Below are positions 1 through 64,000 of a stretch of DNA of 64,000 nucleotides, one piece after another. The DNA comes from a virus: the IMG/VR virus record IMGVR_UViG_3300028394_000045, positions 1 through 64,000 of that record. One strand, 5' to 3'. The position numbers and the translations under genes are program-made. How positions within the stretch are numbered: the stretch's first letter is position 1; the number at the start of each line of letters is the position of its first letter. Below the pieces are notes generated by a model. The model was not told the origin of the DNA and did not search any database. It was given only the letters and a program-made list of their open reading frames with translations.

Positions 1-53
1 TTTTTTACAGTTTTGCCGCGATACTCGCCGCGTACGATACGAATTGCACTCAT
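1..53 (-). CDS. N-terminal fragment of a gene running off the left edge (MSAIRIVRGEYRGKTVK...), hypothetical
   Basis: ATG at 53-51, AGGAG SD at 62-66, sigma70-type promoter at 99-127; frame open to the edge. Confidence 0.6.
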   Translation of the reverse strand, partial: MSAIRIVRGEYRGKTVK

Positions 54-98
54 TTGGTTGGCTCCTAATGTGCTGTTGAACTTACTTACTAAGCTGTT

Positions 99-127
99 AT
101 TATAGCAAAATACCCATTATTGGTCAA
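99..127 (-). promoter_or_regulatory. sigma70-type early promoter TTGACC-N17-TATAAT with extended TG
   Basis: ggtcaa at 122-127, attata at 99-104, 17-nt spacer, TGC immediately before the -10. Confidence 0.75.
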
Positions 128-226
128 TCTCTTTGTGTTGTATTTTTTACCAACTGTTGTTGCGAAATTTGTGCTTATTTTGCGACTTTTTTCAGCAACT
201 AAGGTAGTTCTTGCTATCATGTGTGT

Positions 227-255
227 ATTGTAGCACAAGCAGAATTAATGGTCAA
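227..255 (-). promoter_or_regulatory. sigma70-type promoter TTGACC-N17-TACAAT with extended TG
   Basis: ggtcaa at 250-255, attgta at 227-232, 17-nt spacer; same design as 99-127, 36749-36777 and 37051-37079. Confidence 0.65.
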
Positions 256-261
256 TCGGAA

Positions 262-1002
262 TCAACGCCATAATTGTGTAATAGCAGGGTCGGATATCTG
301 ATGTGGTTTTGGCATGCCGTGGAATACCACTACCGCAGTATCCGCAGCAATCTTCACACCAGTGCCGGGTGCCCGTGGCTGACGTCGTTGGAAATTATAT
401 CCGCCATCTAAACATTGCCATCTAAAACTTTGGAACAGTCGATCTTCAAAAAATCTACGTTGATTGACATTGATGGATTTGGTGATATAATCCTGATCAC
501 CTTGATTGTTTTTGGTCAATTGTGAAATATCGCCCTTGGAGAACTGGTCCCATATTCGAGAAAAATTACTCACATTCCACCACATGAAACTGCTGTTGAA
601 TACAGAATGATGTGGATTTTGCAAATATCTAAAATCCCGTATGCCCCAGAAGTAACTGGTATCATGATTTGTCACCCAAGACAGATCTCTTACAACCACG
701 GTGTCAAGATCCAAGTACAAAAGATTGCCTGCATGATGTTCTGGATTGAACATCTGCATTTTATACCACCAGGATTTCTTTGGTCCTGCTATGCCCGGCC
801 ATTCAGTCAATATGTGTTTGATCATGTGCGGAGGCACCGATCTATCATGCTCGGTATATACATGGAATCTTATGCCGCCGGGCAAGGCTCTGGTTAGCAT
901 GCTGTATAAATTTTCTACATAGCGCCAATCATATCCGGTGCTGTGTATCACACAGGCACAATCAATCATAGTGTCAGATGTGATGCGATTCTTTTTAGCC
1001 AT
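262..1002 (-). CDS. glycosyltransferase-like protein (GT-A fold, GT8-like)
   Basis: LLYLDLDTVV (DxD), NSSFMWW, GDQDYI, VVFHGMPKPH motifs. Confidence 0.7.
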   Translation of the reverse strand: MAKKNRITSDTMIDCACVIHSTGYDWRYVENLYSMLTRALPGGIRFHVYTEHDRSVPPHMIKHILTEWPGIAGPKKSWWYKMQMFNPEHHAGNLLYLDLDTVVVRDLSWVTNHDTSYFWGIRDFRYLQNPHHSVFNSSFMWWNVSNFSRIWDQFSKGDISQLTKNNQGDQDYITKSINVNQRRFFEDRLFQSFRWQCLDGGYNFQRRQPRAPGTGVKIAADTAVVVFHGMPKPHQISDPAITQLWR

Positions 1003-1820
1003 AGGCCCTCTTTCAACTCATCAACGGTATATTCAGTATGGCAGATTTCAATTACCCATTGACTTCTATCTATATCATATGGTTTGTCTATATCTTCTAT
1101 GGCAACTGATACTGGTGCGGCAAGACTGGATTCATGCACCACGGGCCTGCACCCTGTGATAGCTGCTTGAATGCCCGGGCCAGAGTTGTAATTCACAACT
1201 GCATGATATGAGTGATCCATATCAAACCCGTCATAGGTATTGGGCACAGGTCTTGGTATTTCTAATCTCGCTCCTGCGGGCAAGTGTGGTAGATTCAGTC
1301 GAGATCTTGGATGTGGGCGAACAACAATAGGACGGTCACTCACACCCTGCAGATCCCGTATGCGATCCAACACCCAGGACTCTTGACTAGGCAAGTCTTG
1401 CACTTGTAGGCTGCGGCTGTGTTGTGCAGCTATCATGATATCTGGTCTGTGGATATTGGGTTTTGATAATTTCACACCTAACTTGGCTGGGCGATCGAGA
1501 TCGAGATCTTGTGTATGACCATAGTATCCTTGTGATGTCACATGGTTTACAGATACTTTCCAAGTGTGTCCTCTGTTTAACGCACCCACTTCAATGATAA
1601 TCACCGGGCGATTCAATCTACGATAATGTTCATACACCTGCCGATTGGCTCGCATACGCCCATTCCATAATACAGACCAAATGATCGCAGCATCTGTATC
1701 CCAGGAATTTTCCACAGTTTTTTGTCCGTTGGCTCGCAATGCATCCAGCACAGCACTCATCACTGGCGGACTGTTACCCGCACACTGGGCGGGAAAATAA
1801 GATAGGGTTTTTATGCTCAC
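966..1820 (-). CDS. capsule-biosynthesis (KpsS/KpsC-like) glycosyltransferase paralog
   Basis: VVRPHP and AVVNYNSGPGIQAAITGCRPV motifs; GTG at 1820 chosen because the longer ORF (to 1859) overlaps the divergent gene. Confidence 0.55.
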   Translation of the reverse strand: MSIKTLSYFPAQCAGNSPPVMSAVLDALRANGQKTVENSWDTDAAIIWSVLWNGRMRANRQVYEHYRRLNRPVIIIEVGALNRGHTWKVSVNHVTSQGYYGHTQDLDLDRPAKLGVKLSKPNIHRPDIMIAAQHSRSLQVQDLPSQESWVLDRIRDLQGVSDRPIVVRPHPRSRLNLPHLPAGARLEIPRPVPNTYDGFDMDHSYHAVVNYNSGPGIQAAITGCRPVVHESSLAAPVSVAIEDIDKPYDIDRSQWVIEICHTEYTVDELKEGLWLKRIASHLTL

Positions 1821-1826
1821 TAAATA
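1821..1826 (+). promoter_or_regulatory. T4-type late promoter core TAAATA, 4 nt before ATG
   Basis: cTAAATAtctgATG; same motif recurs before many genes. Confidence 0.6.
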
Positions 1827-1830
1827 TCTG

Positions 1831-2670
1831 ATGAAATACAGTATAGTTACCACTTTCAATGCCGACGGCTACAAGAAATATGGTAAGCAAATGATCCAAA
1901 CTTGGCTATCTAACTGGCCAACTCAAGCCGAACTTCGAGTGTATGCTGAAAATTGTTCTGTGACCGAATCTGCACCCAATTTACAAGTTTTGGATTTAGA
2001 ATTCGCTAGCCCACAATTGGTTGCATTTAAAAATCAATGGAGAGATGTTCCCAAAGCCAACGGTGATATCAGTGCTATTACAGGGCTAAATCAACGCAAA
2101 GATTTCAAGAAACAATTCAAATGGAATGCAGTACGTTTCAGCCATAAAGTATATGCCATATTCCATGCAGCAAAAGCATCCAACGCAGATTGGTTGATAT
2201 GGATGGATGCTGATATGGTGTGTCATAGTCCCATATCTGAATCGGATCTAGATAGATTGATACCCGCACATACAGATCTATGCTATCTTGGACGGCAAGG
2301 TAAGTTTTCTGAATGTGGGTTATATGCCATGAAACTACGCACACCGGCTATGGATCGATTCCTTGCTGAGTTTCAACGTGTGTATGATCAAGCAGACACG
2401 GGTATATTTGAATTGGCCGAATGGCATGATAGCTTTGTGTTTGATAGTGTGCGTGTTCGCATGCCCGACCTTGTACAACACAATTGGAGCGAAGCATTGA
2501 TTGATCTACGAGCGACCAAGACCACGAGTGTGGGTGAAGGCCATCCATTGATCAATACAGAATGGGGCGAATACCTGGATCATCTCAAAGGCAGTCGCAA
2601 AGATACAGGGCGTAGCGAACGTGCAGATCTCAAAATGCCACGGCGCAGCAGTTACTGGAAGAACACATGA
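1831..2670 (+). CDS. glycosyltransferase-like protein (GT-A, DxD)
   Basis: WLIWMDADMV motif, FSHKVYA, EWHDSFVFD; start moved to ATG 1831 after TAAATA. Confidence 0.6.
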   Translation: MKYSIVTTFNADGYKKYGKQMIQTWLSNWPTQAELRVYAENCSVTESAPNLQVLDLEFASPQLVAFKNQWRDVPKANGDISAITGLNQRKDFKKQFKWNAVRFSHKVYAIFHAAKASNADWLIWMDADMVCHSPISESDLDRLIPAHTDLCYLGRQGKFSECGLYAMKLRTPAMDRFLAEFQRVYDQADTGIFELAEWHDSFVFDSVRVRMPDLVQHNWSEALIDLRATKTTSVGEGHPLINTEWGEYLDHLKGSRKDTGRSERADLKMPRRSSYWKNT

Positions 2671-3479
2671 GCTGGATCTGTCTAAGCAAAAACGGCGAGG
2701 ACGAATACATAGACATGTTTGCACGTGGCGCAGGAATGGAACCTACCCCATTGGAAACATGGAACTACGCAGACAATCAGGATCCACTGGTGCTGCGTGG
2801 TATTATGAAACACAAGATAATCAAAAAGTGCTGGCAAGACAAAAGATTCTTTTGGTACATGGATTCGGGTTACTTGGGCAATCGACCCAGTATCAAAAAC
2901 CCGTATGGATGGAAACATTGGCATCGTATTGTACCCAATGATTTGCAACACGATCAGATCATACCACGGCCAGCTGATAGATTACAACGATTAGAACTGT
3001 ACATGAGACCGTATCATCGACACAGTCGCAATATATTGATTGTTGCTCCTGATCACAAACCTTGTGCATTTTACGGATTTGAATTGGAAGACTGGGTGAA
3101 AGATGTCACTAACGAATTACAGATGTACACCGATCGCCCAATTTGTATCCGAGAACGTCCTCCTAGTAGGATGGATCGTAAAACACAACGGGCCGAAGAT
3201 TGGTTGGCCGATGTACATGCTGTGGTCACGTTTAACAGTACAGCAGCCACTGAGGCTATATTAGCTGGTGTGCCTGTGTTCACCACGGCACCATGTAATG
3301 CCGCCAACCCAATGAGCAATCACGATCTTTCCAAGATAGAAGAACCGTGGTTTCCTACAGATGATCAACGCCATGCTTGGCTGTGTCATCTTGCGTATGG
3401 ACAATTTCATATAGATGAATTCAAGAGTGGTATGGCATATCGCATACTGAAACAAACACAGGAGATGATAAATGGCTGA
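2667..3479 (+). CDS. KpsS/KpsC-like capsule-biosynthesis glycosyltransferase paralog
   Basis: YMDSGYLG, TDRPICIRERP, HAVVTFNSTAATEAILAGVPVF; ATGA coupling to the upstream gene. Confidence 0.55.
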   Translation: MSWICLSKNGEDEYIDMFARGAGMEPTPLETWNYADNQDPLVLRGIMKHKIIKKCWQDKRFFWYMDSGYLGNRPSIKNPYGWKHWHRIVPNDLQHDQIIPRPADRLQRLELYMRPYHRHSRNILIVAPDHKPCAFYGFELEDWVKDVTNELQMYTDRPICIRERPPSRMDRKTQRAEDWLADVHAVVTFNSTAATEAILAGVPVFTTAPCNAANPMSNHDLSKIEEPWFPTDDQRHAWLCHLAYGQFHIDEFKSGMAYRILKQTQEMING

Positions 3480-4122
3480 ACATTATGGATGGCACTTTCC
3501 GGATTTTGAAACACACTTTCCCAAGATGCTGAAAAAAAGTGTTGATAAAGGGCTACCTCCCGAATATCAAGTGGCGGTGAGAAAAAGAAGCATTGATCTT
3601 TGCAAGTCTCGTGGCATTGCATTGGACATCGGTGCCAATGTGGGACTATGGAGTCGAGATTTAGTAAAGAATTTTGCCAAAGTCATTGCATTTGAACCAG
3701 TAGGATTGTTTAGAGAATGCTTGGAAAAAAATGTCACTGGCGATAATTTTTTCATCAGTCCATTGGCCTTGGGAGATCAAGACAGTCAAGGAACCATGAT
3801 CATAACCGAAGAGAACAGTGGCCACAGCCATTTAGATCCCAACAGCATGGGCACCGGAGATGTGCAGATTGTGCGTCTCGATAATCTAAACTTGCAAGGT
3901 GTGGATTATATAAAGATCGACTGCGAAGGCTACGAATATCGTGTGTTGCAAGGTGCAGAACAAACCGTAAAACGCTGCCGACCTGTTATGGTAATTGAAC
4001 AAAAACCACACGATGCTTACAGCAAAGAATACGGACAGTTTGCTGCTATTGCATTGTTGGAATCCTGGGGTATGGTCAAACTAGATCAAGTTAGAGATGA
4101 TTGGATCATGGGATGGATGTAG
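3472..4122 (+). CDS. FkbM-family SAM-dependent methyltransferase
   Basis: ALDIGANVGLWS, VIAFEP, IKIDCEGYEYRVLQGA motifs. Confidence 0.85.
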   Translation: MAEHYGWHFPDFETHFPKMLKKSVDKGLPPEYQVAVRKRSIDLCKSRGIALDIGANVGLWSRDLVKNFAKVIAFEPVGLFRECLEKNVTGDNFFISPLALGDQDSQGTMIITEENSGHSHLDPNSMGTGDVQIVRLDNLNLQGVDYIKIDCEGYEYRVLQGAEQTVKRCRPVMVIEQKPHDAYSKEYGQFAAIALLESWGMVKLDQVRDDWIMGWM

Positions 4123-4739
4123 AAAACCCATCCAAGGGTGCAGAAGATTCCGCAGCATGGGATCGTAAATGGTCTCATGAACGATATGTGACCAAACGCC
4201 GTGCTAGTTTTAAAATTGTTGATGCATATTTGAATCAACCCGTTGGCAGATTGCTGGATATAGGATGCGGATTTGCGTATGACAGCAGATGGTTTAACGA
4301 AAAGTACGGTACAGAACTTTGGTTACTGGATGGAGATGCTAGCACCAATGCTGCCAAATCAGAGTCAGCCAGCTATGGCAACTGGAACACCACCAGCAGT
4401 GAGCTAAAGTTTTATCACACATTTGAATTCTTGGACGCAAAACTAAAAGCACTGGGCACACAGAATTATCGATTAATTGATACCAACAATATTTCTATAC
4501 CCGATGATATTAAGTTTGATGTCATAACCAGTTGGCTCAGCTGCGGGCATCACTATCCTGTAAAGACTTACATAGAACTCATGAAGAGACATTCACATGC
4601 CGGCACTAGAATTATTTTAGACATTAGATGCAAAGGCACTGAAACCAATTTCATTGGGGTAGATGGATTTGAAATTGTCAATGTGATATCCAACGTGGGG
4701 GGCAAGAAAAGAGCCACTGTGGAGATACGATTGTTATGA
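4113..4739 (+). CDS. class I SAM-dependent methyltransferase
   Basis: LLDIGCGFAY motif I, FDVITSWLSCGHHYP; ATG 4113 preferred to TTG 4101. Confidence 0.7.
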   Translation: MDVENPSKGAEDSAAWDRKWSHERYVTKRRASFKIVDAYLNQPVGRLLDIGCGFAYDSRWFNEKYGTELWLLDGDASTNAAKSESASYGNWNTTSSELKFYHTFEFLDAKLKALGTQNYRLIDTNNISIPDDIKFDVITSWLSCGHHYPVKTYIELMKRHSHAGTRIILDIRCKGTETNFIGVDGFEIVNVISNVGGKKRATVEIRLL

Positions 4740-5407
4740 GTCCTTATTACCAAGAGTCTGTTAGGCTGGGCACCGAGTTCCAAAAGAACAACAAGAACTG
4801 GGCCGGATATGATGTGGTTAAATATCAAAAACTCATCAAGGATCTGGTGGTTAGATATGACGCCAAGACCATATTAGATTACGGCTGCGGCAAAGGATTG
4901 CAATACACGGAAAAACTACCATATGGTCAGTTGCCCGGGGATCCGATACCATTAGAAGATTGGAAAACATTTGATGAATATCTTGGTGTTACGGCCTATG
5001 CCTATGATCCATGCGTGGAAGAGCACAATCAGTTGCCCGATCCTGCAATAAAGTTTGATGGTGTGATCTGCACACAGGTGCTGAACAGCATACCCGACGA
5101 TGACATGACATGGGTGCGAGATCTATTGCAGCAGCATTCAGCTAAATTCTGTTTCATTGGTGTGAATTTTCAACGTGAAGCCAAAAGCAAAAAAACCATG
5201 TATGATCCTGAGTATTTTAGACAGCCGCGCACAAGAGAGTTTTTTCGCAGCTACTACAACAATTGGTCCGGAAGTGATTTGTTCTGGTGGTGGAAGGATC
5301 GTCCTTACTATGCTGCATGGGCAGATGATCAATTGGCAGGCACATGGCAGGATGTGCCCGAGCAGTTCGAAGGCAAATATAAGTATATAGAGGTCAATCA
5401 CAGATGA
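4736..5407 (+). CDS. class I SAM-dependent methyltransferase
   Basis: ILDYGCGKG, YDP, FDGVICTQVL; ATGA coupling. Confidence 0.75.
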   Translation: MSPYYQESVRLGTEFQKNNKNWAGYDVVKYQKLIKDLVVRYDAKTILDYGCGKGLQYTEKLPYGQLPGDPIPLEDWKTFDEYLGVTAYAYDPCVEEHNQLPDPAIKFDGVICTQVLNSIPDDDMTWVRDLLQQHSAKFCFIGVNFQREAKSKKTMYDPEYFRQPRTREFFRSYYNNWSGSDLFWWWKDRPYYAAWADDQLAGTWQDVPEQFEGKYKYIEVNHR

Positions 5408-5964
5408 TAATCAATCAAGAATACAAAGATCAACTAGCTACCATGCATGGTCAAGGCAGATTCAGAAGAGGTAGCAAAATACTATCTACCATAACTCCTT
5501 TCCTTAAACAATATCAACCCACAAGCGTATTAGATTTTGGATGCGGGCACGGCGAGCTGATTCAGAGTATTGCAGAAGCATACCCGGGCACAACAGTAGA
5601 TGGCTATGATCCAGGATCAGCCACACATGGCGAAATGCCAGTGGAGTCATTTGACTGTGTGGTCAGCGCAGATGTTTTTGAACATATTGAACCCGAGCAT
5701 TTGGATCAAACATTGCAGTTGATCGGTTTAAAGATGCAGCGTGTGGGCTGGTTCCGTATTGCTTGTTACCCGGCTAAAAAGATATTACTGGATGGGCGCA
5801 ATGCTCATCTCATTGTAGAACAACCTGCATGGTGGCGCGAACGGCTATTAAAAAATATGTCAATCGAAATTGTGGATGAGGTAATCAGTGTGTTTGACAA
5901 GAGCTACAAATGGCCACATGTCAAAGGCTGCAACTACGACGTGACTGTGTTGCGGGCCAAGTAA
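5404..5964 (+). CDS. class I SAM-dependent methyltransferase
   Basis: VLDFGCGHG, GYDP, FDCVVSADVFEHI; ATGA coupling. Confidence 0.8.
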   Translation: MIINQEYKDQLATMHGQGRFRRGSKILSTITPFLKQYQPTSVLDFGCGHGELIQSIAEAYPGTTVDGYDPGSATHGEMPVESFDCVVSADVFEHIEPEHLDQTLQLIGLKMQRVGWFRIACYPAKKILLDGRNAHLIVEQPAWWRERLLKNMSIEIVDEVISVFDKSYKWPHVKGCNYDVTVLRAK

Positions 5965-6881
5965 GGCAAGAACTTCTGATAGATGCGGCCTTCTTTGGCA
6001 TCATCGTCGCTCCAATGTGCTGCTGCTAGATCACTAATCCATTGTTGTCGATCAAATTGCTCTGGTGATTCGATCTTGGCAATGTCTTTGTTGGCCACTG
6101 CCCAACTTACACAGCTAGCATCATCAACAAAAATAGGTATGCCAGCACAGGCTGCTGCCACACTTGCACTACTGTTAAAGAATACCGCAGCATGTGCTCG
6201 TTGCAAATTGTCTGTGAGTCTTGCAGTTGATGGTTCTAATACCTGCACTCCAAGATGTGACTGATAATGTTTTGTCCTAAACTGCAAAAAATCTGTTGGC
6301 TTGTACGCACCCGGATGCGGGCGTACCATGATAGTGCGGTCTGTATATTTTCTTATTTCGGCAATTTTTTGTGTTAGCCATACCAATGGATCCAATGCTT
6401 TCATAGCAAATCCACCATCTCGTTGCATACAGATCAACACATGTCCGCCGGAATTGGTCTGTGGTGGGTCTAATGAAATGCCCAACGCTTGACTGATCTC
6501 TTGCCATTTGCTACTGTCGCTGTTGCGGTTGGCATATTCTGCTCGATCATAAAATGGACCATCTAAACTGTAACGTAGGTAGCTGCTGGCATTGTCTAGA
6601 TATTTCCAACAACTGGCATCGATGCACATGGTATGGAATCCATGTCGGCGTTGTTGTGAGATGATTTCTTTTCTCAATGCTATGTTTGGCCCGCCGGTAT
6701 TTGTTGTAGCCCACCCCAGCATCAACGCTAACCGACTGGGAGTATATCTGTGAGCAGTCTCAAGCGTAACACTGTGCCCGAGTTTGCTTACACCGGCAGC
6801 AAAACTTTCCAAGCATTGTGTCTTCCTGATGTGTTTCTGGAAGTTGGCCACACTGGAGATATAAACTACAACATCAACCAT
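5934..6881 (-). CDS. KpsS/KpsC-like capsule-biosynthesis glycosyltransferase paralog
   Basis: VLICMQRDGG, TDRTIMVRPHP, AAVFFNSSASVAAACAGIPIFV. Confidence 0.55.
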   Translation of the reverse strand: MVDVVVYISSVANFQKHIRKTQCLESFAAGVSKLGHSVTLETAHRYTPSRLALMLGWATTNTGGPNIALRKEIISQQRRHGFHTMCIDASCWKYLDNASSYLRYSLDGPFYDRAEYANRNSDSSKWQEISQALGISLDPPQTNSGGHVLICMQRDGGFAMKALDPLVWLTQKIAEIRKYTDRTIMVRPHPGAYKPTDFLQFRTKHYQSHLGVQVLEPSTARLTDNLQRAHAAVFFNSSASVAAACAGIPIFVDDASCVSWAVANKDIAKIESPEQFDRQQWISDLAAAHWSDDDAKEGRIYQKFLPYLARNTVTS

Positions 6882-7845
6882 CGTTTAGTATGCGCCAAGC
6901 TGTGCCATCACGCATTTCCACTTCGGTAAATTGGCAATAGGCCATGTGTCGAGCCCATGCGGCAATCTCGTCGAGGCTTGGGGTTTTGATTGTTTCAAGA
7001 TCAGAAATGCTGGTGCTGCATACTGCTGCGGCTGCATTGGGCCCTAGTGTGATTGCTGGTTTGCCAAACAAGATTGCTTCGCCGGCTGCAATACTGCTGT
7101 AGGTGATCAAGCAATAGATATCTTGATCCAATGCCATTTCTATAGTGTTATCGTTTATCCTGGTACTACGACCTTGCTTGCGCCGGATCACTACTTCTCT
7201 ATCCGTATGAGTACCGATCTCGGCCAGAGTCTGGGTCAGCCATGTTTCTAAATCAATGTCGTATAGATTCAGCAGTTTTTGGCTGGGTGGTGCCAGTAAT
7301 ATTTTGCTGCCATCGGCACGTACTTTTTTCAAGCTGACGCCTGTGCGATCTAATCTGTCAGATGGGCGTTCTCTCACAGGCCCAAAGTTCTGTACATCGT
7401 TGCGTGTGATGCGATGATAGTTTTTCTTCTTGCCATTGCCAAAGTAGCCGGTATCGATGTAGTAGAAATCTCTGCCGGCCTCACGGCAGGTGTCCATCTG
7501 TTTGCGTTTGGTTATGCCGCGTAGCACCACAGGGGTGTTGGTGTTTTCTTCTTTTGACCAGGTGCTGATCTGACCGCCAGCACCTTGCACAAAACTTTGT
7601 AATGTAGGATCGTACATGTGTCCTTTTCTTTCATATCTATACTCACTATCCAATGCCACTATGCGATCAACTGGTAATTCAGCGATCTGTTGCATGAGTG
7701 CTTGTTGTGTGATACCATAGTATAGCCCTGCTGGATCCACACGGTATTTCAATATGTCATCGAACAGCTTTCGTATCTCTGGAACCACCATGTCCAGTAC
7801 ATGTTTTTCCAACGGTGGCGAATATTGTTCTTCTTCGGACATCAT
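6874..7845 (-). CDS. KpsS/KpsC-like capsule-biosynthesis glycosyltransferase paralog
   Basis: YIDTGYFG, TDREVVIRRK, LITYSSIAAGEAILFGKP; close paralog of 2667-3479; ATG 7845 couples to the upstream stop. Confidence 0.55.
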   Translation of the reverse strand: MMSEEEQYSPPLEKHVLDMVVPEIRKLFDDILKYRVDPAGLYYGITQQALMQQIAELPVDRIVALDSEYRYERKGHMYDPTLQSFVQGAGGQISTWSKEENTNTPVVLRGITKRKQMDTCREAGRDFYYIDTGYFGNGKKKNYHRITRNDVQNFGPVRERPSDRLDRTGVSLKKVRADGSKILLAPPSQKLLNLYDIDLETWLTQTLAEIGTHTDREVVIRRKQGRSTRINDNTIEMALDQDIYCLITYSSIAAGEAILFGKPAITLGPNAAAAVCSTSISDLETIKTPSLDEIAAWARHMAYCQFTEVEMRDGTAWRILNDG

Positions 7846-8522
7846 AGTCTCTGTTGGCAATGCTCAGTGAGCTGTCGTTCCGCATGCCAGTGTTCGTTCA
7901 TTGGCGTGTCTTTGAATTCATCAAAGCAAGGCGTGCCTAGTGTGTAGTGCAGCAGTTTTGCATCAGGATTGGCACCGTATTCATCGGGTAACCAATTCCA
8001 CTCTTTTGGCAGCTCGCCCAGTCGTTCATCATCTATCCAGGAGAAACGATGCAGGAATGCGCCTGTTGATTTTTGCACAAATTCAGGAGTGAGCTGTCTA
8101 TTTCGTATAGCATTGCAATTCCACAATATCACACTTGACCAGTTTTTACGTGGGTAATCTTCATTGGGACTGCCCAGATACTTCTCTTTCATTCGAGTCT
8201 TGTAGTCATGTTTGACCACCATAGCATCTCGGGTGTATTCTTTGAGATTCCATAGCTCGGTAATATCCCCACGAACGATCATGTCCCCATCAATGAATAT
8301 GGCCCAACCCTGGTGATCCATGAGATACGGCACTAGGAAACGTGTGTAGATAAAGTGATTGCTACCGTCAGTATGTGTTTCGGCATAGTCTTTGAACAAG
8401 TTCAACGCCACAGGTACAATAGCCACTGGACTGGTGCTGTTGCGTATGATAGAATTTACGCAGGTGTGATACGCGATGGCTTCTCTGGGATCGTACCCCA
8501 CAAAAACAGGAATTGGTTTCAT
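7842..8522 (-). CDS. nucleotide-diphospho-sugar glycosyltransferase (GT-A, CDI/GT8-like)
   Basis: VFVGYDPRE, TRFLVPYL, IFIDGDM (DxD), YPRKNWSSVILWN, LLHYTLGTP. Confidence 0.75.
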   Translation of the reverse strand: MKPIPVFVGYDPREAIAYHTCVNSIIRNSTSPVAIVPVALNLFKDYAETHTDGSNHFIYTRFLVPYLMDHQGWAIFIDGDMIVRGDITELWNLKEYTRDAMVVKHDYKTRMKEKYLGSPNEDYPRKNWSSVILWNCNAIRNRQLTPEFVQKSTGAFLHRFSWIDDERLGELPKEWNWLPDEYGANPDAKLLHYTLGTPCFDEFKDTPMNEHWHAERQLTEHCQQRL

Positions 8523-8527
8523 GAAGA

Positions 8528-8535
8528 TATTTATA
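8528..8535 (-). promoter_or_regulatory. perfect T4 late promoter TATAAATA, 5 nt before ATG
   Basis: TATAAATAtcttcATG on the minus strand. Confidence 0.7.
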
Positions 8536-8543
8536 GGCGTAGA

Positions 8544-8996
8544 TTACACCGTGATATCTTCCATGCCTGCTGTTCTAAGTCGCACCACATGCCCCATCTG
8601 CCATTGTTTGGTATCCAGACCTTTCATTATGCCCAGCCACCGATTGCGCAAGTATGCTACTTCGTTGATGATAGTTTCATAGTCAATCACTTCGTCCTCG
8701 CCCTCCACGTACTTTTCTGCATCTCTCGAGGTGAGTGCCCGGGCATAGCCTTCAAGATACTTCTGAAAGTGTTTTCTACGGATCTTGCGTAGTTGTATGT
8801 TGAGATAGTTTAACACAGCTTCAATCTCCTGAAGCTGATTAAATCTCTGTTCAGTAATGCCCGGCAATGCTGTGATATTGCGTTCTACCAAGCCGCCAAT
8901 CTTGCAGTCTTTTTTAGCATCATCAAGCTCGCGCTCGTAGTGAGTTATAAAGTCTGGGATAGAACCTAGATTGGCGACTACACGGCTGTACCACAT
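8544..8996 (-). CDS. uvsY: UvsY-like recombination mediator
   Basis: 150-aa helical protein, DAEKYVEGEDEV, C-terminal KGLDTKQWQ...LRTAG; two genes downstream of uvsX. Confidence 0.7.
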   Translation of the reverse strand: MWYSRVVANLGSIPDFITHYERELDDAKKDCKIGGLVERNITALPGITEQRFNQLQEIEAVLNYLNIQLRKIRRKHFQKYLEGYARALTSRDAEKYVEGEDEVIDYETIINEVAYLRNRWLGIMKGLDTKQWQMGHVVRLRTAGMEDITV

Positions 8997-9274
8997 TAAT
9001 TTTCCCAGTCGTCTTCGCGATAGTCTTCTTCTGCATCAATGCCATCATCTTCATCGTCATCATCTGTGTATGATTTATCGTTGTCAAGATACGCTGTGAG
9101 AGCTCGTTTGATGTCTGCATCGCCTTTGAATGTGTCTTTGATATCATCTACATCACAGTCGTTGTCGATCAAGATGGCCACCACTGTCTCTGCTGCTTCA
9201 TTGCGATCCACTGTGTTCACATAACGCTTGAGTTCTGACCACAATTCGCTGGCCACTGCTACTGCTTCACTCAT
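8996..9274 (-). CDS. small acidic hypothetical protein
   Basis: translationally coupled on both sides, acidic C-terminal tail. Confidence 0.7.
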   Translation of the reverse strand: MSEAVAVASELWSELKRYVNTVDRNEAAETVVAILIDNDCDVDDIKDTFKGDADIKRALTAYLDNDKSYTDDDDEDDGIDAEEDYREDDWEN

Positions 9275-10326
9275 TCTGCTGCCTCCTCGATGGTACTTAC
9301 CTCTTCTTTGTGATTTCCAAAATCTGCCATGGCACGATCCAAACAGCCTTCTTCATTGGCTTCCCACTTCTTGCGGAACTTCTTGATGATCTCACCATCG
9401 CTGGTCACAAACACCAGACTGTTGCCTTCCTTCTTTAAGAGATTGCGTTTCTCCATGAGATCCACCATGCCGGAGAAAGGACTCATTCCTGTTTCATAAG
9501 GAATCTTGACCTGCACACCTTCAAACGGTTTGGCATAGCGTGTTTTCATCACTTTGCAGGCAGCACGGATACCCATCACATCAGTGATCTTGTTGCCGTC
9601 TTCATCTTCTTTCAGCTTGAGTTTCTTCATGGCCACAACAATTGAGCTGGCATAGATGAAACCTTGACCGCCGGAGATCTTGTCATCGGGATCAAACATG
9701 TCTTGACTTGCGTATGTGTGGTTGGTACAGACCAGGCCCACATTGTAGCTACCAAACATGTTCACACAGTTACGCACAAGACTGGTCAGTGCCTTGGGCT
9801 TGCGACCCATGTCACCTTTCATGTCGCCTGCATCAAACTGATTCACATCAGTGGGTGTGAGCAACATGCCCAAGCTGTCAATCACAAACATTACTTTAGG
9901 TCGCTCACCGTCGGGCAGGGCCTTGTAGTCGCTCATGAATGTACTGATGGTTTTGGCCACATCGTCGATCATGGCCATGCTGAGTTTAAGCAGTTTGTCT
10001 TGACCGGTATCCACACCCAATGCTTTGAGCCAATCCTCGTCCAGTGCGTTCTCGCTGTCGATCAACACCACATAGATACCCTGTGCTTGGGCGTTCTTGA
10101 TGATGTTGCCAGAGCAGATATAACTTTTACCTGCGCCAGATTCACCGGCAAACACAGTGACCTTGCCCAGAGGAATACCTTTGTTGAAGTCGCCGGAGAT
10201 GAGATAGTTCAAGGCATAGTTGCCTGTGGAGATCCAGTCTGTAGGATCGTTGAAACCAATGCTCAATCCTTCGATTGACTTGGTGATTTCCTTGCGGAAT
10301 TTTGAAACGTCAAAAGGTTTACCCAT
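9271..10326 (-). CDS. uvsX: UvsX/RecA-like recombinase
   Basis: ISTGNYALN, Walker A AGESGAGKS, IDSENALD, Walker B VIDSLG, ISGGQG. Confidence 0.92.
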   Translation of the reverse strand: MGKPFDVSKFRKEITKSIEGLSIGFNDPTDWISTGNYALNYLISGDFNKGIPLGKVTVFAGESGAGKSYICSGNIIKNAQAQGIYVVLIDSENALDEDWLKALGVDTGQDKLLKLSMAMIDDVAKTISTFMSDYKALPDGERPKVMFVIDSLGMLLTPTDVNQFDAGDMKGDMGRKPKALTSLVRNCVNMFGSYNVGLVCTNHTYASQDMFDPDDKISGGQGFIYASSIVVAMKKLKLKEDEDGNKITDVMGIRAACKVMKTRYAKPFEGVQVKIPYETGMSPFSGMVDLMEKRNLLKKEGNSLVFVTSDGEIIKKFRKKWEANEEGCLDRAMADFGNHKEEVSTIEEAAE

Positions 10327-10342
10327 ATATTACCTGTTATGA

Positions 10343-10376
10343 AATGAAAGAACACAGAGGGGTTGCCCCTCTGTGT
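10343..10376 (-). terminator. rho-independent terminator after gp32
   Basis: 11-bp inverted repeat ACACAGAGGGG/CCCCTCTGTGT followed by TCTTTCATTT on the minus strand. Confidence 0.65.
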
Positions 10377-10383
10377 GGTGCTA

Positions 10384-11367
10384 TTACTTGTTCTGACGAG
10401 AACGGATCATAGCCAGGATGTCCTGGGTCTTGCTATCACCGGCAGGCTTGGTCACTGGAGCAGTGGCCACTGCTGGCTCATCGTCAAAGTCATCTGCTGC
10501 CTTGGCAGGTGCTGCCACTCGCAAAGCTGGCTTGGGAGTGTCTTCATCCACATCAACAGCAGGTGCTGCGCCAGCAGGTGCATTCACACCAGCAGGGCGG
10601 AAGTACTGACCCCAACGCTCTGTGTCGTAAGGCTGTCCATCTACTGATGCTTCGAACATTTCCTTGATCACACGCAGTTCCACGTCAGTGGGCTTCTTGG
10701 GTAAGAAAGTGTTCAAGTCAAACAGGCCATGTGCATCCACTGCTGCTTGTTCCACATCAGTCAATGCAGATTCTTTACGAGCCCACTTGCTGCTGTTGTA
10801 GTCAGCGAATCCACCTTTTTGTGTTTTGCTGATACGGAAGTCCAGGCCGCTCATGTAGTCAGTTGGCAGGTTTTCCAACTCAGGATCCATCAACGCACCT
10901 TTGATCAAGGTGAATAACTGTGGTCCAATGATGAACTTGCGAATGGGATTTTCTGGAGTCTTGTCGTCTGCGATGGGATTCTCACGCACGAATCCTTGAA
11001 AGATGTAGCTGCGTTTTTTCCAGTACTTGCGACCCATATCTTCAAGACTCTTGTCCTTGAACCAGGTACGCACTTCTGCCAAGATTGGGCAGGCGTCGCC
11101 CCACATCTCCACGCAAGGTACCTGTACCATGACCTGTTTGGAATCCATCTCACCTTTGACGCCATTGAATGGCAGTCGGATCATGGCTCGTTCCACCCAG
11201 AAGAATGTGTTCTTGGAATTGCCGTCGGGTAAAAAGCGCAGGGTGGCTGATTGACCTTCTTCCATATTCCAATGTGGATAAATGGATCTGTCACCGCCTC
11301 CAGTGGATTGCCCACCTTTGTTCTCTGCTGCCTGTAGTCGTGCTCGGATTTCTGCTAAAGTTGCCAT
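10384..11367 (-). CDS. gp32: single-stranded DNA-binding protein, T4 gp32-like
   Basis: LRFLPD, CPIL, YWKKRSY, GLDFRISKTQKGGFADY, C-terminal DILAMIRSRQ; next to uvsX/uvsY. Confidence 0.85.
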   Translation of the reverse strand: MATLAEIRARLQAAENKGGQSTGGGDRSIYPHWNMEEGQSATLRFLPDGNSKNTFFWVERAMIRLPFNGVKGEMDSKQVMVQVPCVEMWGDACPILAEVRTWFKDKSLEDMGRKYWKKRSYIFQGFVRENPIADDKTPENPIRKFIIGPQLFTLIKGALMDPELENLPTDYMSGLDFRISKTQKGGFADYNSSKWARKESALTDVEQAAVDAHGLFDLNTFLPKKPTDVELRVIKEMFEASVDGQPYDTERWGQYFRPAGVNAPAGAAPAVDVDEDTPKPALRVAAPAKAADDFDDEPAVATAPVTKPAGDSKTQDILAMIRSRQNK

Positions 11368-11433
11368 ATTGTGTTGCCTTTCTATGCTTTAATATGATTA
11401 AAAATATTTAAGATTAACTTAAATGTGTTGCCT

Positions 11434-11464
11434 ACAAGGTTATTATACACAGCCTTGTCTGTGT
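11434..11464 (-). promoter_or_regulatory. putative H-type RNA pseudoknot in the gp32 leader (autogenous translational operator)
   Basis: minus strand ACACAG-ACAAGG-CTGTGT-ATAATAA-CCTTGT gives two interleaved perfect 6-bp stems, followed by an AU-rich tract up to the RBS. Confidence 0.6.
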
Positions 11465-11555
11465 TTGCTACCTTTACGGTAGCGAAATTTGCCTATCTAG
11501 TTGCTTACGGAAGTGTGTGCCACTGCACACCCTTCTTTTGTTTGTTTTATTTATG

Positions 11556-14500
11556 TTATCTAATCAAAGCCAAGGATTTTATTCTTGCCAGCAATGCATC
11601 ACCTTCACGTGATTCGTAATTGAGCGAACGTCCGGATTCGTCCATGCTATCGCCCGGCAAGTCACGTGTGGTAATATCCGGAGACCGAACTGGCATGGCC
11701 ACTGCTCCTGTGTCTTTACGACCAAGTCGTGCTGTTTCAGCATCGCTTTGATCTGGTTCTTCGTCGCTGTAGTCATAACCTCTTTGACCGGCAGTTGGCC
11801 GCTTTGGCTGTTCAGGTGCTTTGCCGTTGTATCCTTGTTTTACACCTTTGAAGAAATTGCTTATGGGCTCAGAGATGTTGTCGGCTGTCTTGCCAAGGAA
11901 ATCACGTGCTGAGCGGGCTGCTTGCCCTACCACATCGCCGACATCTGTCATGTCTTCATCTATGCCATAGGCATTTTTGAACAGGTCCTGATTGTCTTGC
12001 ATGCTGTTTTGTGCGTCAATGGTTGCACCTTTGCTTTTTTGTGCTCTGGTGTAGCCGGTTGGCGAGTAGTCATTTGGCATGGCATCTCTTTGAAACTGGC
12101 CAAATCCTTTTTGAACATTCTGATCATGATTGAAAGACTTGAGCAGGTCTGCATCTGACTGTGGTGCCCATGGGATCTCAGGATACCGTTTGTTCCAGAC
12201 TTTCATGTTTCCCTGTTCCCGATCGCGGGCTGCTTGTAGCAATGGAAAATCAGGATGCTCTTCGGGATACTTGATTGCGCGGGGAGGAGGTGGGCCACGC
12301 AATGCGCTGACTTCGGGTTCTGCCTTGAACAAACTCTTCACAGCATTCGCTGCCTTGCCGCCTAATTCACCTGCGCCCCGAAGTGCTGCACCCATGCCTG
12401 GCATGCCGCCTTCATCCAGGTCTTCGATCAGCCGAGAGCCAGTGGCCAGGATGCTGAGATTCATTTCCTCCAACCAGCACTCTTTTAGGCCATGCACAGG
12501 GCAGTAGTTGTTTTCCATGGTGTAGTTGCACTCTTCCAAGGGCGCACTTTCTTCCAGCCCGGCAGATATTTCAATGCGTGGGATTCCGTCGGCAGTGTAA
12601 GATACGGATGGACTGGTTAGGTTGTTGTCAGGCATCTGTTGTTGCATGCGTGTTATTCTGTCTCTTTGATCTTGCGTCATCTGATCCCGTGCAGCCATAC
12701 GCATTATCCTATCTCTCTGAGCTTGGGTGTCACTGGACATGCCGGTTGCTGCCGGTTGGCTATCTTTGTAATCCCACTGTGGCTCATCAATTGCCAACTC
12801 TGGATTCTTTATCAGATCGACTGCTTTGACTGTTCTTGGTGCTATTGTTGGCAGGCCTGCAGCCGTTTTCATAGCATCCAATGGGTCTGGCTCTGTCTGC
12901 TGCTTGGTTAGATCAAGGGCAGCAACACGGCGAGCATCCGGGGAGGCTAATGGTGTGGGAGTGACCTGAAATCCTTTAGGATTACGACGCATTATTTCAG
13001 ACCGAGCTTGATCCTCTTCCACGGGTGCGGGCTTGGCCAGGCTTCGAGTGGTTGCCCCGCTGGGCAAGACATTGTTCTTTAATGAATTAAAAGCATTAGG
13101 GTCTGCTGGCGCAGGTGCTGCTGCCGGAGCAGGTGGGGGCGGTGCCGAGGCATTAGGTTTGCCGGTCAATCGATTGATACCCGGAGCAAGATTGGTCGGG
13201 GCTCCACCGGCAGTGGGGCCTGTGTATTCTGCTGCCGGAGGCGGTGCTGATTTGGGCACAAACTGACCACCGGTGGCATCTTTCACTGCTTGCTGCACAG
13301 CAGGGTTGGTGCTGGCACCAACCACTGGTCCTGCTGCCGGTGATGTTGTGGGCGTGGGTCTAATGGTCAATTGCCCAGTGGAAAGCGCATCAGCTGGCAG
13401 CGGTTGAGTAGCAGCAACTTCTGGATATTTGCTGGGATCGCTCGGTGGTGGAAATTCGCCCTCGGCTTCGTCTATCATGTCATTTGTGCCATGCTGTGCA
13501 TAGTGATAGAATGAATTGGCCACATCACCTAAAAAATCTTCATCATTGATTAAATTCATAGCAGACTTTGGTGTCATTCCCAACGCAATCATTTCGGGAT
13601 AAACTGCTTGAACAAATTGATCAGAATCCACATCCAACATGGGCTGTTTCTGTGCCAGTGTTTTACCAATTTTTTCATACATGAATTCACTGGATTCTTC
13701 AATGCGAGATTCTTTCAGTGGCACACCTGCCAAATGGCGCATGCGTTGAAGGCTTTCAAAGGTGCTGATGTTGTCGGCTTCATTTGTATCCTTACCAACA
13801 AAAAATCGAGAATTACTTGGCGGATTTTTTGTAAGGAATTGCGAAGCGATATCATCGTCTTGTGTGACAGTGACTTTGTGCATGCCTCGACTATCAGGGC
13901 CTGTGACACTGGCTGTTCTTTCTCGAAAATCTGGGCCAGTAGTTGTGCGTTGCCCGCCAACTCTTGCGTCCATCGGTTGCCCAATTTTTTGGAAATTTGC
14001 TATGCGATCATCTTGATCTGGATCATCCATGTTTTCGTCTGGAGATTGATCTACAAATTCTTCCGCCATTGCCTGTTGTGGCCGAGCGTCCATGTCAGGT
14101 GCAGCACGGTCAGGCATCTGTATGCCCAGTGCCTGCAATATGTCTTGTACTTCGGTGTCATCCCATAAATTGGCATCGGGATCTTGTGCAGCCAAATCTT
14201 CAATACGGTTGAACAAATCATCATCACCGATGATATCACGCAGTTGCTCTTTGGCATTGGTACCGTCTGGTCCCACGATCAATTCGCCACTCATGAGTGT
14301 TTTGAGCTTGTTCAGTTGTTCCGGAGTTTCGGGCAGGTTCCAGTGGCTTTCTGTCACGCTATTCACCCAGTTTTCAAATATGTCAGCTTCTTTCATTTCA
14401 CGTCCTCGTTGTATTTTTGCCAACAGTGGTAGAGCTTGCTCAATCCTGTCGTCAATGGTCTGTTCTACGAACAGTGTTTTGATATCTTCTACCAATTGGT

Positions 14501-15329
14501 CTTGTTCTGTGATGTCCGCAGGATGCCAAGATTCAAAGTAAGCAGCATAGCCACGTGGGCTGCTTAATCGCTTGATGTTTTCTCTTAGGGATTTGTAGTA
14601 GGTTTGCGCACCTTGTACCACACCTTGAGTGATGCCTTCTAACACACGCCCTTGGCTGGCACGATTGAAACGTGTGAGCACCTTGAGCTCTGTGATCATT
14701 TCACAGATGTGATTGCCACGCACGTCATAGGGCTTGCCACCTTGACGCACATGTTCCAGCATGGCTCGGCCGCCGGCTAGATTTGTGAATGGCAGTCGAT
14801 ATCGCTCGCCATCTGCTGTTTCCACAAAGATGCTTTCTACATAACGGAAACGTGCATCAGTCTCGCCCAGATTACGATTGTGTCGGATCATCAATCTTGC
14901 TTCAGTGGGCTCGCCTGCATAGCTGATTCGGCGTGTGCCATAATAGCCTTCAAACAACCCTTCTTTGATGGCTGCTAAGCCTTGCATGGTGTGCTTGAGC
15001 TGTCCCAGATCTTTGGCAGTGTATGTGTAACGATGTGCATTGGCAAACTGGCTCAGGTGCTGCTGGAAATCAAAGAATTCTTCTTTGTCATTGCCTTCCA
15101 TGGTACGACCCAGATTGTCGCCGTAGAATGCTTTTAGATCGTTGTCTGAATCCAGTATGACCACCATGGTGCCGTAGTTTTTACCAGTGCCGCTGATGTA
15201 GTCAAATGTGAATGTTTTGGCATCTTCGCTGTCGCAGACCTTGCCTTGTGCATCCAGCATGTCCGGATGGAAATTGCGTGTGACCAACAGGTCATTCAGT
15301 TGCTGCGCGATATTGTTTTGTTGTGCCAT
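11556..15329 (-). CDS. large hypothetical virion/prohead-associated protein (1257 aa), folded N-terminus plus modular low-complexity C-terminus
   Basis: late promoter 7 nt upstream; follows the terminase; many hydrophobic-x-E sites and RMRHLAGV-type motifs. Confidence 0.6.
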   Translation of the reverse strand: MAQQNNIAQQLNDLLVTRNFHPDMLDAQGKVCDSEDAKTFTFDYISGTGKNYGTMVVILDSDNDLKAFYGDNLGRTMEGNDKEEFFDFQQHLSQFANAHRYTYTAKDLGQLKHTMQGLAAIKEGLFEGYYGTRRISYAGEPTEARLMIRHNRNLGETDARFRYVESIFVETADGERYRLPFTNLAGGRAMLEHVRQGGKPYDVRGNHICEMITELKVLTRFNRASQGRVLEGITQGVVQGAQTYYKSLRENIKRLSSPRGYAAYFESWHPADITEQDQLVEDIKTLFVEQTIDDRIEQALPLLAKIQRGREMKEADIFENWVNSVTESHWNLPETPEQLNKLKTLMSGELIVGPDGTNAKEQLRDIIGDDDLFNRIEDLAAQDPDANLWDDTEVQDILQALGIQMPDRAAPDMDARPQQAMAEEFVDQSPDENMDDPDQDDRIANFQKIGQPMDARVGGQRTTTGPDFRERTASVTGPDSRGMHKVTVTQDDDIASQFLTKNPPSNSRFFVGKDTNEADNISTFESLQRMRHLAGVPLKESRIEESSEFMYEKIGKTLAQKQPMLDVDSDQFVQAVYPEMIALGMTPKSAMNLINDEDFLGDVANSFYHYAQHGTNDMIDEAEGEFPPPSDPSKYPEVAATQPLPADALSTGQLTIRPTPTTSPAAGPVVGASTNPAVQQAVKDATGGQFVPKSAPPPAAEYTGPTAGGAPTNLAPGINRLTGKPNASAPPPPAPAAAPAPADPNAFNSLKNNVLPSGATTRSLAKPAPVEEDQARSEIMRRNPKGFQVTPTPLASPDARRVAALDLTKQQTEPDPLDAMKTAAGLPTIAPRTVKAVDLIKNPELAIDEPQWDYKDSQPAATGMSSDTQAQRDRIMRMAARDQMTQDQRDRITRMQQQMPDNNLTSPSVSYTADGIPRIEISAGLEESAPLEECNYTMENNYCPVHGLKECWLEEMNLSILATGSRLIEDLDEGGMPGMGAALRGAGELGGKAANAVKSLFKAEPEVSALRGPPPPRAIKYPEEHPDFPLLQAARDREQGNMKVWNKRYPEIPWAPQSDADLLKSFNHDQNVQKGFGQFQRDAMPNDYSPTGYTRAQKSKGATIDAQNSMQDNQDLFKNAYGIDEDMTDVGDVVGQAARSARDFLGKTADNISEPISNFFKGVKQGYNGKAPEQPKRPTAGQRGYDYSDEEPDQSDAETARLGRKDTGAVAMPVRSPDITTRDLPGDSMDESGRSLNYESREGDALLARIKSLALIR

Positions 15330-15336
15330 GATTGTT

Positions 15337-15342
15337 TATTTA
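15337..15342 (-). promoter_or_regulatory. late promoter core TAAATA, 7 nt before ATG
   Basis: cTAAATAaacaatcATG. Confidence 0.6.
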
Positions 15343-15345
15343 GTT

Positions 15346-16929
15346 TCAACGCATGATAGAGATGAATGGCATGGGTTCGATTATGACGTCGCCATGATCC
15401 TTGAGATGTGTGTCCAATTCGGTGTGATATGTCTGCAACATCACCAACATACGCACGGCCAGCAATGTGGCCATGACCAAGTCATCAGTTTCTCCGGGTT
15501 TGGCAGCAAAACTAGTACCATGTGCCACAAATGTTTTTAGTTCAGAAATCAGCGGCCTGCTCTGTATCTTCATCCTGCCGGATTCTATCAGGATCTTGAC
15601 CTTGTTGCAGGCCATGATTTTGCTTTTGTTTGTGGTGGTAAACCCCTTGCGGATCCTGCGTCCTGCTGTGCCCTGTACTGAATTGTCGCTGAGAAAGTAG
15701 CCCGGAATGTTTTCTTCACCGTATTCTGCAATAGAAATCAACGCTGCTTCACCCAGTGTGTTGTTTTCCACTGAATAGTAAATTTTGCTAGCATCTTTTA
15801 CTACCGCATTGATTTCTTTAATGATGTCTGCTAGTATTTTGACTTGGGTAGGCACATCTGTACGATCATGCCGCCACTCTGCCACTTGTATGGTGGTGTC
15901 AGCTTCGAATACCTGGATGGCACTGGGGTCACCGCCTGTTCCCAGGCTGGGATCCAATGAGACAATATACATCTTGTCTTTTTTGGGTTCTTGGTACCAT
16001 CGCACCTGCCCGGTCTTACGCAAGGGCTCAATACCTTCAAGATCCAATAATTTGATTGGAGAGATCAAGGTTTCGTCATTGATAATGAATTCGCAACCCA
16101 TCTCTCGACGGAAACGTTCTTCGCCCAGAGCTGCACGTTGTTGATCGGCCCAGGTGGTGTCACGATCAGGATGCTCATTCCAGTAGCTGCGAAATGCTCT
16201 GAATCCGTTAGTGCCCAACACAGTTTGATTGCCGTATTCATCCACTGTTTTGTTGGCACCTTTCCACAAGAAAGCAAACTGATCTTCGTCTGAGTTGGGA
16301 GTGCTTGTGATGATGGCTTTACCACCTGTGGCCAGTGTGGGTGATATTGAGGTCCAGAATTCTTTGGCAATAGTTGGACGAACAAATGCAAACTCATCGC
16401 AGTACAGCAGCGAAATACTCATACCACGACCGGTATTTTCTGTAGTGGTAGCACTAACAATACGACTGCCGTTGTCAAATTCCAAACTGCCTTTATTGTA
16501 GCTGGTTGCACCTGCACGTATGTGATTAGGGCACAGCTCATAGGCATAGCGAATACGTTGCATGATCTCTTGAGCACCTGTGTATTTGTGTGCAGCAATC
16601 AACACAGTGCTGTCAGGCACAAACATGGCATACCACAACAAGTAACCAGCAGCTGAAGTTGATTTGCCTGTTTGCCGAGGCATCATGCTGATGCTGTATC
16701 TGTAGTTGTGGTAGGTACCAATCAGTCTCTCTTGATATTCAAAAGGAGAATATCGCATCTTGCCACGAATAGGATGTTGAATGTAGAAAAAATGATCCAT
16801 GAAGTACAATGGACCGGTCACGGGATCAGCACACAGCATGAATTCTGTGATCTCCTGCTCGGTATAAGTCTCGCGACGATGCGGAGCCTTGACCAACACG
16901 GTTTCTAAGTTATTTTTTGGCAATATCAT
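15346..16929 (-). CDS. gp17: terminase large subunit, T4 gp17-like
   Basis: Walker A PRQTGKST, Walker B LLYCDEFAF, ITSTPN, RNase H-like SLDPSLGTGGD, DDLVMA. Confidence 0.95.
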   Translation of the reverse strand: MILPKNNLETVLVKAPHRRETYTEQEITEFMLCADPVTGPLYFMDHFFYIQHPIRGKMRYSPFEYQERLIGTYHNYRYSISMMPRQTGKSTSAAGYLLWYAMFVPDSTVLIAAHKYTGAQEIMQRIRYAYELCPNHIRAGATSYNKGSLEFDNGSRIVSATTTENTGRGMSISLLYCDEFAFVRPTIAKEFWTSISPTLATGGKAIITSTPNSDEDQFAFLWKGANKTVDEYGNQTVLGTNGFRAFRSYWNEHPDRDTTWADQQRAALGEERFRREMGCEFIINDETLISPIKLLDLEGIEPLRKTGQVRWYQEPKKDKMYIVSLDPSLGTGGDPSAIQVFEADTTIQVAEWRHDRTDVPTQVKILADIIKEINAVVKDASKIYYSVENNTLGEAALISIAEYGEENIPGYFLSDNSVQGTAGRRIRKGFTTTNKSKIMACNKVKILIESGRMKIQSRPLISELKTFVAHGTSFAAKPGETDDLVMATLLAVRMLVMLQTYHTELDTHLKDHGDVIIEPMPFISIMR

Positions 16930-17671
16930 CTATTATCTTTTCTGCAAACAACCTATGACCCAAGGGGCCGGCATGCATGCGATCTCTTGCGTATTCTATT
17001 TCTTCACGACTTTTGGCAAACCAATCATGTGCGTTGTAGGTCAAACATTTGATCCCCAGTTCAGCACATAGTCCTTGCACAGCCAATCGGTTACGCGAGT
17101 TATTTAACTCAGCGTTGCGATCATTTAAAAACCAATTCTTGATAAAATCGTTGGTCTCGGTTCGCCCCGATTCGTGTCCGGGCATGTATGTTTCGTGTGG
17201 TAGTGCTCGGTCTTCAGTTATGAGATCAAATCTATGCCGGGGTGGTGCTGCCATCACCACCCATCGGGGGCGCAGTACCGGCAACCAATAACTGGCCAAC
17301 ATAAAACAAGTATCTGCACTAACGCCGCCCCAGGCAAGATTGTAGTTTTTTAGTCCTGTGGCTTGAGACACTAGGTAGGGCCATGTAGTGTTTTCTGGTA
17401 AGCCGATACCAATGGTGTAGCTGCATCCTAAAGAAACCATGCTGGCAGCGGCGGGATCAAATTCTTCAGATCTGAATCCGTTGCTGTTTATTTGATAAGT
17501 TATAGCGCCTGGTTCGAGCCATCCTTTGCTGCGATAATACTCGTGATATTCAGGATTTTGATTCAATCGTTGGAAATTTTCTTCGGTATCAGTTGGCAAC
17601 CAGGATACTGTTTGTCCAGCATACTTCATACCAAAATGCCAAGGTGCTTTAATTTTCATTAGCGTTCTCAT
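16910..17671 (-). CDS. hypothetical protein with SGNH-hydrolase-like motifs
   Basis: LGCSYTIGIG, NLAWGG and C-terminal DRMHAGPLGH; start may be ATG 17659. Confidence 0.5.
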   Translation of the reverse strand: MRTLMKIKAPWHFGMKYAGQTVSWLPTDTEENFQRLNQNPEYHEYYRSKGWLEPGAITYQINSNGFRSEEFDPAAASMVSLGCSYTIGIGLPENTTWPYLVSQATGLKNYNLAWGGVSADTCFMLASYWLPVLRPRWVVMAAPPRHRFDLITEDRALPHETYMPGHESGRTETNDFIKNWFLNDRNAELNNSRNRLAVQGLCAELGIKCLTYNAHDWFAKSREEIEYARDRMHAGPLGHRLFAEKIIDDIAKK

Positions 17672-18809
17672 TTAATATAGTTGCCGTTGCGGGCCATAGA
17701 TCTGCAAAGCTAATTGATTTTTTTAACAATGCTTCGGTTCTAGTGTGCCAGGTCACGGTGCGTTTTGCGATGTCATCCTGATGTTTAATGTAATCGGGAT
17801 TTTCCAATGTGCGTCTATAGCTTTTTAACACATGTGTAGATAAGTTTATACGATCATCGTAACGATCAATGATGCGATCTATCTCTTGTATGGCCAATTG
17901 TCGTAATTGTAACGAATGCCGACGAATGTCCAATTCAACAGGATCATTGAGCTCACACCAATATATGCCTAGATTTTCTTTGTTGCAAAATTCATAATAT
18001 TCTTCAAGATCCAATGCACAATAGATAGAATACGCAGGATGGGCATTTACTCTTAGTCCATCTTGTTTCATCTGACGTATATTCTTTACAAATTGTGCCC
18101 AGTTGGCCCCGTCCCTGACATATTCAAATTTTTGCTCGTTGGCATTGTCAAAACTGATCTGCCATTCAACATCAGGCCAGGTGCGCAACAATTGATAGAT
18201 AGGATTTTTAGTGATTTCCATGCTGAGATTTGTTGTGACCATCACACGTACTTTGTCAGGATTTAGATAACTTAAAAATGTATCTAGACCTTTCTGTAGT
18301 AACGGCTCTCCACCGCCGAGACTGAGCCCTTGTATGTTGTGCCCTTGTGTTTTTACCAGCTCTATTAAATCCTCGTGGGCGTTTTTCACATGATTAATAG
18401 GTATCTTTCGAACACTCTGCCATGCAGTTGATGTTTGCGGATTGCAATACACACAGGTCAGATTACATAGATTGCTCCAATTAACCACAAGATGTTCTAG
18501 TTTAAAAAAATCTGGATCGCTGTTGATTGCTGCCAAAGTATCTTCACTCACAATTCTCACAGTCCTTCCACTAGCACCGGTAGTATCTTCCAGCCGCTTG
18601 CACCAGGTGCATCCAGAGTGCCATTCACCTCGTGACATTGCCGATCGCATGGCGGCGGCAACGGGCCCATGTATAATTTCTTGTATGGGTGTTTTTTTGT
18701 TATTACCAATCATTTCCACGCAATGGAAGCATGGGCTGACCGCGCCAGCTTGATCGATGTTGAGACTGGTCCAAGGTGCTGGACAGAATGTAGGACTATC
18801 AGAAATCAT
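17649..18809 (-). CDS. radical SAM protein with N-terminal SPASM/twitch-like Cys region
   Basis: CNLTCVYC (CxxxCxxC), GGGEPLL, VTTN, ISFD; N-terminal FCPAPW...PCFHC...CTWC. Confidence 0.88.
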   Translation of the reverse strand: MISDSPTFCPAPWTSLNIDQAGAVSPCFHCVEMIGNNKKTPIQEIIHGPVAAAMRSAMSRGEWHSGCTWCKRLEDTTGASGRTVRIVSEDTLAAINSDPDFFKLEHLVVNWSNLCNLTCVYCNPQTSTAWQSVRKIPINHVKNAHEDLIELVKTQGHNIQGLSLGGGEPLLQKGLDTFLSYLNPDKVRVMVTTNLSMEITKNPIYQLLRTWPDVEWQISFDNANEQKFEYVRDGANWAQFVKNIRQMKQDGLRVNAHPAYSIYCALDLEEYYEFCNKENLGIYWCELNDPVELDIRRHSLQLRQLAIQEIDRIIDRYDDRINLSTHVLKSYRRTLENPDYIKHQDDIAKRTVTWHTRTEALLKKSISFADLWPATATILNENANEN

Positions 18810-19360
18810 TTTGCCACCAACCAGGAATAAGAACTTACTCTAAAAGAGTTGTTGGGTACAGGATTCAGCATGCCATGCCATTGTAATTTTCTGTAGCCAA
18901 TTGAATCTGGGGTGTTTATCATAATATATCCTGTGTTAGTCACAAACTCAAAAACGTGCCGTATGTGATCTGGATCTTTATACTGATACCATGTGGTACC
19001 GATATCAGGAGAGGATCCAATCCAATATAATTGTATGGCTCCCGGTAACTCTCCATCAGTGTGCAAGGGGCATGTGTAGGTGGCCATGTCAATCCAAAAT
19101 CCAGTATCTAAATATTTTAAATGCTCGCATCCAGTTTGTTCTGCTATGTGGTCCCATTGGGACTTTATGCTGTCATGCCAGCTGCTGATCCAACTCAATT
19201 GGTTGTTATTGATTCGTTTTCTTAATTCTCTATTGCCTTCTTCTAATGTGTAATCCAAACTCAGCCAAGGTGTTTGTAGTATCTGTTCAACCAATGATTT
19301 GGGCATGAGGTCAGTCACATGGAACAGATTCTGATCTTGATCGACCGCAGTTATTTGCAT
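18806..19360 (-). CDS. 2OG-Fe(II) oxygenase-like protein
   Basis: LHTD (HxD), NTGY, distal WHG and RxS; start ATG 19360. Confidence 0.7.
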   Translation of the reverse strand: MQITAVDQDQNLFHVTDLMPKSLVEQILQTPWLSLDYTLEEGNRELRKRINNNQLSWISSWHDSIKSQWDHIAEQTGCEHLKYLDTGFWIDMATYTCPLHTDGELPGAIQLYWIGSSPDIGTTWYQYKDPDHIRHVFEFVTNTGYIMINTPDSIGYRKLQWHGMLNPVPNNSFRVSSYSWLVAK

Positions 19361-20493
19361 AAGTGTGCCAACTCCGGCCATAATTTCACAAACCCACCTG
19401 ATTGGTCTGTGTGATACACATGCTCAATGTTGTGTATATGTTGTTGAAATTGATTTGAAATTTCAGGATTGACTGATTTTACTTGTTGATATGTTGCCAG
19501 TGCTTGATCAAAAAACTGCTGCTCTGCTGCGGTAGCAATGCCCAATGCATAAAATCGTTCAATCTCTTGAGTAGCCTGTACTGCTATCTCGGGTCCATGC
19601 AAAGTGGGATCTAGATATTCGGGCTGGAATAAACTCTGCCAGAGTACGCTAACTCCTGCTTGTTCAGCAAATTGTCTCAACTCACAGATGCGTGTGGCAT
19701 TGTAGATATTATATACCGCATGTATTCCGCCCCAATGCCCCTGTGTGTGCATGAGTTGTTTGATCTTGAGAACATTTTGTTTGATTTGATCCCAGGTGGC
19801 TCCGTGACGCACATATTCCAGTTGGGCACCGATGTTGTCAAAGCTCATGCTCCAGCCTACTCGATTGCGTTTGGATAGTTTTTGGAATATCTTGTTGTTG
19901 TCTAGATCCACGCTCAAATTTGTGATCAAGGTCACGATGGCATTTGCTGGTATTACATCCAACAATCGATCGTTTTCGGGTAGCATGAGTGGCTCACCAC
20001 CTACTAGTGCCACTTCATGTATGCGATCGTGGTGTTGCGATAGGAAGTCACACACTGATTCATAATAAGGTCTCGTGCCCGATTTAGCTGCGATACCTTT
20101 GATCGACGCCCACTTTGAACTGCATGCTTCTCCGCAATAGTTGCAGCTGAGATTGCAGGTGGTATTCCATCGTACATCTACTATCACAGGATAGTGATAT
20201 TGATCCCCAGCTGTGGCATAGTCAAAGTCGGTATTGACATCATTGTGCCAGGCACGTTCAGAACGGCCGCCAAATCTTTCGGCATTGACACAATTGGAGC
20301 AATACTCGTGTGCTTGCCCTTGAGACAAACTACTGCGTATGTGTTTCATCTGGCTGCTGTTGAGGATTTCGATTATACCATGCTGATTCAAGTTGCCCAG
20401 CATGTTAGGATTGCCAGCACAACAGGTTTTGACATCACCACGTGGATTGATATGCAGCCCACGCCATGGGGCTGCACAATAGAAATCGGTCAT
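19351..20493 (-). CDS. radical SAM protein with N-terminal SPASM/twitch-like Cys region
   Basis: CNLSCNYC, VGGEPLM, ITNL, YVRHGATW; N-terminal YCAAPW...TCC...CSNC; paralog of 17649-18809. Confidence 0.88.
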   Translation of the reverse strand: MTDFYCAAPWRGLHINPRGDVKTCCAGNPNMLGNLNQHGIIEILNSSQMKHIRSSLSQGQAHEYCSNCVNAERFGGRSERAWHNDVNTDFDYATAGDQYHYPVIVDVRWNTTCNLSCNYCGEACSSKWASIKGIAAKSGTRPYYESVCDFLSQHHDRIHEVALVGGEPLMLPENDRLLDVIPANAIVTLITNLSVDLDNNKIFQKLSKRNRVGWSMSFDNIGAQLEYVRHGATWDQIKQNVLKIKQLMHTQGHWGGIHAVYNIYNATRICELRQFAEQAGVSVLWQSLFQPEYLDPTLHGPEIAVQATQEIERFYALGIATAAEQQFFDQALATYQQVKSVNPEISNQFQQHIHNIEHVYHTDQSGGFVKLWPELAHLCK

Positions 20494-20497
20494 GTAG

Positions 20498-20503
20498 TAT
20501 TTA
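20498..20503 (-). promoter_or_regulatory. late promoter core TAAATA, 4 nt before ATG
   Basis: gTAAATActacATG. Confidence 0.6.
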
Positions 20504-20526
20504 CATCCGGACCGCTTGGGCAGATA

Positions 20527-21342
20527 TTAATCGTCTGATGCACCACACTTGGCGCGTTTGGCTCGGGTGAGCGCACCAAAATCCACTGCCCATTCTTTAC
20601 CCGGTGCCAGTTCTACTGCACCCGGAGGAAACGCAAACTCTACACCAGCTGAGTTCTCGATCATATCAATGGGCAGTCGGAATCGGGTTAAGTCATTGCC
20701 TAGATTAGGATATGGTGCTAGATGTGGGAATGCCCATCCGGCTATTTCCCGGGTCTTGTTGTTGATAACAATCTTGTAAAAGCCATTTGGTACTATCACT
20801 CCCTTTCCAATTTTCTTGCTTGACGCATCATATGTGCTGCCGGCGATGATGGTATATGTTTGATTGTGCTGCACAGCCCAACCACGCACTGATGTTTCTA
20901 GCAATTTCCAGATGCCGCGGTTCAAGCTGCCGGCTTGTGGGCTCATGTTGGTCATCAAGAAACTTTCGTATTCCACCTGTTGATCCCAGCTGAGATCGCC
21001 GTCTGGTGCCATGTGTCCTTTGTCATATCCTGTGCCAGCATAGTCATCGGGTGTGGCCCCATTGGTAATGCTTTGATCCACTGCAAAAGCATTAGTACGA
21101 GCAACACAACCCAGTGCGTTGGGCGGAGTGAGTGTGTAGGCCACATAGTTAGGGATTTTGGCCTGTGCGTCGTAGGCCACAAGATATGCTTGACGACAGA
21201 TGGGTTGCAGTTGGCGTTCAGTTTTTGCAAATCCATATGGTTGATGCACTCGGCACATGGGCAACGGATTCGCCGGGCGTTGAGTCCAGGCCTGTGCCAG
21301 ATTAACGGCTGCGAGCAACAGTACCAAGAGTAGTTTTTTCAT
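20527..21342 (-). CDS. DNA/RNA non-specific endonuclease (NucA/EndoG family) with predicted signal peptide
   Basis: GYDKGHMAP, ESFLMTNMSPQ, LNRGIWKLLE, VPNGFYKIV; N-terminus MKKLLLVLLLAAVNLAQA. Confidence 0.88.
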   Translation of the reverse strand: MKKLLLVLLLAAVNLAQAWTQRPANPLPMCRVHQPYGFAKTERQLQPICRQAYLVAYDAQAKIPNYVAYTLTPPNALGCVARTNAFAVDQSITNGATPDDYAGTGYDKGHMAPDGDLSWDQQVEYESFLMTNMSPQAGSLNRGIWKLLETSVRGWAVQHNQTYTIIAGSTYDASSKKIGKGVIVPNGFYKIVINNKTREIAGWAFPHLAPYPNLGNDLTRFRLPIDMIENSAGVEFAFPPGAVELAPGKEWAVDFGALTRAKRAKCGASDD

Positions 21343-21349
21343 GTTAAAA

Positions 21350-21730
21350 TTAATAACCTTTGAAGGGCCGGACTGGGCTGGTGTGATTTACTGATGCAGG
21401 TTCTAAGCTGTTTGGCGTGCTTATTTGTACTTTTTTAGCAGGCAAGCCAGCCATTTTCAATGCTTGATCAATCACTGGTTCAACGCTGGCATTAAATCCT
21501 GCAATTACTGCATCTTCACCAAATGCTGCTTGTGCAGACCAGGCAGGTAGTTTGTCGGTGATGCCATCTGTTCCGGCATCACTTCTGGCACGGGCCATAG
21601 CCACACCCAGTCTGTAGATCTGATATGGGTCGCTGGATTTTACTCCAGGCAACACAAACACATGATTCATGGGATCTGCTTGCTCCGGAGGTAAAGTTTT
21701 TTCTTCGGTTATAAACTCTCGAGCTCTCAT
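21350..21730 (-). CDS. hypothetical probable internal head protein
   Basis: N-terminus MRAREFITE resembles the T4 capsid-targeting sequence; paralog of 21727-22098. Confidence 0.55.
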   Translation of the reverse strand: MRAREFITEEKTLPPEQADPMNHVFVLPGVKSSDPYQIYRLGVAMARARSDAGTDGITDKLPAWSAQAAFGEDAVIAGFNASVEPVIDQALKMAGLPAKKVQISTPNSLEPASVNHTSPVRPFKGY

Positions 21731-22098
21731 CTGTAACCCCGGAATGCTTGTACAGGGCTAGTGGTGTTGGTGCTGGGCAATTCTAAACTGCGGAGATCGC
21801 CTTTGTTGAGATCCTGGATGTCGGAACCAATGGCCTTGTAGGCCATATTCAGCATGTTTTGTTCTTCCGGCGTATAAGGTGCTGCAATGTTGTATCGACC
21901 GGCCCAGGATTCACCATCTATATCAGGCACAAAGGTGCCATCGGTGCTGGCGGCAGCCATCATGATGCGATTTAATTCATACACACGATCAGCATGGTTT
22001 GGATCAACAAATTTGTTCAAGCCCACAGTGGCAAAACTTTTGGTCTTGCTCAATCGGCCAATCTGCTGACCTTCGGCAATGAATTCACTGGCACGCAT
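21727..22098 (-). CDS. hypothetical probable internal head protein
   Basis: N-terminus MRASEFIAE; C-terminus SLE...N.TSPV..F.GY shared with its neighbour. Confidence 0.55.
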   Translation of the reverse strand: MRASEFIAEGQQIGRLSKTKSFATVGLNKFVDPNHADRVYELNRIMMAAASTDGTFVPDIDGESWAGRYNIAAPYTPEEQNMLNMAYKAIGSDIQDLNKGDLRSLELPSTNTTSPVQAFRGYR

Positions 22099-22106
22099 GG
22101 TATCTA

Positions 22107-22436
22107 TTAAGACGCGCCGGTCACACCTGCTGTGGCTGATGTTGCTGATCCAATTGCTGTGGCAGTAAAACCGCCTGTACCGGTCAAGATGTTGAGATAA
22201 TTGCCTGCACCCACATAGTATTCTTGACTGGAGTTGCCGGGCAAAGCGATAGCATTGGCATACAAGTTGCCAGTGGAGATTGGCATGGCAGCATTGGTGG
22301 GAACACCATTGGCCTGTATATAAGTCAGTTGTACTGCACTGACCTGGAATGTGACATTGGACAGCGTGGTATTAAACTGCACTTTGTCAGTGGTCCATAA
22401 CACATTTCCTATAGCATTTACAACTTGAGTGGCCAT
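22107..22436 (-). CDS. hypothetical small virion protein (beta-rich)
   Basis: coupled ORF in the late operon, T/G/A/N-rich. Confidence 0.6.
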   Translation of the reverse strand: MATQVVNAIGNVLWTTDKVQFNTTLSNVTFQVSAVQLTYIQANGVPTNAAMPISTGNLYANAIALPGNSSQEYYVGAGNYLNILTGTGGFTATAIGSATSATAGVTGAS

Positions 22437-22606
22437 TATGACTTATCCTTGGGAACTTCTGTCACCACCGGCTGATACAGCTGGCGTGACTGGTGTAACA
22501 CACCTGGAATCTCCACAGGCTGTGGTTTCCAACTGGCAGCGGCCGGACTATGCGGATTGTGCTGTGTGGGTGTGTTGAGATTTTCGTTGTATGGTTTGTA
22601 TGACAT
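22436..22606 (-). CDS. small hypothetical protein (56 aa), not in the ORF track
   Basis: ATG 22606 after an AGGA SD; MSYKPYNENLNTPTQHNPHSP...KDKS; TAATG overlap with the next gene fills the gap exactly. Confidence 0.6.
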   Translation of the reverse strand: MSYKPYNENLNTPTQHNPHSPAAASWKPQPVEIPGVLHQSRQLYQPVVTEVPKDKS

Positions 22607-22611
22607 GACTG

Positions 22612-25131
22612 TTATCCTTTATAGCTTTTCCACAGATTGGCAGTATCAGTAAAGATACTTTCATTTGTGCTGTTTTCAGAATCCTTGTTTTCAGAGTCTC
22701 TTTTGTCAGGATCAATGTATTTTTGATCTTTTTTATCAAGATTAACATATCTTGAAGGAATGGTCGCGGTCAATCGCTCATCTTTAACCTTAGGCGCATA
22801 CACATAGCTATTGCCTTCTTTTTTCTTAACAACACCGCCGGGTGCAGTGGGTTCAGATCCAGCCATGCCTTCGGGCTTGAGCCATTCGGCTTTGTCTTCA
22901 CTCACTGGCTTGATGCCTGCTATTTCGCGCATGCGTTGAATGCTTTCCTGGAAATCATCGTCTTGACCACGCACTGCTGTGACAGGAACAGTGCTTTGAC
23001 CGTTGCCGGCAACATCACGTTTGGGCTTGTTTATACCGCCGCTGTAGCCAAAGTTGTCTTGAGCACGTTCGGTGTTGGTAGGATAGTCTGGACTGTTCAT
23101 ATCTACTGTGTTATCGCCGTAGGTCTCGTCCATCTGTTCCATGTCGCCGCAGCCGCAGTCGGACATGCCGCAGACGGGACAGGTTTCGTTTTGGCCGCCG
23201 CCCATGCCGGCCATCTTCAGCAGTTGTGCCAGCTGCACAGCATCTTCATCTGTGGCAGTGATAGTGAGCGACTGACCAGGACCACCGTGCTCGTCTGTGC
23301 TCATGTTCATGCTGATGTTCATGCTTTCCGTGATCTGACGTTCAACTGCACGATCAATGCTGTCGTAGATGCCTTTGCCAAAGCTCATGCCGCCTTTGCT
23401 GGCCTTGCCCGACGTGGATGCGGTGGCCACAGAACCTGAAGTGGTTGATTCTTCAACTTCTTCTTCTTTCTTGGCCTTGGGCTTGCTTGGCTTGCTCTTG
23501 CCACCCATTTCGTCTTTGCCAAGACGTCCTGCAACAACATCACCCTGAGTGACTTTGTCATAGGGTTTGGCATTGTTGGCCAAGTTGCCGTCATTGCCAC
23601 TGCGTTTTTTAGTTGGTCTGGCTTTTTTTTCAGCCAGTTCTACTTCTACTTCACGACCGGTCTGGTCTTCAGCATCAGTTTCTTTTTCGCTGGCCAAGTA
23701 GTCAGCAATGGTCTGCATGTAGTCGCTGGCCAAGCTGAGTTTTTTCTGTACCCATTCTGGCAAGTCATCGTCGTTGCCCAACATCTTTTCCAGTTGCTTG
23801 GCATTGCGCATCATGGTGTGGATCTCGTTGCGACCCATTTCGCCTTCGCGATCGTATTCACCTTGATCTGCTGGATCCTGGTCGCCTTCACGAGTCATCA
23901 GCTTTGATGTGCCACGATTGATCTTGGCTCCAATCTTCTTGCCCTGGCCTGCTCCAACTGGACGACGGCCAGCACGGGCAGCTCGCTCATCAGCAGCATC
24001 GGCCTGTTGGTTGGCGCGACGCTCTTCGCCACTGTGGGCAGCACCGCTGTAGTTGCCTTTTACTGGACGATGGCGTGTGACGCCTGGTGTGCCGGTATCG
24101 ATCTCACCACCGCTGCTGCTTCTGCGGCGAGTAGGCGTGTCGTCAAAGTCACCTGCTTTGAACGGTTTGTGTAGCTGTGACCAGTCAGATGCTTCATCCA
24201 TTTCGGCATTGCGACCACGGCCGCTGCCGATGGCTTTTTTCATGGCATCAGCTGCCACTTGTCCCAACATCTCATCAACTTCTTTCTTGGCGCTGGCCAC
24301 GTTGTCAGCAAATGATTTTTTTCTGGCAGGCATGCCCATGCCTTGTTCTTGAACAGGATATTCTTTTCCACCCACACGGATTTTTTCACCAGGTTGGATA
24401 CCATCACGCTTGGCTCGGACCACTGCACCCGAGAACGCATTGCCTTCGTCGGTCATGCTTTCATCATACTGATTGTACTTCTTGCGAGCCGCAGCCTTGG
24501 TTTTTTCGCTGGCACCAATTCGGCCTAGTCGCTGTAGTTCTTTCATTCCTGGTTCGCCGTATTTCTTCATGCCAAAAGCAGCTTGTAATGCACTTTCGTC
24601 TATCTCATCATCATCCACGGCCCCCGAAGGCTTTGGTAAGGGTGTAATTCGTTTTACTTCTGGTTTGTAGGAGGGTCTAACTGGCGTGCGTTGGCCAGGA
24701 CGTATTTCACCAACCGGATCAACAACACCACCTTCATTGGTTGTTTTTTTAACTGGCTCATCCACGGGCACAGAATCTTTGTACAATCTGTTGTCGTCAG
24801 TTTTCTTGGGCGGAGGGCCGTTGTCTGGGCCTACTATGATACCGGAACCGGGTATGTTTGGATCATATTTCTTAGACGAACTGCGGTTGGCTGCGCTGGA
24901 CTTAGACACTGGCTCATCAACTGGTCGGTCTTCCTCCACTTGGCCTTTTTCACGCATGTGTGCCAGCTGTGCACCGGCAATTCGAGGATTAGTTTTCTTG
25001 GCCAATGCAGCAAACCCAGTGTTAGCATTGTTGTGCTTGCCCAGATCACGCTCGTTCAGCTGCTGATGTGTCACTTCAGGCATGGCACGGATGCTGTCTA
25101 ATTTTTTGTTCAGGTCGTAAAAAAAACTCAT
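22612..25131 (-). CDS. large hypothetical prohead/internal protein (839 aa), modular
   Basis: many hydrophobic-x-E sites; LLKMAGM and RMREIAGI motifs; helical module GEYDREGEM...LPEWVQKKL. Confidence 0.6.
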   Translation of the reverse strand: MSFFYDLNKKLDSIRAMPEVTHQQLNERDLGKHNNANTGFAALAKKTNPRIAGAQLAHMREKGQVEEDRPVDEPVSKSSAANRSSSKKYDPNIPGSGIIVGPDNGPPPKKTDDNRLYKDSVPVDEPVKKTTNEGGVVDPVGEIRPGQRTPVRPSYKPEVKRITPLPKPSGAVDDDEIDESALQAAFGMKKYGEPGMKELQRLGRIGASEKTKAAARKKYNQYDESMTDEGNAFSGAVVRAKRDGIQPGEKIRVGGKEYPVQEQGMGMPARKKSFADNVASAKKEVDEMLGQVAADAMKKAIGSGRGRNAEMDEASDWSQLHKPFKAGDFDDTPTRRRSSSGGEIDTGTPGVTRHRPVKGNYSGAAHSGEERRANQQADAADERAARAGRRPVGAGQGKKIGAKINRGTSKLMTREGDQDPADQGEYDREGEMGRNEIHTMMRNAKQLEKMLGNDDDLPEWVQKKLSLASDYMQTIADYLASEKETDAEDQTGREVEVELAEKKARPTKKRSGNDGNLANNAKPYDKVTQGDVVAGRLGKDEMGGKSKPSKPKAKKEEEVEESTTSGSVATASTSGKASKGGMSFGKGIYDSIDRAVERQITESMNISMNMSTDEHGGPGQSLTITATDEDAVQLAQLLKMAGMGGGQNETCPVCGMSDCGCGDMEQMDETYGDNTVDMNSPDYPTNTERAQDNFGYSGGINKPKRDVAGNGQSTVPVTAVRGQDDDFQESIQRMREIAGIKPVSEDKAEWLKPEGMAGSEPTAPGGVVKKKEGNSYVYAPKVKDERLTATIPSRYVNLDKKDQKYIDPDKRDSENKDSENSTNESIFTDTANLWKSYKG

Positions 25132-25137
25132 TTGATA

Positions 25138-25746
25138 TTATCCTCTTGGGTTGGCGCCAGTGGCTGGCTTGGGCGGACGCTTGACGTTGGTCATTGGGCT
25201 TTTGTTTCCCATTGGCAACTCATTTGTGGTTTTGGCTGGCGGTGTTTTGTTGCCAGCGATGGTGAAGTTTGAACGATAGGCATTTTTCAATACCGCATGA
25301 TCATATGGACCTGTGGCATAGTCTTTGCTGAGTGCTCGTTGTTCTGCATCAGGTGCAGGATAGTCTGGCTTGTCCAACAGATCCTTATTTTCGCTGCCAA
25401 TCTTGCGGCTTTCGTCATTCATGCTGTCTTCGTATGGTACGGTGTTCATGACGATCCTGTTGGGATCCATGCCCAGTAGTTGTGCCAGCTGTTTGATCTG
25501 TGGTTCAATAGCAGGATAACGAAACTCCACATCCACGATGCTCATGGGCTGATTGGGGAACGCCGGAAAGTCTGGGATCTCTTTGCGCACTGGTGCAGTC
25601 TTGATCTTTGACATCTTGACCACATCAAACTGTGCCAGTTTGCCTTCCAGCTCTTTGACGAACATTGAAGGCACATCACCTACCATCTTGATCCGATAGT
25701 TGTAGGTTTTTTCGCTTTCAGTTAGGTATTTTGCAAATGGTTTCAT
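25138..25746 (-). CDS. hypothetical head-associated protein
   Basis: N-terminus MKPFAKYLTES; ATAAATA at 25764-25770 and an AGGA SD upstream. Confidence 0.6.
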   Translation of the reverse strand: MKPFAKYLTESEKTYNYRIKMVGDVPSMFVKELEGKLAQFDVVKMSKIKTAPVRKEIPDFPAFPNQPMSIVDVEFRYPAIEPQIKQLAQLLGMDPNRIVMNTVPYEDSMNDESRKIGSENKDLLDKPDYPAPDAEQRALSKDYATGPYDHAVLKNAYRSNFTIAGNKTPPAKTTNELPMGNKSPMTNVKRPPKPATGANPRG

Positions 25747-25766
25747 ATGAGTGTCCTATGGTATAT

Positions 25767-26264
25767 TTATTCTTTTTGAGTGTTTTGGTCTTTACCGCGC
25801 AACAATCGTTCCAGTAAATCATTGCGGCTCAGCACCATACCCTGGGCCGTTTCCATTGCACCACCTGCAGGATCTTCTGTCTTGACATTTTGATCCAGGC
25901 GCATCTTCTTCAGTTGCAGGTCAATCATCTTGAGTTTTTTGTCCAGTTTGGCTGTTTTAGCTGTGATAGCATGGCCCAACATGTTGCTGGCCACTGAAAA
26001 TATCTCAGCAGCAAATCTTGAATCCACTTGCATGCCCAGGTCCATGAGATCTTTATAGCTGTGTTGGGCCAAGTCGGACAGCTCGTCCATTTCTTGGTCA
26101 GAACTTTCTAGGCCTCGCACAGCGGGCAATGCAGCATTGATTTTGTCTATGCTGTCATCCAGTGCAGCCAGAGTTTGACGTGTGGTTTCTGCTGGCAGTA
26201 CAGCAGGCGGAGGATCTTCTTCAGTGGGTGGTAAGTCGAACAACTCTTCGAGTTTTTTGGTCAT
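25767..26264 (-). CDS. putative terminase small subunit (gp16-like)
   Basis: 165-aa helical/coiled-coil protein beside gp4, late promoter 4 nt upstream; call rests on size and context. Confidence 0.45.
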   Translation of the reverse strand: MTKKLEELFDLPPTEEDPPPAVLPAETTRQTLAALDDSIDKINAALPAVRGLESSDQEMDELSDLAQHSYKDLMDLGMQVDSRFAAEIFSVASNMLGHAITAKTAKLDKKLKMIDLQLKKMRLDQNVKTEDPAGGAMETAQGMVLSRNDLLERLLRGKDQNTQKE

Positions 26265-26292
26265 GCCATATTTAGTGGCTGCACTGCATGGC

Positions 26293-26727
26293 TTATTTAG
26301 ATCTACCGTTATGGAACATGTCTAATTCAGTGATAACTCTGAAACTGAGACCATTGTGTTTGCACCATTTCATTGCTTGGTCCCACTTGGCATAGTTCAC
26401 TGCTACTACTGCGCGGTCCCGACTGGTCATCTTGCTTTCAACCACACTTTGCTTTTTGGGTTTGATCTCAATCAACTCGGCACGCATGGTGTTGTCTTTG
26501 GTTCTGTAGCTTACCAAGAAATCCGGAATGTACCGTGACATCTTTCCTGTGACAGGATTGCGGTATGGAATGGCGATGCTTTCGCTGGCCCATTGCAGAA
26601 TATGGTCATTGCTGTCACAAAATCTCATGAAGCTGAGCTCCCAGCCTGAACGATATCTGGGAATACCGTTGCCCACATATTTGGCTGCGTTTTGAACTTC
26701 GTATTTGCCCTGTGCCCAGTGACTCAT
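26293..26727 (-). CDS. gp4: head completion nuclease, T4 gp4-like (TnsA-like PD-(D/E)xK)
   Basis: YRSGWE, WASESIAIPY, YIPDF, IEIKP, NYAKW, FRVITE. Confidence 0.85.
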   Translation of the reverse strand: MSHWAQGKYEVQNAAKYVGNGIPRYRSGWELSFMRFCDSNDHILQWASESIAIPYRNPVTGKMSRYIPDFLVSYRTKDNTMRAELIEIKPKKQSVVESKMTSRDRAVVAVNYAKWDQAMKWCKHNGLSFRVITELDMFHNGRSK

Positions 26728-27086
26728 TGCAACACCGCTTGTGCAGGATAAAAATTGGGTGTCACTGCTACGCCCACGCCCAGCAATGTTGCTCGATCAC
26801 GTATGAGATTCAAGTAGTATGCCAACGAAATATTGAGATTTACACCGTTGCCTTGGCCTGTAAATCCCTGCAATAATGTCAAAACAGGGATATTGGTCAG
26901 TTCGGCCACACGGAACAAGCTCACAGTAAAGTTACCTGCGGTGCGTGGCAAAGTCATCTCTTTCAGGAAAAAACTATACACGATGTCATATTCAGCCACA
27001 GGAACATTGGTGTCGTAGGCGTAGAATCTATCAAACACTCTCACAGTCTGATCAATATTGTAGTTGGTGGTATTGACAGTGGTCAT
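26724..27086 (-). CDS. hypothetical protein in the tail operon
   Basis: coupled ORF between the tube-like gene and gp4. Confidence 0.65.
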   Translation of the reverse strand: MTTVNTTNYNIDQTVRVFDRFYAYDTNVPVAEYDIVYSFFLKEMTLPRTAGNFTVSLFRVAELTNIPVLTLLQGFTGQGNGVNLNISLAYYLNLIRDRATLLGVGVAVTPNFYPAQAVLQ

Positions 27087-27089
27087 TGA

Positions 27090-28274
27090 TTATCTCAATC
27101 CTGCACGTTGTGTCAGCGGAGTTTGTGGACCATTAGTAGAATTAAGCCAGGTGTTGGTCTGCGCAGTAGGAAATACCCAACCATCGGCCTTGTTGGCCGC
27201 TGCACGTACTGCACCCGGCAATGCTTGTTTTAAAGCATCTTTGCCCAATGCAACTGTTTCGTTGACTATCAGTGCCTTGAGTCCACCGGCTTTCTTGTTG
27301 GTATTGTAGAATGTGCCGGCTTTTTGTGCTGCTCCAATTAATCCTAACACCGAACCCGAACTGAGATCTTCTGCTATTCCGTCCACAGTGTCTAACAAGC
27401 CACCTTGACCAAAAATGCTATTGGTAGATCCCGGACGAGCAATTGGGCTTGTGGTTTGATCGTAGTGAGTAGAATTTTTTCCAAATCCCGGTGCCGAACT
27501 GTTGGGCGCTTTGTTGTAGTATTTGACTGTTTCGTAATCAATTGTCATGCTATTCTGCATGAGGCCGCCGGCCTGTGCATAATCATACGTGTCATGTTGC
27601 CAGGCCGTAATCAACGGATTGATCAGCACATATTCTGCATATTTGTGATTTTTGTCAAATCCAGCTATGCGTATGTCTTTGAAGAACGGAGGTTTTCCTG
27701 TAGCTGATGTTGATGAGTTAGTTCCGTCGCCATAGCTCTCACCGATGAATCCCCAGTCAGTGGTCTGACGAGTATTGTAGATATCTCTTTCCCATCCACC
27801 AAAGCCGTTTTGTTTGTTGCCACTTTGCCCCGCACTACCATTGGTGTTGGCTATGCTGCCATATTTCTGGCTGGAATCTTTGTAGTAGTAGAGAAAATAA
27901 TTGTACCACATGTTACGTGCCACATCGCCACCGTCGTCATGGAAAGTGATAGTGACCGGATTGTATTTGACTTTGGTCTGTATAACTCTTTTGCGATTGT
28001 ATTGATTCAGAGTAGATGTATCGATGCTGTACGTGGGCAAGGTTGCTGTCTTGACCACATAGCTTAGATTGGTTATATCGTCAGACGCAAATATGGCATT
28101 CAATGCTGGTATCTGTTCAACATTGACTGTGAATGTAACATGGAAGAGAAACTTAAATCTTGGTTTAAGTTCATATGCATTGCTCCTGAATACTTTGCTG
28201 GCGTGGGTGTAATCACGTACACCATCTGCGCCACCAAAGAATCCCTTGGCAAAATCTTGGCCAAAACTGCCCAC
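27090..28274 (-). CDS. tail tube-like baseplate/tube initiator (gp54/gp19-like)
   Basis: VKTATLP, NQYNRK, YNPVTITFHDD, MTIDYE tube-fold pattern; follows the tube gene; GTG start. Confidence 0.6.
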   Translation of the reverse strand: MGSFGQDFAKGFFGGADGVRDYTHASKVFRSNAYELKPRFKFLFHVTFTVNVEQIPALNAIFASDDITNLSYVVKTATLPTYSIDTSTLNQYNRKRVIQTKVKYNPVTITFHDDGGDVARNMWYNYFLYYYKDSSQKYGSIANTNGSAGQSGNKQNGFGGWERDIYNTRQTTDWGFIGESYGDGTNSSTSATGKPPFFKDIRIAGFDKNHKYAEYVLINPLITAWQHDTYDYAQAGGLMQNSMTIDYETVKYYNKAPNSSAPGFGKNSTHYDQTTSPIARPGSTNSIFGQGGLLDTVDGIAEDLSSGSVLGLIGAAQKAGTFYNTNKKAGGLKALIVNETVALGKDALKQALPGAVRAAANKADGWVFPTAQTNTWLNSTNGPQTPLTQRAGLR

Positions 28275-28279
28275 GAGCG

Positions 28280-28921
28280 TTACGCTGCGCCAGCGCCTGT
28301 TACCACGTCGCCTATTGTTCTGCCAATCACACCACCAATGCCCGAGTCAGTGAGACCGTTGGGACCAAGCTGAGCAGCATTGTCATAAGCAATTGTCATA
28401 CTCACTGTGACTGCTTCGTTGGTGCCATAATTCATAGCACCGTAGTCCGCAGCTTTGAGGTAGCAGCCATACAGTTCCCAAGATTCCAACACCACCGGTG
28501 TGCTGGCTCCGTTGCCACCGTCTAATATTTCAAATCTTGTGACAAACTTGTAGTCGATACCACTGGCAGCACTGGACATCTCCAGGAAGTCCATCTGCTT
28601 CTGTAGCTGTTCGCCAACCAGTTTAGACACTGAGTTGGAAGCATCATCACGCACTTCACACACTGTATCTGTCCAGCTATGACGTCCGGCCAATTTCAGT
28701 GTGCTGTTGTAGATTGGCACTAATATTTCTTCAAAACTAAGATTTGGTCGTGCAAAACTGATTACCTGTTTGGTCAATTCAGTTGTGGGTGTTGAAACAC
28801 CAAAGTTATCAAACATCACTCTAAAGCGATATCTGAGTTTAGGCATCAACAAGCCTTGGGTTGATGAGCTCTGGTCACTTGCCAAGGGTACTGTCATGCG
28901 CTGTAATGATGAAACTGCCAT
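28280..28921 (-). CDS. gp19: tail tube protein, gp19-like
   Basis: YRFRV, RPNLSFEE, AGRHSW, WELYGCY, MTIAYDNA; directly after the sheath gene. Confidence 0.8.
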   Translation of the reverse strand: MAVSSLQRMTVPLASDQSSSTQGLLMPKLRYRFRVMFDNFGVSTPTTELTKQVISFARPNLSFEEILVPIYNSTLKLAGRHSWTDTVCEVRDDASNSVSKLVGEQLQKQMDFLEMSSAASGIDYKFVTRFEILDGGNGASTPVVLESWELYGCYLKAADYGAMNYGTNEAVTVSMTIAYDNAAQLGPNGLTDSGIGGVIGRTIGDVVTGAGAA

Positions 28922-28957
28922 TTGTTATCTCTCCTATATGTTTATTTACCTTTGAGA

Positions 28958-28979
28958 AGAGGCTGAAAAATCAGCCTCT
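28958..28979 (-). terminator. hairpin/terminator between sheath and tube genes
   Basis: 9-bp inverted repeat AGAGGCTGA/TCAGCCTCT; tube late promoter TAAATA at 28943-28948 lies just downstream. Confidence 0.5.
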
Positions 28980-28990
28980 AACTTTGATCA

Positions 28991-31900
28991 TTACGTACCA
29001 GCAGCAATTGCACCAGTGTTCTTGATGCGCAGAGGAATGTAGATAAACTCCACAGCCTTCACTGGTTCGATAGCAATGTCCACCCACAGCTCGTTCCTGT
29101 CAATACGTGCAGGAGTGTTATTGCTCAAGTCACATACCACCAGGTAGTCATAAATCGCGCGTTTGGCTACCAAGTCAATCATCAAGCTGTTGCACAGATT
29201 GGCGATAGAATTACGTGTGATCTGATCGTTAGGTTCAAACAAGAACAACTTACCAACTTCTTCCAATCGGCCACGCAAGAAGCAAACCAGTCGTGCCACG
29301 TTGATACGATCCAACGCTGTGGTTGTGGTTGTGGTAGTCTTGTTACCAAAGTTGGTAATACCAATTCCTGGAATGAACGTGATCGGATTGATGTTGCGTT
29401 CATACAGGATATCTCGCACACTTTGGCTCACACCAATCTGTGTGAATTCGCCAGTGGTAGCGTTGATATAACCAATGGCTGTGGCATTATCCACCACACC
29501 GCGACGTGTTCCTGCCGGGGCCAACCATGGATAACTCACAGCGTCTGAACGCAAGATAGTGCGAACCATCATGTGGCTTGGAGGTTGTACCACTGTGTTT
29601 CCGCCCAGGTCGTTGGTCAAGCAACTGGGATAGAACGCTCCGGCATAGTTACTGGTGCTGCTGTTGCCATCTTCTGTTGGCAGGCCTAGTCCGTTGTTGT
29701 TGGTAGCCCAATCAACCAAGCTGTTGCCATCTGGTCCTAAACGCATGGGAGTATCTGCAACCACGAACAATGTGTTGTTGCGTTCGTTGCTGAGTGCAAT
29801 CATGTTTGGAGTCAGTTCAGGATATGCTGGTGTAGCAATCAAGTTGTACTGATTCTGTTCTTCTCTAGCAGCTAAACTGGTATCAATACCACTCTTCATT
29901 GCAGCAACCACCATCTTGCGTTGGGCCAGGCGACCACCATACATGGCGCCGTTTGGACGATTGCCAGACGCTGTGAGCCAAGTGTTGAGCACAATCTCAT
30001 CCCAGTACGCTGTGTTGCTTGGAGCATTCCCTGTGCCAGCAGCAGTGGCCACATAGATGCCGTTGTTGTAGCTAACAAAGTCATTCACAGCATAGGCGGT
30101 AGTGCTCGAATATGCACTGATGCTGTAGTCGGTAGCTGTGGTAGTGAAGTAATTCAGTTGGAAAGTCTTCACATTGTATCCGCTGCGACGTGTGTTCCAT
30201 AGCAACATGCCCTGTGGATACAATGCAGGATCGGGCGCATCTGGATCTAAATAATCACTTACCAGCAAGCTGGTTATAGTGGGCAATGGGTCAGCCACAG
30301 GATCTGTAGTGCCGTTTGGTGCCCAACGAGCATCTGCAAACAAGATACCATCTTGAGTGGTCTGGTCTGTGGTATTGATTTCTACCCATTGATCAATGCC
30401 GCTGGCTGATTCCCAACGATACAGTTTAGGATAGTTTTCTAGGTCGCCGGTATCCACCCATAGGTCACCATAAACCAATGGTGATTCTGCTGTGTCATTT
30501 TGTGTGACAGGTGCAGTAGCTGATACAATCGGTCCTGACGCATTTGTGTTTGTAAGATCGTATCCACGGACATCATTGCTGACGTTTTGATAACCTTGCC
30601 ATGTTCCATTGTCTTGGATCATGATATCGCAATCATCCACAGAACTGTAGTACCACATGCGTCCGTCAGCTGGACTTTGGTACGGTGATGTGTCGCTTGC
30701 GGTGTAGGTGAACAATGGTGAAGTCACAAAGTTGCTGAGCACTAATCTTCCACTGGTTGAGCTAGATGGTTTTACTTTGGGAGTACTGGTGCTGAAACCA
30801 GCAGTTGTTATTGGCGTTCCAGTGAGATTTTGAAGCTGGATAACACCACCTTGACTATGGGTGAATACGATATTGCCTGCAGAATTTACACTAGCGCTCA
30901 CGTATGGGATAGCAGCGGCACTGACTGCGCTGATAAAGTCAGCCACAGTACCAGTGCCGCCAATAGTTACTGTTGCGGAATTGGCTGCTGATGATCCGGG
31001 TTCAGAACCTCGCAGATTAAAAGTATTTCCCACAACAAATGCAGTTCCAGTCGGAGTGGTTGTTCCTGTCACAATGGTGGCACCTAATGCTATACGTTCA
31101 AAAATTTGAAGTGACATAACTTCATTGGGAGTATATGTTACCTGTTCAGAATCATAAGCTACGTAGGTTGTGCCAACAGGAATATTTTTGCCTCCTCCAG
31201 TTGGATCTAATCCAAAGATTGCTGTTAGGTCACTTGAATATGCTGGAACAGCTTGTGCAATCCATAAATCCAATGCGGTACTATAACTTTTAAGTGATAA
31301 AGAAATGCCATTATTTGCAGCACTGAGATTATTCCATACAGAGCCAGTTGGCCGCGGAACATCATCTGTGGTTCTCCAACGTGGTGCTTGGTAACTATAT
31401 CCTGGGAAATAGATAGGTGTGTAGTACTCACCTTCGGTTATACCTAAAGTAGTCAACAATGCTGCACCACTATTTGGTCCTGGTTGAATGACCACATGTC
31501 CTTCACCGGCAGTGGATCCATCGCTGGTGGCAAGAGAATTAGCATAGATGTTCAGCTGTCCGCTGACCGCGGCTGCTGTGACACCAGCGATAGCTGCTGC
31601 ATTGATCACTGCTGCAAAGCCAGTCACAGTGTTTGTGGCACCAACAGTGACCAAATTGCCGTTAATGTACATGTTGTAACCCACGGTCAAGCTGCTGGGT
31701 GCATTTGTGCCAGTGATAGTAGGATACGATGTTTGCCAGGCTCGAGATCCCAGTGCAACCCATGTATTGCTGCTATTTTTATAATAACCGTCTAGATACG
31801 TTGATACAGCAGATATCGCATAGTCACCAATGCTGCCAATTGATTGTTGAGGTGCATAGTCACCACCACTGTAATTTACCACATCGGCGGTATCGGTTAT

Positions 31901-32389
31901 TACCATTGGAGTCATGACATCAAAAGTATTTGTATCTGCATTCCACTCTTGAATACCCCATATAGATGACGAAGTGTCTAACCAAAATGCTCCGTTGGCA
32001 GGGTTACCAGTTGGGCGAGTTAGACTGGCTGTAAGGTCAGTAAGATTGATATCTGCACGCTGGATATACGCACGATTGGTCACGCCTAACGCACTGTATG
32101 CTGCTAATAGTCCATATTCATTGAGCTCATAGCCATTGATTGGAGTGCCTGTTGTGGTGTTGTAGAAGAATGGAACACCAAATGTAGCAGTAAGATCACG
32201 CTGACTGGTGATGAGATAAGTTTTGTTAGCATTGGCTGCTGTGGTACCTGCTGCTACTGTGACGCCGTCACCGGACACTTTGTTCTGTGCGGTAGCGATC
32301 ACGAAATAAGGTACGGTATTGACCGCAGATGGAATGTATTGGCTTTCGTCAATTACAATTACTTCTACGCCGGGTGATGTTAAAGCCAT
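28991..32389 (-). CDS. gp18: contractile tail sheath protein, gp18-like, with long insertion domains
   Basis: SPGVEVIVIDES start; WLAPAGTRRG, LYERNINPI, RINVARL, FEPND, IDRNELWVDIAIEPVKAVEFIYI. Confidence 0.93.
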   Translation of the reverse strand: MALTSPGVEVIVIDESQYIPSAVNTVPYFVIATAQNKVSGDGVTVAAGTTAANANKTYLITSQRDLTATFGVPFFYNTTTGTPINGYELNEYGLLAAYSALGVTNRAYIQRADINLTDLTASLTRPTGNPANGAFWLDTSSSIWGIQEWNADTNTFDVMTPMVITDTADVVNYSGGDYAPQQSIGSIGDYAISAVSTYLDGYYKNSSNTWVALGSRAWQTSYPTITGTNAPSSLTVGYNMYINGNLVTVGATNTVTGFAAVINAAAIAGVTAAAVSGQLNIYANSLATSDGSTAGEGHVVIQPGPNSGAALLTTLGITEGEYYTPIYFPGYSYQAPRWRTTDDVPRPTGSVWNNLSAANNGISLSLKSYSTALDLWIAQAVPAYSSDLTAIFGLDPTGGGKNIPVGTTYVAYDSEQVTYTPNEVMSLQIFERIALGATIVTGTTTPTGTAFVVGNTFNLRGSEPGSSAANSATVTIGGTGTVADFISAVSAAAIPYVSASVNSAGNIVFTHSQGGVIQLQNLTGTPITTAGFSTSTPKVKPSSSTSGRLVLSNFVTSPLFTYTASDTSPYQSPADGRMWYYSSVDDCDIMIQDNGTWQGYQNVSNDVRGYDLTNTNASGPIVSATAPVTQNDTAESPLVYGDLWVDTGDLENYPKLYRWESASGIDQWVEINTTDQTTQDGILFADARWAPNGTTDPVADPLPTITSLLVSDYLDPDAPDPALYPQGMLLWNTRRSGYNVKTFQLNYFTTTATDYSISAYSSTTAYAVNDFVSYNNGIYVATAAGTGNAPSNTAYWDEIVLNTWLTASGNRPNGAMYGGRLAQRKMVVAAMKSGIDTSLAAREEQNQYNLIATPAYPELTPNMIALSNERNNTLFVVADTPMRLGPDGNSLVDWATNNNGLGLPTEDGNSSTSNYAGAFYPSCLTNDLGGNTVVQPPSHMMVRTILRSDAVSYPWLAPAGTRRGVVDNATAIGYINATTGEFTQIGVSQSVRDILYERNINPITFIPGIGITNFGNKTTTTTTTALDRINVARLVCFLRGRLEEVGKLFLFEPNDQITRNSIANLCNSLMIDLVAKRAIYDYLVVCDLSNNTPARIDRNELWVDIAIEPVKAVEFIYIPLRIKNTGAIAAGT

Positions 32390-32484
32390 AGTGGTTTCCT
32401 TTTCAAGTTACTGATATTTATGGGCAACATCAAAAAATGCCACGATACAGCACCCTTTGGCAAAGGTCCATAGGTAAATAATCC

Positions 32485-32829
32485 ATGAGACCTATCTGCC
32501 AAGCCTGCGGCCAACGACCTTGTGCTGTGAATTACATCCGTGAAGATGTCAAACACTATAGAAAACGCTGTGAAACATGTGCAAGGAAGAATCGTGGAAT
32601 CCGACCACGAGAACCGCGCTGGAAATCAGCGGGCTATAAAAAGAAGATGAGCTGTGATCGCTGCGGATTCCGAGCCAGATATGCCAGCCAGATACTGGTG
32701 TATCACCAGGACGGTGATCTCAACAATGCAGCACTGAAAAATCTCAAATCAGTGTGCAAAAACTGTGTGGAGGAGCTGCTTAGATCTGACTTGCCTTGGC
32801 GGCCTGGAGATCTTGAGCCGGATGTATAG
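32485..32829 (+). CDS. zinc-finger / degenerate HNH-like protein
   Basis: multiple CxxC pairs, HQDGDLNN...NLKSVCKNC; gTAAATAatccATG upstream. Confidence 0.6.
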   Translation: MRPICQACGQRPCAVNYIREDVKHYRKRCETCARKNRGIRPREPRWKSAGYKKKMSCDRCGFRARYASQILVYHQDGDLNNAALKNLKSVCKNCVEELLRSDLPWRPGDLEPDV

Positions 32830-33454
32830 TCAGCTGCTGTATCTGTAGGTACAGGTCATCCAAGGACCCGTTGTTGTCCAGTACAGCATCAAACTTGGTA
32901 CCCACCCAGGCAGTTTCGCTGGCATGTATCTTGAGCCGTGCCAACTGTGATTTGCTAGTGGCCCATCGCATGTTGCCATTTTCTCCATGGTTGAATGCCA
33001 GTGCAGCATCGTACCATTCGGGCTCAGGCCCACGAACTACACGTACCACTTGGCCGCCGGCACGTTTGATAGCAGCAATTTCATTTGGGAATCTACAGTC
33101 TGAAATCACCACATCATCCTGGCTGTGGCGCAGTTTGTTTTCCAAGCTGGCAATCCAGATATCGTCGTGGAACCCATGTCTGCATACCTCTGTGCCCCAG
33201 TGCTGTAGCACCCATCTAGGAGTGAGCTCGGGCATTTTTAAACGATCTGACCACCATAAATCTAATTGTTCTCGCCATTCACGGGCTTGTTTTGTGCGCC
33301 CTTCCAGCATGGTTCTATCCCAGCCAAAAACTTGTGCCACAGCATCTTTGAGGCTGTTGGCAAAACTTTCTCTACGGAATTCGTGAAAATTGGTGAGATA
33401 GTCTGCCACTGTGTCTTTGCCGGATCCTATGAATCCACAGATGCCTATGATCAT
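32780..33454 (-). CDS. gp1: deoxynucleoside monophosphate kinase, T4 gp1-like
   Basis: IIGICGFIGSGKDT, SFANSLKD, TPRWVLQHWGTE, ISDCRFPNE, HASE. Confidence 0.9.
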   Translation of the reverse strand: MIIGICGFIGSGKDTVADYLTNFHEFRRESFANSLKDAVAQVFGWDRTMLEGRTKQAREWREQLDLWWSDRLKMPELTPRWVLQHWGTEVCRHGFHDDIWIASLENKLRHSQDDVVISDCRFPNEIAAIKRAGGQVVRVVRGPEPEWYDAALAFNHGENGNMRWATSKSQLARLKIHASETAWVGTKFDAVLDNNGSLDDLYLQIQQLTIHPAQDLQAAKASQI

Positions 33455-33975
33455 TTTAATTCCTTGACGTTGAGATGTTTCAATGTTGCCTGCAACATGT
33501 CAATCTGCCTGCGACAATCTTCCAGTGCATGATGGCTGGTAGCAGGACGAGGCAGATCGGGCCACAAACTATATATGGTTCTGGCATCGCGTACCACGTA
33601 GAATTGCCAGGGCAGGGGCTTGCCATAGCTTTTGTAGGCATGCTCAATGATGTTCATGTCGTAAGTGGGGCCGTTGGCCCAGATCAACTTGCTTTGCCAT
33701 ATAAACTTGGCCAGCTCGTCCAGTGCCTGGTCTAAGGGTATGCGGCCTTGTTCGTTGAATGCTTCGTCCCGTGCTGCTGCTGGTTGAGTAGCCCACCAGT
33801 CTATGGTACTTTGTTGTATGCTGCGATTGGCCTGGCTTTCTAAGTCAATTCTAGCATAGTAGAATCGTTCATGATAGCCGGAGCCTACAGGATCAAAACT
33901 TTGGGCTGCAATGGTCAGGATAGTGGTATCCGGTCCAGTGCCCAATCCTTCAATGTCAATCATTAAATCTGCCAT
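33451..33975 (-). CDS. DEDDh 3'-5' exonuclease (DexA-like)
   Basis: LMIDIEGL, WANGPTYD, VRDART, HHALEDC. Confidence 0.8.
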   Translation of the reverse strand: MADLMIDIEGLGTGPDTTILTIAAQSFDPVGSGYHERFYYARIDLESQANRSIQQSTIDWWATQPAAARDEAFNEQGRIPLDQALDELAKFIWQSKLIWANGPTYDMNIIEHAYKSYGKPLPWQFYVVRDARTIYSLWPDLPRPATSHHALEDCRRQIDMLQATLKHLNVKELK

Positions 33976-34010
33976 AGCACATTATAACACATGCCTATAG
34001 CGACAACGAC

Positions 34011-34781
34011 TCAACTGGTTATGTTGAATCCCACTTGTGTTTCAAACCATTCGGCCATACCAAAACTGGTGGGGTGGAATTTATCAATCTGCAACAGATT
34101 GCGTTCGGCACAGTATTCATATGGCGGCACTGGTACTGTGAATTTGGTCCAATCTACCATGCTGTACAAAGTGGATGTGGTGTCTATTTTGCCAAGACAA
34201 TGTTCCAATGCCAACCAACGTGGCCAACGATCTGTGCCTATGTTGCGGCGACGGGTGTTGGTCACCTTGTCCACCACTTCCTCGTAACTCTGATGCACAT
34301 CGTATATAAAACACATGCTATAATTCACATCGCGAGAATTCAGCAGTTCTTGTGTTTCCAAGATAGCTGCCAGCGTGGAATCTGTGGCAGATCTTGATGT
34401 CTGATTCACATACTGCTCTCGGAATTGAGACTTAACCTGTATTGGACAGTGGTCATCTGACTGCCAACTGCTGCCCATGCCACCGGATAGGTACCAGGCC
34501 CAATCTTCCAATACTGACACATATGGATACGTGTCCGGCAATTTTTCATGCACAATTTTTTCAATTGGAATGTCTATGCGGTTTATTCCGGACCACATGA
34601 CTAACACATGATCGTATTTGCCCCTGGGCAGTTGGTGTCGTAATCGGGCTGCAATGGCCCTGTTGCCCGCAGCAGCATCTCCAAAAAAATGAAATCGTTC
34701 CAGATTGACTGTAGGAGCCGGATGAGAATATCCTGCTGCGATGCCAGCAAAACTGCAACCTACTATCAGAGTTGGATTCAT
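34011..34781 (-). CDS. hypothetical protein with SGNH-like motifs
   Basis: IVGCSF, GNRAIA, VMWSGINRID, DKFHPT. Confidence 0.5.
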   Translation of the reverse strand: MNPTLIVGCSFAGIAAGYSHPAPTVNLERFHFFGDAAAGNRAIAARLRHQLPRGKYDHVLVMWSGINRIDIPIEKIVHEKLPDTYPYVSVLEDWAWYLSGGMGSSWQSDDHCPIQVKSQFREQYVNQTSRSATDSTLAAILETQELLNSRDVNYSMCFIYDVHQSYEEVVDKVTNTRRRNIGTDRWPRWLALEHCLGKIDTTSTLYSMVDWTKFTVPVPPYEYCAERNLLQIDKFHPTSFGMAEWFETQVGFNITS

Positions 34782-34783
34782 GA

Positions 34784-35545
34784 TCAACCAATCACAAAGG
34801 TGATGGGCTGCGCTCCGTCGATGTACCTGCGAAGATCTTCGAGCAATAGATCTATCTGTGTTTGAGCTTCGGCTTTCATGGCAGTGCCGTTTAGGGTGCC
34901 GCCACCTTGTGGGCCAGCGATAGTACCAAATTTCTCACGTGCTTCGCCAATGATCATCTTGCAGCCAGCCACCATGTAATCTCGTATCCATTGCTGTATC
35001 TGATAGTCGCTCAACAGATTGATTTCGGGTTTGAGCTGATAACACCAGATCAACACATTCTCTCCGGTGTTTTTGGGATCACGGATCAGTTGCAGTTTTT
35101 TATTCACTGGATTCCATGTGTAGTTCATGAACCCACCGAACATCTTGGCCGCCAGTTCCACATACTGGCTGTAGAAATCGTATGTGGCCAGGCCACCTGC
35201 CACGTTGAAGTTCATGAGATACACATTGATCGACGCCTGTGCAAAAGGATCAAAGTTTGATGCGAAAGGACCAGTAGCATCACCAAATGTGCGACGGAAT
35301 ATCTGTCTCACACTTTGCACTTCTTGCGGCAGTGTGTAGATGTTGAGATCTCGGATCAACTCCATGAAGATGTAGGCTTCTTCATATGCAGCATTGGACC
35401 GCTGTCTGAAAACACCTATGGCTCGCTGATATGCTGCTTCATAGTGTTCAGGATCCAACTCAAGATCGATTATCTGCCCGCCCAAGGTTAGGCGAGTGTA
35501 ATCAATCAGGGCTTGCTTGAGTTGTGGTAGTGTGTTGTCAGACAT
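34784..35545 (-). CDS. gp13: neck protein, T4 gp13-like
   Basis: RLTLGGQIIDLEL, YTLPQEV, WIRDY, AGPQGGGTLNG, FVIG end. Confidence 0.8.
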   Translation of the reverse strand: MSDNTLPQLKQALIDYTRLTLGGQIIDLELDPEHYEAAYQRAIGVFRQRSNAAYEEAYIFMELIRDLNIYTLPQEVQSVRQIFRRTFGDATGPFASNFDPFAQASINVYLMNFNVAGGLATYDFYSQYVELAAKMFGGFMNYTWNPVNKKLQLIRDPKNTGENVLIWCYQLKPEINLLSDYQIQQWIRDYMVAGCKMIIGEAREKFGTIAGPQGGGTLNGTAMKAEAQTQIDLLLEDLRRYIDGAQPITFVIG

Positions 35546-35573
35546 AAGGGGGAACTCCGTTCCCCCTTATTTA
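35544..35573 (-). promoter_or_regulatory. late promoter overlapping a 12-bp hairpin that covers the gp13 start region
   Basis: ATAAGGGGGAAC-GGA-GTTCCCCCTTAT(G); TAAATA at 35568-35573. Confidence 0.6.
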
Positions 35574-36719
35574 CCAGCTTTTGAGCACTAGCAGATTCTC
35601 GCTGCTGCGACCATTAAACTGAGTCTCAGTGGTGGTCAAGTCTTTGAAAATCTTTCTAGCAGCAGGCTTGCCCGCAGCTTGTATGGCCTTGATGGTCTCT
35701 GCGGGTTTGCGCACGGTCTTCTGCTGTGTCTCGCTCACAGAGAACCCAATGATCGAGCTGCTCTTGATGGTGAAACTGCCAGCATGGCTGTCTGCTACCA
35801 CATGGATCAGTTTGCGCTTCTTGGTGTCGTACAACCAAGCTTCGCTCTTGTCTACCAAGGATGCAGCCGGCAATCCTTTCAGCTTGAGCTCTGCAAATTC
35901 CACTTGATGCTTGAACTTGGCTGCTTTTTTCTCAGGACTCACAGGCTTGACCTTGCGCGGTTTGCGTTCCACTTTCTTGATCTGCACGTATGCGCCGCAG
36001 TCAGAGATCACAGACTCGCAGAACTTCACGATGTTTCTCAACTGCACCTTGGTGAGATAAGAATAACCTTCAACCAACTGAGAGTCTTTGCCAGCCACAA
36101 CCAGCTCAAAGTGGGCCAGTCGTGTTTTCCAGATGTCTGCAATGTGATACACCATCTGTGGTGCCACATTCATGCCGCGGATCTGTGCGATGGGTTTCCA
36201 GTCTGCTGACATCTTGCAGCCGGCAGCCACAAAGTCGTCAAACATGCCTTCTAGTTCGCCGGCACAATCCTTCATCTTTTCTCGCAGTCGATCTTGGATG
36301 TTGGGCTTGGCCACTGCTTCGGGCTCTGCCACTTCTACAGCAGCCTGATCTTTGATGGCCAACAAGTCTGCGATGAGATTGTCCAGTTTGATCTGTTCTT
36401 GGTCAGTGAGCTCCAGTCCCATCATGCTCATGCGGCACAGCCAGCCTGTGGTCAGTCGCACTTGGCTGTCGGGCAAGGTGCGCATTTTTTTAGCGTCCTT
36501 GACTCGTTTGTGTGCATCCAAGTAGGCCACGATCATTTCCTTGGCTTCTTTCTTGCCGTAGAAATAGTTGTACCAACCAAACGCATTGCTCATGGCACTG
36601 ATGCGATTTCTGTCTTGTTCGGGTTGCACACGCCACTCGGGTTCGTTGCCAACATACTTGGTGTCGGGGCTGCGCGGGTTCATCGATTTCAGTGCGACTT
36701 TAGCTGCTAGGGTTGCCAT
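35571..36719 (-). CDS. basic hypothetical protein (382 aa), early
   Basis: long ORF with an AAGGA SD and a sigma70-type promoter at 36749-36777; no motif recognised. Confidence 0.75.
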   Translation of the reverse strand: MATLAAKVALKSMNPRSPDTKYVGNEPEWRVQPEQDRNRISAMSNAFGWYNYFYGKKEAKEMIVAYLDAHKRVKDAKKMRTLPDSQVRLTTGWLCRMSMMGLELTDQEQIKLDNLIADLLAIKDQAAVEVAEPEAVAKPNIQDRLREKMKDCAGELEGMFDDFVAAGCKMSADWKPIAQIRGMNVAPQMVYHIADIWKTRLAHFELVVAGKDSQLVEGYSYLTKVQLRNIVKFCESVISDCGAYVQIKKVERKPRKVKPVSPEKKAAKFKHQVEFAELKLKGLPAASLVDKSEAWLYDTKKRKLIHVVADSHAGSFTIKSSSIIGFSVSETQQKTVRKPAETIKAIQAAGKPAARKIFKDLTTTETQFNGRSSENLLVLKSW

Positions 36720-36748
36720 GGAGTTCCTTTGCTAGTGTTTATGATGTA

Positions 36749-36777
36749 ATTATAGCACACTATGATTTTTTGGTCAA
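36749..36777 (-). promoter_or_regulatory. sigma70-type promoter TTGACC-N17-TATAAT, extended TG
   Basis: ggtcaa 36772-36777, attata 36749-36754. Confidence 0.75.
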
Positions 36778-37044
36778 GTCCGCGCACAACAGCACAAAGG
36801 TCATGTCTGATTGTCTGCGGAACATGATGTAGTAGGGTGTCTCTACGTTGCGTCCCCGTTTTCCAAAATACCCAAGCCAATCAGAGGTCGTGGCCGTCCA
36901 GCTGGTGCCCAAGCGACTTTGGCAGATCCGTTCAATCTGAGAAATTTTGTCTTTATGATCCCACCAGCCCTCAAACCGCAAGCCAGATTCATACCCGGCT
37001 TCTTTGTGCGGACGGTATCTGCGATCCAGCTTTATGACTTTCAT
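36760..37044 (-). CDS. small hypothetical early protein
   Basis: ATG 6 nt after the TATAAT of its own promoter. Confidence 0.6.
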   Translation of the reverse strand: MKVIKLDRRYRPHKEAGYESGLRFEGWWDHKDKISQIERICQSRLGTSWTATTSDWLGYFGKRGRNVETPYYIMFRRQSDMTFVLLCADLTKKS

Positions 37045-37050
37045 GTGAGT

Positions 37051-37079
37051 ATTATAACTGAAACAGAATTTCCGGTCAA
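37051..37079 (-). promoter_or_regulatory. sigma70-type promoter TTGACC-N17-TATAAT
   Basis: ggtcaa 37074-37079, attata 37051-37056; back-to-back with a plus-strand ATAAATA at 37087-37093. Confidence 0.7.
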
Positions 37080-37100
37080 CCTGCCCATAAATAACACACT

Positions 37101-38471
37101 ATGCCTAAACTTTCCATGTACCGTCCCAATCGAACACGGGATTATCAGTTCCTGGACCGAACCATTTCTGAAATGTACACCGTGGGCGGCTTGGATCTTT
37201 ATTGCCACAAATATCTAGGACCCGAAACCGGTGGTGCTGATTCTGCATTTTCAGGCAATGCAGATGCTACCCAACCGGTATATGAAACACAAAGCCCACT
37301 AAACATACAAGACCTGCTGTTGCTAGAAAACCGTGATCGAGCATACGATCCAGATGTGTACACCATGCGGGGTGTGTACAATACCCAAGACATTGATTTT
37401 GATCTTACACAATTTGGCTTGTTTCTAAACAACGATACCCTGTTCATCACGTTTCATTACAATGACATGATCGATGCGTTTGGACGAAAATTAATGAATG
37501 GTGATGTGCTAGAAGTGCCCAATCTCAAAGACTTCCATCCTTTAAATCCAAACTTGCCTACTGCATTTTCCAAGTATTACGTGATCCAGGATGCAGCCTA
37601 TGCCAGCGAAGGATTCAGTGTGACATGGTTGCCTCACTTGTGGCGTGTGAAAGCCACACCGCTCACAGATGCACAAGAATTCAATACTATCACCAACAAG
37701 CCATTTGTTAGCCAACAGATCTGGGACAATGGCAATTTTTACCCAACAGGCAGCATAGTGAATTATGGTGATGCGTACTATCAAGCCCAGGTCAACACAC
37801 CAGCTGGCACAGACATAAACAATACTGCCTATTGGCAACCGTACACACCACCTACCATATCTGACAGTCAAGGTACCAGAGTCAAAGATACTGAGATCAA
37901 CGATGCCATACTCACACAGGCCGATGTTGAAGTGCCACTCAGTGGATATGATGTGACCAAATTCTATGTTCTCCCCACAGAGAATTCACAACCAGGCAAT
38001 CCAACCACACTCACTGCTGATGGCGGTACAACTGTGGATGGCACACAAAGTGGCATGGATGTCACTCCCAAAGGGCCAGGTTATACTGTGGGCTATCTTA
38101 CCGGGCAAGGTGTTGCACCAAACGGATTGCCGGTTACACCTGGAGTGAGCTTTCCTCTTAACCCGGTACAAGGAGATTATGCATTGAGATTAGATTATCA
38201 GCCCAATCGATTGTTCCGTTATGATGGCAAACGCTGGATCAAGATCGAAGATAGTGTTCGTGCTAATCTCAACAACGGTGCGACCAACGATACTTTACGC
38301 AGCACTTTTGTTAACAATACATACACTGTGAATACCACAGACATGGGCAACATACCTAGCCGCCAGAGTCTCAGCGAGATACTCCGGCCCAGAGCAGACA
38401 ATGGCGATCAAGGCGGTAATTTTCCACCAAACCCATACCCACGTACACAACCAGGACAGAAGTCCAGCTAA
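37101..38471 (+). CDS. gp14: neck/head-closure protein, gp14-like, with insertions
   Basis: IQDLLLLENRDR, LTQFGLFL, LFITFH, GDVLEVP; upstream of gp15; late promoter 7 nt before ATG. Confidence 0.6.
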   Translation: MPKLSMYRPNRTRDYQFLDRTISEMYTVGGLDLYCHKYLGPETGGADSAFSGNADATQPVYETQSPLNIQDLLLLENRDRAYDPDVYTMRGVYNTQDIDFDLTQFGLFLNNDTLFITFHYNDMIDAFGRKLMNGDVLEVPNLKDFHPLNPNLPTAFSKYYVIQDAAYASEGFSVTWLPHLWRVKATPLTDAQEFNTITNKPFVSQQIWDNGNFYPTGSIVNYGDAYYQAQVNTPAGTDINNTAYWQPYTPPTISDSQGTRVKDTEINDAILTQADVEVPLSGYDVTKFYVLPTENSQPGNPTTLTADGGTTVDGTQSGMDVTPKGPGYTVGYLTGQGVAPNGLPVTPGVSFPLNPVQGDYALRLDYQPNRLFRYDGKRWIKIEDSVRANLNNGATNDTLRSTFVNNTYTVNTTDMGNIPSRQSLSEILRPRADNGDQGGNFPPNPYPRTQPGQKSS

Positions 38472-38474
38472 CAC

Positions 38475-39863
38475 ATGCAATCATTCTTTTACGACGAACA
38501 AATACGCAGGTTTTTGCTGCAATTTACCAGGATAGTATCAAACTTCCAGGTGCAGTACGGACGTGATGGTGAGCAACCTGCGCTGCTGCGTGTGCCTGTG
38601 CGGTACGGTGATGCCAGTAGGAATGCACAAACTATCCTGCAGGAAAATTCCGCAGCCAGCATGCCCAGCACTCCGCTGATGACTTTTTACGTGTCAGCCC
38701 TGACGTATGATCGCCCTAGGATGCAGGAACCCTATCATGTGAATACAGTATCTGTGCGCCAACGCACCTATGACAGTGCCACAGACAGTTACGAAACCAC
38801 GCAAGGTAATGCATTCACTATCGAACGCTTGATGCCTGTGCCATACAGATTGGGCATCACACTGGATATCTGGACCAGTAATACCAACCAAAAATTCCAA
38901 CTGCTGGAACAGATCCTGACCTTGTTCAATCCCAGCTTGGAGATACAGAGTACGGACAACTATCTTGATTGGACCAGCCTCAGCGTGGTAGAACTAGATG
39001 ACTGTGTATGGACATCTAGAGTTATTCCACAAGGCACAGACAATCCCATTGATGTGGCTACACTAAAATTTGGGCTGCCTATCTGGATTTCATCACCGGC
39101 CAAGGTCAAGAAACTGGGTGTGGTGGAACGTGTGATCGCCAGCATGTACGACGCACAAGGCGATCTAAACAATGCCATATATCAAAACGATCTGTTGTTA
39201 GGCACCAGACAGGTGATCACTCCGTACAATTGGGCTGTGGTGTTGATCAACAACAAACTGCAATGTTTACAACAGCAAGAAACAGCACAAGAACCGGCAA
39301 ATGACTCATTGACACCGCCAACCATCGTGTCCGACAGCAATCTGTTGTGGCCAGCAGTGATTGGAGTATATGGTGCGTTCCGTCCGGGCATCAGTCAAGT
39401 GAGACTGGTGCAGCCCGACGAAACCGAAGTGATAGGAACTGTGTCATTGGATCCCAATGACGATCGTTTCTTGTTGTTTGACGTGGATATTGATACTGTG
39501 CCCGGCAACACATTGGAACCGATTGATGCTATCATCAATCCTTTGACCTACGCTCCTAATCCGGATGATTCAAATTTTCAAGGTGTAAGATATCTATTAA
39601 CTGAGGCAACCGGTAATATTGACAATGATTATCCTGCTGAAGGATGGTTGGGGGCCAACGGACGTGGCTTGGTTGCCGGTGCCAACGACATCATTGAATA
39701 CAGCAACAACTACTGGCGTGTGGTGTTCAACTCAGCGGTTGTCACAGAAGTGCAATATGTTACCAATATCACAACCAGTATCCAATATGAGTGGGACGGG
39801 CAGCAATGGATCAAGAGTTATCAAGGTGTGTATCTAGGCGGTGAATGGAGCCTTGTACTTTGA
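38475..39863 (+). CDS. gp15: tail sheath stabiliser / tail terminator, gp15-like, C-terminally extended
   Basis: FFYDEQIRRF, VPVRYG, MPVPY, QLLEQILTLFNP. Confidence 0.8.
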   Translation: MQSFFYDEQIRRFLLQFTRIVSNFQVQYGRDGEQPALLRVPVRYGDASRNAQTILQENSAASMPSTPLMTFYVSALTYDRPRMQEPYHVNTVSVRQRTYDSATDSYETTQGNAFTIERLMPVPYRLGITLDIWTSNTNQKFQLLEQILTLFNPSLEIQSTDNYLDWTSLSVVELDDCVWTSRVIPQGTDNPIDVATLKFGLPIWISSPAKVKKLGVVERVIASMYDAQGDLNNAIYQNDLLLGTRQVITPYNWAVVLINNKLQCLQQQETAQEPANDSLTPPTIVSDSNLLWPAVIGVYGAFRPGISQVRLVQPDETEVIGTVSLDPNDDRFLLFDVDIDTVPGNTLEPIDAIINPLTYAPNPDDSNFQGVRYLLTEATGNIDNDYPAEGWLGANGRGLVAGANDIIEYSNNYWRVVFNSAVVTEVQYVTNITTSIQYEWDGQQWIKSYQGVYLGGEWSLVL

Positions 39864-40285
39864 AAGCGGTAGGGGTTTGGTTCCGTAGTCATGCCACTGG
39901 CAGATACCTGTATCTCATGAGATCTGATGCCAAGCATCCGGGTGCATGGGGCTTGCCAGGTGGCAAGGTAGAGACCGGAGAAACCTTGTTGGGCGGCATG
40001 GAACGCGAGTGTGTGGAAGAACTGGGCAGCATGCCTGACTACTTGCGATTGATCCCATTAGAAAAATTCACATCCACGGACAATGCATTTGAATATCACA
40101 CCTGGGTGTGTATTGTTGATAGGGAGTTTGTGCCTGTGTTGAATCACGAACACTTGGGCTATGCTTGGTTAGACGGTGGACACTGGCCCAAGCCCATGCA
40201 TCCGGGACTGTGGAGCACAGTGAATCTCGAAGCTGTGCAACAAAAAATCGAAGCAGTTGAACGCAGTTTTCAGCCTGCGAAATAA
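39845..40285 (+). CDS. NUDIX hydrolase
   Basis: WGLPGGKVETGETLLGGMERECVEELG NUDIX box. Confidence 0.9.
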   Translation: MEPCTLKAVGVWFRSHATGRYLYLMRSDAKHPGAWGLPGGKVETGETLLGGMERECVEELGSMPDYLRLIPLEKFTSTDNAFEYHTWVCIVDREFVPVLNHEHLGYAWLDGGHWPKPMHPGLWSTVNLEAVQQKIEAVERSFQPAK

Positions 40286-40288
40286 CTG

Positions 40289-43200
40289 TTACAATCTTCC
40301 AACCAATATTTCGATAACGCCGGCAACACCGGTGTGATCCTGCACAGCTTTACCAAGTATGGATCCCGGCGCTGGATTGGATTCTGATCTAGCAGCACCA
40401 TTGCCGGCGCTGACCATCATGTCTCCTCGACGCACTGTACCGACCACACTGCATGGCACACGACCTATCAGCGCCACTGCGGTAGGGTGATTGGCTTGTA
40501 AATCACTGTTCATCAAGTGAGCAGGATCTGTAGATACCACACCGATTATTCTGGTGCTCATGTCACTATCGCTTAGTGTAATTTCTTCCGAGCCGCCAAA
40601 CTCAAGCACTGTTCCGGGTGTGTAGTAAGCGTCAGCTGCATACATCTCGGCCAAGTCAGCATATTGTGCCGATGTTGCCTTGGCAAACACAGTATTGAAC
40701 ACAGCGCCGCTGGCACCAATATTACCAGTACCTGTTGTGGCAGCATTGTTGATGGCTGTGGTCGCATTGTTGATGGTCAGGCCAGTCAGCGTACCCAAGC
40801 TGGTGATATTGCCTTGTGCTGCTGTGGTCACTGTGCCTGCTGTGGTTGCACTGCCTGCTGAACCAGATACACTACCATTTATAGTTGCTGATACAGTCAA
40901 GCCAGTCAATGTACCCACACTGGTGATATTGCCCTGTGCTGCTGTGGTCACTGTGCCTGCCGTTGTGGCCGATGTGGCCGATGGAACTGTGCCAGTTACG
41001 TTGGCACCTGGAATACTTGTAAGTCCTGCACCCGATCCATTGAATTGGCTTCCAGTCACAGTGCTGGTTACTGATACTGTGGTACCTGTGTGTGTGGTTG
41101 CATTCACATTGGCACCACCTAACACATTGCCACCTGAGATATTACCGGTCACTGCCAAACTGGTCAGTGTGCCCACACTGGTGATATTGGTCTGTGCTGC
41201 TGTGGTCAATGTACCCACGATACTGGTACCACTCAAGTTGCCACTGGTTATGTTGCCAGTAACCGCTAAACTGCCCAGTGTTCCAACTGAGGTGATATTG
41301 GTCTGTGCTGCCGTGGTCAAGGTGCCCACGATGCTAGTACCTGACAGATTGCCACTGGTTATGTTTCCTGTCACTGCTAAACTAGTTAGGGTACCAACTG
41401 AAGTGATGTTGCCTTGTGCTGCTGTGGTCACAGTTCCTGCCGTTGTGGCCGATGTAGCCAGTGGAACTGTACCTGTTACGTTGGCACCTGGAATACTGGT
41501 CAATCCTGCACCTGATCCGTTGAATTGACTTCCTGTTACAGTGCTGGTCACACTCACAGTGGTACCTGTGTGAGTGGTAGCATTCACGTTGGCACCACCT
41601 AACACATTACCGCCTGTGATATTACCGGTTACATTCAAACTACCTAATGTACCCACTGAGGTTATGTTGGTTTGTGCTGCGGTAAGCAAGGTGCCCACGA
41701 TGCTAGTACCTGACAGGTTGCCACTGGTGATGTTGCCAGTAACTGCCAAACTGGTCAGTGTGCCCACACTGGTGATATTGGTCTGTGCTGCTGTGGTCAA
41801 GGTGCCCACGATGCTAGTACCTGACAGGTTGCCACTGGTGATGTTGCCAGTAACTGCCAAACTGCCCAGTGTTCCAACTGAGGTGATGTTGCCTTGTGCT
41901 GCACCACTCACAGTGGCAGCATAGCCAGATGTATTAACACTTAACGTACCAGTTACGTTGGCAGCAGGAATTGAAGTTAGGCCTGCGCCTGATCCGTTGA
42001 ATTGGCTTGCAGTGACAGCACCAGTTGATGATATCAATCCACCTGTGAGCAAATTACCACTTGTGGTATTGCCGGTCACTGCCAGGCTGCCTAGAGTTCC
42101 CAAGCTGGTGATATTGGTCTGTGCTGCTGTGGTCAGCGTACCCACAATGCTGGTACCTGACAGGTTGCCGCCACTAATATTACCAGTCACAGCCAAACTG
42201 GTCAATGTACCAACACTGGTAATATTACCCTGAGCTGCTGTGGTCACCGTGCCTGCCGTTGTGGCCGATGGCACAGTGCCAGTTACGTTGGCGCCAGGAA
42301 TTGAAGTCAATCCAGCACCAGATCCATTGAATTGGCTTCCAGTAACTGTGCTTGTTGCACTGATTAATCCGCCTGTTAAAATATTACCGCCGGTGATGTT
42401 ACCAGTGGCGCTATAACTTCCGGCGGTGCTTGATCCACTGCCCAGACTTAAAGAAGTAGCACTAAGTGCCGCTGCGGATATGATGTTACCGCCGTTTATA
42501 TTGCCAGTCACACTCACTGTGGTACCTGTGTGTGTGGTTGCATTCACATTGGCACCACCTAACACATTGCCACCCGAGATATTACCGGTCACCGCCAAAC
42601 TGCCCAGAGTACCTACCGAGGTGATGTTAGTTTGTGCTGCTGTGGTCAATGTACCCACGATACTGGTACCACTCAAGTTGCCACCACTAATATTGCCAGT
42701 TGCAGATACTATGCCAGAAGTGGTTAGGTTGCCGCCAATCACATTGGCAGTTGCACTCAAGGTGGTAGCATTGACCACGTTGGCTCCGCTGATGTTGCCA
42801 CCGGATCCTGCTGTTATGATGTTGCCACCGGTGATGTTAGCACTTACTGAGACTGTAGTACCCGATAGCAATACAGCATTCACATTGGCTCCACCCAGCA
42901 CGTTGCCACCTGAGATGTTGCCTGTGGCCGATATTGCACCACCTGTTATCAAGTTGCCAGTAGTGGTATTGCCAGTCACGCTCAAACTTGCCAATGTGCC
43001 AACTGTGGTAGCTGCTACTCCTGTGAGCAGTGATCCATTACCAATATAGTAGTTGCCAGTGATGTTGCCTGTGACACTTACGATGCCACCGGTGTTGATG
43101 TTGGCGCCAGTGATGTTGCCTGTGGCACTTACGATGCCACCGGTGTTGATGTTAGCACCACTGATGTTGCCTGTGACAGCCAGACTGGTCAATGTGCCCA

Positions 43201-46200
43201 CTGACGTGATATTGGTCTGTGCTGCTGTGGTCAGTGTGCCCACGATACTTGTGCCACTCAAGTTACCACCAGTGATGTTACCAGTTACCGAGACTGTGGT
43301 ACCTGTGTGTGTGGTTGCATTCACATTGGCTCCACCTAACACATTACCACCGGTGATATTACCAGTTACCGAAACTGTGGTACCTGTATGTGTGGTTGCA
43401 TTCACATTGGCGCCGCCCAGGATGTTGCCACCAGTGATATTGCCTGTTGCACTTACCAAGCCACCTGTATTGATATTGGCACCAGTTACATTGCCCGAAG
43501 CTGACATCAATCCAGCAACGCCGGCACCATTGGACACTGTCCAAATATTACCGGTGCTGTTGTAGGTTAATGTAGCATATTCAGCGCCAACTGGACCAAC
43601 TCCAATGCCACCACCGTTGGCAGCGGCCGCAGTAGCAGCATTATTGGCCATGTTGATTACCAAATCATTTGTGGTGATTGTATTGGAATCAATATAAGTT
43701 ACATTGCCAGTAACGCTCAAGTTACCTTGAATAATTACCGCACCAGTGTTACCAGCAGCAGCAGGATCAATTGTGATTATGTTATCACTTGAACTGATTG
43801 TATTGCCTGTCAATGACAGTGTGCCAAAGGTGGCATTGCCACCTGTGATGTTGCCAGTTACTGAAACTGTGGTACCTGTGTGAGTTGTGGCATTCACATT
43901 GGCACCACCCAGCACATTACCGCCTGTGATGTTGCCAGTTACTGAAACTGTGGTACCTGTGTGAGTTGTGGCATTCACATTGGAACCACCCAGCACATTA
44001 CCGCCTGTGATATTGCCGGTCACATTCAAACTGCCCAATGTGCCCACTGCGGTAATATTGGTCTGTGTGGCAGTGATTATTGTACCTGCAATGCTTCCAC
44101 CTACTGTGAGGTTGCCGCCAGTGATATTACCAGTTGAACTGATCACGCCGGCTGTGAGCAAATTACCACCAGTGGTATTACCAGTCACAGCCAAGCTGGT
44201 CAGTGTGCCCACACTAGTAATATTGGTCTGTGCAGCAGTGGTCAATGTGCCCACGATGCTGGTACCTAACAGATTGCCACCTGTAATATTGCCTGTGGCA
44301 CTAATAAGACCGCTGGTCAAGATGTTGGCGCTGGCCGATACTGTGCCAGGAGTTGTTAGATTACCGCCAGCAATGTTTGCAGTGACATTGAGTGCTGACA
44401 CCACATTTGAGCTCAAGCTCAATCCTGCGGCATTTAGATTAGCGCCGGTGATGTTGCCATAGGCGCTTATGGTACCACGGGTGATACCTGTACCAACTCT
44501 TAGATCTTCAGCAATAGCAGTGTTTGTGGTAACAACATTTCCAACAGTGGTGACGTTGCCACCAATCACATTGCCTGCGGCCGAAATAGAGTTGGTAGAT
44601 AACAACACACCCGAAACTGCAATATTGCCGCCGGTGATGTTGCCACTACCTGTTACTACACCAGTGCTAAAATATACACTACCATTAAACGCCGCGCCAT
44701 TAACATTGCCGCCGGTGCTGATTTGAGTCCCGACTCCGCCGGCCAATATATTGCCGCCTGTGATGTTGCCGGTTGCGCTAATTAATCCTCCGGTTACTAA
44801 ATTACCGCCAATGACATTGGCAGTTGCGCTGACATTGCCGCCAGTTAAGATGTTGCCGGTTGCACTTACGATATTACCAACAACAAGATTGCCAACACCT
44901 GGGCCATTACTAACAGTTAAATTACCAACTTGTGCATCACCAGTGCCAAGTAATCCGAATATACCAAACAGAATGTTGCCAGCGGTGATGTTGCCACTGG
45001 TTGATATCGGGTTTGTTCCAAATGCTGCCAAGTTAGCTGCCACGTTGGCATTACCGTATGTTGCTGGTAATCCGGTTAGTTGAGATCCGTTACCCAGGAA
45101 ATAATTTCCAGTTATATTGCCTGTGGTGCTGTAGCTTGCAGCAGTTGATGCACCTGTAGTGATAGTTGCGCCACCGGTGATGATATTGCCACCCGTGACG
45201 TTGCCAGTGGCGCTGTAGCTTGCGGCAGTTGAAGTACCAGATGAACTGATCCCGCCTGTGATAATGTTACCACCGGTGATGTTGCCTGTGGTTAATATTG
45301 GGTTTGAGCCAAATGCTGCCAGATTAGCTGCCACGTTGGCATTGCCATAACCGGCTGCAATACCCGTCAGCTGAGATCCGTTACCGATAAAGTAGTTGCC
45401 CGTGACGTTACCAGTGGCACTTACGATTCCGCCTGTTAATATGTTTCCGCCGGTTGCATTACCTGTCACCGCTAAACTGATCAATGTGCCCACGCTGGTG
45501 ATATTGGTCTGTGCTGCTGTGGTCAAAGTACCCACAATGCTGGTGCCTGACAGATTGCCGCCAGTGATGTTACCTGTTACTGATACAGTGGCACCTGTAT
45601 GTGTGGTAGCATTTACATTGGCACCACCAAGAATGTTGCCTGCTGTGATATTGCCACTGGTTGATATGGGATTTGAGCCAAATGCTGCTAGATTAGCTAC
45701 AACATTGGCATTGCCATATGTGGCTGCAAGGCCGGTCAGTTGAGATCCGTTACCGATAAAAAAGTTGCCGGTTACGTTACCTGTTGCTAGCACTATGCCG
45801 GCAGTGGTTAGGTTGCCGCCAATCACATTGGCAGTTGCACTCAACGTGGTACTGTTAATTACATTGGCTCCGCTGATGTTGCCACCGGATCCTGTTGTTA
45901 CGATGTTGCCACCGGTGATATTGCCAGTTGCACTTACCAGGCCGGCTGTTAATACATTTCCACCAGTGACATTACCGGTACTACTTACAATTCCGGCTGT
46001 TAGTAAATTTCCACTTGTGGCATTGCCTGTGACTGTTAAACTGCCTAACGTACCCACTGAAGTGATATTGGTCTGTGCTGCTGTGGTCAGTGTGCCCACG
46101 ATGCTGGTACCACTTAGGTTACCGCCAGTGATGTTACCGGTTACTGATACAGTGGCACCTGTGTGTGTGGTTGCATTCACATTAGCACCACCTAGTATGT

Positions 46201-48064
46201 TGCCACCAGTGATGTTACCAGTTACCGAAACTGTGGTACCTGTATGTGTGGTTGCATTCACATTGGCACCACCTAGGATATTACCACCAGTGATGTTACC
46301 GCTGGTGGATATTGGGTTTGAGCCAAATGCTGCCAAGTTAGCTGCCACGTTGGCATTGCCATAACCGGCTGCAATACCCGTCAGCTGAGAGCCATTACCG
46401 ATAAAAAAGTTGCCGGTGATATTGCCCGTGGCACTCACAATGCCAGCAGTTAAGATGTTGCCGCCGGTGACGTTGGCACTGACTGAAACAGTGGTACCTG
46501 TATGAGTTGTGGCGTTGACATTGGCACCACCTAGGATATTACCACCAGTGATATTGCCACTTGTGGATATTGGGTTTGAGCCAAATGCTGCCAAGTTAGC
46601 TGCCACATTGGCATTGCCATATGTGGCTGCAATACCCGTCAGCTGAGAGCCATTACCGATAAAAAAGTTGCCGGTGATATTGCCGGTTGTGCTGACTGGA
46701 TTTGTGCCCAATGCAGCCAAGTTGGCAACAACATTGGCGTTGCCGTAACTGGCAGCAATACCTGTCAGCTGAGATCCATTGCCAATAAAGAAATTGCCGG
46801 TTACATTACCGGTTGATGATACAATGCCAGCAGTTAATATATTACCACCAGAGATGTTGCCGGTTACCGCTACGGTGCCCAACGTACCCACTGAGGTTAT
46901 ATTGGTCTGTGCTGCTGTGGTCAGGGTACCCGCAATACTGGCGCCGCTGAGGTTGCCACCGGTTATATTACCTGTTGCACTTATCACACCACCTGTCAAT
47001 ACATTGCCGCCGGTGACATTGGCACTGACTGAAACTGTGGTACCTGTATGTGTGGTAGCATTCACGTTGGCGCCGCCTAACACATTACCACCAGTGATGT
47101 TACCAGTCACTGCTAGACTAGTCAATGTGCCCACTGAGGTAACATTGGTCTGTGCTGCTGTGGTCAGGGCACCCGCGATACTGGTGCCTGAGAGATTGCC
47201 ACCTGTGATGTTGCCGGTGGTGGATACTGGATTGGTTCCAAGTGCTGCCAAGTTGGCCACCACATTGGCATTGCCATATGCGGCTGCAAGACCGGTAAGT
47301 TGTGATCCATTGCCAACAAAGTAGTTGCCAGTGATATTGCCTGTGGTTGATACAGGATTAGTGCCAAATGCTGCCAAGTTGGCAGCCACGTTGGCATTGC
47401 CGTATGGAGTAAGAGTTCCGGCGCCGGATATCACTGAAGTCTGTCCTGATTCATTTACAAAAACAATGCTGGTACTGTTGGCACTGATACTGGCGTTGCC
47501 TAAGAAAAGAGAATTGTTTGAAAGATAAAGATCGTTAAATGCAGCAGTTGGGCTACCTAGATTATAGGTGATATTAGCTGTTGGAATTATGTTGGCTTTG
47601 ACAACAATATTAGCCGGAGTAAAAACTGCTATATTGCTAACACCACCCACGCCCACGGAAACATTGCTATTGGCCGCTACACTCACATTGCTGTTGCCGT
47701 TGATAATTGATGTTCCGCCGCCACCGGCAGAGATGCCAGTCAGTTGAGATCCGTTACCTACAAAATATGTTGAGTAAACTGTATCGAATCGAACATTGGC
47801 GGTACCGATATCATACACCGCATCAATGCCGGGCACAATTGTGCTGTTGGCCTGAATGTTGCCAACACCATTGCCTGCCAGTACCAAATTGTTATTTGTC
47901 CCAATCACACCAATGGTGTTTCCGGAGATCACCACATTACTATCTACAGGTCCTGCTGCATATATTTCGGAAAAATTTTCATTTACTGCGGTAAATGCAT
48001 CGCGTAATGACTCGCCGGTGCCATCATTTGTTGTGTTACCGGTGTTGATGATCTGTTGTGCCAT
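40289..48064 (-). CDS. giant repeat-rich fibre/adhesin-like virion protein (2591 aa)
   Basis: N-terminal INTGNTTNDGTGESLRDAF anchor motif; G/N/T/V repeats; C-terminal ADLAEMY...GVVSTDPAHLMN...GRVP...GKA chaperone-like domain. Confidence 0.8.
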   Translation of the reverse strand: MAQQIINTGNTTNDGTGESLRDAFTAVNENFSEIYAAGPVDSNVVISGNTIGVIGTNNNLVLAGNGVGNIQANSTIVPGIDAVYDIGTANVRFDTVYSTYFVGNGSQLTGISAGGGGTSIINGNSNVSVAANSNVSVGVGGVSNIAVFTPANIVVKANIIPTANITYNLGSPTAAFNDLYLSNNSLFLGNASISANSTSIVFVNESGQTSVISGAGTLTPYGNANVAANLAAFGTNPVSTTGNITGNYFVGNGSQLTGLAAAYGNANVVANLAALGTNPVSTTGNITGGNLSGTSIAGALTTAAQTNVTSVGTLTSLAVTGNITGGNVLGGANVNATTHTGTTVSVSANVTGGNVLTGGVISATGNITGGNLSGASIAGTLTTAAQTNITSVGTLGTVAVTGNISGGNILTAGIVSSTGNVTGNFFIGNGSQLTGIAASYGNANVVANLAALGTNPVSTTGNITGNFFIGNGSQLTGIAATYGNANVAANLAAFGSNPISTSGNITGGNILGGANVNATTHTGTTVSVSANVTGGNILTAGIVSATGNITGNFFIGNGSQLTGIAAGYGNANVAANLAAFGSNPISTSGNITGGNILGGANVNATTHTGTTVSVTGNITGGNILGGANVNATTHTGATVSVTGNITGGNLSGTSIVGTLTTAAQTNITSVGTLGSLTVTGNATSGNLLTAGIVSSTGNVTGGNVLTAGLVSATGNITGGNIVTTGSGGNISGANVINSTTLSATANVIGGNLTTAGIVLATGNVTGNFFIGNGSQLTGLAATYGNANVVANLAAFGSNPISTSGNITAGNILGGANVNATTHTGATVSVTGNITGGNLSGTSIVGTLTTAAQTNITSVGTLISLAVTGNATGGNILTGGIVSATGNVTGNYFIGNGSQLTGIAAGYGNANVAANLAAFGSNPILTTGNITGGNIITGGISSSGTSTAASYSATGNVTGGNIITGGATITTGASTAASYSTTGNITGNYFLGNGSQLTGLPATYGNANVAANLAAFGTNPISTSGNITAGNILFGIFGLLGTGDAQVGNLTVSNGPGVGNLVVGNIVSATGNILTGGNVSATANVIGGNLVTGGLISATGNITGGNILAGGVGTQISTGGNVNGAAFNGSVYFSTGVVTGSGNITGGNIAVSGVLLSTNSISAAGNVIGGNVTTVGNVVTTNTAIAEDLRVGTGITRGTISAYGNITGANLNAAGLSLSSNVVSALNVTANIAGGNLTTPGTVSASANILTSGLISATGNITGGNLLGTSIVGTLTTAAQTNITSVGTLTSLAVTGNTTGGNLLTAGVISSTGNITGGNLTVGGSIAGTIITATQTNITAVGTLGSLNVTGNITGGNVLGGSNVNATTHTGTTVSVTGNITGGNVLGGANVNATTHTGTTVSVTGNITGGNATFGTLSLTGNTISSSDNIITIDPAAAGNTGAVIIQGNLSVTGNVTYIDSNTITTNDLVINMANNAATAAAANGGGIGVGPVGAEYATLTYNSTGNIWTVSNGAGVAGLMSASGNVTGANINTGGLVSATGNITGGNILGGANVNATTHTGTTVSVTGNITGGNVLGGANVNATTHTGTTVSVTGNITGGNLSGTSIVGTLTTAAQTNITSVGTLTSLAVTGNISGANINTGGIVSATGNITGANINTGGIVSVTGNITGNYYIGNGSLLTGVAATTVGTLASLSVTGNTTTGNLITGGAISATGNISGGNVLGGANVNAVLLSGTTVSVSANITGGNIITAGSGGNISGANVVNATTLSATANVIGGNLTTSGIVSATGNISGGNLSGTSIVGTLTTAAQTNITSVGTLGSLAVTGNISGGNVLGGANVNATTHTGTTVSVTGNINGGNIISAAALSATSLSLGSGSSTAGSYSATGNITGGNILTGGLISATSTVTGSQFNGSGAGLTSIPGANVTGTVPSATTAGTVTTAAQGNITSVGTLTSLAVTGNISGGNLSGTSIVGTLTTAAQTNITSLGTLGSLAVTGNTTSGNLLTGGLISSTGAVTASQFNGSGAGLTSIPAANVTGTLSVNTSGYAATVSGAAQGNITSVGTLGSLAVTGNITSGNLSGTSIVGTLTTAAQTNITSVGTLTSLAVTGNITSGNLSGTSIVGTLLTAAQTNITSVGTLGSLNVTGNITGGNVLGGANVNATTHTGTTVSVTSTVTGSQFNGSGAGLTSIPGANVTGTVPLATSATTAGTVTTAAQGNITSVGTLTSLAVTGNITSGNLSGTSIVGTLTTAAQTNITSVGTLGSLAVTGNITSGNLSGTSIVGTLTTAAQTNITSVGTLTSLAVTGNISGGNVLGGANVNATTHTGTTVSVTSTVTGSQFNGSGAGLTSIPGANVTGTVPSATSATTAGTVTTAAQGNITSVGTLTGLTVSATINGSVSGSAGSATTAGTVTTAAQGNITSLGTLTGLTINNATTAINNAATTGTGNIGASGAVFNTVFAKATSAQYADLAEMYAADAYYTPGTVLEFGGSEEITLSDSDMSTRIIGVVSTDPAHLMNSDLQANHPTAVALIGRVPCSVVGTVRRGDMMVSAGNGAARSESNPAPGSILGKAVQDHTGVAGVIEILVGRL
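40780..47410 (-). repeat. intragenic modular tandem repeats of fibre 1
   Basis: recurring units GNITGGNLSGTSIVGTLTTAAQTNITSVGTL.SL.VT, GNITGGNVLGGANVNATTHTGTTVSVT, GNFFIGNGSQLTG..A.YGNANV.ANLAA.G.NP.ST, GSQFNGSGAGLTSIPGANVTGT. Confidence 0.85.
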
Positions 48065-48069
48065 GTGGG

Positions 48070-48106
48070 TTCCTGAGTTTATGATATATTTACCATAACT
48101 CAGGAA
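48070..48106 (-). promoter_or_regulatory. RBS-occluding hairpin with the late promoter in its loop
   Basis: TTCCTGAGTTATG-[GTAAATATAT]-CATAAACTCAGGAA, then CCCACATG. Confidence 0.65.
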
Positions 48107-48126
48107 TTAGGATTGCACGGATCAGT

Positions 48127-51100
48127 TTATAGTCGGCCTACTACCACGTGGATTGTGCCCGAGTCGCCTGAAAAATCTTCTAATGATTTGCCAATCACAG
48201 TGCCAATAGAGGGTGTTGCACAGGCTTGAGCATGACCGTTGCCCGCAGAAATCATCATGGCACCTTTCCAAACTGTGCCAGTGACTCGGGTAGGTACTCT
48301 TCCGGTCAGGGCCACTGCCACCACATGTTCGCCTGTTTGTGTGGAGTTCATTAGATGTGCCGGATCAGTTGATACCACACCGGCCACTCGATCGCTGGCT
48401 GATGTGGTGCTAATGGTGATTTCTTGTGTGCCGCCAAAATCCACCACAGTGCCTGGCGCATAGTCGGCATCGCTTGCATACATCTCAGCCAAGTCGGCGT
48501 ATTGTGCTGTGGTTGCCTTGGCAAATACTGTGTTGAATGTGCCAGCAGCCGAGCCAATATTACCGGTACCGGTTGTGGCAGCATTGGTAATTGCTGTAGT
48601 GCCGTTGTTGATCGTCAAGCCAGTCAATGTGCCCACGCTGGTGATGTTGGTCTGTGCAGCAGTGGTCAATGTGCCCACAATGCTGGTGCCAGAAAGATTA
48701 CCGCCAATGATGTTACCTGTGATACTGAGCCCACTGGAACCACCTTGATACCCGGCAGCACTGATGTTTCCTGTTAATACTGTTCCTGCTGCACTCACGG
48801 TACCAGTTATACTAACTGTGGTACCGGTGTGTGTAGTAGCACTGATATTACCACCGGTGATGTTGCCGGTCACTGCCAAACTACCCAATGTGCCTACTGA
48901 AGTGATATTGGTTTGTGCTGCTGTGGTCAATGTGCCCACGATGCTAGTACCAGAAAGATTACCACCCGTGATGTTGCCCGAAACATATGCTGTACCTGTC
49001 ACGCCCAGTGTGGTGGTCGGAGCGGTGTTTCCAATCCCCACATTGCCGCTGGAGGTGATACGCATGCGTTCTGTAGTATTAGTATACCAGATATGGCTAT
49101 AGTCGGCGCTTATAACATATTGCTCACCACCACTACCATTATACAAGCTAAATGCACGACTAGATCCTGCATTAGAAAATATGTACGTACCCTGCGTAGA
49201 GTTATAACCAAGTACACCAGCAGAATCTACAGCAGTCGATGTAGTGGCTATGAAACGTGTTGCAGTCACCGTGCCCGATACTGACAAGCTGCCTAGCGTG
49301 CCCACACTGGTGATGTTGGTCTGTGCTGCTGTGGTCAATGTGCCCACAATACTGGTACCAGAAAGATTACCACCGGTTATGTTACCGGTAGCTGAGATCA
49401 ATCCAGTTACATATTCGCCGGTGCTGGCAAACACGGCCACATTTGATGTGCCGGCTACGCCAACTGTGATGTTGCCGCCTGCACTTACCACAGTCACATT
49501 ACTGGTACCGCTGTTGATATTGGCCACGCTGGTAATAACACCAGTCAGCAATGCGCCGTTGCCCAAGATGTAGTTGCCGGTTACGTTGCCTGTCACACTG
49601 ACTACAGTACCAGTCAAACTTACTGCATTCACAGTTCCACCACCATTTACATTGGCACCGGTGATGTTTCCTGATGTTGATAACACGCCCGGAGTTAATA
49701 AATTGCCGCCGGTTACGTTGGCACTGACTGACACTGTGGTACCTGTGTGTGTTGTGGCATTTACATTGGCACCACCTAACACATTACCACCGGTGATGTT
49801 GCCAGTTACAGAGACTGTGGTACCTGTATGTGTGGTGGCATTCACATTAGCTCCGCCCAGCACATTGCCACCTGTGATGTTGCCAGTAGCACTTACGATA
49901 CCACCTGTTAATACGTTGCCACCGGTGGCATTGCCAGTTACTGCAAGGCTACCCAATGTACCCACTGACGTAATGTTAGTTTGTGCAGCAGTGGTCAGGG
50001 TACCCACAATACTTGTGCCGCTTAGGTTGCCACCTGTGATATTACCAGTTGCTGAAACCACTCCAGCGGTGTTGATATTGGCTCCGGTCACATTGCCGGT
50101 TGCACTAGAATATCCAATTATGTTGTATCCACTTGGACTTATGTTACCAACACTGACATTGCCCACAACTATCAACACATTGGCGCCGGTGCTGGTGATG
50201 GACATGGAAGTGGTTCCATTGGCGATCGTTGTGACCGATACGTTGGCAGCGGCAGTCACATTGCTGAGATATCCGCCGTCACCTACAAAATATGCACTGG
50301 TCACAATATTTCCGGCGCCGCTTATCAGTCCCGATCCAAACAAGATATTGCCGCCGGTGATGTTTCCAGTAGCACTAAATGTTGTTCCTGTGTGAGTTGT
50401 GGCAGCTATGTTGCCGCTGGTGATATTGCCAGTCACACTCACCGTGGTACCTGTAAGGGTAGTAGCATTCACATTAGCGCCACCTGAAATATTGCCGCCG
50501 GTGATGTTGCCAGTTGCAGATACCTGGCCGGCTGTTAATACATTGCCACCGGCGATATTGGCACTCACACTCACGGTGGTACCTGTGAGAGTTGTAGCAT
50601 TGACATTGGCTCCGCCTAATACGTTGCCACCTGTAATATTGCCAGTAACTGATACCGTGGTTCCGGATAACAATGTGGCATTCACGTTGGCACCACCATT
50701 AACATTGCCGCCTGTTATGTTGCCGGTTACACTTAGATTGGTGCCTGTGAGATTGATCGCATTCACATTGGCACCACCTAACACATTACCACCAGTGATG
50801 TTGCCAGTTACTGACACAGTGGTGCCTGTGTGTGTGGTAGCATTAACATTGGCACCGCCTAACACATTGCCTGCTGTGATGTTGCCTGTGGCACTGACTG
50901 AGCCGGTTGTTCTTAAGTTACCTGCTTGCACATCTGAGTTGGCTATGAGGTAAGCACCGGTGATGTTGCCTACTGAATTTATTGATACAGTAGAAAGTAA
51001 ATTTCCAGTTGTGACGTTACCAACTACACTCAATCCACTAGCACTGGAAAAGGTAGCCACTGCTGTGGGAGTTATAGCACCTGAGGCTGTGGTGAATATT

Positions 51101-52095
51101 TGTACATTGGTAGCACGACTGGTATCGGTAAATGCCTCTGCGGCCGTGACATCTAATCTCCCAGTTGATGCATTACCAAACTGCAAAGTACCACTGCTAA
51201 ATCCACGTGCTGTAAATTGAGCCAGTGTGTCACCTGATTGTGTTCCAGTAGGAGTGGCGCCTGTACCGCCAGCTGATCGTCCGGTAAATGCACTATACGA
51301 TCCTGTACCAAATGCATCTTGAACGATCCTGGTGTTGGCCGTATCTGCACCTGAAATATGCAAATCGGTTCCCAATGTTGTGCTGTTGCCTGTTATAGAA
51401 TATACCACAGTCTGTGGAGTTGCCAGTATGGTCAATTCGCAATCTGGCGTGTTTGTTCCTACTGCTAAATTAGCACCAGTAATATTGCCAGTTGCTGAGA
51501 TTATACCACCAGTACGTATGTTACCACCTTGGATGTTGCCGGTCACAGTGGCGATACCACCAGTAACCAGATTGCCACCGGTGACATTAGCTGTTGCAGA
51601 AATTAATCCACCAGTGACTAAATTGCCACCAGTTACGTTTGCACTTACCGAGACTGTGGTACCTGTAAGGGTAGTAGCATTTACATTAGCACCGCCTAAT
51701 ACATTACCTCCGGTGATATTGCCAGTAGCCGAAATCAATCCTGCTGTTCTTAGATTTCCACCTTGAATGTTACCAGTAGCACTCACTGTGCTGGCCGTAC
51801 TCACTGCACCAGTGATGTTGGCAGTACCTGTGATATTAGCCCCGGTTGAAGTGAATACTGCTACGTTTGCAGTACCACCTACACTGATATTTGCATTGCC
51901 GCTGGGAGAAGGAATACCAAGGTTAGTAGTACCGCTGTTCAATGCAGTGGCAGAAAGATTACCGGTCAGCGTGGTGGTACCCGATACCGTAAGATTTCCG
52001 GTTACGGTCACTGTACCACCTTGCAGGGTAATAACATCCGATGCTGTAACAGTTTGTATGGTAAGATTACCGAGCACACGCTTGAAAGTAGACAT
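48127..52095 (-). CDS. second repeat-rich fibre protein (1322 aa)
   Basis: same repeat units and the same C-terminal ADLAEMY...VVVGRL domain; ERMRITSSGNVGIG fibre motif; TATAAATA at 52113-52120. Confidence 0.8.
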   Translation of the reverse strand: MSTFKRVLGNLTIQTVTASDVITLQGGTVTVTGNLTVSGTTTLTGNLSATALNSGTTNLGIPSPSGNANISVGGTANVAVFTSTGANITGTANITGAVSTASTVSATGNIQGGNLRTAGLISATGNITGGNVLGGANVNATTLTGTTVSVSANVTGGNLVTGGLISATANVTGGNLVTGGIATVTGNIQGGNIRTGGIISATGNITGANLAVGTNTPDCELTILATPQTVVYSITGNSTTLGTDLHISGADTANTRIVQDAFGTGSYSAFTGRSAGGTGATPTGTQSGDTLAQFTARGFSSGTLQFGNASTGRLDVTAAEAFTDTSRATNVQIFTTASGAITPTAVATFSSASGLSVVGNVTTGNLLSTVSINSVGNITGAYLIANSDVQAGNLRTTGSVSATGNITAGNVLGGANVNATTHTGTTVSVTGNITGGNVLGGANVNAINLTGTNLSVTGNITGGNVNGGANVNATLLSGTTVSVTGNITGGNVLGGANVNATTLTGTTVSVSANIAGGNVLTAGQVSATGNITGGNISGGANVNATTLTGTTVSVTGNITSGNIAATTHTGTTFSATGNITGGNILFGSGLISGAGNIVTSAYFVGDGGYLSNVTAAANVSVTTIANGTTSMSITSTGANVLIVVGNVSVGNISPSGYNIIGYSSATGNVTGANINTAGVVSATGNITGGNLSGTSIVGTLTTAAQTNITSVGTLGSLAVTGNATGGNVLTGGIVSATGNITGGNVLGGANVNATTHTGTTVSVTGNITGGNVLGGANVNATTHTGTTVSVSANVTGGNLLTPGVLSTSGNITGANVNGGGTVNAVSLTGTVVSVTGNVTGNYILGNGALLTGVITSVANINSGTSNVTVVSAGGNITVGVAGTSNVAVFASTGEYVTGLISATGNITGGNLSGTSIVGTLTTAAQTNITSVGTLGSLSVSGTVTATRFIATTSTAVDSAGVLGYNSTQGTYIFSNAGSSRAFSLYNGSGGEQYVISADYSHIWYTNTTERMRITSSGNVGIGNTAPTTTLGVTGTAYVSGNITGGNLSGTSIVGTLTTAAQTNITSVGTLGSLAVTGNITGGNISATTHTGTTVSITGTVSAAGTVLTGNISAAGYQGGSSGLSITGNIIGGNLSGTSIVGTLTTAAQTNITSVGTLTGLTINNGTTAITNAATTGTGNIGSAAGTFNTVFAKATTAQYADLAEMYASDADYAPGTVVDFGGTQEITISTTSASDRVAGVVSTDPAHLMNSTQTGEHVVAVALTGRVPTRVTGTVWKGAMMISAGNGHAQACATPSIGTVIGKSLEDFSGDSGTIHVVVGRL

Positions 52096-52683
52096 TCAAA
52101 GTTCCTTTGTGTTATTTATACGATTCAAAAAGTCCGCCATGGGCATGTGATGTAGATTGCCAACATTTTTGAAATCTGCTATGTCAGCAGTGGTCGGACC
52201 AACAACTCGATAAAAACTGACTTTGCGAAAATCCTTACAGAGCTTTGCAATCTGTTTGGCCCAATTGCCAGTGTAAGTGGGGTTTGCAGAACTCTTTTTA
52301 TAGAATTCTGTATCCGCATAACAGTTGTTGAACCGACCAGTTCGGGTTGGCCCCATATCAAACCCAATCATATAAACTGCTCGGTTGGCATCTGCTGCTG
52401 CTATACTCACAGCTACTGGCCCTGAACTGTAGCCAAAATATTCTTGATCGATACGTACTGCTCCAGAATCTGGCAAAGGACGGCGGGTGTACATTCTGTT
52501 TTTTTGTGCATAACCTGTTCGTTGTATGGCTTCACTGATAGGCACATCAGTACTGATCAACACTGTAGGAGTGAATTCACGATAGATCGCGTTGCATCCA
52601 TATACTGGCCCAAGCGACAGCAAGAGATCTAAGTCAATCCCTTGACGGCTCACGCCATTACCCAACACGAATGCTCTGCTCAT
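52096..52683 (-). CDS. Maf/MptE(DUF115)-like putative glycosyltransferase-related protein
   Basis: AFVLGNGVSR, YGCNAIYR, SSGPVA, VYMIGFDM pattern. Confidence 0.5.
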   Translation of the reverse strand: MSRAFVLGNGVSRQGIDLDLLLSLGPVYGCNAIYREFTPTVLISTDVPISEAIQRTGYAQKNRMYTRRPLPDSGAVRIDQEYFGYSSGPVAVSIAAADANRAVYMIGFDMGPTRTGRFNNCYADTEFYKKSSANPTYTGNWAKQIAKLCKDFRKVSFYRVVGPTTADIADFKNVGNLHHMPMADFLNRINNTKEL

Positions 52684-52715
52684 AAAAAATCCTCCCAGTA
52701 TGTAGCTGGGAGGAT
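52684..52715 (-). terminator. terminator-like hairpin whose 3' arm is the SD of the downstream gene
   Basis: ATCCTCCCAG-CTACATA-CTGGGAGGAT-TTTTT-ATG. Confidence 0.6.
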
Positions 52716-52731
52716 CCGGACACCTAACAAA

Positions 52732-53562
52732 TTAGGATGTGACGCTGGCGATTTGAGCCAATTGCAGAGTACCATTTTGCGACTGAGCGCCGCCAATAAC
52801 TTCAGCACCAGACCATGTAACCGAACCTTCATCAGTGAAGAAGTTGGTAGGATAGAAGTTTTCTGCACTTTGGACATTGACACCCAAATTGCTGTTGCTA
52901 TAGTTGCCAACGGTCATGCCATTCCAGTCACGTACCCACTTGTTGGTGATATAACTGGCATACACAGCAGCACTATCGCCTACTGAATAACTAATACTCA
53001 TGTTGCCTGCAGACGGAGTTGCTGTGTTTGACAACACACATTGACCTACAGGATATACTGTACCATTACCGGCACCTACAGCCAATGCTGTGAATATTCT
53101 ACCTACTGCTGCTGTACCACTCAAGATTGTGGACCAATCACTTGTGCCCAAGGATACGATTTGATAACTTTGACCAACAATAAGACCGCTGCTGAGTGCA
53201 TAAGTTCCGCCGGTATAGGCTACCAGGAACTTGTGCGCACCTTTTTGGCGTATGATACGTCCGGTATAGCTGCTGGCCAATGAAAAAGTGTTTGACCCAT
53301 CTGCCAATAGAATATTGACCAATGCAGCAACTTCTGGATAGGTAGCACTGGCTGTGCTGGTCACCGGCGAACCGCCAACCACACCCAGATATTCAGTGTC
53401 ATTTAGAGTTTGAACTGGGGTGTTATAAGCAGGATTTGTCAATGCACTAAACGGTGGAAAACCTGCGTCAGTTAGAATGTTTTGATTGTAGCTGGTTGTT
53501 GAACCGGAAACACTTGTGCCTGAACCAGTGTTTGTTTTTTGAATTTTAAGAGCTCTTCCCAT
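52732..53562 (-). CDS. hypothetical virion structural protein
   Basis: AAGGAG SD before ATG 53562 (MGRALK...), IIRQKGAHKFLV, S/T/G-rich; late promoter at 53653-53658. Confidence 0.6.
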   Translation of the reverse strand: MGRALKIQKTNTGSGTSVSGSTTSYNQNILTDAGFPPFSALTNPAYNTPVQTLNDTEYLGVVGGSPVTSTASATYPEVAALVNILLADGSNTFSLASSYTGRIIRQKGAHKFLVAYTGGTYALSSGLIVGQSYQIVSLGTSDWSTILSGTAAVGRIFTALAVGAGNGTVYPVGQCVLSNTATPSAGNMSISYSVGDSAAVYASYITNKWVRDWNGMTVGNYSNSNLGVNVQSAENFYPTNFFTDEGSVTWSGAEVIGGAQSQNGTLQLAQIASVTS

Positions 53563-53707
53563 TTTTTTCTCCTTAAAGAAGCCCAATGTGGGTTCTAGCC
53601 ACTACGCAGTGGTTGCTGCATAAGACGCATTATCGCGTACATAGTTGACTTATATTTAGCTGCATGTTAAAATTTGATACCGCACAGCGGATTTTATTAA
53701 ATATCTC

Positions 53708-54856
53708 ATGACATCAAACGAACTCATCGAAGCAGGCAATCAACATCGTGCCGAAGATAATCCTGCCCAAGCATTACAATGCTATGCTATGGCATTTGTA
53801 CAAGATCCAGAATCAGCGGCAGCATTCAACAACTATGGCAACGTGCAACGTGAGATGGGACACCCGGCCAGAGCCATTCCGTTCTTGCAGCACTCATTGG
53901 TGTTGGAACCCAACAATGTCACAGCACAGTTCAACTTGGCCGTGAGTTATCTGTTGATGGGCAACTATGCGCAAGGATGGCCAGCTTACGAATCAAGATG
54001 GAACTACGAACATCTGGCCGGCACAGAACCCAAGTATTCTCAACCTCGCTGGCGCGGCGAAGACCTTAGAGACAAGACCATCTTGGTGGTAGGCGAGCAA
54101 GGACATGGTGATTGCATACAGTTTGTTCGATTCTTGTACAACCTGCACATGATGGGTGCCCGGATCAAACTGCAAGTGACTGACGGATTGATTCCTGTGA
54201 TGAGCAGCAGCAGTATACTACAACAGGTCAGCAGTTATACCACTGACATGGGTGAGTTTGATTATTGGATTCCCATCATGAGCCTGCCGGGCATACTGGG
54301 CATCACTGTGGATACCATACCCAAGATACAAAGCTACCTCCATGCACAACCTGCATTGGTAAAAGACTGGCTGGATAGACTGGGACCAAAAACACGCATG
54401 CGTGTGGGCATCAGTTGGAGTGGGCGCAGAGACGCCTGGCTCAATCGTCACAAAGGCGTGCCGTTTCCTGTTATCCTGGACATGATACGTGCCAATCCTG
54501 AGTACGAGTGGATCAATCTGCAGATAGATGCCACACCGGATGAAGAACAAGCACTGGCCGATGCTGGTGTGACCAGATATCCCGGCAGCATCGTGAGCTT
54601 TGCAGAGACTGCGGCGTTGATCATGCACATGGACGTGGTCATAGGTGTTGATACTGCGGTGTCACATCTAGCCGGTGCACTGGGCCGACCAGCATGGATT
54701 ATGCTGAATGCTTATGCCACAGATTGGCGTTGGTTGTTGGACCGAGATTCCAGTCCTTGGTACGCCACAGCCAGATTGTTCCGACAGCCTGTAATGGGCG
54801 ATTGGGACAGCGTTACTAAAAAAGTATCCCAGTATCTCTCTTGGTTCAAAGTCTAG
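53708..54856 (+). CDS. TPR-repeat plus GT9-like (GT-B) glycosyltransferase
   Basis: TPR pattern AAFNNYGNV..., AQFNLA; GEQGHGDCIQFVRF, VGISWSG, DVVIGVDTAVSHLAGALG, DWRW; TAAATA 4 nt before ATG. Confidence 0.8.
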   Translation: MTSNELIEAGNQHRAEDNPAQALQCYAMAFVQDPESAAAFNNYGNVQREMGHPARAIPFLQHSLVLEPNNVTAQFNLAVSYLLMGNYAQGWPAYESRWNYEHLAGTEPKYSQPRWRGEDLRDKTILVVGEQGHGDCIQFVRFLYNLHMMGARIKLQVTDGLIPVMSSSSILQQVSSYTTDMGEFDYWIPIMSLPGILGITVDTIPKIQSYLHAQPALVKDWLDRLGPKTRMRVGISWSGRRDAWLNRHKGVPFPVILDMIRANPEYEWINLQIDATPDEEQALADAGVTRYPGSIVSFAETAALIMHMDVVIGVDTAVSHLAGALGRPAWIMLNAYATDWRWLLDRDSSPWYATARLFRQPVMGDWDSVTKKVSQYLSWFKV

Positions 54857-56102
54857 CCAGATATACCAGGCGGTTCAGTGCCGCGGTTGATTCGTCTACT
54901 TTGTTTTTTCTCGCTTGTTGTATAATATCCTGTATTTCGGCGTCAGTAGCGACTGCTGAATCACTGGCAGGAGCAGCAGGTGTTTTTTCAGCTGCTGGAG
55001 CCGGTGTCTCGGTAGAAGCAGCCGGTGAGGGAGGAGACCAGTCAGTTGGTATTTCTTTTACTGTTGGACCTGCACGTTCTGGTGGCAACGGCTTAGGAGC
55101 CAAAACTTTTTCAGGTCCTTGCGTGACAATAGAAACTGGATTGTAGTAGTCCGGAACTGTGCCGGGTCTGATTGCATTGATTGCTGATGGTGCAGCAGCG
55201 CCTAATGCGGCAACCCCAGCAGCGGTTAGTCCTTTTTTACCCCACCATCCCCATTGCTTGGCTTGTTCCTGGGCTGCTGCCGGATTTTGGGTGGCCAGGT
55301 CCAACAATCGATCTGCCATGTCTCGTGGTAAAGTCACAGTGTCTGCTTGGGGTTCCGGAGCAGCTCGCTGACCGGAACCTTGTCCAGGGCGGCGTGGTCT
55401 AACTTGTCTACCGCCTGTGGCCGCAGGTGCTGGCGCTGGTGCATTGGCAGACATCGGCGGCTCAAAGTCAGAAGGCAATCCAGGTTCTTGTCTCTCCGCT
55501 GCTGCTGCTTTTTCAGCAGCCGCTGTTCTTTCGGCGGCTGTTCTTTCAGCTTGTGCTGCTTTTTCAGCTGCATATGCCTCAGCTTCTGCGCTGGGTTTGC
55601 CTTTATTAGGCATACCTGGATTCATATCATGTCTGGCACGAACTTCCTGGTCGGCTGCAGATGTGTCTGCTTTGGGTTTTGGTTTTGGAAGCGAACCTAT
55701 TCTAGCAGGTGGTAGATTCTGCAAATAGTCCGGTAAGGCCTGTGTCTTGCTGAGGTTAGGATCAAATCCTTGATCTCCACGACGCCTAAAGAGTGATGGC
55801 AATTCTGATCTTTGTGGTGGAACTATTCCAAGTGCTGCTTTTTCTGCGTCTGACAATCGATCACCTGAGGCTTTAATACCACCTAATTCTGTATTTGTTG
55901 CTGCTTGTGTTCTAGCGATCGCTTGATCCATTGTTTCGCCAGGTTTCATAACAATCCTGGGTTTCATTGCCGACGATGCTGCTTGCACGGTTTTGTTAAG
56001 GTATGGTTCGACATACTTAACAACTGGTTGGATTCCTTTTGTTATCCAAGGTGGAAGTGTAACTTCGTCAAGACGTCTAGGTGCAATTTCGTTTATTTTC
56101 AT
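54846..56102 (-). CDS. hypothetical Pro/Ala-rich probable internal head protein
   Basis: MKINEI...LDE start after ATAAATA (56126-56132); C-terminus VDES..LNRLVYLARL. Confidence 0.55.
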   Translation of the reverse strand: MKINEIAPRRLDEVTLPPWITKGIQPVVKYVEPYLNKTVQAASSAMKPRIVMKPGETMDQAIARTQAATNTELGGIKASGDRLSDAEKAALGIVPPQRSELPSLFRRRGDQGFDPNLSKTQALPDYLQNLPPARIGSLPKPKPKADTSAADQEVRARHDMNPGMPNKGKPSAEAEAYAAEKAAQAERTAAERTAAAEKAAAAERQEPGLPSDFEPPMSANAPAPAPAATGGRQVRPRRPGQGSGQRAAPEPQADTVTLPRDMADRLLDLATQNPAAAQEQAKQWGWWGKKGLTAAGVAALGAAAPSAINAIRPGTVPDYYNPVSIVTQGPEKVLAPKPLPPERAGPTVKEIPTDWSPPSPAASTETPAPAAEKTPAAPASDSAVATDAEIQDIIQQARKNKVDESTAALNRLVYLARL

Positions 56103-56169
56103 GGTGGTGTCCAATTGGTATGATTTATTTATTTTATCTTGTGCATAACATACCAAAACCACAGCCAAC

Positions 56170-56194
56170 AAAAAACGCCCCGAAGGGCGTTTTT
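56170..56194 (-). terminator. rho-independent terminator after the major capsid gene (C-UUCG-G loop)
   Basis: AAAAACGCCC-TTCG-GGGCGTTTTTT; symmetric A/T tracts. Confidence 0.85.
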
Positions 56195-56219
56195 GTTTTC
56201 CAAATAAATGGATTGTGGA

Positions 56220-57416
56220 TCAGCTGAACGAGAGGTTCGAAACTGCGATTTCTCCAACATAGTCGCCCGCATTGCCAAAAGACGATGCAGTATTAGTGAG
56301 CTCTATGTAACCATAACGTGTCATGAACGACACGACTGGTTCGAAGGTGCTTGGATCCAGAACAACACCGCTGCTCATCAATGGAATGTATGGGCAGTAG
56401 AATGCAGGAGCGTCAGCTTCTGAAGAACCTTTGTAACCAACCAGCACAGGTGTGGTATCGCTGGCATAGCTGTCAACGAACACACGCATAGCGCCGTTCA
56501 GTGTGCCAACAAACTTGGTGTTGGTGGGTGCTTCAAAAGTACCTTCTGTGGTACGAGCAAATGCGCTTGTGGTCGCACTTTGCAGTACGGTCAATGCAGC
56601 AGAGCTAACAACAGCGTAGTTACCAGCGCCACGACGTGTGCGTTGGGCGATCAGGTTAGCAACACGGTTGATCAACACAGCCAGAGCAGCGTGTTCGTCA
56701 CCAACGAATGTAGCAGTACCAGAAACGGTAGCTTGGTTGTATGTGAACTCAGTAGCTGCCAACGAACGCAGAGACAACAAGATCTCTTGGTCAATTTCAG
56801 CTGTAATTTCTTGTGCCAGAGCAGCCATGATTTCTGCTTCAACGTCAATACCATGCATGGCTTGTGCGTCTTGTGCAGATTCAAAAGTCCAACGAGCTTG
56901 CAACTTGCGTGTGCGAGCTTCGACGGCCTGCTTCAGGATCTGAACAGAAATCTGCTTGCCGCCAGTACCTTCCATGGTAGCTGTGGCGCCACCGGTGTAG
57001 TTGGTAGCTGTAGCAGTATTTTGTGGTACTGTGGAATACGCAGTAGCGATTGTGAATGGACTCAATGCTTCTTGGCCAGCTGTGACACTGGTTGCAGCAG
57101 CACTTGTGTCAGTCAAACTCTGGGCATAACGCACACGCAGGGTGTGGATCTGACCAACAGGACCAGTCATGGGCTGGACGCCAACCAATTCGTTAGCGAT
57201 AACGGTTGGCATCACACGACGGATAACTGGCAGAATCACACGGTTCAGTGTGGCGATGTTGCCAGAACCTGTGGAGCCTGCTGTTGCATTCTCTTTCAGG
57301 TACTTGCGAGTGTTTTCAAGGATAACACCCATGCTATTGCGCTTAGATCCGTTAAGACCTTCGAGCAGGGCTTCTTTGGTTTCGCCCCAGCGGCTCTCTA
57401 ATAGTTCTTGTGACAT
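56220..57416 (-). CDS. gp23: major capsid protein, T4 gp23-like
   Basis: PVIRRVMP, GVQPMTGPVG, RKLQARWT.E.AQD, EIDQEI, FYCPYIPL, FMTRYG. Confidence 0.96.
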   Translation of the reverse strand: MSQELLESRWGETKEALLEGLNGSKRNSMGVILENTRKYLKENATAGSTGSGNIATLNRVILPVIRRVMPTVIANELVGVQPMTGPVGQIHTLRVRYAQSLTDTSAAATSVTAGQEALSPFTIATAYSTVPQNTATATNYTGGATATMEGTGGKQISVQILKQAVEARTRKLQARWTFESAQDAQAMHGIDVEAEIMAALAQEITAEIDQEILLSLRSLAATEFTYNQATVSGTATFVGDEHAALAVLINRVANLIAQRTRRGAGNYAVVSSAALTVLQSATTSAFARTTEGTFEAPTNTKFVGTLNGAMRVFVDSYASDTTPVLVGYKGSSEADAPAFYCPYIPLMSSGVVLDPSTFEPVVSFMTRYGYIELTNTASSFGNAGDYVGEIAVSNLSFS

Positions 57417-57438
57417 TTAAGTCTCCTTTATTAAATGA

Positions 57439-58527
57439 TTATAATCCTGCCAAACGCTTCAAGTCGATCACATTGCTGCGTTCTTCTTGTGGAACATTTT
57501 GTACAGTTTTATTACCAGTTACTGCGGTGACTTGTTCTGTGATAACTTTAGAGGTTCTCACGGATCTGTCTTCCAACACTGCTGGTAGATATTTTTCAAA
57601 AGCATTTTTCAGACGGGCTGTTTGTACGCTTTCGAGCAAATTACGCATGGTTTCTGCTTTTTCCCGGTTGAGAGGAGCCAACAGCATCTCCAATGTGCTG
57701 TCACGCTCATTGGATTCTTTTAACATACGCACTTCGCGTTCCTTGTGCTCGATCAAGACTTTTGCCTTGGTACCGAGCTTGATGGCTTCCGCCAACTGAC
57801 GATCTTTGCGACTTACTAGGTCGTACAGCTTGCGGACTTCGGCTTTCTCATTGAGATGAGTTGCACCAAATTCAGCAGCGTATGCTTCAAAGATACGACG
57901 TCCAAAATTGTTCTCGCGAGCAACCTTGATGTCTTCGTGTAGTTGTGTAAGTTCAGCCTTGAGATGACGGCTTACAGATTGAGACATTTTTTCAGCACTT
58001 TCTTTGATGAAACGTGCTTTCAATTGCTCAAGTTTTCCACGTGCTTCGCGCACCAGACGTACTTTTGTCTCAACGACATCACGCTTGTCTTGTGCGAATT
58101 CTTGAATTTCACGGGCCAATGCATGCACCACGAAGTTTTCTAGTTTTTCTAGGCCTTCATTGTGCTGCTTGCGGTCTCGACGCAGTTCGCCAATTTCCTC
58201 AGCAAGTTTTGTGACCATAAAGTTGTTGAACTTTGTGGCCGACTCTTTCATCTTGCCGTGAAACTTCACGCGGTCTTCAGCGATAGCTTGCTTTTCAGCA
58301 GCAATTGCCTTGACTTCTGTGGTGAGACCTTCTGTAACCATACGATCTAGGGCTTCCACCATTACTGACTTATCGTGCTCATAGCGTTGTGCGAACTCTT
58401 CACGTAGTTCTGCACGAGCTTGCTCACGAGCTTCATTCAGCTTGGTTTCCCAGGCTTCATTAATCTCTTGACGAGTTTCCTCGGTGATCAAGTTGCTATC
58501 TAGCAATGGTTTGATTGCATCTAACAT
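57439..58527 (-). CDS. gp22: prohead core scaffolding protein, gp22-like
   Basis: long coiled-coil between the protease and capsid genes. Confidence 0.8.
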   Translation of the reverse strand: MLDAIKPLLDSNLITEETRQEINEAWETKLNEAREQARAELREEFAQRYEHDKSVMVEALDRMVTEGLTTEVKAIAAEKQAIAEDRVKFHGKMKESATKFNNFMVTKLAEEIGELRRDRKQHNEGLEKLENFVVHALAREIQEFAQDKRDVVETKVRLVREARGKLEQLKARFIKESAEKMSQSVSRHLKAELTQLHEDIKVARENNFGRRIFEAYAAEFGATHLNEKAEVRKLYDLVSRKDRQLAEAIKLGTKAKVLIEHKEREVRMLKESNERDSTLEMLLAPLNREKAETMRNLLESVQTARLKNAFEKYLPAVLEDRSVRTSKVITEQVTAVTGNKTVQNVPQEERSNVIDLKRLAGL

Positions 58528-58540
58528 TAGTAGATTCTCC

Positions 58541-59176
58541 TTAGATTTTGAGTTCTTTGATCAGCTTTACAACTTCGCTTTTCAAATACCTCTGCACTTT
58601 GTTGTCTTGCCCAGCTTCACGTGCTACCTCTAGCAATCTATGTCCGTACTTCATGTTCATGAGACTTTCATAGATAGCTTTGGGATATGCATTTGGAGCA
58701 CTGGGTTGGGCAACCACATCTATAGTGACTATTTCAAAGTCACTTACATGTCCTGTTCTGTCATCAACATTGCCACTACCACGGCTGGAAACTCCCAGTT
58801 TCACTCCGGATGTTAGTAATGTCTTGATCAATTCTCCCATTGGTGTTGGAAGGATTTTTAATTTTCCACAACCAGCAGTTCCGTCCATCCACATGCCTTC
58901 AACGCTGTGGCAAACTCGGTCCAGATTGATCTTGAGATCTTCTGGATGATCCACTTCACCTAATACTGAATTGCCTTCACGTATTTGAGTGTTGATGGTA
59001 GTAACTGCTTTGTTGATTTCATGCAATGGATATATTCTGTCGTTGGCGTTGCGTTTGTCGCCTTCGATACAAATACCTTTGAGGTACAGATGCTTACCAG
59101 TGCCATCTGGTCCAGATTCTTCAAGAACCTGGATGTTGGCCTGTGTAAAAGTCAATTGTTCTCTTAGGTATTTCAT
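58541..59176 (-). CDS. gp21: prohead core protease, gp21-like
   Basis: NANDRIYP, LGEVDHP, TPMG, GVSSRGSG, DVVAQPSAPNA. Confidence 0.93.
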   Translation of the reverse strand: MKYLREQLTFTQANIQVLEESGPDGTGKHLYLKGICIEGDKRNANDRIYPLHEINKAVTTINTQIREGNSVLGEVDHPEDLKINLDRVCHSVEGMWMDGTAGCGKLKILPTPMGELIKTLLTSGVKLGVSSRGSGNVDDRTGHVSDFEIVTIDVVAQPSAPNAYPKAIYESLMNMKYGHRLLEVAREAGQDNKVQRYLKSEVVKLIKELKI

Positions 59177-59179
59177 CAA

Positions 59180-59986
59180 TTATCCACGTGCAACTGGGCT
59201 TCGGGTGTTGACACCTGAGGCTTGACCCAAGTGCGGCTTGTTAGCTGGCTTGAGGTTTTGTGTGCCTTGTGCTGGTGTATTACCCACACGGCCGATCATG
59301 TCTTTGGTTGTGTTTCTGTAAGCAGCGGTATCGTGATTTCCGCCCATTTCGCCACCGGCATGCACAGGTTTTACACTGTTGCCAATTGGACCTTTTGCGC
59401 CTGCATTTGCTGCCACAGTAGACCGCTTGTTCACGCTGCCTTCTTCAGAAGTCACTGGTTTTGGGGCTGCTTTGAGTGTGACAGCTTCCATCATGCCCGG
59501 TGGCATTTCGCCGGTGTCGTCCATTTCAATAGCGTCGCCGCCTTCTTCAGGACCAAAACCATCGCCGTCGCCCATACCGCCCATACCATCCATGATGTCT
59601 TCAAATTCAGCCATCAATTGGTCCAGCTTGTCTTCAAGATTCATGATGTCGTCTTTGGTAGCTGGTTCATCGCCGTCGCCCATGTCATCCATTCCGCCCA
59701 TGTCACCGTCACCAGCTTCAACATCGCCAATGAATTTATTAGCAGCATCGCCGCCCATTTTGTCACCGTCGTCTTCGTCGTCGCCTTCAGCTTCCATGTT
59801 CATGTCGGACTCTTCTTCGGAATCGACTTCGTCCATTAGACTTTCTTCGATTTCCTCTTCATCGGCCTCCATCATGCTTTCATAAATCTGGCGGCTTTTT
59901 TCCACGATGATGTCATGAAAAAGTTCTTGAGCCTTGTGCTCTTCGTCATTGATCACATATTCAATCAATTGTTCAAATCTGTTCAT
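59180..59986 (-). CDS. acidic prohead core protein (gp67/gp68 position)
   Basis: D/E/G/M-rich, between portal and protease; AGGAG SD and TAAATA at 60017-60022. Confidence 0.6.
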   Translation of the reverse strand: MNRFEQLIEYVINDEEHKAQELFHDIIVEKSRQIYESMMEADEEEIEESLMDEVDSEEESDMNMEAEGDDEDDGDKMGGDAANKFIGDVEAGDGDMGGMDDMGDGDEPATKDDIMNLEDKLDQLMAEFEDIMDGMGGMGDGDGFGPEEGGDAIEMDDTGEMPPGMMEAVTLKAAPKPVTSEEGSVNKRSTVAANAGAKGPIGNSVKPVHAGGEMGGNHDTAAYRNTTKDMIGRVGNTPAQGTQNLKPANKPHLGQASGVNTRSPVARG

Positions 59987-60096
59987 AAGAAAACTCCTAT
60001 AGGTAAAGTGTGCTGTTATTTACACAGCAAGAGAAATCTATAGTGTTTAAGGGCAGAAAATGACGATAAATTGCAGGAACTGCAATCGTCTGGCTA

Positions 60097-60321
60097 TCAC
60101 AAGCCCGGTGGGGCTGCGGGTGCTGGTGCATACTGCTGACGCACCAATTTCAATTTGTCTTTGTACTCAACTGTACGCACGTCATTCATGCGGCGTAGTT
60201 TGTTCAACTGTCTCAGGGTCAAATGAGTCTTTCGCAGGTCGCCCAGTTCAGGCTGGCTGTTGTCCTGCTTGAGATCCTGATATGCCTCAGGATTTTTTTG
60301 AAAAAACTCGTGTAGTATCAT
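60097..60321 (-). CDS. small prohead-associated hypothetical protein
   Basis: ATAAATAccagtATG; RKTHLTLRQLNKLR; follows the portal gene. Confidence 0.65.
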   Translation of the reverse strand: MILHEFFQKNPEAYQDLKQDNSQPELGDLRKTHLTLRQLNKLRRMNDVRTVEYKDKLKLVRQQYAPAPAAPPGL

Positions 60322-60329
60322 ACTGGTAT

Positions 60330-62120
60330 TTATGCAGGAGCAGCAGGTGCGCTGCCCGGTGCTGCACCGGCCGGATTGGCCGGCATTGGTGCTCCAGGAG
60401 TTGCACCAGGGGTGCCAGGTGCGGCCGGTGCCATTCCTGCAATGTCTTGTCCTGTTTCAATGTCTGCTTCCATTCCTGCTGGATTGATACCCACACTACG
60501 CAAGTCTTGCCCGCTGGCTGCTTTTTCTTCTATGGTATCGTTTTCTTCGCGCCACATCTCTTCGTTTTCCTGGATCTCTTCTTCGGTCAAGCCCAAGAAA
60601 CGCTCCAGCAAGAATCTCTTGCTCATGTAAGGCAACGGCTCTAGGCTTTGGAATGATGTGATACGTGTGTTGTCCAGTTCACTCTGACGGTAGCTGGCAA
60701 AGTTCTGCGGCGGATTAAATCTGAGACTGAACAGGCTGGAGTCTATGTTGAATCCGCGCCATTTCATGAACATCTTGAATTCATCATCCAATTTCTGCAC
60801 AATAAGTGCTTGCAGTCGTTCGCAATACTGATTGAATCTGTACTCTTGTATTAGAGCTGTGCCCACTTTTCCGTCGTTCATTGTGGCGCCGCTGTCGTCT
60901 GGTCCAGTGGGCAAATAGCTGCTGGGCACACGCAGACCGCGGGCCATTTTGTTGTTGAAATACTTCAAATCGTCAATTTCGCCCAGGTTCTGACCACCGG
61001 CTAAAGTGTCAATACTGCTGCCACGGCCGTCTGCTGTGACTGGGAAAAAGTAATCTTCGCCCACACTCAGTGGGTTGTAGCTGGCATCCATCATGTTGGT
61101 TCCGCCACCTGTTATGGTAGGAATACGTCGCTGATGCATTTCGTTTTTGACCCGTTCCACAAACGCCATGGCCAGGTGGCTGGGCATGTTGCCCACGTCG
61201 ATCTTGAAGATTCGTCGTTCTGGAGCTCGTTGCACACGGTAAATCAGTATGGAATCTTCCAGCAGTTGTTTTTGCTTGAACACCATGTAGATCTGTTCCA
61301 AGATGCTGCGTCCAAAAGGCCAAAACACATCCAGGCCTTCATTCAAACTCATATGCACCACATGCTTGGCATCAATACAAACTTCGTTCATGGCCTGCAT
61401 GAATCTGCTGTTGCCCACTCCACCGCCGGTGCCGCCATTGGGCATGGTGTAGTTGGATGCTCCGGCCACACTGCCGGTCACAGGATTGGTCATGTAGTCT
61501 GTGGTGGTCTTGGCTGCCACGCTCATGTTCTGGAAGTTGGGGTTGATGTCACGGATCACATACTGTTCCGGACGCTTGCCTTCGCTTTCATTCACGATCA
61601 CACGAGCCAGTTTGCTCATGTCCACCCACATCATCTCAAATGTTTCTGGATCACGCACAAACACTTGATCACCGTACTTGATGGTGTTGCGGAACAGTTT
61701 GAAGATGCGTTGATCCAGCTTGTTCAGCTTGACCCATTGCTGTAGCTGCTTCTTGATGATGCTGATCTCGTGATCAGTGGGTTTTTCCTTGAAATCCACT
61801 TCAAACGGTGTGCCGTTCTGCTTGTTAGGCTGTGTGCTGAACTCTGCAATAATGTCCAAACAGGCATTGACTTCTGAGTCCATGTCCATGTTTTCGTACT
61901 GATTGTAGCGTTCAATTCGATTGGGATGGCCACTATACACTTCGGGCAAACGACTGGCATAGTTACGAAACACAAAGTCTGCTTGAGCACCGGTGCCGTC
62001 GTTTTTGCCGTAGTTGTCTAGACCAAATTGATTGCGACCCGATATAGGGCTGAGTTGTCCGGAAGTGTCGGCCACTTTGAAATACTTTTTCCAAGAGCCT
62101 TGTGGTGTTTTTTCTGCCAT
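60330..62120 (-). CDS. gp20: portal protein, T4 gp20-like
   Basis: LLEDSILIYRVQRAPERRIFKIDVGNMP, EDYFFP, GGQNLGEIDD, LRVPSS. Confidence 0.96.
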   Translation of the reverse strand: MAEKTPQGSWKKYFKVADTSGQLSPISGRNQFGLDNYGKNDGTGAQADFVFRNYASRLPEVYSGHPNRIERYNQYENMDMDSEVNACLDIIAEFSTQPNKQNGTPFEVDFKEKPTDHEISIIKKQLQQWVKLNKLDQRIFKLFRNTIKYGDQVFVRDPETFEMMWVDMSKLARVIVNESEGKRPEQYVIRDINPNFQNMSVAAKTTTDYMTNPVTGSVAGASNYTMPNGGTGGGVGNSRFMQAMNEVCIDAKHVVHMSLNEGLDVFWPFGRSILEQIYMVFKQKQLLEDSILIYRVQRAPERRIFKIDVGNMPSHLAMAFVERVKNEMHQRRIPTITGGGTNMMDASYNPLSVGEDYFFPVTADGRGSSIDTLAGGQNLGEIDDLKYFNNKMARGLRVPSSYLPTGPDDSGATMNDGKVGTALIQEYRFNQYCERLQALIVQKLDDEFKMFMKWRGFNIDSSLFSLRFNPPQNFASYRQSELDNTRITSFQSLEPLPYMSKRFLLERFLGLTEEEIQENEEMWREENDTIEEKAASGQDLRSVGINPAGMEADIETGQDIAGMAPAAPGTPGATPGAPMPANPAGAAPGSAPAAPA

Positions 62121-62138
62121 GATCAGTTATTTACCGTG

Positions 62139-64000
62139 TTATGCGGTTACGTTGTATATCTTTTGCTGCACGTCCACGCTGTTTTTCTGTATGCGTATCA
62201 ACTCTTGCATGGCATCCAGCAAGGCCACATTGGTAGCTTTTTGCTCGGCCAAGGCAGATTTAACATCGCCCATGCTGCTTTCAAAACTTGCTTTGGCAGC
62301 TGATTGATCGGTCTGAGACAATGTACGTAATCCTTCTGCCAGGTCCGGAGACATAGTTGCCAGCATCTTGGCCACATCAGCAGAGTTGTCAAGACTAACA
62401 TTCATGCCTTTGCTGTTGAGTGTGGCCACATCTGAATTGATGGTCAAGCCTGCTGTGGCATCTGACATATCAAATGCTTGGGACAATGCTGAGGCAAGAT
62501 CAACATCGTTGGGCACAACTTCGCTGGCTTTCTTTTCTTTGGCCTTGGGCACACGTTGCCAGTGTCCAGGATCAGATTTTGGCAATGGCCGCATCCACCC
62601 GTTATCTTTAAGAATCTTTTCGAGATCCTTGGTCATGTCCTTTACTCTGACATCAAGAGCGTCGCCAGTTAGATGTTTGCTGTTTTCAGCAACAGGAAGA
62701 TTCTCTTTAGTAAACCTGTTGCCTTTTTCGTCTGTGTGATCTACCAGTGCTTCTTGCTCTTTCTGGGTTCGCACATTGCTGATCACTGGAACACCTTGTT
62801 TGACCAGTTCAAGCACATCGTCCAGCACTCGAGCACCGTTATCTAATACTGTGATATTTGCTGTTTCTTTTGCCTTGGATTTGTCTTTGGCTGCTGCTTC
62901 GTCCGCTGTTTTCCTGGCGGCTGCTTCGTCGGCCGCTTTTTTTGCGGCTGCTTCAGCAGCTTTAGCCTCCGATTCATTCTTTATTCTAGCTTGTTTTTCT
63001 GCATCGGTTTCGCCTACAGGTGGTGGTGGTGTAACTACCACTGGTGGTGGTGTAACTACTACGGGTTTACTTTTAGCGTCTGCTTTACTTTTAGCTTCGG
63101 CAGCGTGAACAGCTTCGTCAGCGGCTTTGCTTTTTTCTTCTGCTGCTTTTTGAAGTTTGTTGGCTTCATGAATCTTTTGCGCTGCGGCGCGCTGTTCTTC
63201 CGACCCATTGGTCATTTTGTTAAGTTCTGCTTGGGCCGTGGCTATTTGAGCTTTAATAAGTCTAAGCTCTTCCGTTGCTTTACTAGATTCCGCTCGTGCT
63301 TTCTCTACAGCAGGATCTGTTTCACTGACCTGTTGCTCTTTAGCACCAATCGGGGGCTTGGGCGCAGCTGGATTTTTTCCAAATGCTGCAAAATAATCAT
63401 TGATAGCATCAAGAACTGCTTTCTGCACATTTTTTTCAAAATCTTTCAGAGCAGCACCAAGTCCTATTTGTATTGGTCCAACATCAAATCCTTTGAATAT
63501 GGCCTGCTGCAAATTTGTCATGCCCTGTTGTTGCTGACGTAACAATTCTGCATATTTTTGTAAATTCTCATCTCCTGAACCAGGTGTAGCACCTGGACCG
63601 CCCACCGTGTCTTTTTGACCTTGTTCTAACTGTTTCTTCCTTGCTACCGGGTTGCTGTTTGCATATTGTTTAAGAGCCTGCGTTTCAACATATTTAATTC
63701 CGCTGTTATCTTGTATACCCAACTGCGCAGATGTATTCATTGCATCGCCATAATTCGCAGCCGCTCGGGACAGTTTTTCAGTGGCCTCTTCTGCGGTTAA
63801 TAGTCCAGCCTTCAAATCTTGAGTGACTTGCAGTATCACTCCCTGGGTACTTGTCACACCTTTTTGTCCTGCTTCGCTGGTGATTGCGCCCGATAGCGTA
63901 TCTTTAAAAGCCTGTTGTAATTCTGGACTGAGTTTAGACAAAATTGCATTGGTTCTATGAATTTCCTCGACTGCTTTGATCTGTTCAGGGTCTCCGCTTT
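62139..64000 (-). CDS. C-terminal part of a tape-measure/baseplate-hub-like protein with a peptidase M15-like domain (5'-truncated by the window)
   Basis: frame open to the edge; coiled-coil A/K/E segments; RTQKEQ...SKHLTGDALD...DPGHWQ Zn-peptidase motif. Confidence 0.6.
   Translation of the reverse strand, partial: SGDPEQIKAVEEIHRTNAILSKLSPELQQAFKDTLSGAITSEAGQKGVTSTQGVILQVTQDLKAGLLTAEEATEKLSRAAANYGDAMNTSAQLGIQDNSGIKYVETQALKQYANSNPVARKKQLEQGQKDTVGGPGATPGSGDENLQKYAELLRQQQQGMTNLQQAIFKGFDVGPIQIGLGAALKDFEKNVQKAVLDAINDYFAAFGKNPAAPKPPIGAKEQQVSETDPAVEKARAESSKATEELRLIKAQIATAQAELNKMTNGSEEQRAAAQKIHEANKLQKAAEEKSKAADEAVHAAEAKSKADAKSKPVVVTPPPVVVTPPPPVGETDAEKQARIKNESEAKAAEAAAKKAADEAAARKTADEAAAKDKSKAKETANITVLDNGARVLDDVLELVKQGVPVISNVRTQKEQEALVDHTDEKGNRFTKENLPVAENSKHLTGDALDVRVKDMTKDLEKILKDNGWMRPLPKSDPGHWQRVPKAKEKKASEVVPNDVDLASALSQAFDMSDATAGLTINSDVATLNSKGMNVSLDNSADVAKMLATMSPDLAEGLRTLSQTDQSAAKASFESSMGDVKSALAEQKATNVALLDAMQELIRIQKNSVDVQQKIYNVTA

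Follow-up and report, generated by a model that had tools for sequence, protein, structure and literature searches.

Candidate O-glycosylation of a late virion protein in a freshwater T4-like jumbo phage with giant repeat fibres, a miniature Maf-like protein and a TPR glycosyltransferase

The locus considered here raises the question of whether a T4-like phage coats its own virion proteins with sugars, a process for which the locus is a plausible candidate. For mycobacteriophages and chloroviruses, virion glycosylation is well documented; we know of no T4-like phage for which it has been established. The DNA belongs to an uncultured freshwater T4-like jumbo phage; its record is 151.6 kb long and 44% complete, and the genomes of near-complete relatives are 320–353 kb in length. 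The window, i.e., the whole stretch of DNA that was analyzed, is 64 kb long. Two giant baseplate-type fibre genes are placed in it, with neck/sheath genes on one side and head genes on the other, and a conserved pair of genes, encoding a 284-aa S/T/G-rich protein and a 195-aa Maf-like protein, is located directly upstream of fibre 2 (Table 1).

Table 1. Positions of the features discussed, in window coordinates
Feature	Position	Strand	Basis or remark
Methyltransferase-rich island, distant from the fibres	262..8522	.	One FkbM-type methyltransferase, three SAM methyltransferases
Fibre 1, 2591 aa	40289..48064	-	ORF and translation
Fibre 2, 1322 aa	48127..52095	-	Repeat words and C-terminal domain as in fibre 1
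Miniature Maf/sialyltransferase-fold protein, 195 aa, phrog_30607	52096..52683	-	Profile and model comparison
Exact T4-type late promoter box TATAAATA	52113..52120	-	Sequence match
Twelve-pair hairpin, U6, then the Maf-like ATG	52687..52717	-	Sequence and folding
284-aa S/G/T-rich protein	52732..53586	-	Immediate upstream neighbour of the Maf-like gene in all freshwater relatives examined
Sigma70-type promoter-like site ahead of TPR-GT9	53645..53673	+	Consensus match only
TPR and GT9-fold GT-B glycosyltransferase (TPR-GT9), 382 aa	53708..54856	+	Pfam TPR families and Glyco_transf_9

Both fibre ORFs were recovered at the positions at which an earlier sequence-only reading of the window had placed them. 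Fibre 1 begins with a T4 gp10-type attachment motif at the N-terminus, continues with approximately 2400 aa of charge-poor G/T/N/S-rich repeats and closes with a C-terminal domain that is globular, conserved and about 150 aa long. Residues 3–36 match the N-terminus of T4 gp10 in chains of baseplate structures (E 5.5e-4), and the Pfam family T4_gp9_10_N gives a weak match (E 0.023, 15.2 bits against a cut-off of 25). The C-terminal domain matches phrog_22593 (E 3e-10) and, for fibre 1, also virion or baseplate proteins of PA5oct, Atu_ph07 and Campylobacter CP21-like phages. The fibres contain 17–18% G, 18–19% T, 10–12% N and 10% S, and the repeats are nearly free of charge, as had been described: D, E, K and R together account for 0–1 per 100 residues over most of the repeat region, and none was found in residues 301–1000 of fibre 1. 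The unit (Y/F)FIGNGSQLTG resembles the chlorovirus glycoprotein repeat of the Vp260 type (Pfam Chlorovi_GP_rpt, PF06598), aligning to all 34 profile positions, with two stretches that cover the full-length profile within residues 356–555 of fibre 1 (E 3.2e-4); however, the match of 21.1 bits is below the 27-bit threshold and involves fewer than half of the repeat units. The scan of whole fibre 1 in Pfam gave no Chlorovi_GP_rpt match. The likeness between the two repeats does not allow any inference on glycosylation.

The sequon density reported from the sequence was reproduced. N-x-[ST] sequons number 146 in fibre 1 and 64 in fibre 2; the median distance from one to the next is 15 and 17 residues, respectively, within the claimed 10–20. 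The excess over shuffled sequences is likewise real (expected 81 ± 7 and 36 ± 5; z = 9.1 and 5.7; the observed count was reached in 0 of 2000 shuffles) and corresponds to 1.8 times the composition expectation in this phage. Note that 75 of the 146 sequons of fibre 1 lie within ten repeat words, including TGNITGG, NVNATTH and QTNITSV; the excess is concentrated in a few words and the copies are therefore not independent events. Across the relatives, from which 57 fibres were compared, the mirror motif [ST]-x-N shows the same enrichment as the sequon (approximately 1.35 times), and sequon density in these fibres does not depend on the presence of TPR-GT (1.34 vs. 1.32, p = 0.30). Fibres of certain relatives that bear the Maf-like gene have 0.1 sequons per 100 aa, and locus L049 has TPR-GT and only 0.9 fibre sequons per 100 aa; the two TPR-GT-less near-complete relatives with measured fibres have 4.1–4.6. 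Since the mirror motif is equally enriched and the characterized relatives of both enzymes are O-glycosyltransferases or lipid-glycan transferases, the proposal that the sequons are the target of glycosylation finds no support. They look like a by-product of the GN(I/V/L)(T/S)GG repeat rather than N-glycosylation sites, and a high density of N-x-S/T in fibre repeats rich in G/N/T is not to be taken as evidence of N-glycosylation.

The 195-aa protein belongs to a family that is at present annotated as 'unknown function'. Modeling using AlphaFold 2 led to a model with a pLDDT of 95, and a structural search of it against 48,161 chains identified Maf of Magnetospirillum (5mu5 chain A) as the best match (Z 12.9, rmsd 3.4, 166 of 195 residues aligned). 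The second-best match, MptE HPPK (Z 9.3), was 3.6 Z units lower, and thiamine pyrophosphokinases reached Z 6.5–8.2, the fold being common to pyrophosphokinases. Foldseek placed CstI and CstII at the top. When the family profile was run against PDB sequences using hmmsearch, chains of the GT42 enzymes CstI and CstII (Campylobacter) and Lst (Pasteurella) were found with E 7.5e-8 to 1e-5; the alignment rests on the N-terminal GNGxS and central SSG...GxD motifs. Residues G8, N9, G10, G88, G107 and D109 are invariant in an alignment of 50 family sequences. Pfam assigned 17 of 50 relatives to MptE-like (PF01973), with weak matches (best E 3.6e-4), and 12 of 50 to CST-I; the 195-aa protein itself had no Pfam match at E ≤ 1, and the second domain of a 435-aa relative, P0255, passes PF01973 (49.9 bits vs. 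34.6).

In comparison with the GT42 enzymes, the phage protein is approximately 60–100 residues shorter, and the 50-sequence alignment contains no invariant or nearly invariant His to match His188, the catalytic His of CstII; in addition, the substrate of CstI and CstII is lipooligosaccharide. With Maf it shares the fold of the catalytic domain and a gene position adjoining genes of Ser/Thr-rich filament proteins. However, it has 195 aa versus approximately 630, and the N- and C-terminal accessory domains of Maf are absent, the catalytic-domain alignment spanning the whole protein. A fused TPR or GlfM-type specificity factor is also absent from it (bioRxiv 10.1101/2023.12.03.569772). Maf acts on flagellin in the cytoplasm without the need for a sequon, and some Maf enzymes accept CMP-Kdo (PMC11339370); here, the candidate substrates are phage proteins and not flagellin. 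The model and the profile matches point to a bare catalytic core of the Maf/GT42 sialyltransferase fold, a predicted enzyme. NeuB (PF03102) and CMP-sugar synthetase (PF02348), genes of nonulosonate synthesis, were absent from G000 and three near-complete relatives, so that the self-made nonulosonate glycan suggested earlier finds no counterpart in these four records.

The gene of the Maf-like protein ends one base before the start codon of fibre 2, abutting it as the sequence-only reading had stated, and in most freshwater relatives the downstream ORF begins 1–4 nt past it. Its synteny with the 284-aa gene holds in 71 of 72 freshwater loci (L003–L074), the exception, L021, being a sequence that ends 52 bases upstream of the Maf-like gene. 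The 284-aa protein had no match in Pfam, PHROG or NCBIfam. All five near-complete genomes with the fibre C-terminal domain contain the Maf-like gene. The order in marine relatives is portal, Maf-like, 321-aa protein, protease, scaffold and capsid, and in the pelagiphage HTVC008M the gene is located between uvsY and uvsW; such fibres adjoin it in neither case, and the large structural proteins of HTVC008M that were examined are GN-poor with normal charge. From lineage to lineage, it is the head module rather than the fibres that stays next to the Maf-like gene.

The second transferase is located approximately 1.6 kb from fibre 2 and comprises, as had been proposed, TPR (residues 1–100) and a GT9-fold GT-B domain (residues 117–382). 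Glyco_transf_9 (PF01075) was matched with 29.2 bits against a cut-off of 22, over profile positions 173–204 only, and NCBIfam gave weak matches to heptosyltransferases I, II and III. The AlphaFold 2 model (pLDDT 84.5) has six TPR helices at the N-terminus, and residues 117–382 match the GT9 protein 3tov (Z 18.4), WaaF (1psw, Z 17.5), WaaC (2h1f, Z 16.8) and TibC (4rap, Z 15.9). The identities of both transferases, Maf/CstII fold and TPR with GT9 fold, were thus retained. Foldseek returned SPY and OGT as top matches (E 7e-11), with a TM of only 0.25–0.31, driven by the TPR plus GT-B architecture. GT41 (PF13844) had no match at E ≤ 0.1, and HMW1C/NGT was not among the matches listed for the GT domain, in which GT9 chains rank first.

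OGT/SPINDLY (GT41) and FlmG of Caulobacter likewise carry a TPR array at the N-terminus with a GT-B domain behind it; FlmG glycosylates flagellin and binds or selects it via its N-terminal domain (PMC7591256). Unlike OGT/SPINDLY, the phage protein has only about three TPR pairs and a GT domain nearer to GT9. The GT-B catalytic domain is shared with WaaC/WaaF and TibC (BAHT). TibC is GT9-like and adds heptose to serine residues of autotransporter adhesins, within beta-helical repeats rich in G/S/T/N, a substrate much like the phage fibres; however, the phage N-terminus is TPR and not the TibC beta-barrel, and with two cysteines (C25 and C136) the four-Cys iron finger of TibC/Aah is impossible (PMC4358343). 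As with Maf, modification by FlmG and TibC takes place in the cytoplasm. The phage protein, in contrast to WaaC/WaaF, is not known to act on LPS.

Late expression of TPR-GT9 from a late promoter had been assumed, but a near-consensus sigma70-type site was found instead (TTGACT-17-TAAAAT with an extended -10 TG); the full TATAAATA box is missing upstream, and only ATTAAATA is present 8 nt before the ATG. Among near-complete relatives, TPR-GT9 was found in G003 and G006 and was absent from G001, G002 and G008. The latter three (95–100%) keep such fibres and the Maf-like gene with no TPR-GT or GT9 gene, and co-occurrence therefore does not bear out a partnership between TPR-GT and the fibres. TPR-GT9 is accessory within the clade and dispensable for the fibres.

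The reading that we tentatively favour, though it is less likely than not, is that the clade-wide Maf-like enzyme uses a host CMP-sugar to O-glycosylate a late virion protein, TPR-GT9 being an optional accessory. The Maf-like enzyme would be made late and at a low level, with its GGAGGA ribosome-binding site buried by the terminator-like hairpin (-19.1 kcal/mol, z = -2.97), which, judging from its sequence, may have a regulatory role. Prior to assembly it would then O-glycosylate Ser/Thr residues of a late virion protein while this is still cytoplasmic, in the manner of Maf with flagellin; candidate targets are the fibres, with their many Ser/Thr residues, the 284-aa protein encoded next door and a protein of the head. 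Genes for NeuB or a cytidylyltransferase are missing from the phage, so the host would have to supply the donor, a CMP-activated keto-acid sugar (CMP-Kdo or a nonulosonate). TPR-GT9, where present, would add a second sugar (ADP-heptose is typical of the GT9 fold) to a protein chosen via the TPR domain. The fold and profile identity of the 195-aa protein argue for this reading, as do the tight packing of its gene against the fibre genes, its constant presence in the near-complete genomes with the fibre C-terminal domain, the architecture that TPR-GT9 shares with known protein O-glycosyltransferases, and the activity of TibC on beta-helical repeat adhesins together with its match to the model. 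A nucleotide-sugar modification operon elsewhere in the phage genome was also counted in its favour. Against it stand the missing Maf end domains, Pfam match and invariant His, the sharing of the fold with pyrophosphokinases, the head-module neighbourhood, the dispensability and early-type promoter of TPR-GT9, and the structural closeness of the GT9 domain to LPS heptosyltransferases. The more specific claim that phrog_30607 is a stripped-down Maf-type O-glycosyltransferase that decorates virions with a host CMP-keto-acid sugar (Kdo or nonulosonate) and is core to a large aquatic T4-like clade (freshwater jumbo phages, marine phages and HTVC008M) is rather unlikely.

It is possible, if doubtful, that both transferases remodel the host envelope (LPS core, capsule or another surface glycan), with the fibres unmodified and the proximity of the genes incidental; a block of superinfection, or progeny that do not stick to debris, could be the purpose. 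The LPS heptosyltransferases 3tov, WaaF and WaaC as best structural matches of the GT9 domain, the heptosyltransferase matches in NCBIfam and the sialylation of lipooligosaccharide by CstI and CstII are consistent with this, and so are the early expression suggested by the sigma70-type promoter and the accessory status of TPR-GT9, which is frequent for host-range or exclusion genes. In addition, cyanophage glycosyltransferases are usually read as modifiers of the host surface (PMC12801897). However, the TPR domain hints at a partner that is a protein, the Maf-like gene belongs to the core of the clade and lies inside the string of late structural genes, the single best structural match of its product is a protein glycosyltransferase, and the small, soluble-looking predicted folds of both proteins would imply no membrane anchor.

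We consider it improbable that the 195-aa protein is no glycosyltransferase at all. In that case it would be a small enzyme that shares the fold and depends on a nucleotide, for example a pyrophosphokinase of the MptE or thiamine type, or else a late protein without catalytic activity that takes part in the assembly of heads or virions. The kinases do share the fold, the weak Pfam matches favour MptE-like over CST-I, an invariant His is lacking, and in two other lineages the gene is located in or just after the head-gene block; on the other hand, Maf scores clearly above the kinases over most of the protein, the profile search of solved structures yields only sialyltransferases at E < 1e-5, and the invariant GNGxS and GxD align to CMP-sugar-binding motifs of CstII. 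Finally, N-glycosylation of the fibres on their sequons, with TPR picking the fibre and the island at 262–8522 extending and methylating the glycan into a giant-virus-like glycocalyx, is highly improbable: the sequon excess, the sub-threshold chlorovirus-like repeat and the methyltransferases of the island agree with it, but no similarity to known N-glycosyltransferases is apparent in either enzyme (the GT domain is closest to GT9 and has no GT41 Pfam match, and HMW1C/NGT is not among the matches listed), the mirror motif is as enriched as the sequon, sequon density is independent of TPR-GT, three near-complete relatives lack TPR-GT, and sequon-poor fibres occur alongside it in L049.

For the favoured reading, O-glycosylation of a late virion protein, mycobacteriophages provide a precedent of phage-encoded virion glycosylation (Freeman 2023, as cited in PMC12619734 and PMC12801897). 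In both cases, glycosyltransferase genes are carried by the phage beside structural genes and virion proteins are the substrate, here a candidate one. The differences are that glycans at the C-termini of capsid and tail-tube proteins were demonstrated experimentally in the mycobacteriophages, according to these citing papers, versus genes alone here, that the enzyme families are unlike, and that the present phage is a T4-like myovirus. A clade-wide miniature Maf-type protein inside late structural genes is a concrete and testable candidate. If the more specific claim on phrog_30607 were true, the phages of the clade would have a sialic-acid-like surface and would provide the first case of virion glycosylation among T4-like phages that infect Gram-negative hosts. 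The virion surface chemistry of abundant aquatic phages, which influences how they adsorb, how sticky they are and how readily grazing or enzymes remove them, would depend on the sugar-nucleotide pools of the host if the enzyme works, and the protein would be the smallest known enzyme of Maf type, useful for glyco-engineering.

The absence of a ThyA-type hydroxymethylase makes T4-style sugar-modified DNA less likely as a target. The methylation genes attributed to the island at 262–8522 were found there, along with sub-threshold matches to GT2 and DUF6716. In the 64-kb window, the exact TATAAATA box occurs only twice, each time on the minus strand, at 8528 and at 52113; the second copy falls inside the Maf-like gene at its 3' end, precedes the start codon of fibre 2 by 17 nt and is followed by AGGA.

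The 64-kb window is the first part of a 151.6-kb IMG/VR virus record that is estimated to be 44% complete, and the near-complete relatives of this phage have genomes of 320–353 kb. The fibre and transferase region is flanked by neck/sheath-type genes on one side and by head genes on the other, and in the stretch from the head genes to the fibre genes the TPR-GT9 gene alone is on the plus strand. No near-identity match to positions 52000–57000 was found among cultured phages. The NUDIX hydrolase gene is convergent with the 3' end of the fibre 1 gene. Nucleotide sugars are frequent substrates of NUDIX enzymes, so this hydrolase may be a member of the same sugar-handling theme.

Features of the fibre and transferase region and of the sugar-tailoring operon
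Feature	Position	Strand	Remark
Virion structural protein gene	37101-38471	+	
Sheath-stabiliser-like gene	38475-39863	+	
NUDIX hydrolase gene	39845-40285	+	
Fibre 1 gene	40289-48064	-	last of the minus-strand series in reading order
Fibre 2 gene	48127-52095	-	after the 195-aa gene in reading order
195-aa Maf-like protein gene	52096-52683	-	between the 284-aa gene and fibre 2
Exact TATAAATA box	52113-52120	-	overlaps the end of the Maf-like coding sequence (last codons); 17 nt ahead of the fibre 2 start
Hairpin of 12 pairs, then U6	52687-52717	-	in the gap separating the 284-aa and Maf-like genes; -19.1 kcal/mol, z = -2.97
284-aa S/G/T-rich protein gene	52732-53586	-	after the 441-aa gene in reading order
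441-aa protein gene		-	no family assigned; first of the intervening minus-strand series
Sigma70-type promoter-like site	53645-53673	+	TTGACT-17-TAAAAT with TG (extended -10); 10/12 consensus match ahead of the TPR-GT9 gene
TPR-glycosyltransferase gene	53708-54856	+	
Major head protein gene	56220-57416	-	
Scaffold-family gene	57439-58527	-	
Nucleotide-sugar tailoring operon	131.5-135.2 kb of the whole record (L084:5577-9160)	-	outside the window; adjoins a ThyX gene

Glycosylation of virion proteins is a fair hypothesis, since relatives of both enzyme types include cytoplasmic protein O-glycosyltransferases acting on Ser/Thr-rich filaments and both the Maf-like and the TPR-GT9 genes are located within the late structural block. 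Remodelling of the host envelope by the transferases, particularly by the GT9 enzyme, is a serious rival. The predicted model of the GT9 enzyme contains six TPR helices (residues 1–100) and a GT-B domain (residues 117–382), whose best structural matches were the GT9 enzymes 3tov (Z 18.4), WaaF (Z 17.5) and WaaC (Z 16.8). The protein heptosyltransferase TibC followed behind them (Z 15.9), and an HMW1C-type N-glycosyltransferase was not among the structural matches listed. With only two cysteines and lacking a beta-barrel, the protein falls outside the TibC type of enzyme described in PMC4358343. Its whole-chain likeness to SPINDLY and OGT is architectural only (TM 0.25–0.31).

The 195-aa protein belongs to a large family without a functional name, which comprises 1937 clusters when grouped at 90% identity and 893 representatives when grouped at 50%: its sole source name is 'hypothetical protein', and its PHROGs entry, phrog_30607, is listed as of unknown function. 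The protein alone gave no match in Pfam and no sequence match in the PDB, where matches were obtained with the family profile only. This profile, built from 50 diverse members, matched only GT42 sialyltransferases (CstI, CstII and Pasteurella Lst; E 7.5e-8 to 1e-5), aligning at two motifs that are invariant across the family, GNGxS and SSG...GxD. No invariant histidine was found in the family, and weak Pfam matches of its members were to MptE-like (17/50) and CST-I (12/50). Foldseek analysis of the AlphaFold model (pLDDT 95) returned CstI and CstII, then Maf and human ST6GALNAC2. In a structure search independent of Foldseek, the Magnetospirillum Maf glycosyltransferase was at the top (Z 12.9 over 166 of 195 residues), well ahead of MptE HPPK and CstI, both with Z 9.3, and of thiamine pyrophosphokinases. 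A role other than that of a glycosyltransferase is a less likely alternative for this protein. The best structural match, the GT42 profile matches and the weak MptE-like matches show that the sequence-only reading was right to call it 'Maf/MptE-like'. However, it comprises the catalytic core only; Maf has additional domains on either side of this core, of unclear role (PMC11339370), which are missing here. A 435-aa relative contains two domains of Maf-like fold in tandem, an N-terminal one that exceeds the Pfam gathering score for MptE-like and a C-terminal homologue of the 195-aa protein. In addition, the related records G008 and G015 have a second, far more divergent Maf-like ORF about 16–19 kb from the first.

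The distribution of both genes was evaluated in IMG/VR loci, 80 of which were fetched via the 195-aa protein and 80 via the fibre C-terminal domain. Of the 72 freshwater loci (52–90% identity), 71 share one arrangement: the gene of the 284-aa protein (26–92% identity) adjoins the Maf-like gene directly upstream, and G/N-rich fibre genes come next. The exception, L021, is truncated 52 bases upstream of its Maf-like gene. The TPR-GT gene was found in the syntenic position in only part of the freshwater loci. Whole-record searches of the five near-complete genomes with the fibre domain (G001, G002, G003, G006 and G008) revealed the Maf-like gene in all of them and the TPR-GT gene in two, G003 and G006. 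No TPR-GT homologue was found in G001, G002 and G008, and no GT9 domain anywhere in the records of G001 and G002. These three genomes nevertheless carry such fibres, those of G001 and G002 with 4.5–5.4 GN and 4.1–4.6 sequons (N-x-[ST]) per 100 aa, which is evidence against the TPR-GT as the dedicated partner of the fibres proposed earlier.

The Maf-like enzyme, present clade-wide, is a better candidate than the TPR-GT for the glycosylating enzyme. Its co-occurrence with fibres is uninformative, because the gene is invariably present in the freshwater clade. The gene order in marine relatives (38% identity) is portal, Maf-like protein, an unnamed 321-aa protein, prohead protease, scaffold and capsid. 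In the Pelagibacter phage HTVC008M, the Maf-like gene is located downstream of the capsid gene and is flanked by uvsY and uvsW; the large structural proteins examined in this phage (1–84 kb) are GN-poor (0.4–1.1 per 100 aa) and have a normal charge (13–22% DEKR). Outside the freshwater clade, the Maf-like gene is decoupled from fibres. For the predicted target of the Maf-like enzyme, the fibres, the 284-aa protein encoded next to it throughout and a head protein are equally good candidates. The 284-aa protein could be a substrate or partner of the enzyme; neither it nor the 441-aa neighbour has a family in Pfam, PHROGs or NCBIfam, and the ESM Atlas leads for the 284-aa protein were all below 0.9.

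The sequence-only reading took the sequon-rich fibres to be glycosylated. In this phage, sequons do exceed composition, with 146 observed in fibre 1 versus 81 +/- 7 in shuffled sequence and 64 versus 36 +/- 5 in fibre 2. However, 75 of the 146 fibre 1 sequons fall in ten 7-mers (e.g., TGNITGG, NVNATTH and QTNITSV), and the excess was largely inherited along with the repeat. A clade-wide test of 57 distinct fibre ORFs from the loci of 37 relatives gave a median observed/expected ratio of 1.34 with the TPR-GT versus 1.32 without it (Mann–Whitney p = 0.30), and the mirror motif [ST]-x-N was as enriched as the sequons (1.35–1.38). We know of no glycosylation system that reads [ST]-x-N. Fibre sequons amounted to 0.1 per 100 aa in the L055-L066 sub-lineage, where the Maf-like gene is present, and to 0.9 per 100 aa in the L049/L050 sub-lineage, where the TPR-GT is present. 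The clade-wide signal behaves like repeat composition, not sequon selection, and the equal enrichment of the mirror motif, together with the lack of dependence on the TPR-GT, is evidence against the N-glycan form of the proposal.

Both fibres are rich in G, T, N, S, A and V, and residues 301–1000 of fibre 1 include no D, E, K or R. Over its first 36 residues, fibre 1 resembles the start of the T4 baseplate protein gp10 (E 5.5e-4), which suggests that it may be a baseplate-attached fibre. A Pfam scan of the full-length fibres gave no matches, and 560 aa of the repeats, used as a protein query, found nothing, with low-complexity masking as a possible cause. The (Y/F)FIGNGSQLTG unit aligned with the full Pfam Chlorovi_GP_rpt profile below the threshold (E 3.2e-4; 21.1 vs 27 bits). 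One common C-terminal domain of about 150 aa (phrog_22593; residues about 54–157 of the last 190) closes both fibres and recurs in virion/baseplate proteins of phages resembling PA5oct, Atu_ph07 and Campylobacter CP21; no Pfam family covers it, and by sequence it has no relative of solved structure. In fibre 1 (40292–40861, minus strand), it shares 36–45% identity with proteins of PA5oct, Atu_ph07, Phosso and CP21, which are unrelated jumbo and Campylobacter phages. The L055-L066 loci (e.g., L059:13274-17305) encode fibres of similar size with the same C-terminal domain and a different, Asn-poor repeat (0.2 GN per 100 aa); therefore, the repeat chemistry of these fibres was exchanged during evolution.

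A phage-made nonulosonate pathway was rejected, since a NeuB-type synthase and a CMP-sugar cytidylyltransferase are absent from the whole record and from three near-complete relatives; any CMP-sugar donor would thus have to be supplied by the host. CMP-Kdo is a possible donor, being a substrate of certain Maf enzymes (PMC11339370; bioRxiv 10.1101/2020.06.03.131540). The tailoring operon, which encodes an epimerase/dehydratase, a DegT/DnrJ/EryC1 aminotransferase, a PIG-L family protein and a second epimerase/dehydratase, suggests that the phage may produce an amino-deoxy sugar. DNA glycosylation as the purpose of the transferases was set aside: T4-style glucosylated DNA, the only route covered by this argument, is an unlikely target because a ThyA-type hydroxymethylase is absent from the four records.

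Only two exact TATAAATA boxes, the T4-type late promoter, were found in the window, at 8528 and 52113, and none lies upstream of the TPR-GT gene. The near-consensus sigma70-type site preceding this gene points to its early or host-polymerase expression within a late module. The box inside the end of the Maf-like gene implies that fibre 2 can probably be transcribed independently of it. The 3' arm of the hairpin includes GGAGGA, the site at which ribosomes would bind for the Maf-like gene, and the hairpin would attenuate read-through and mask translation of this gene. Such dampening fits an enzyme required in small quantity beside abundant structural proteins.
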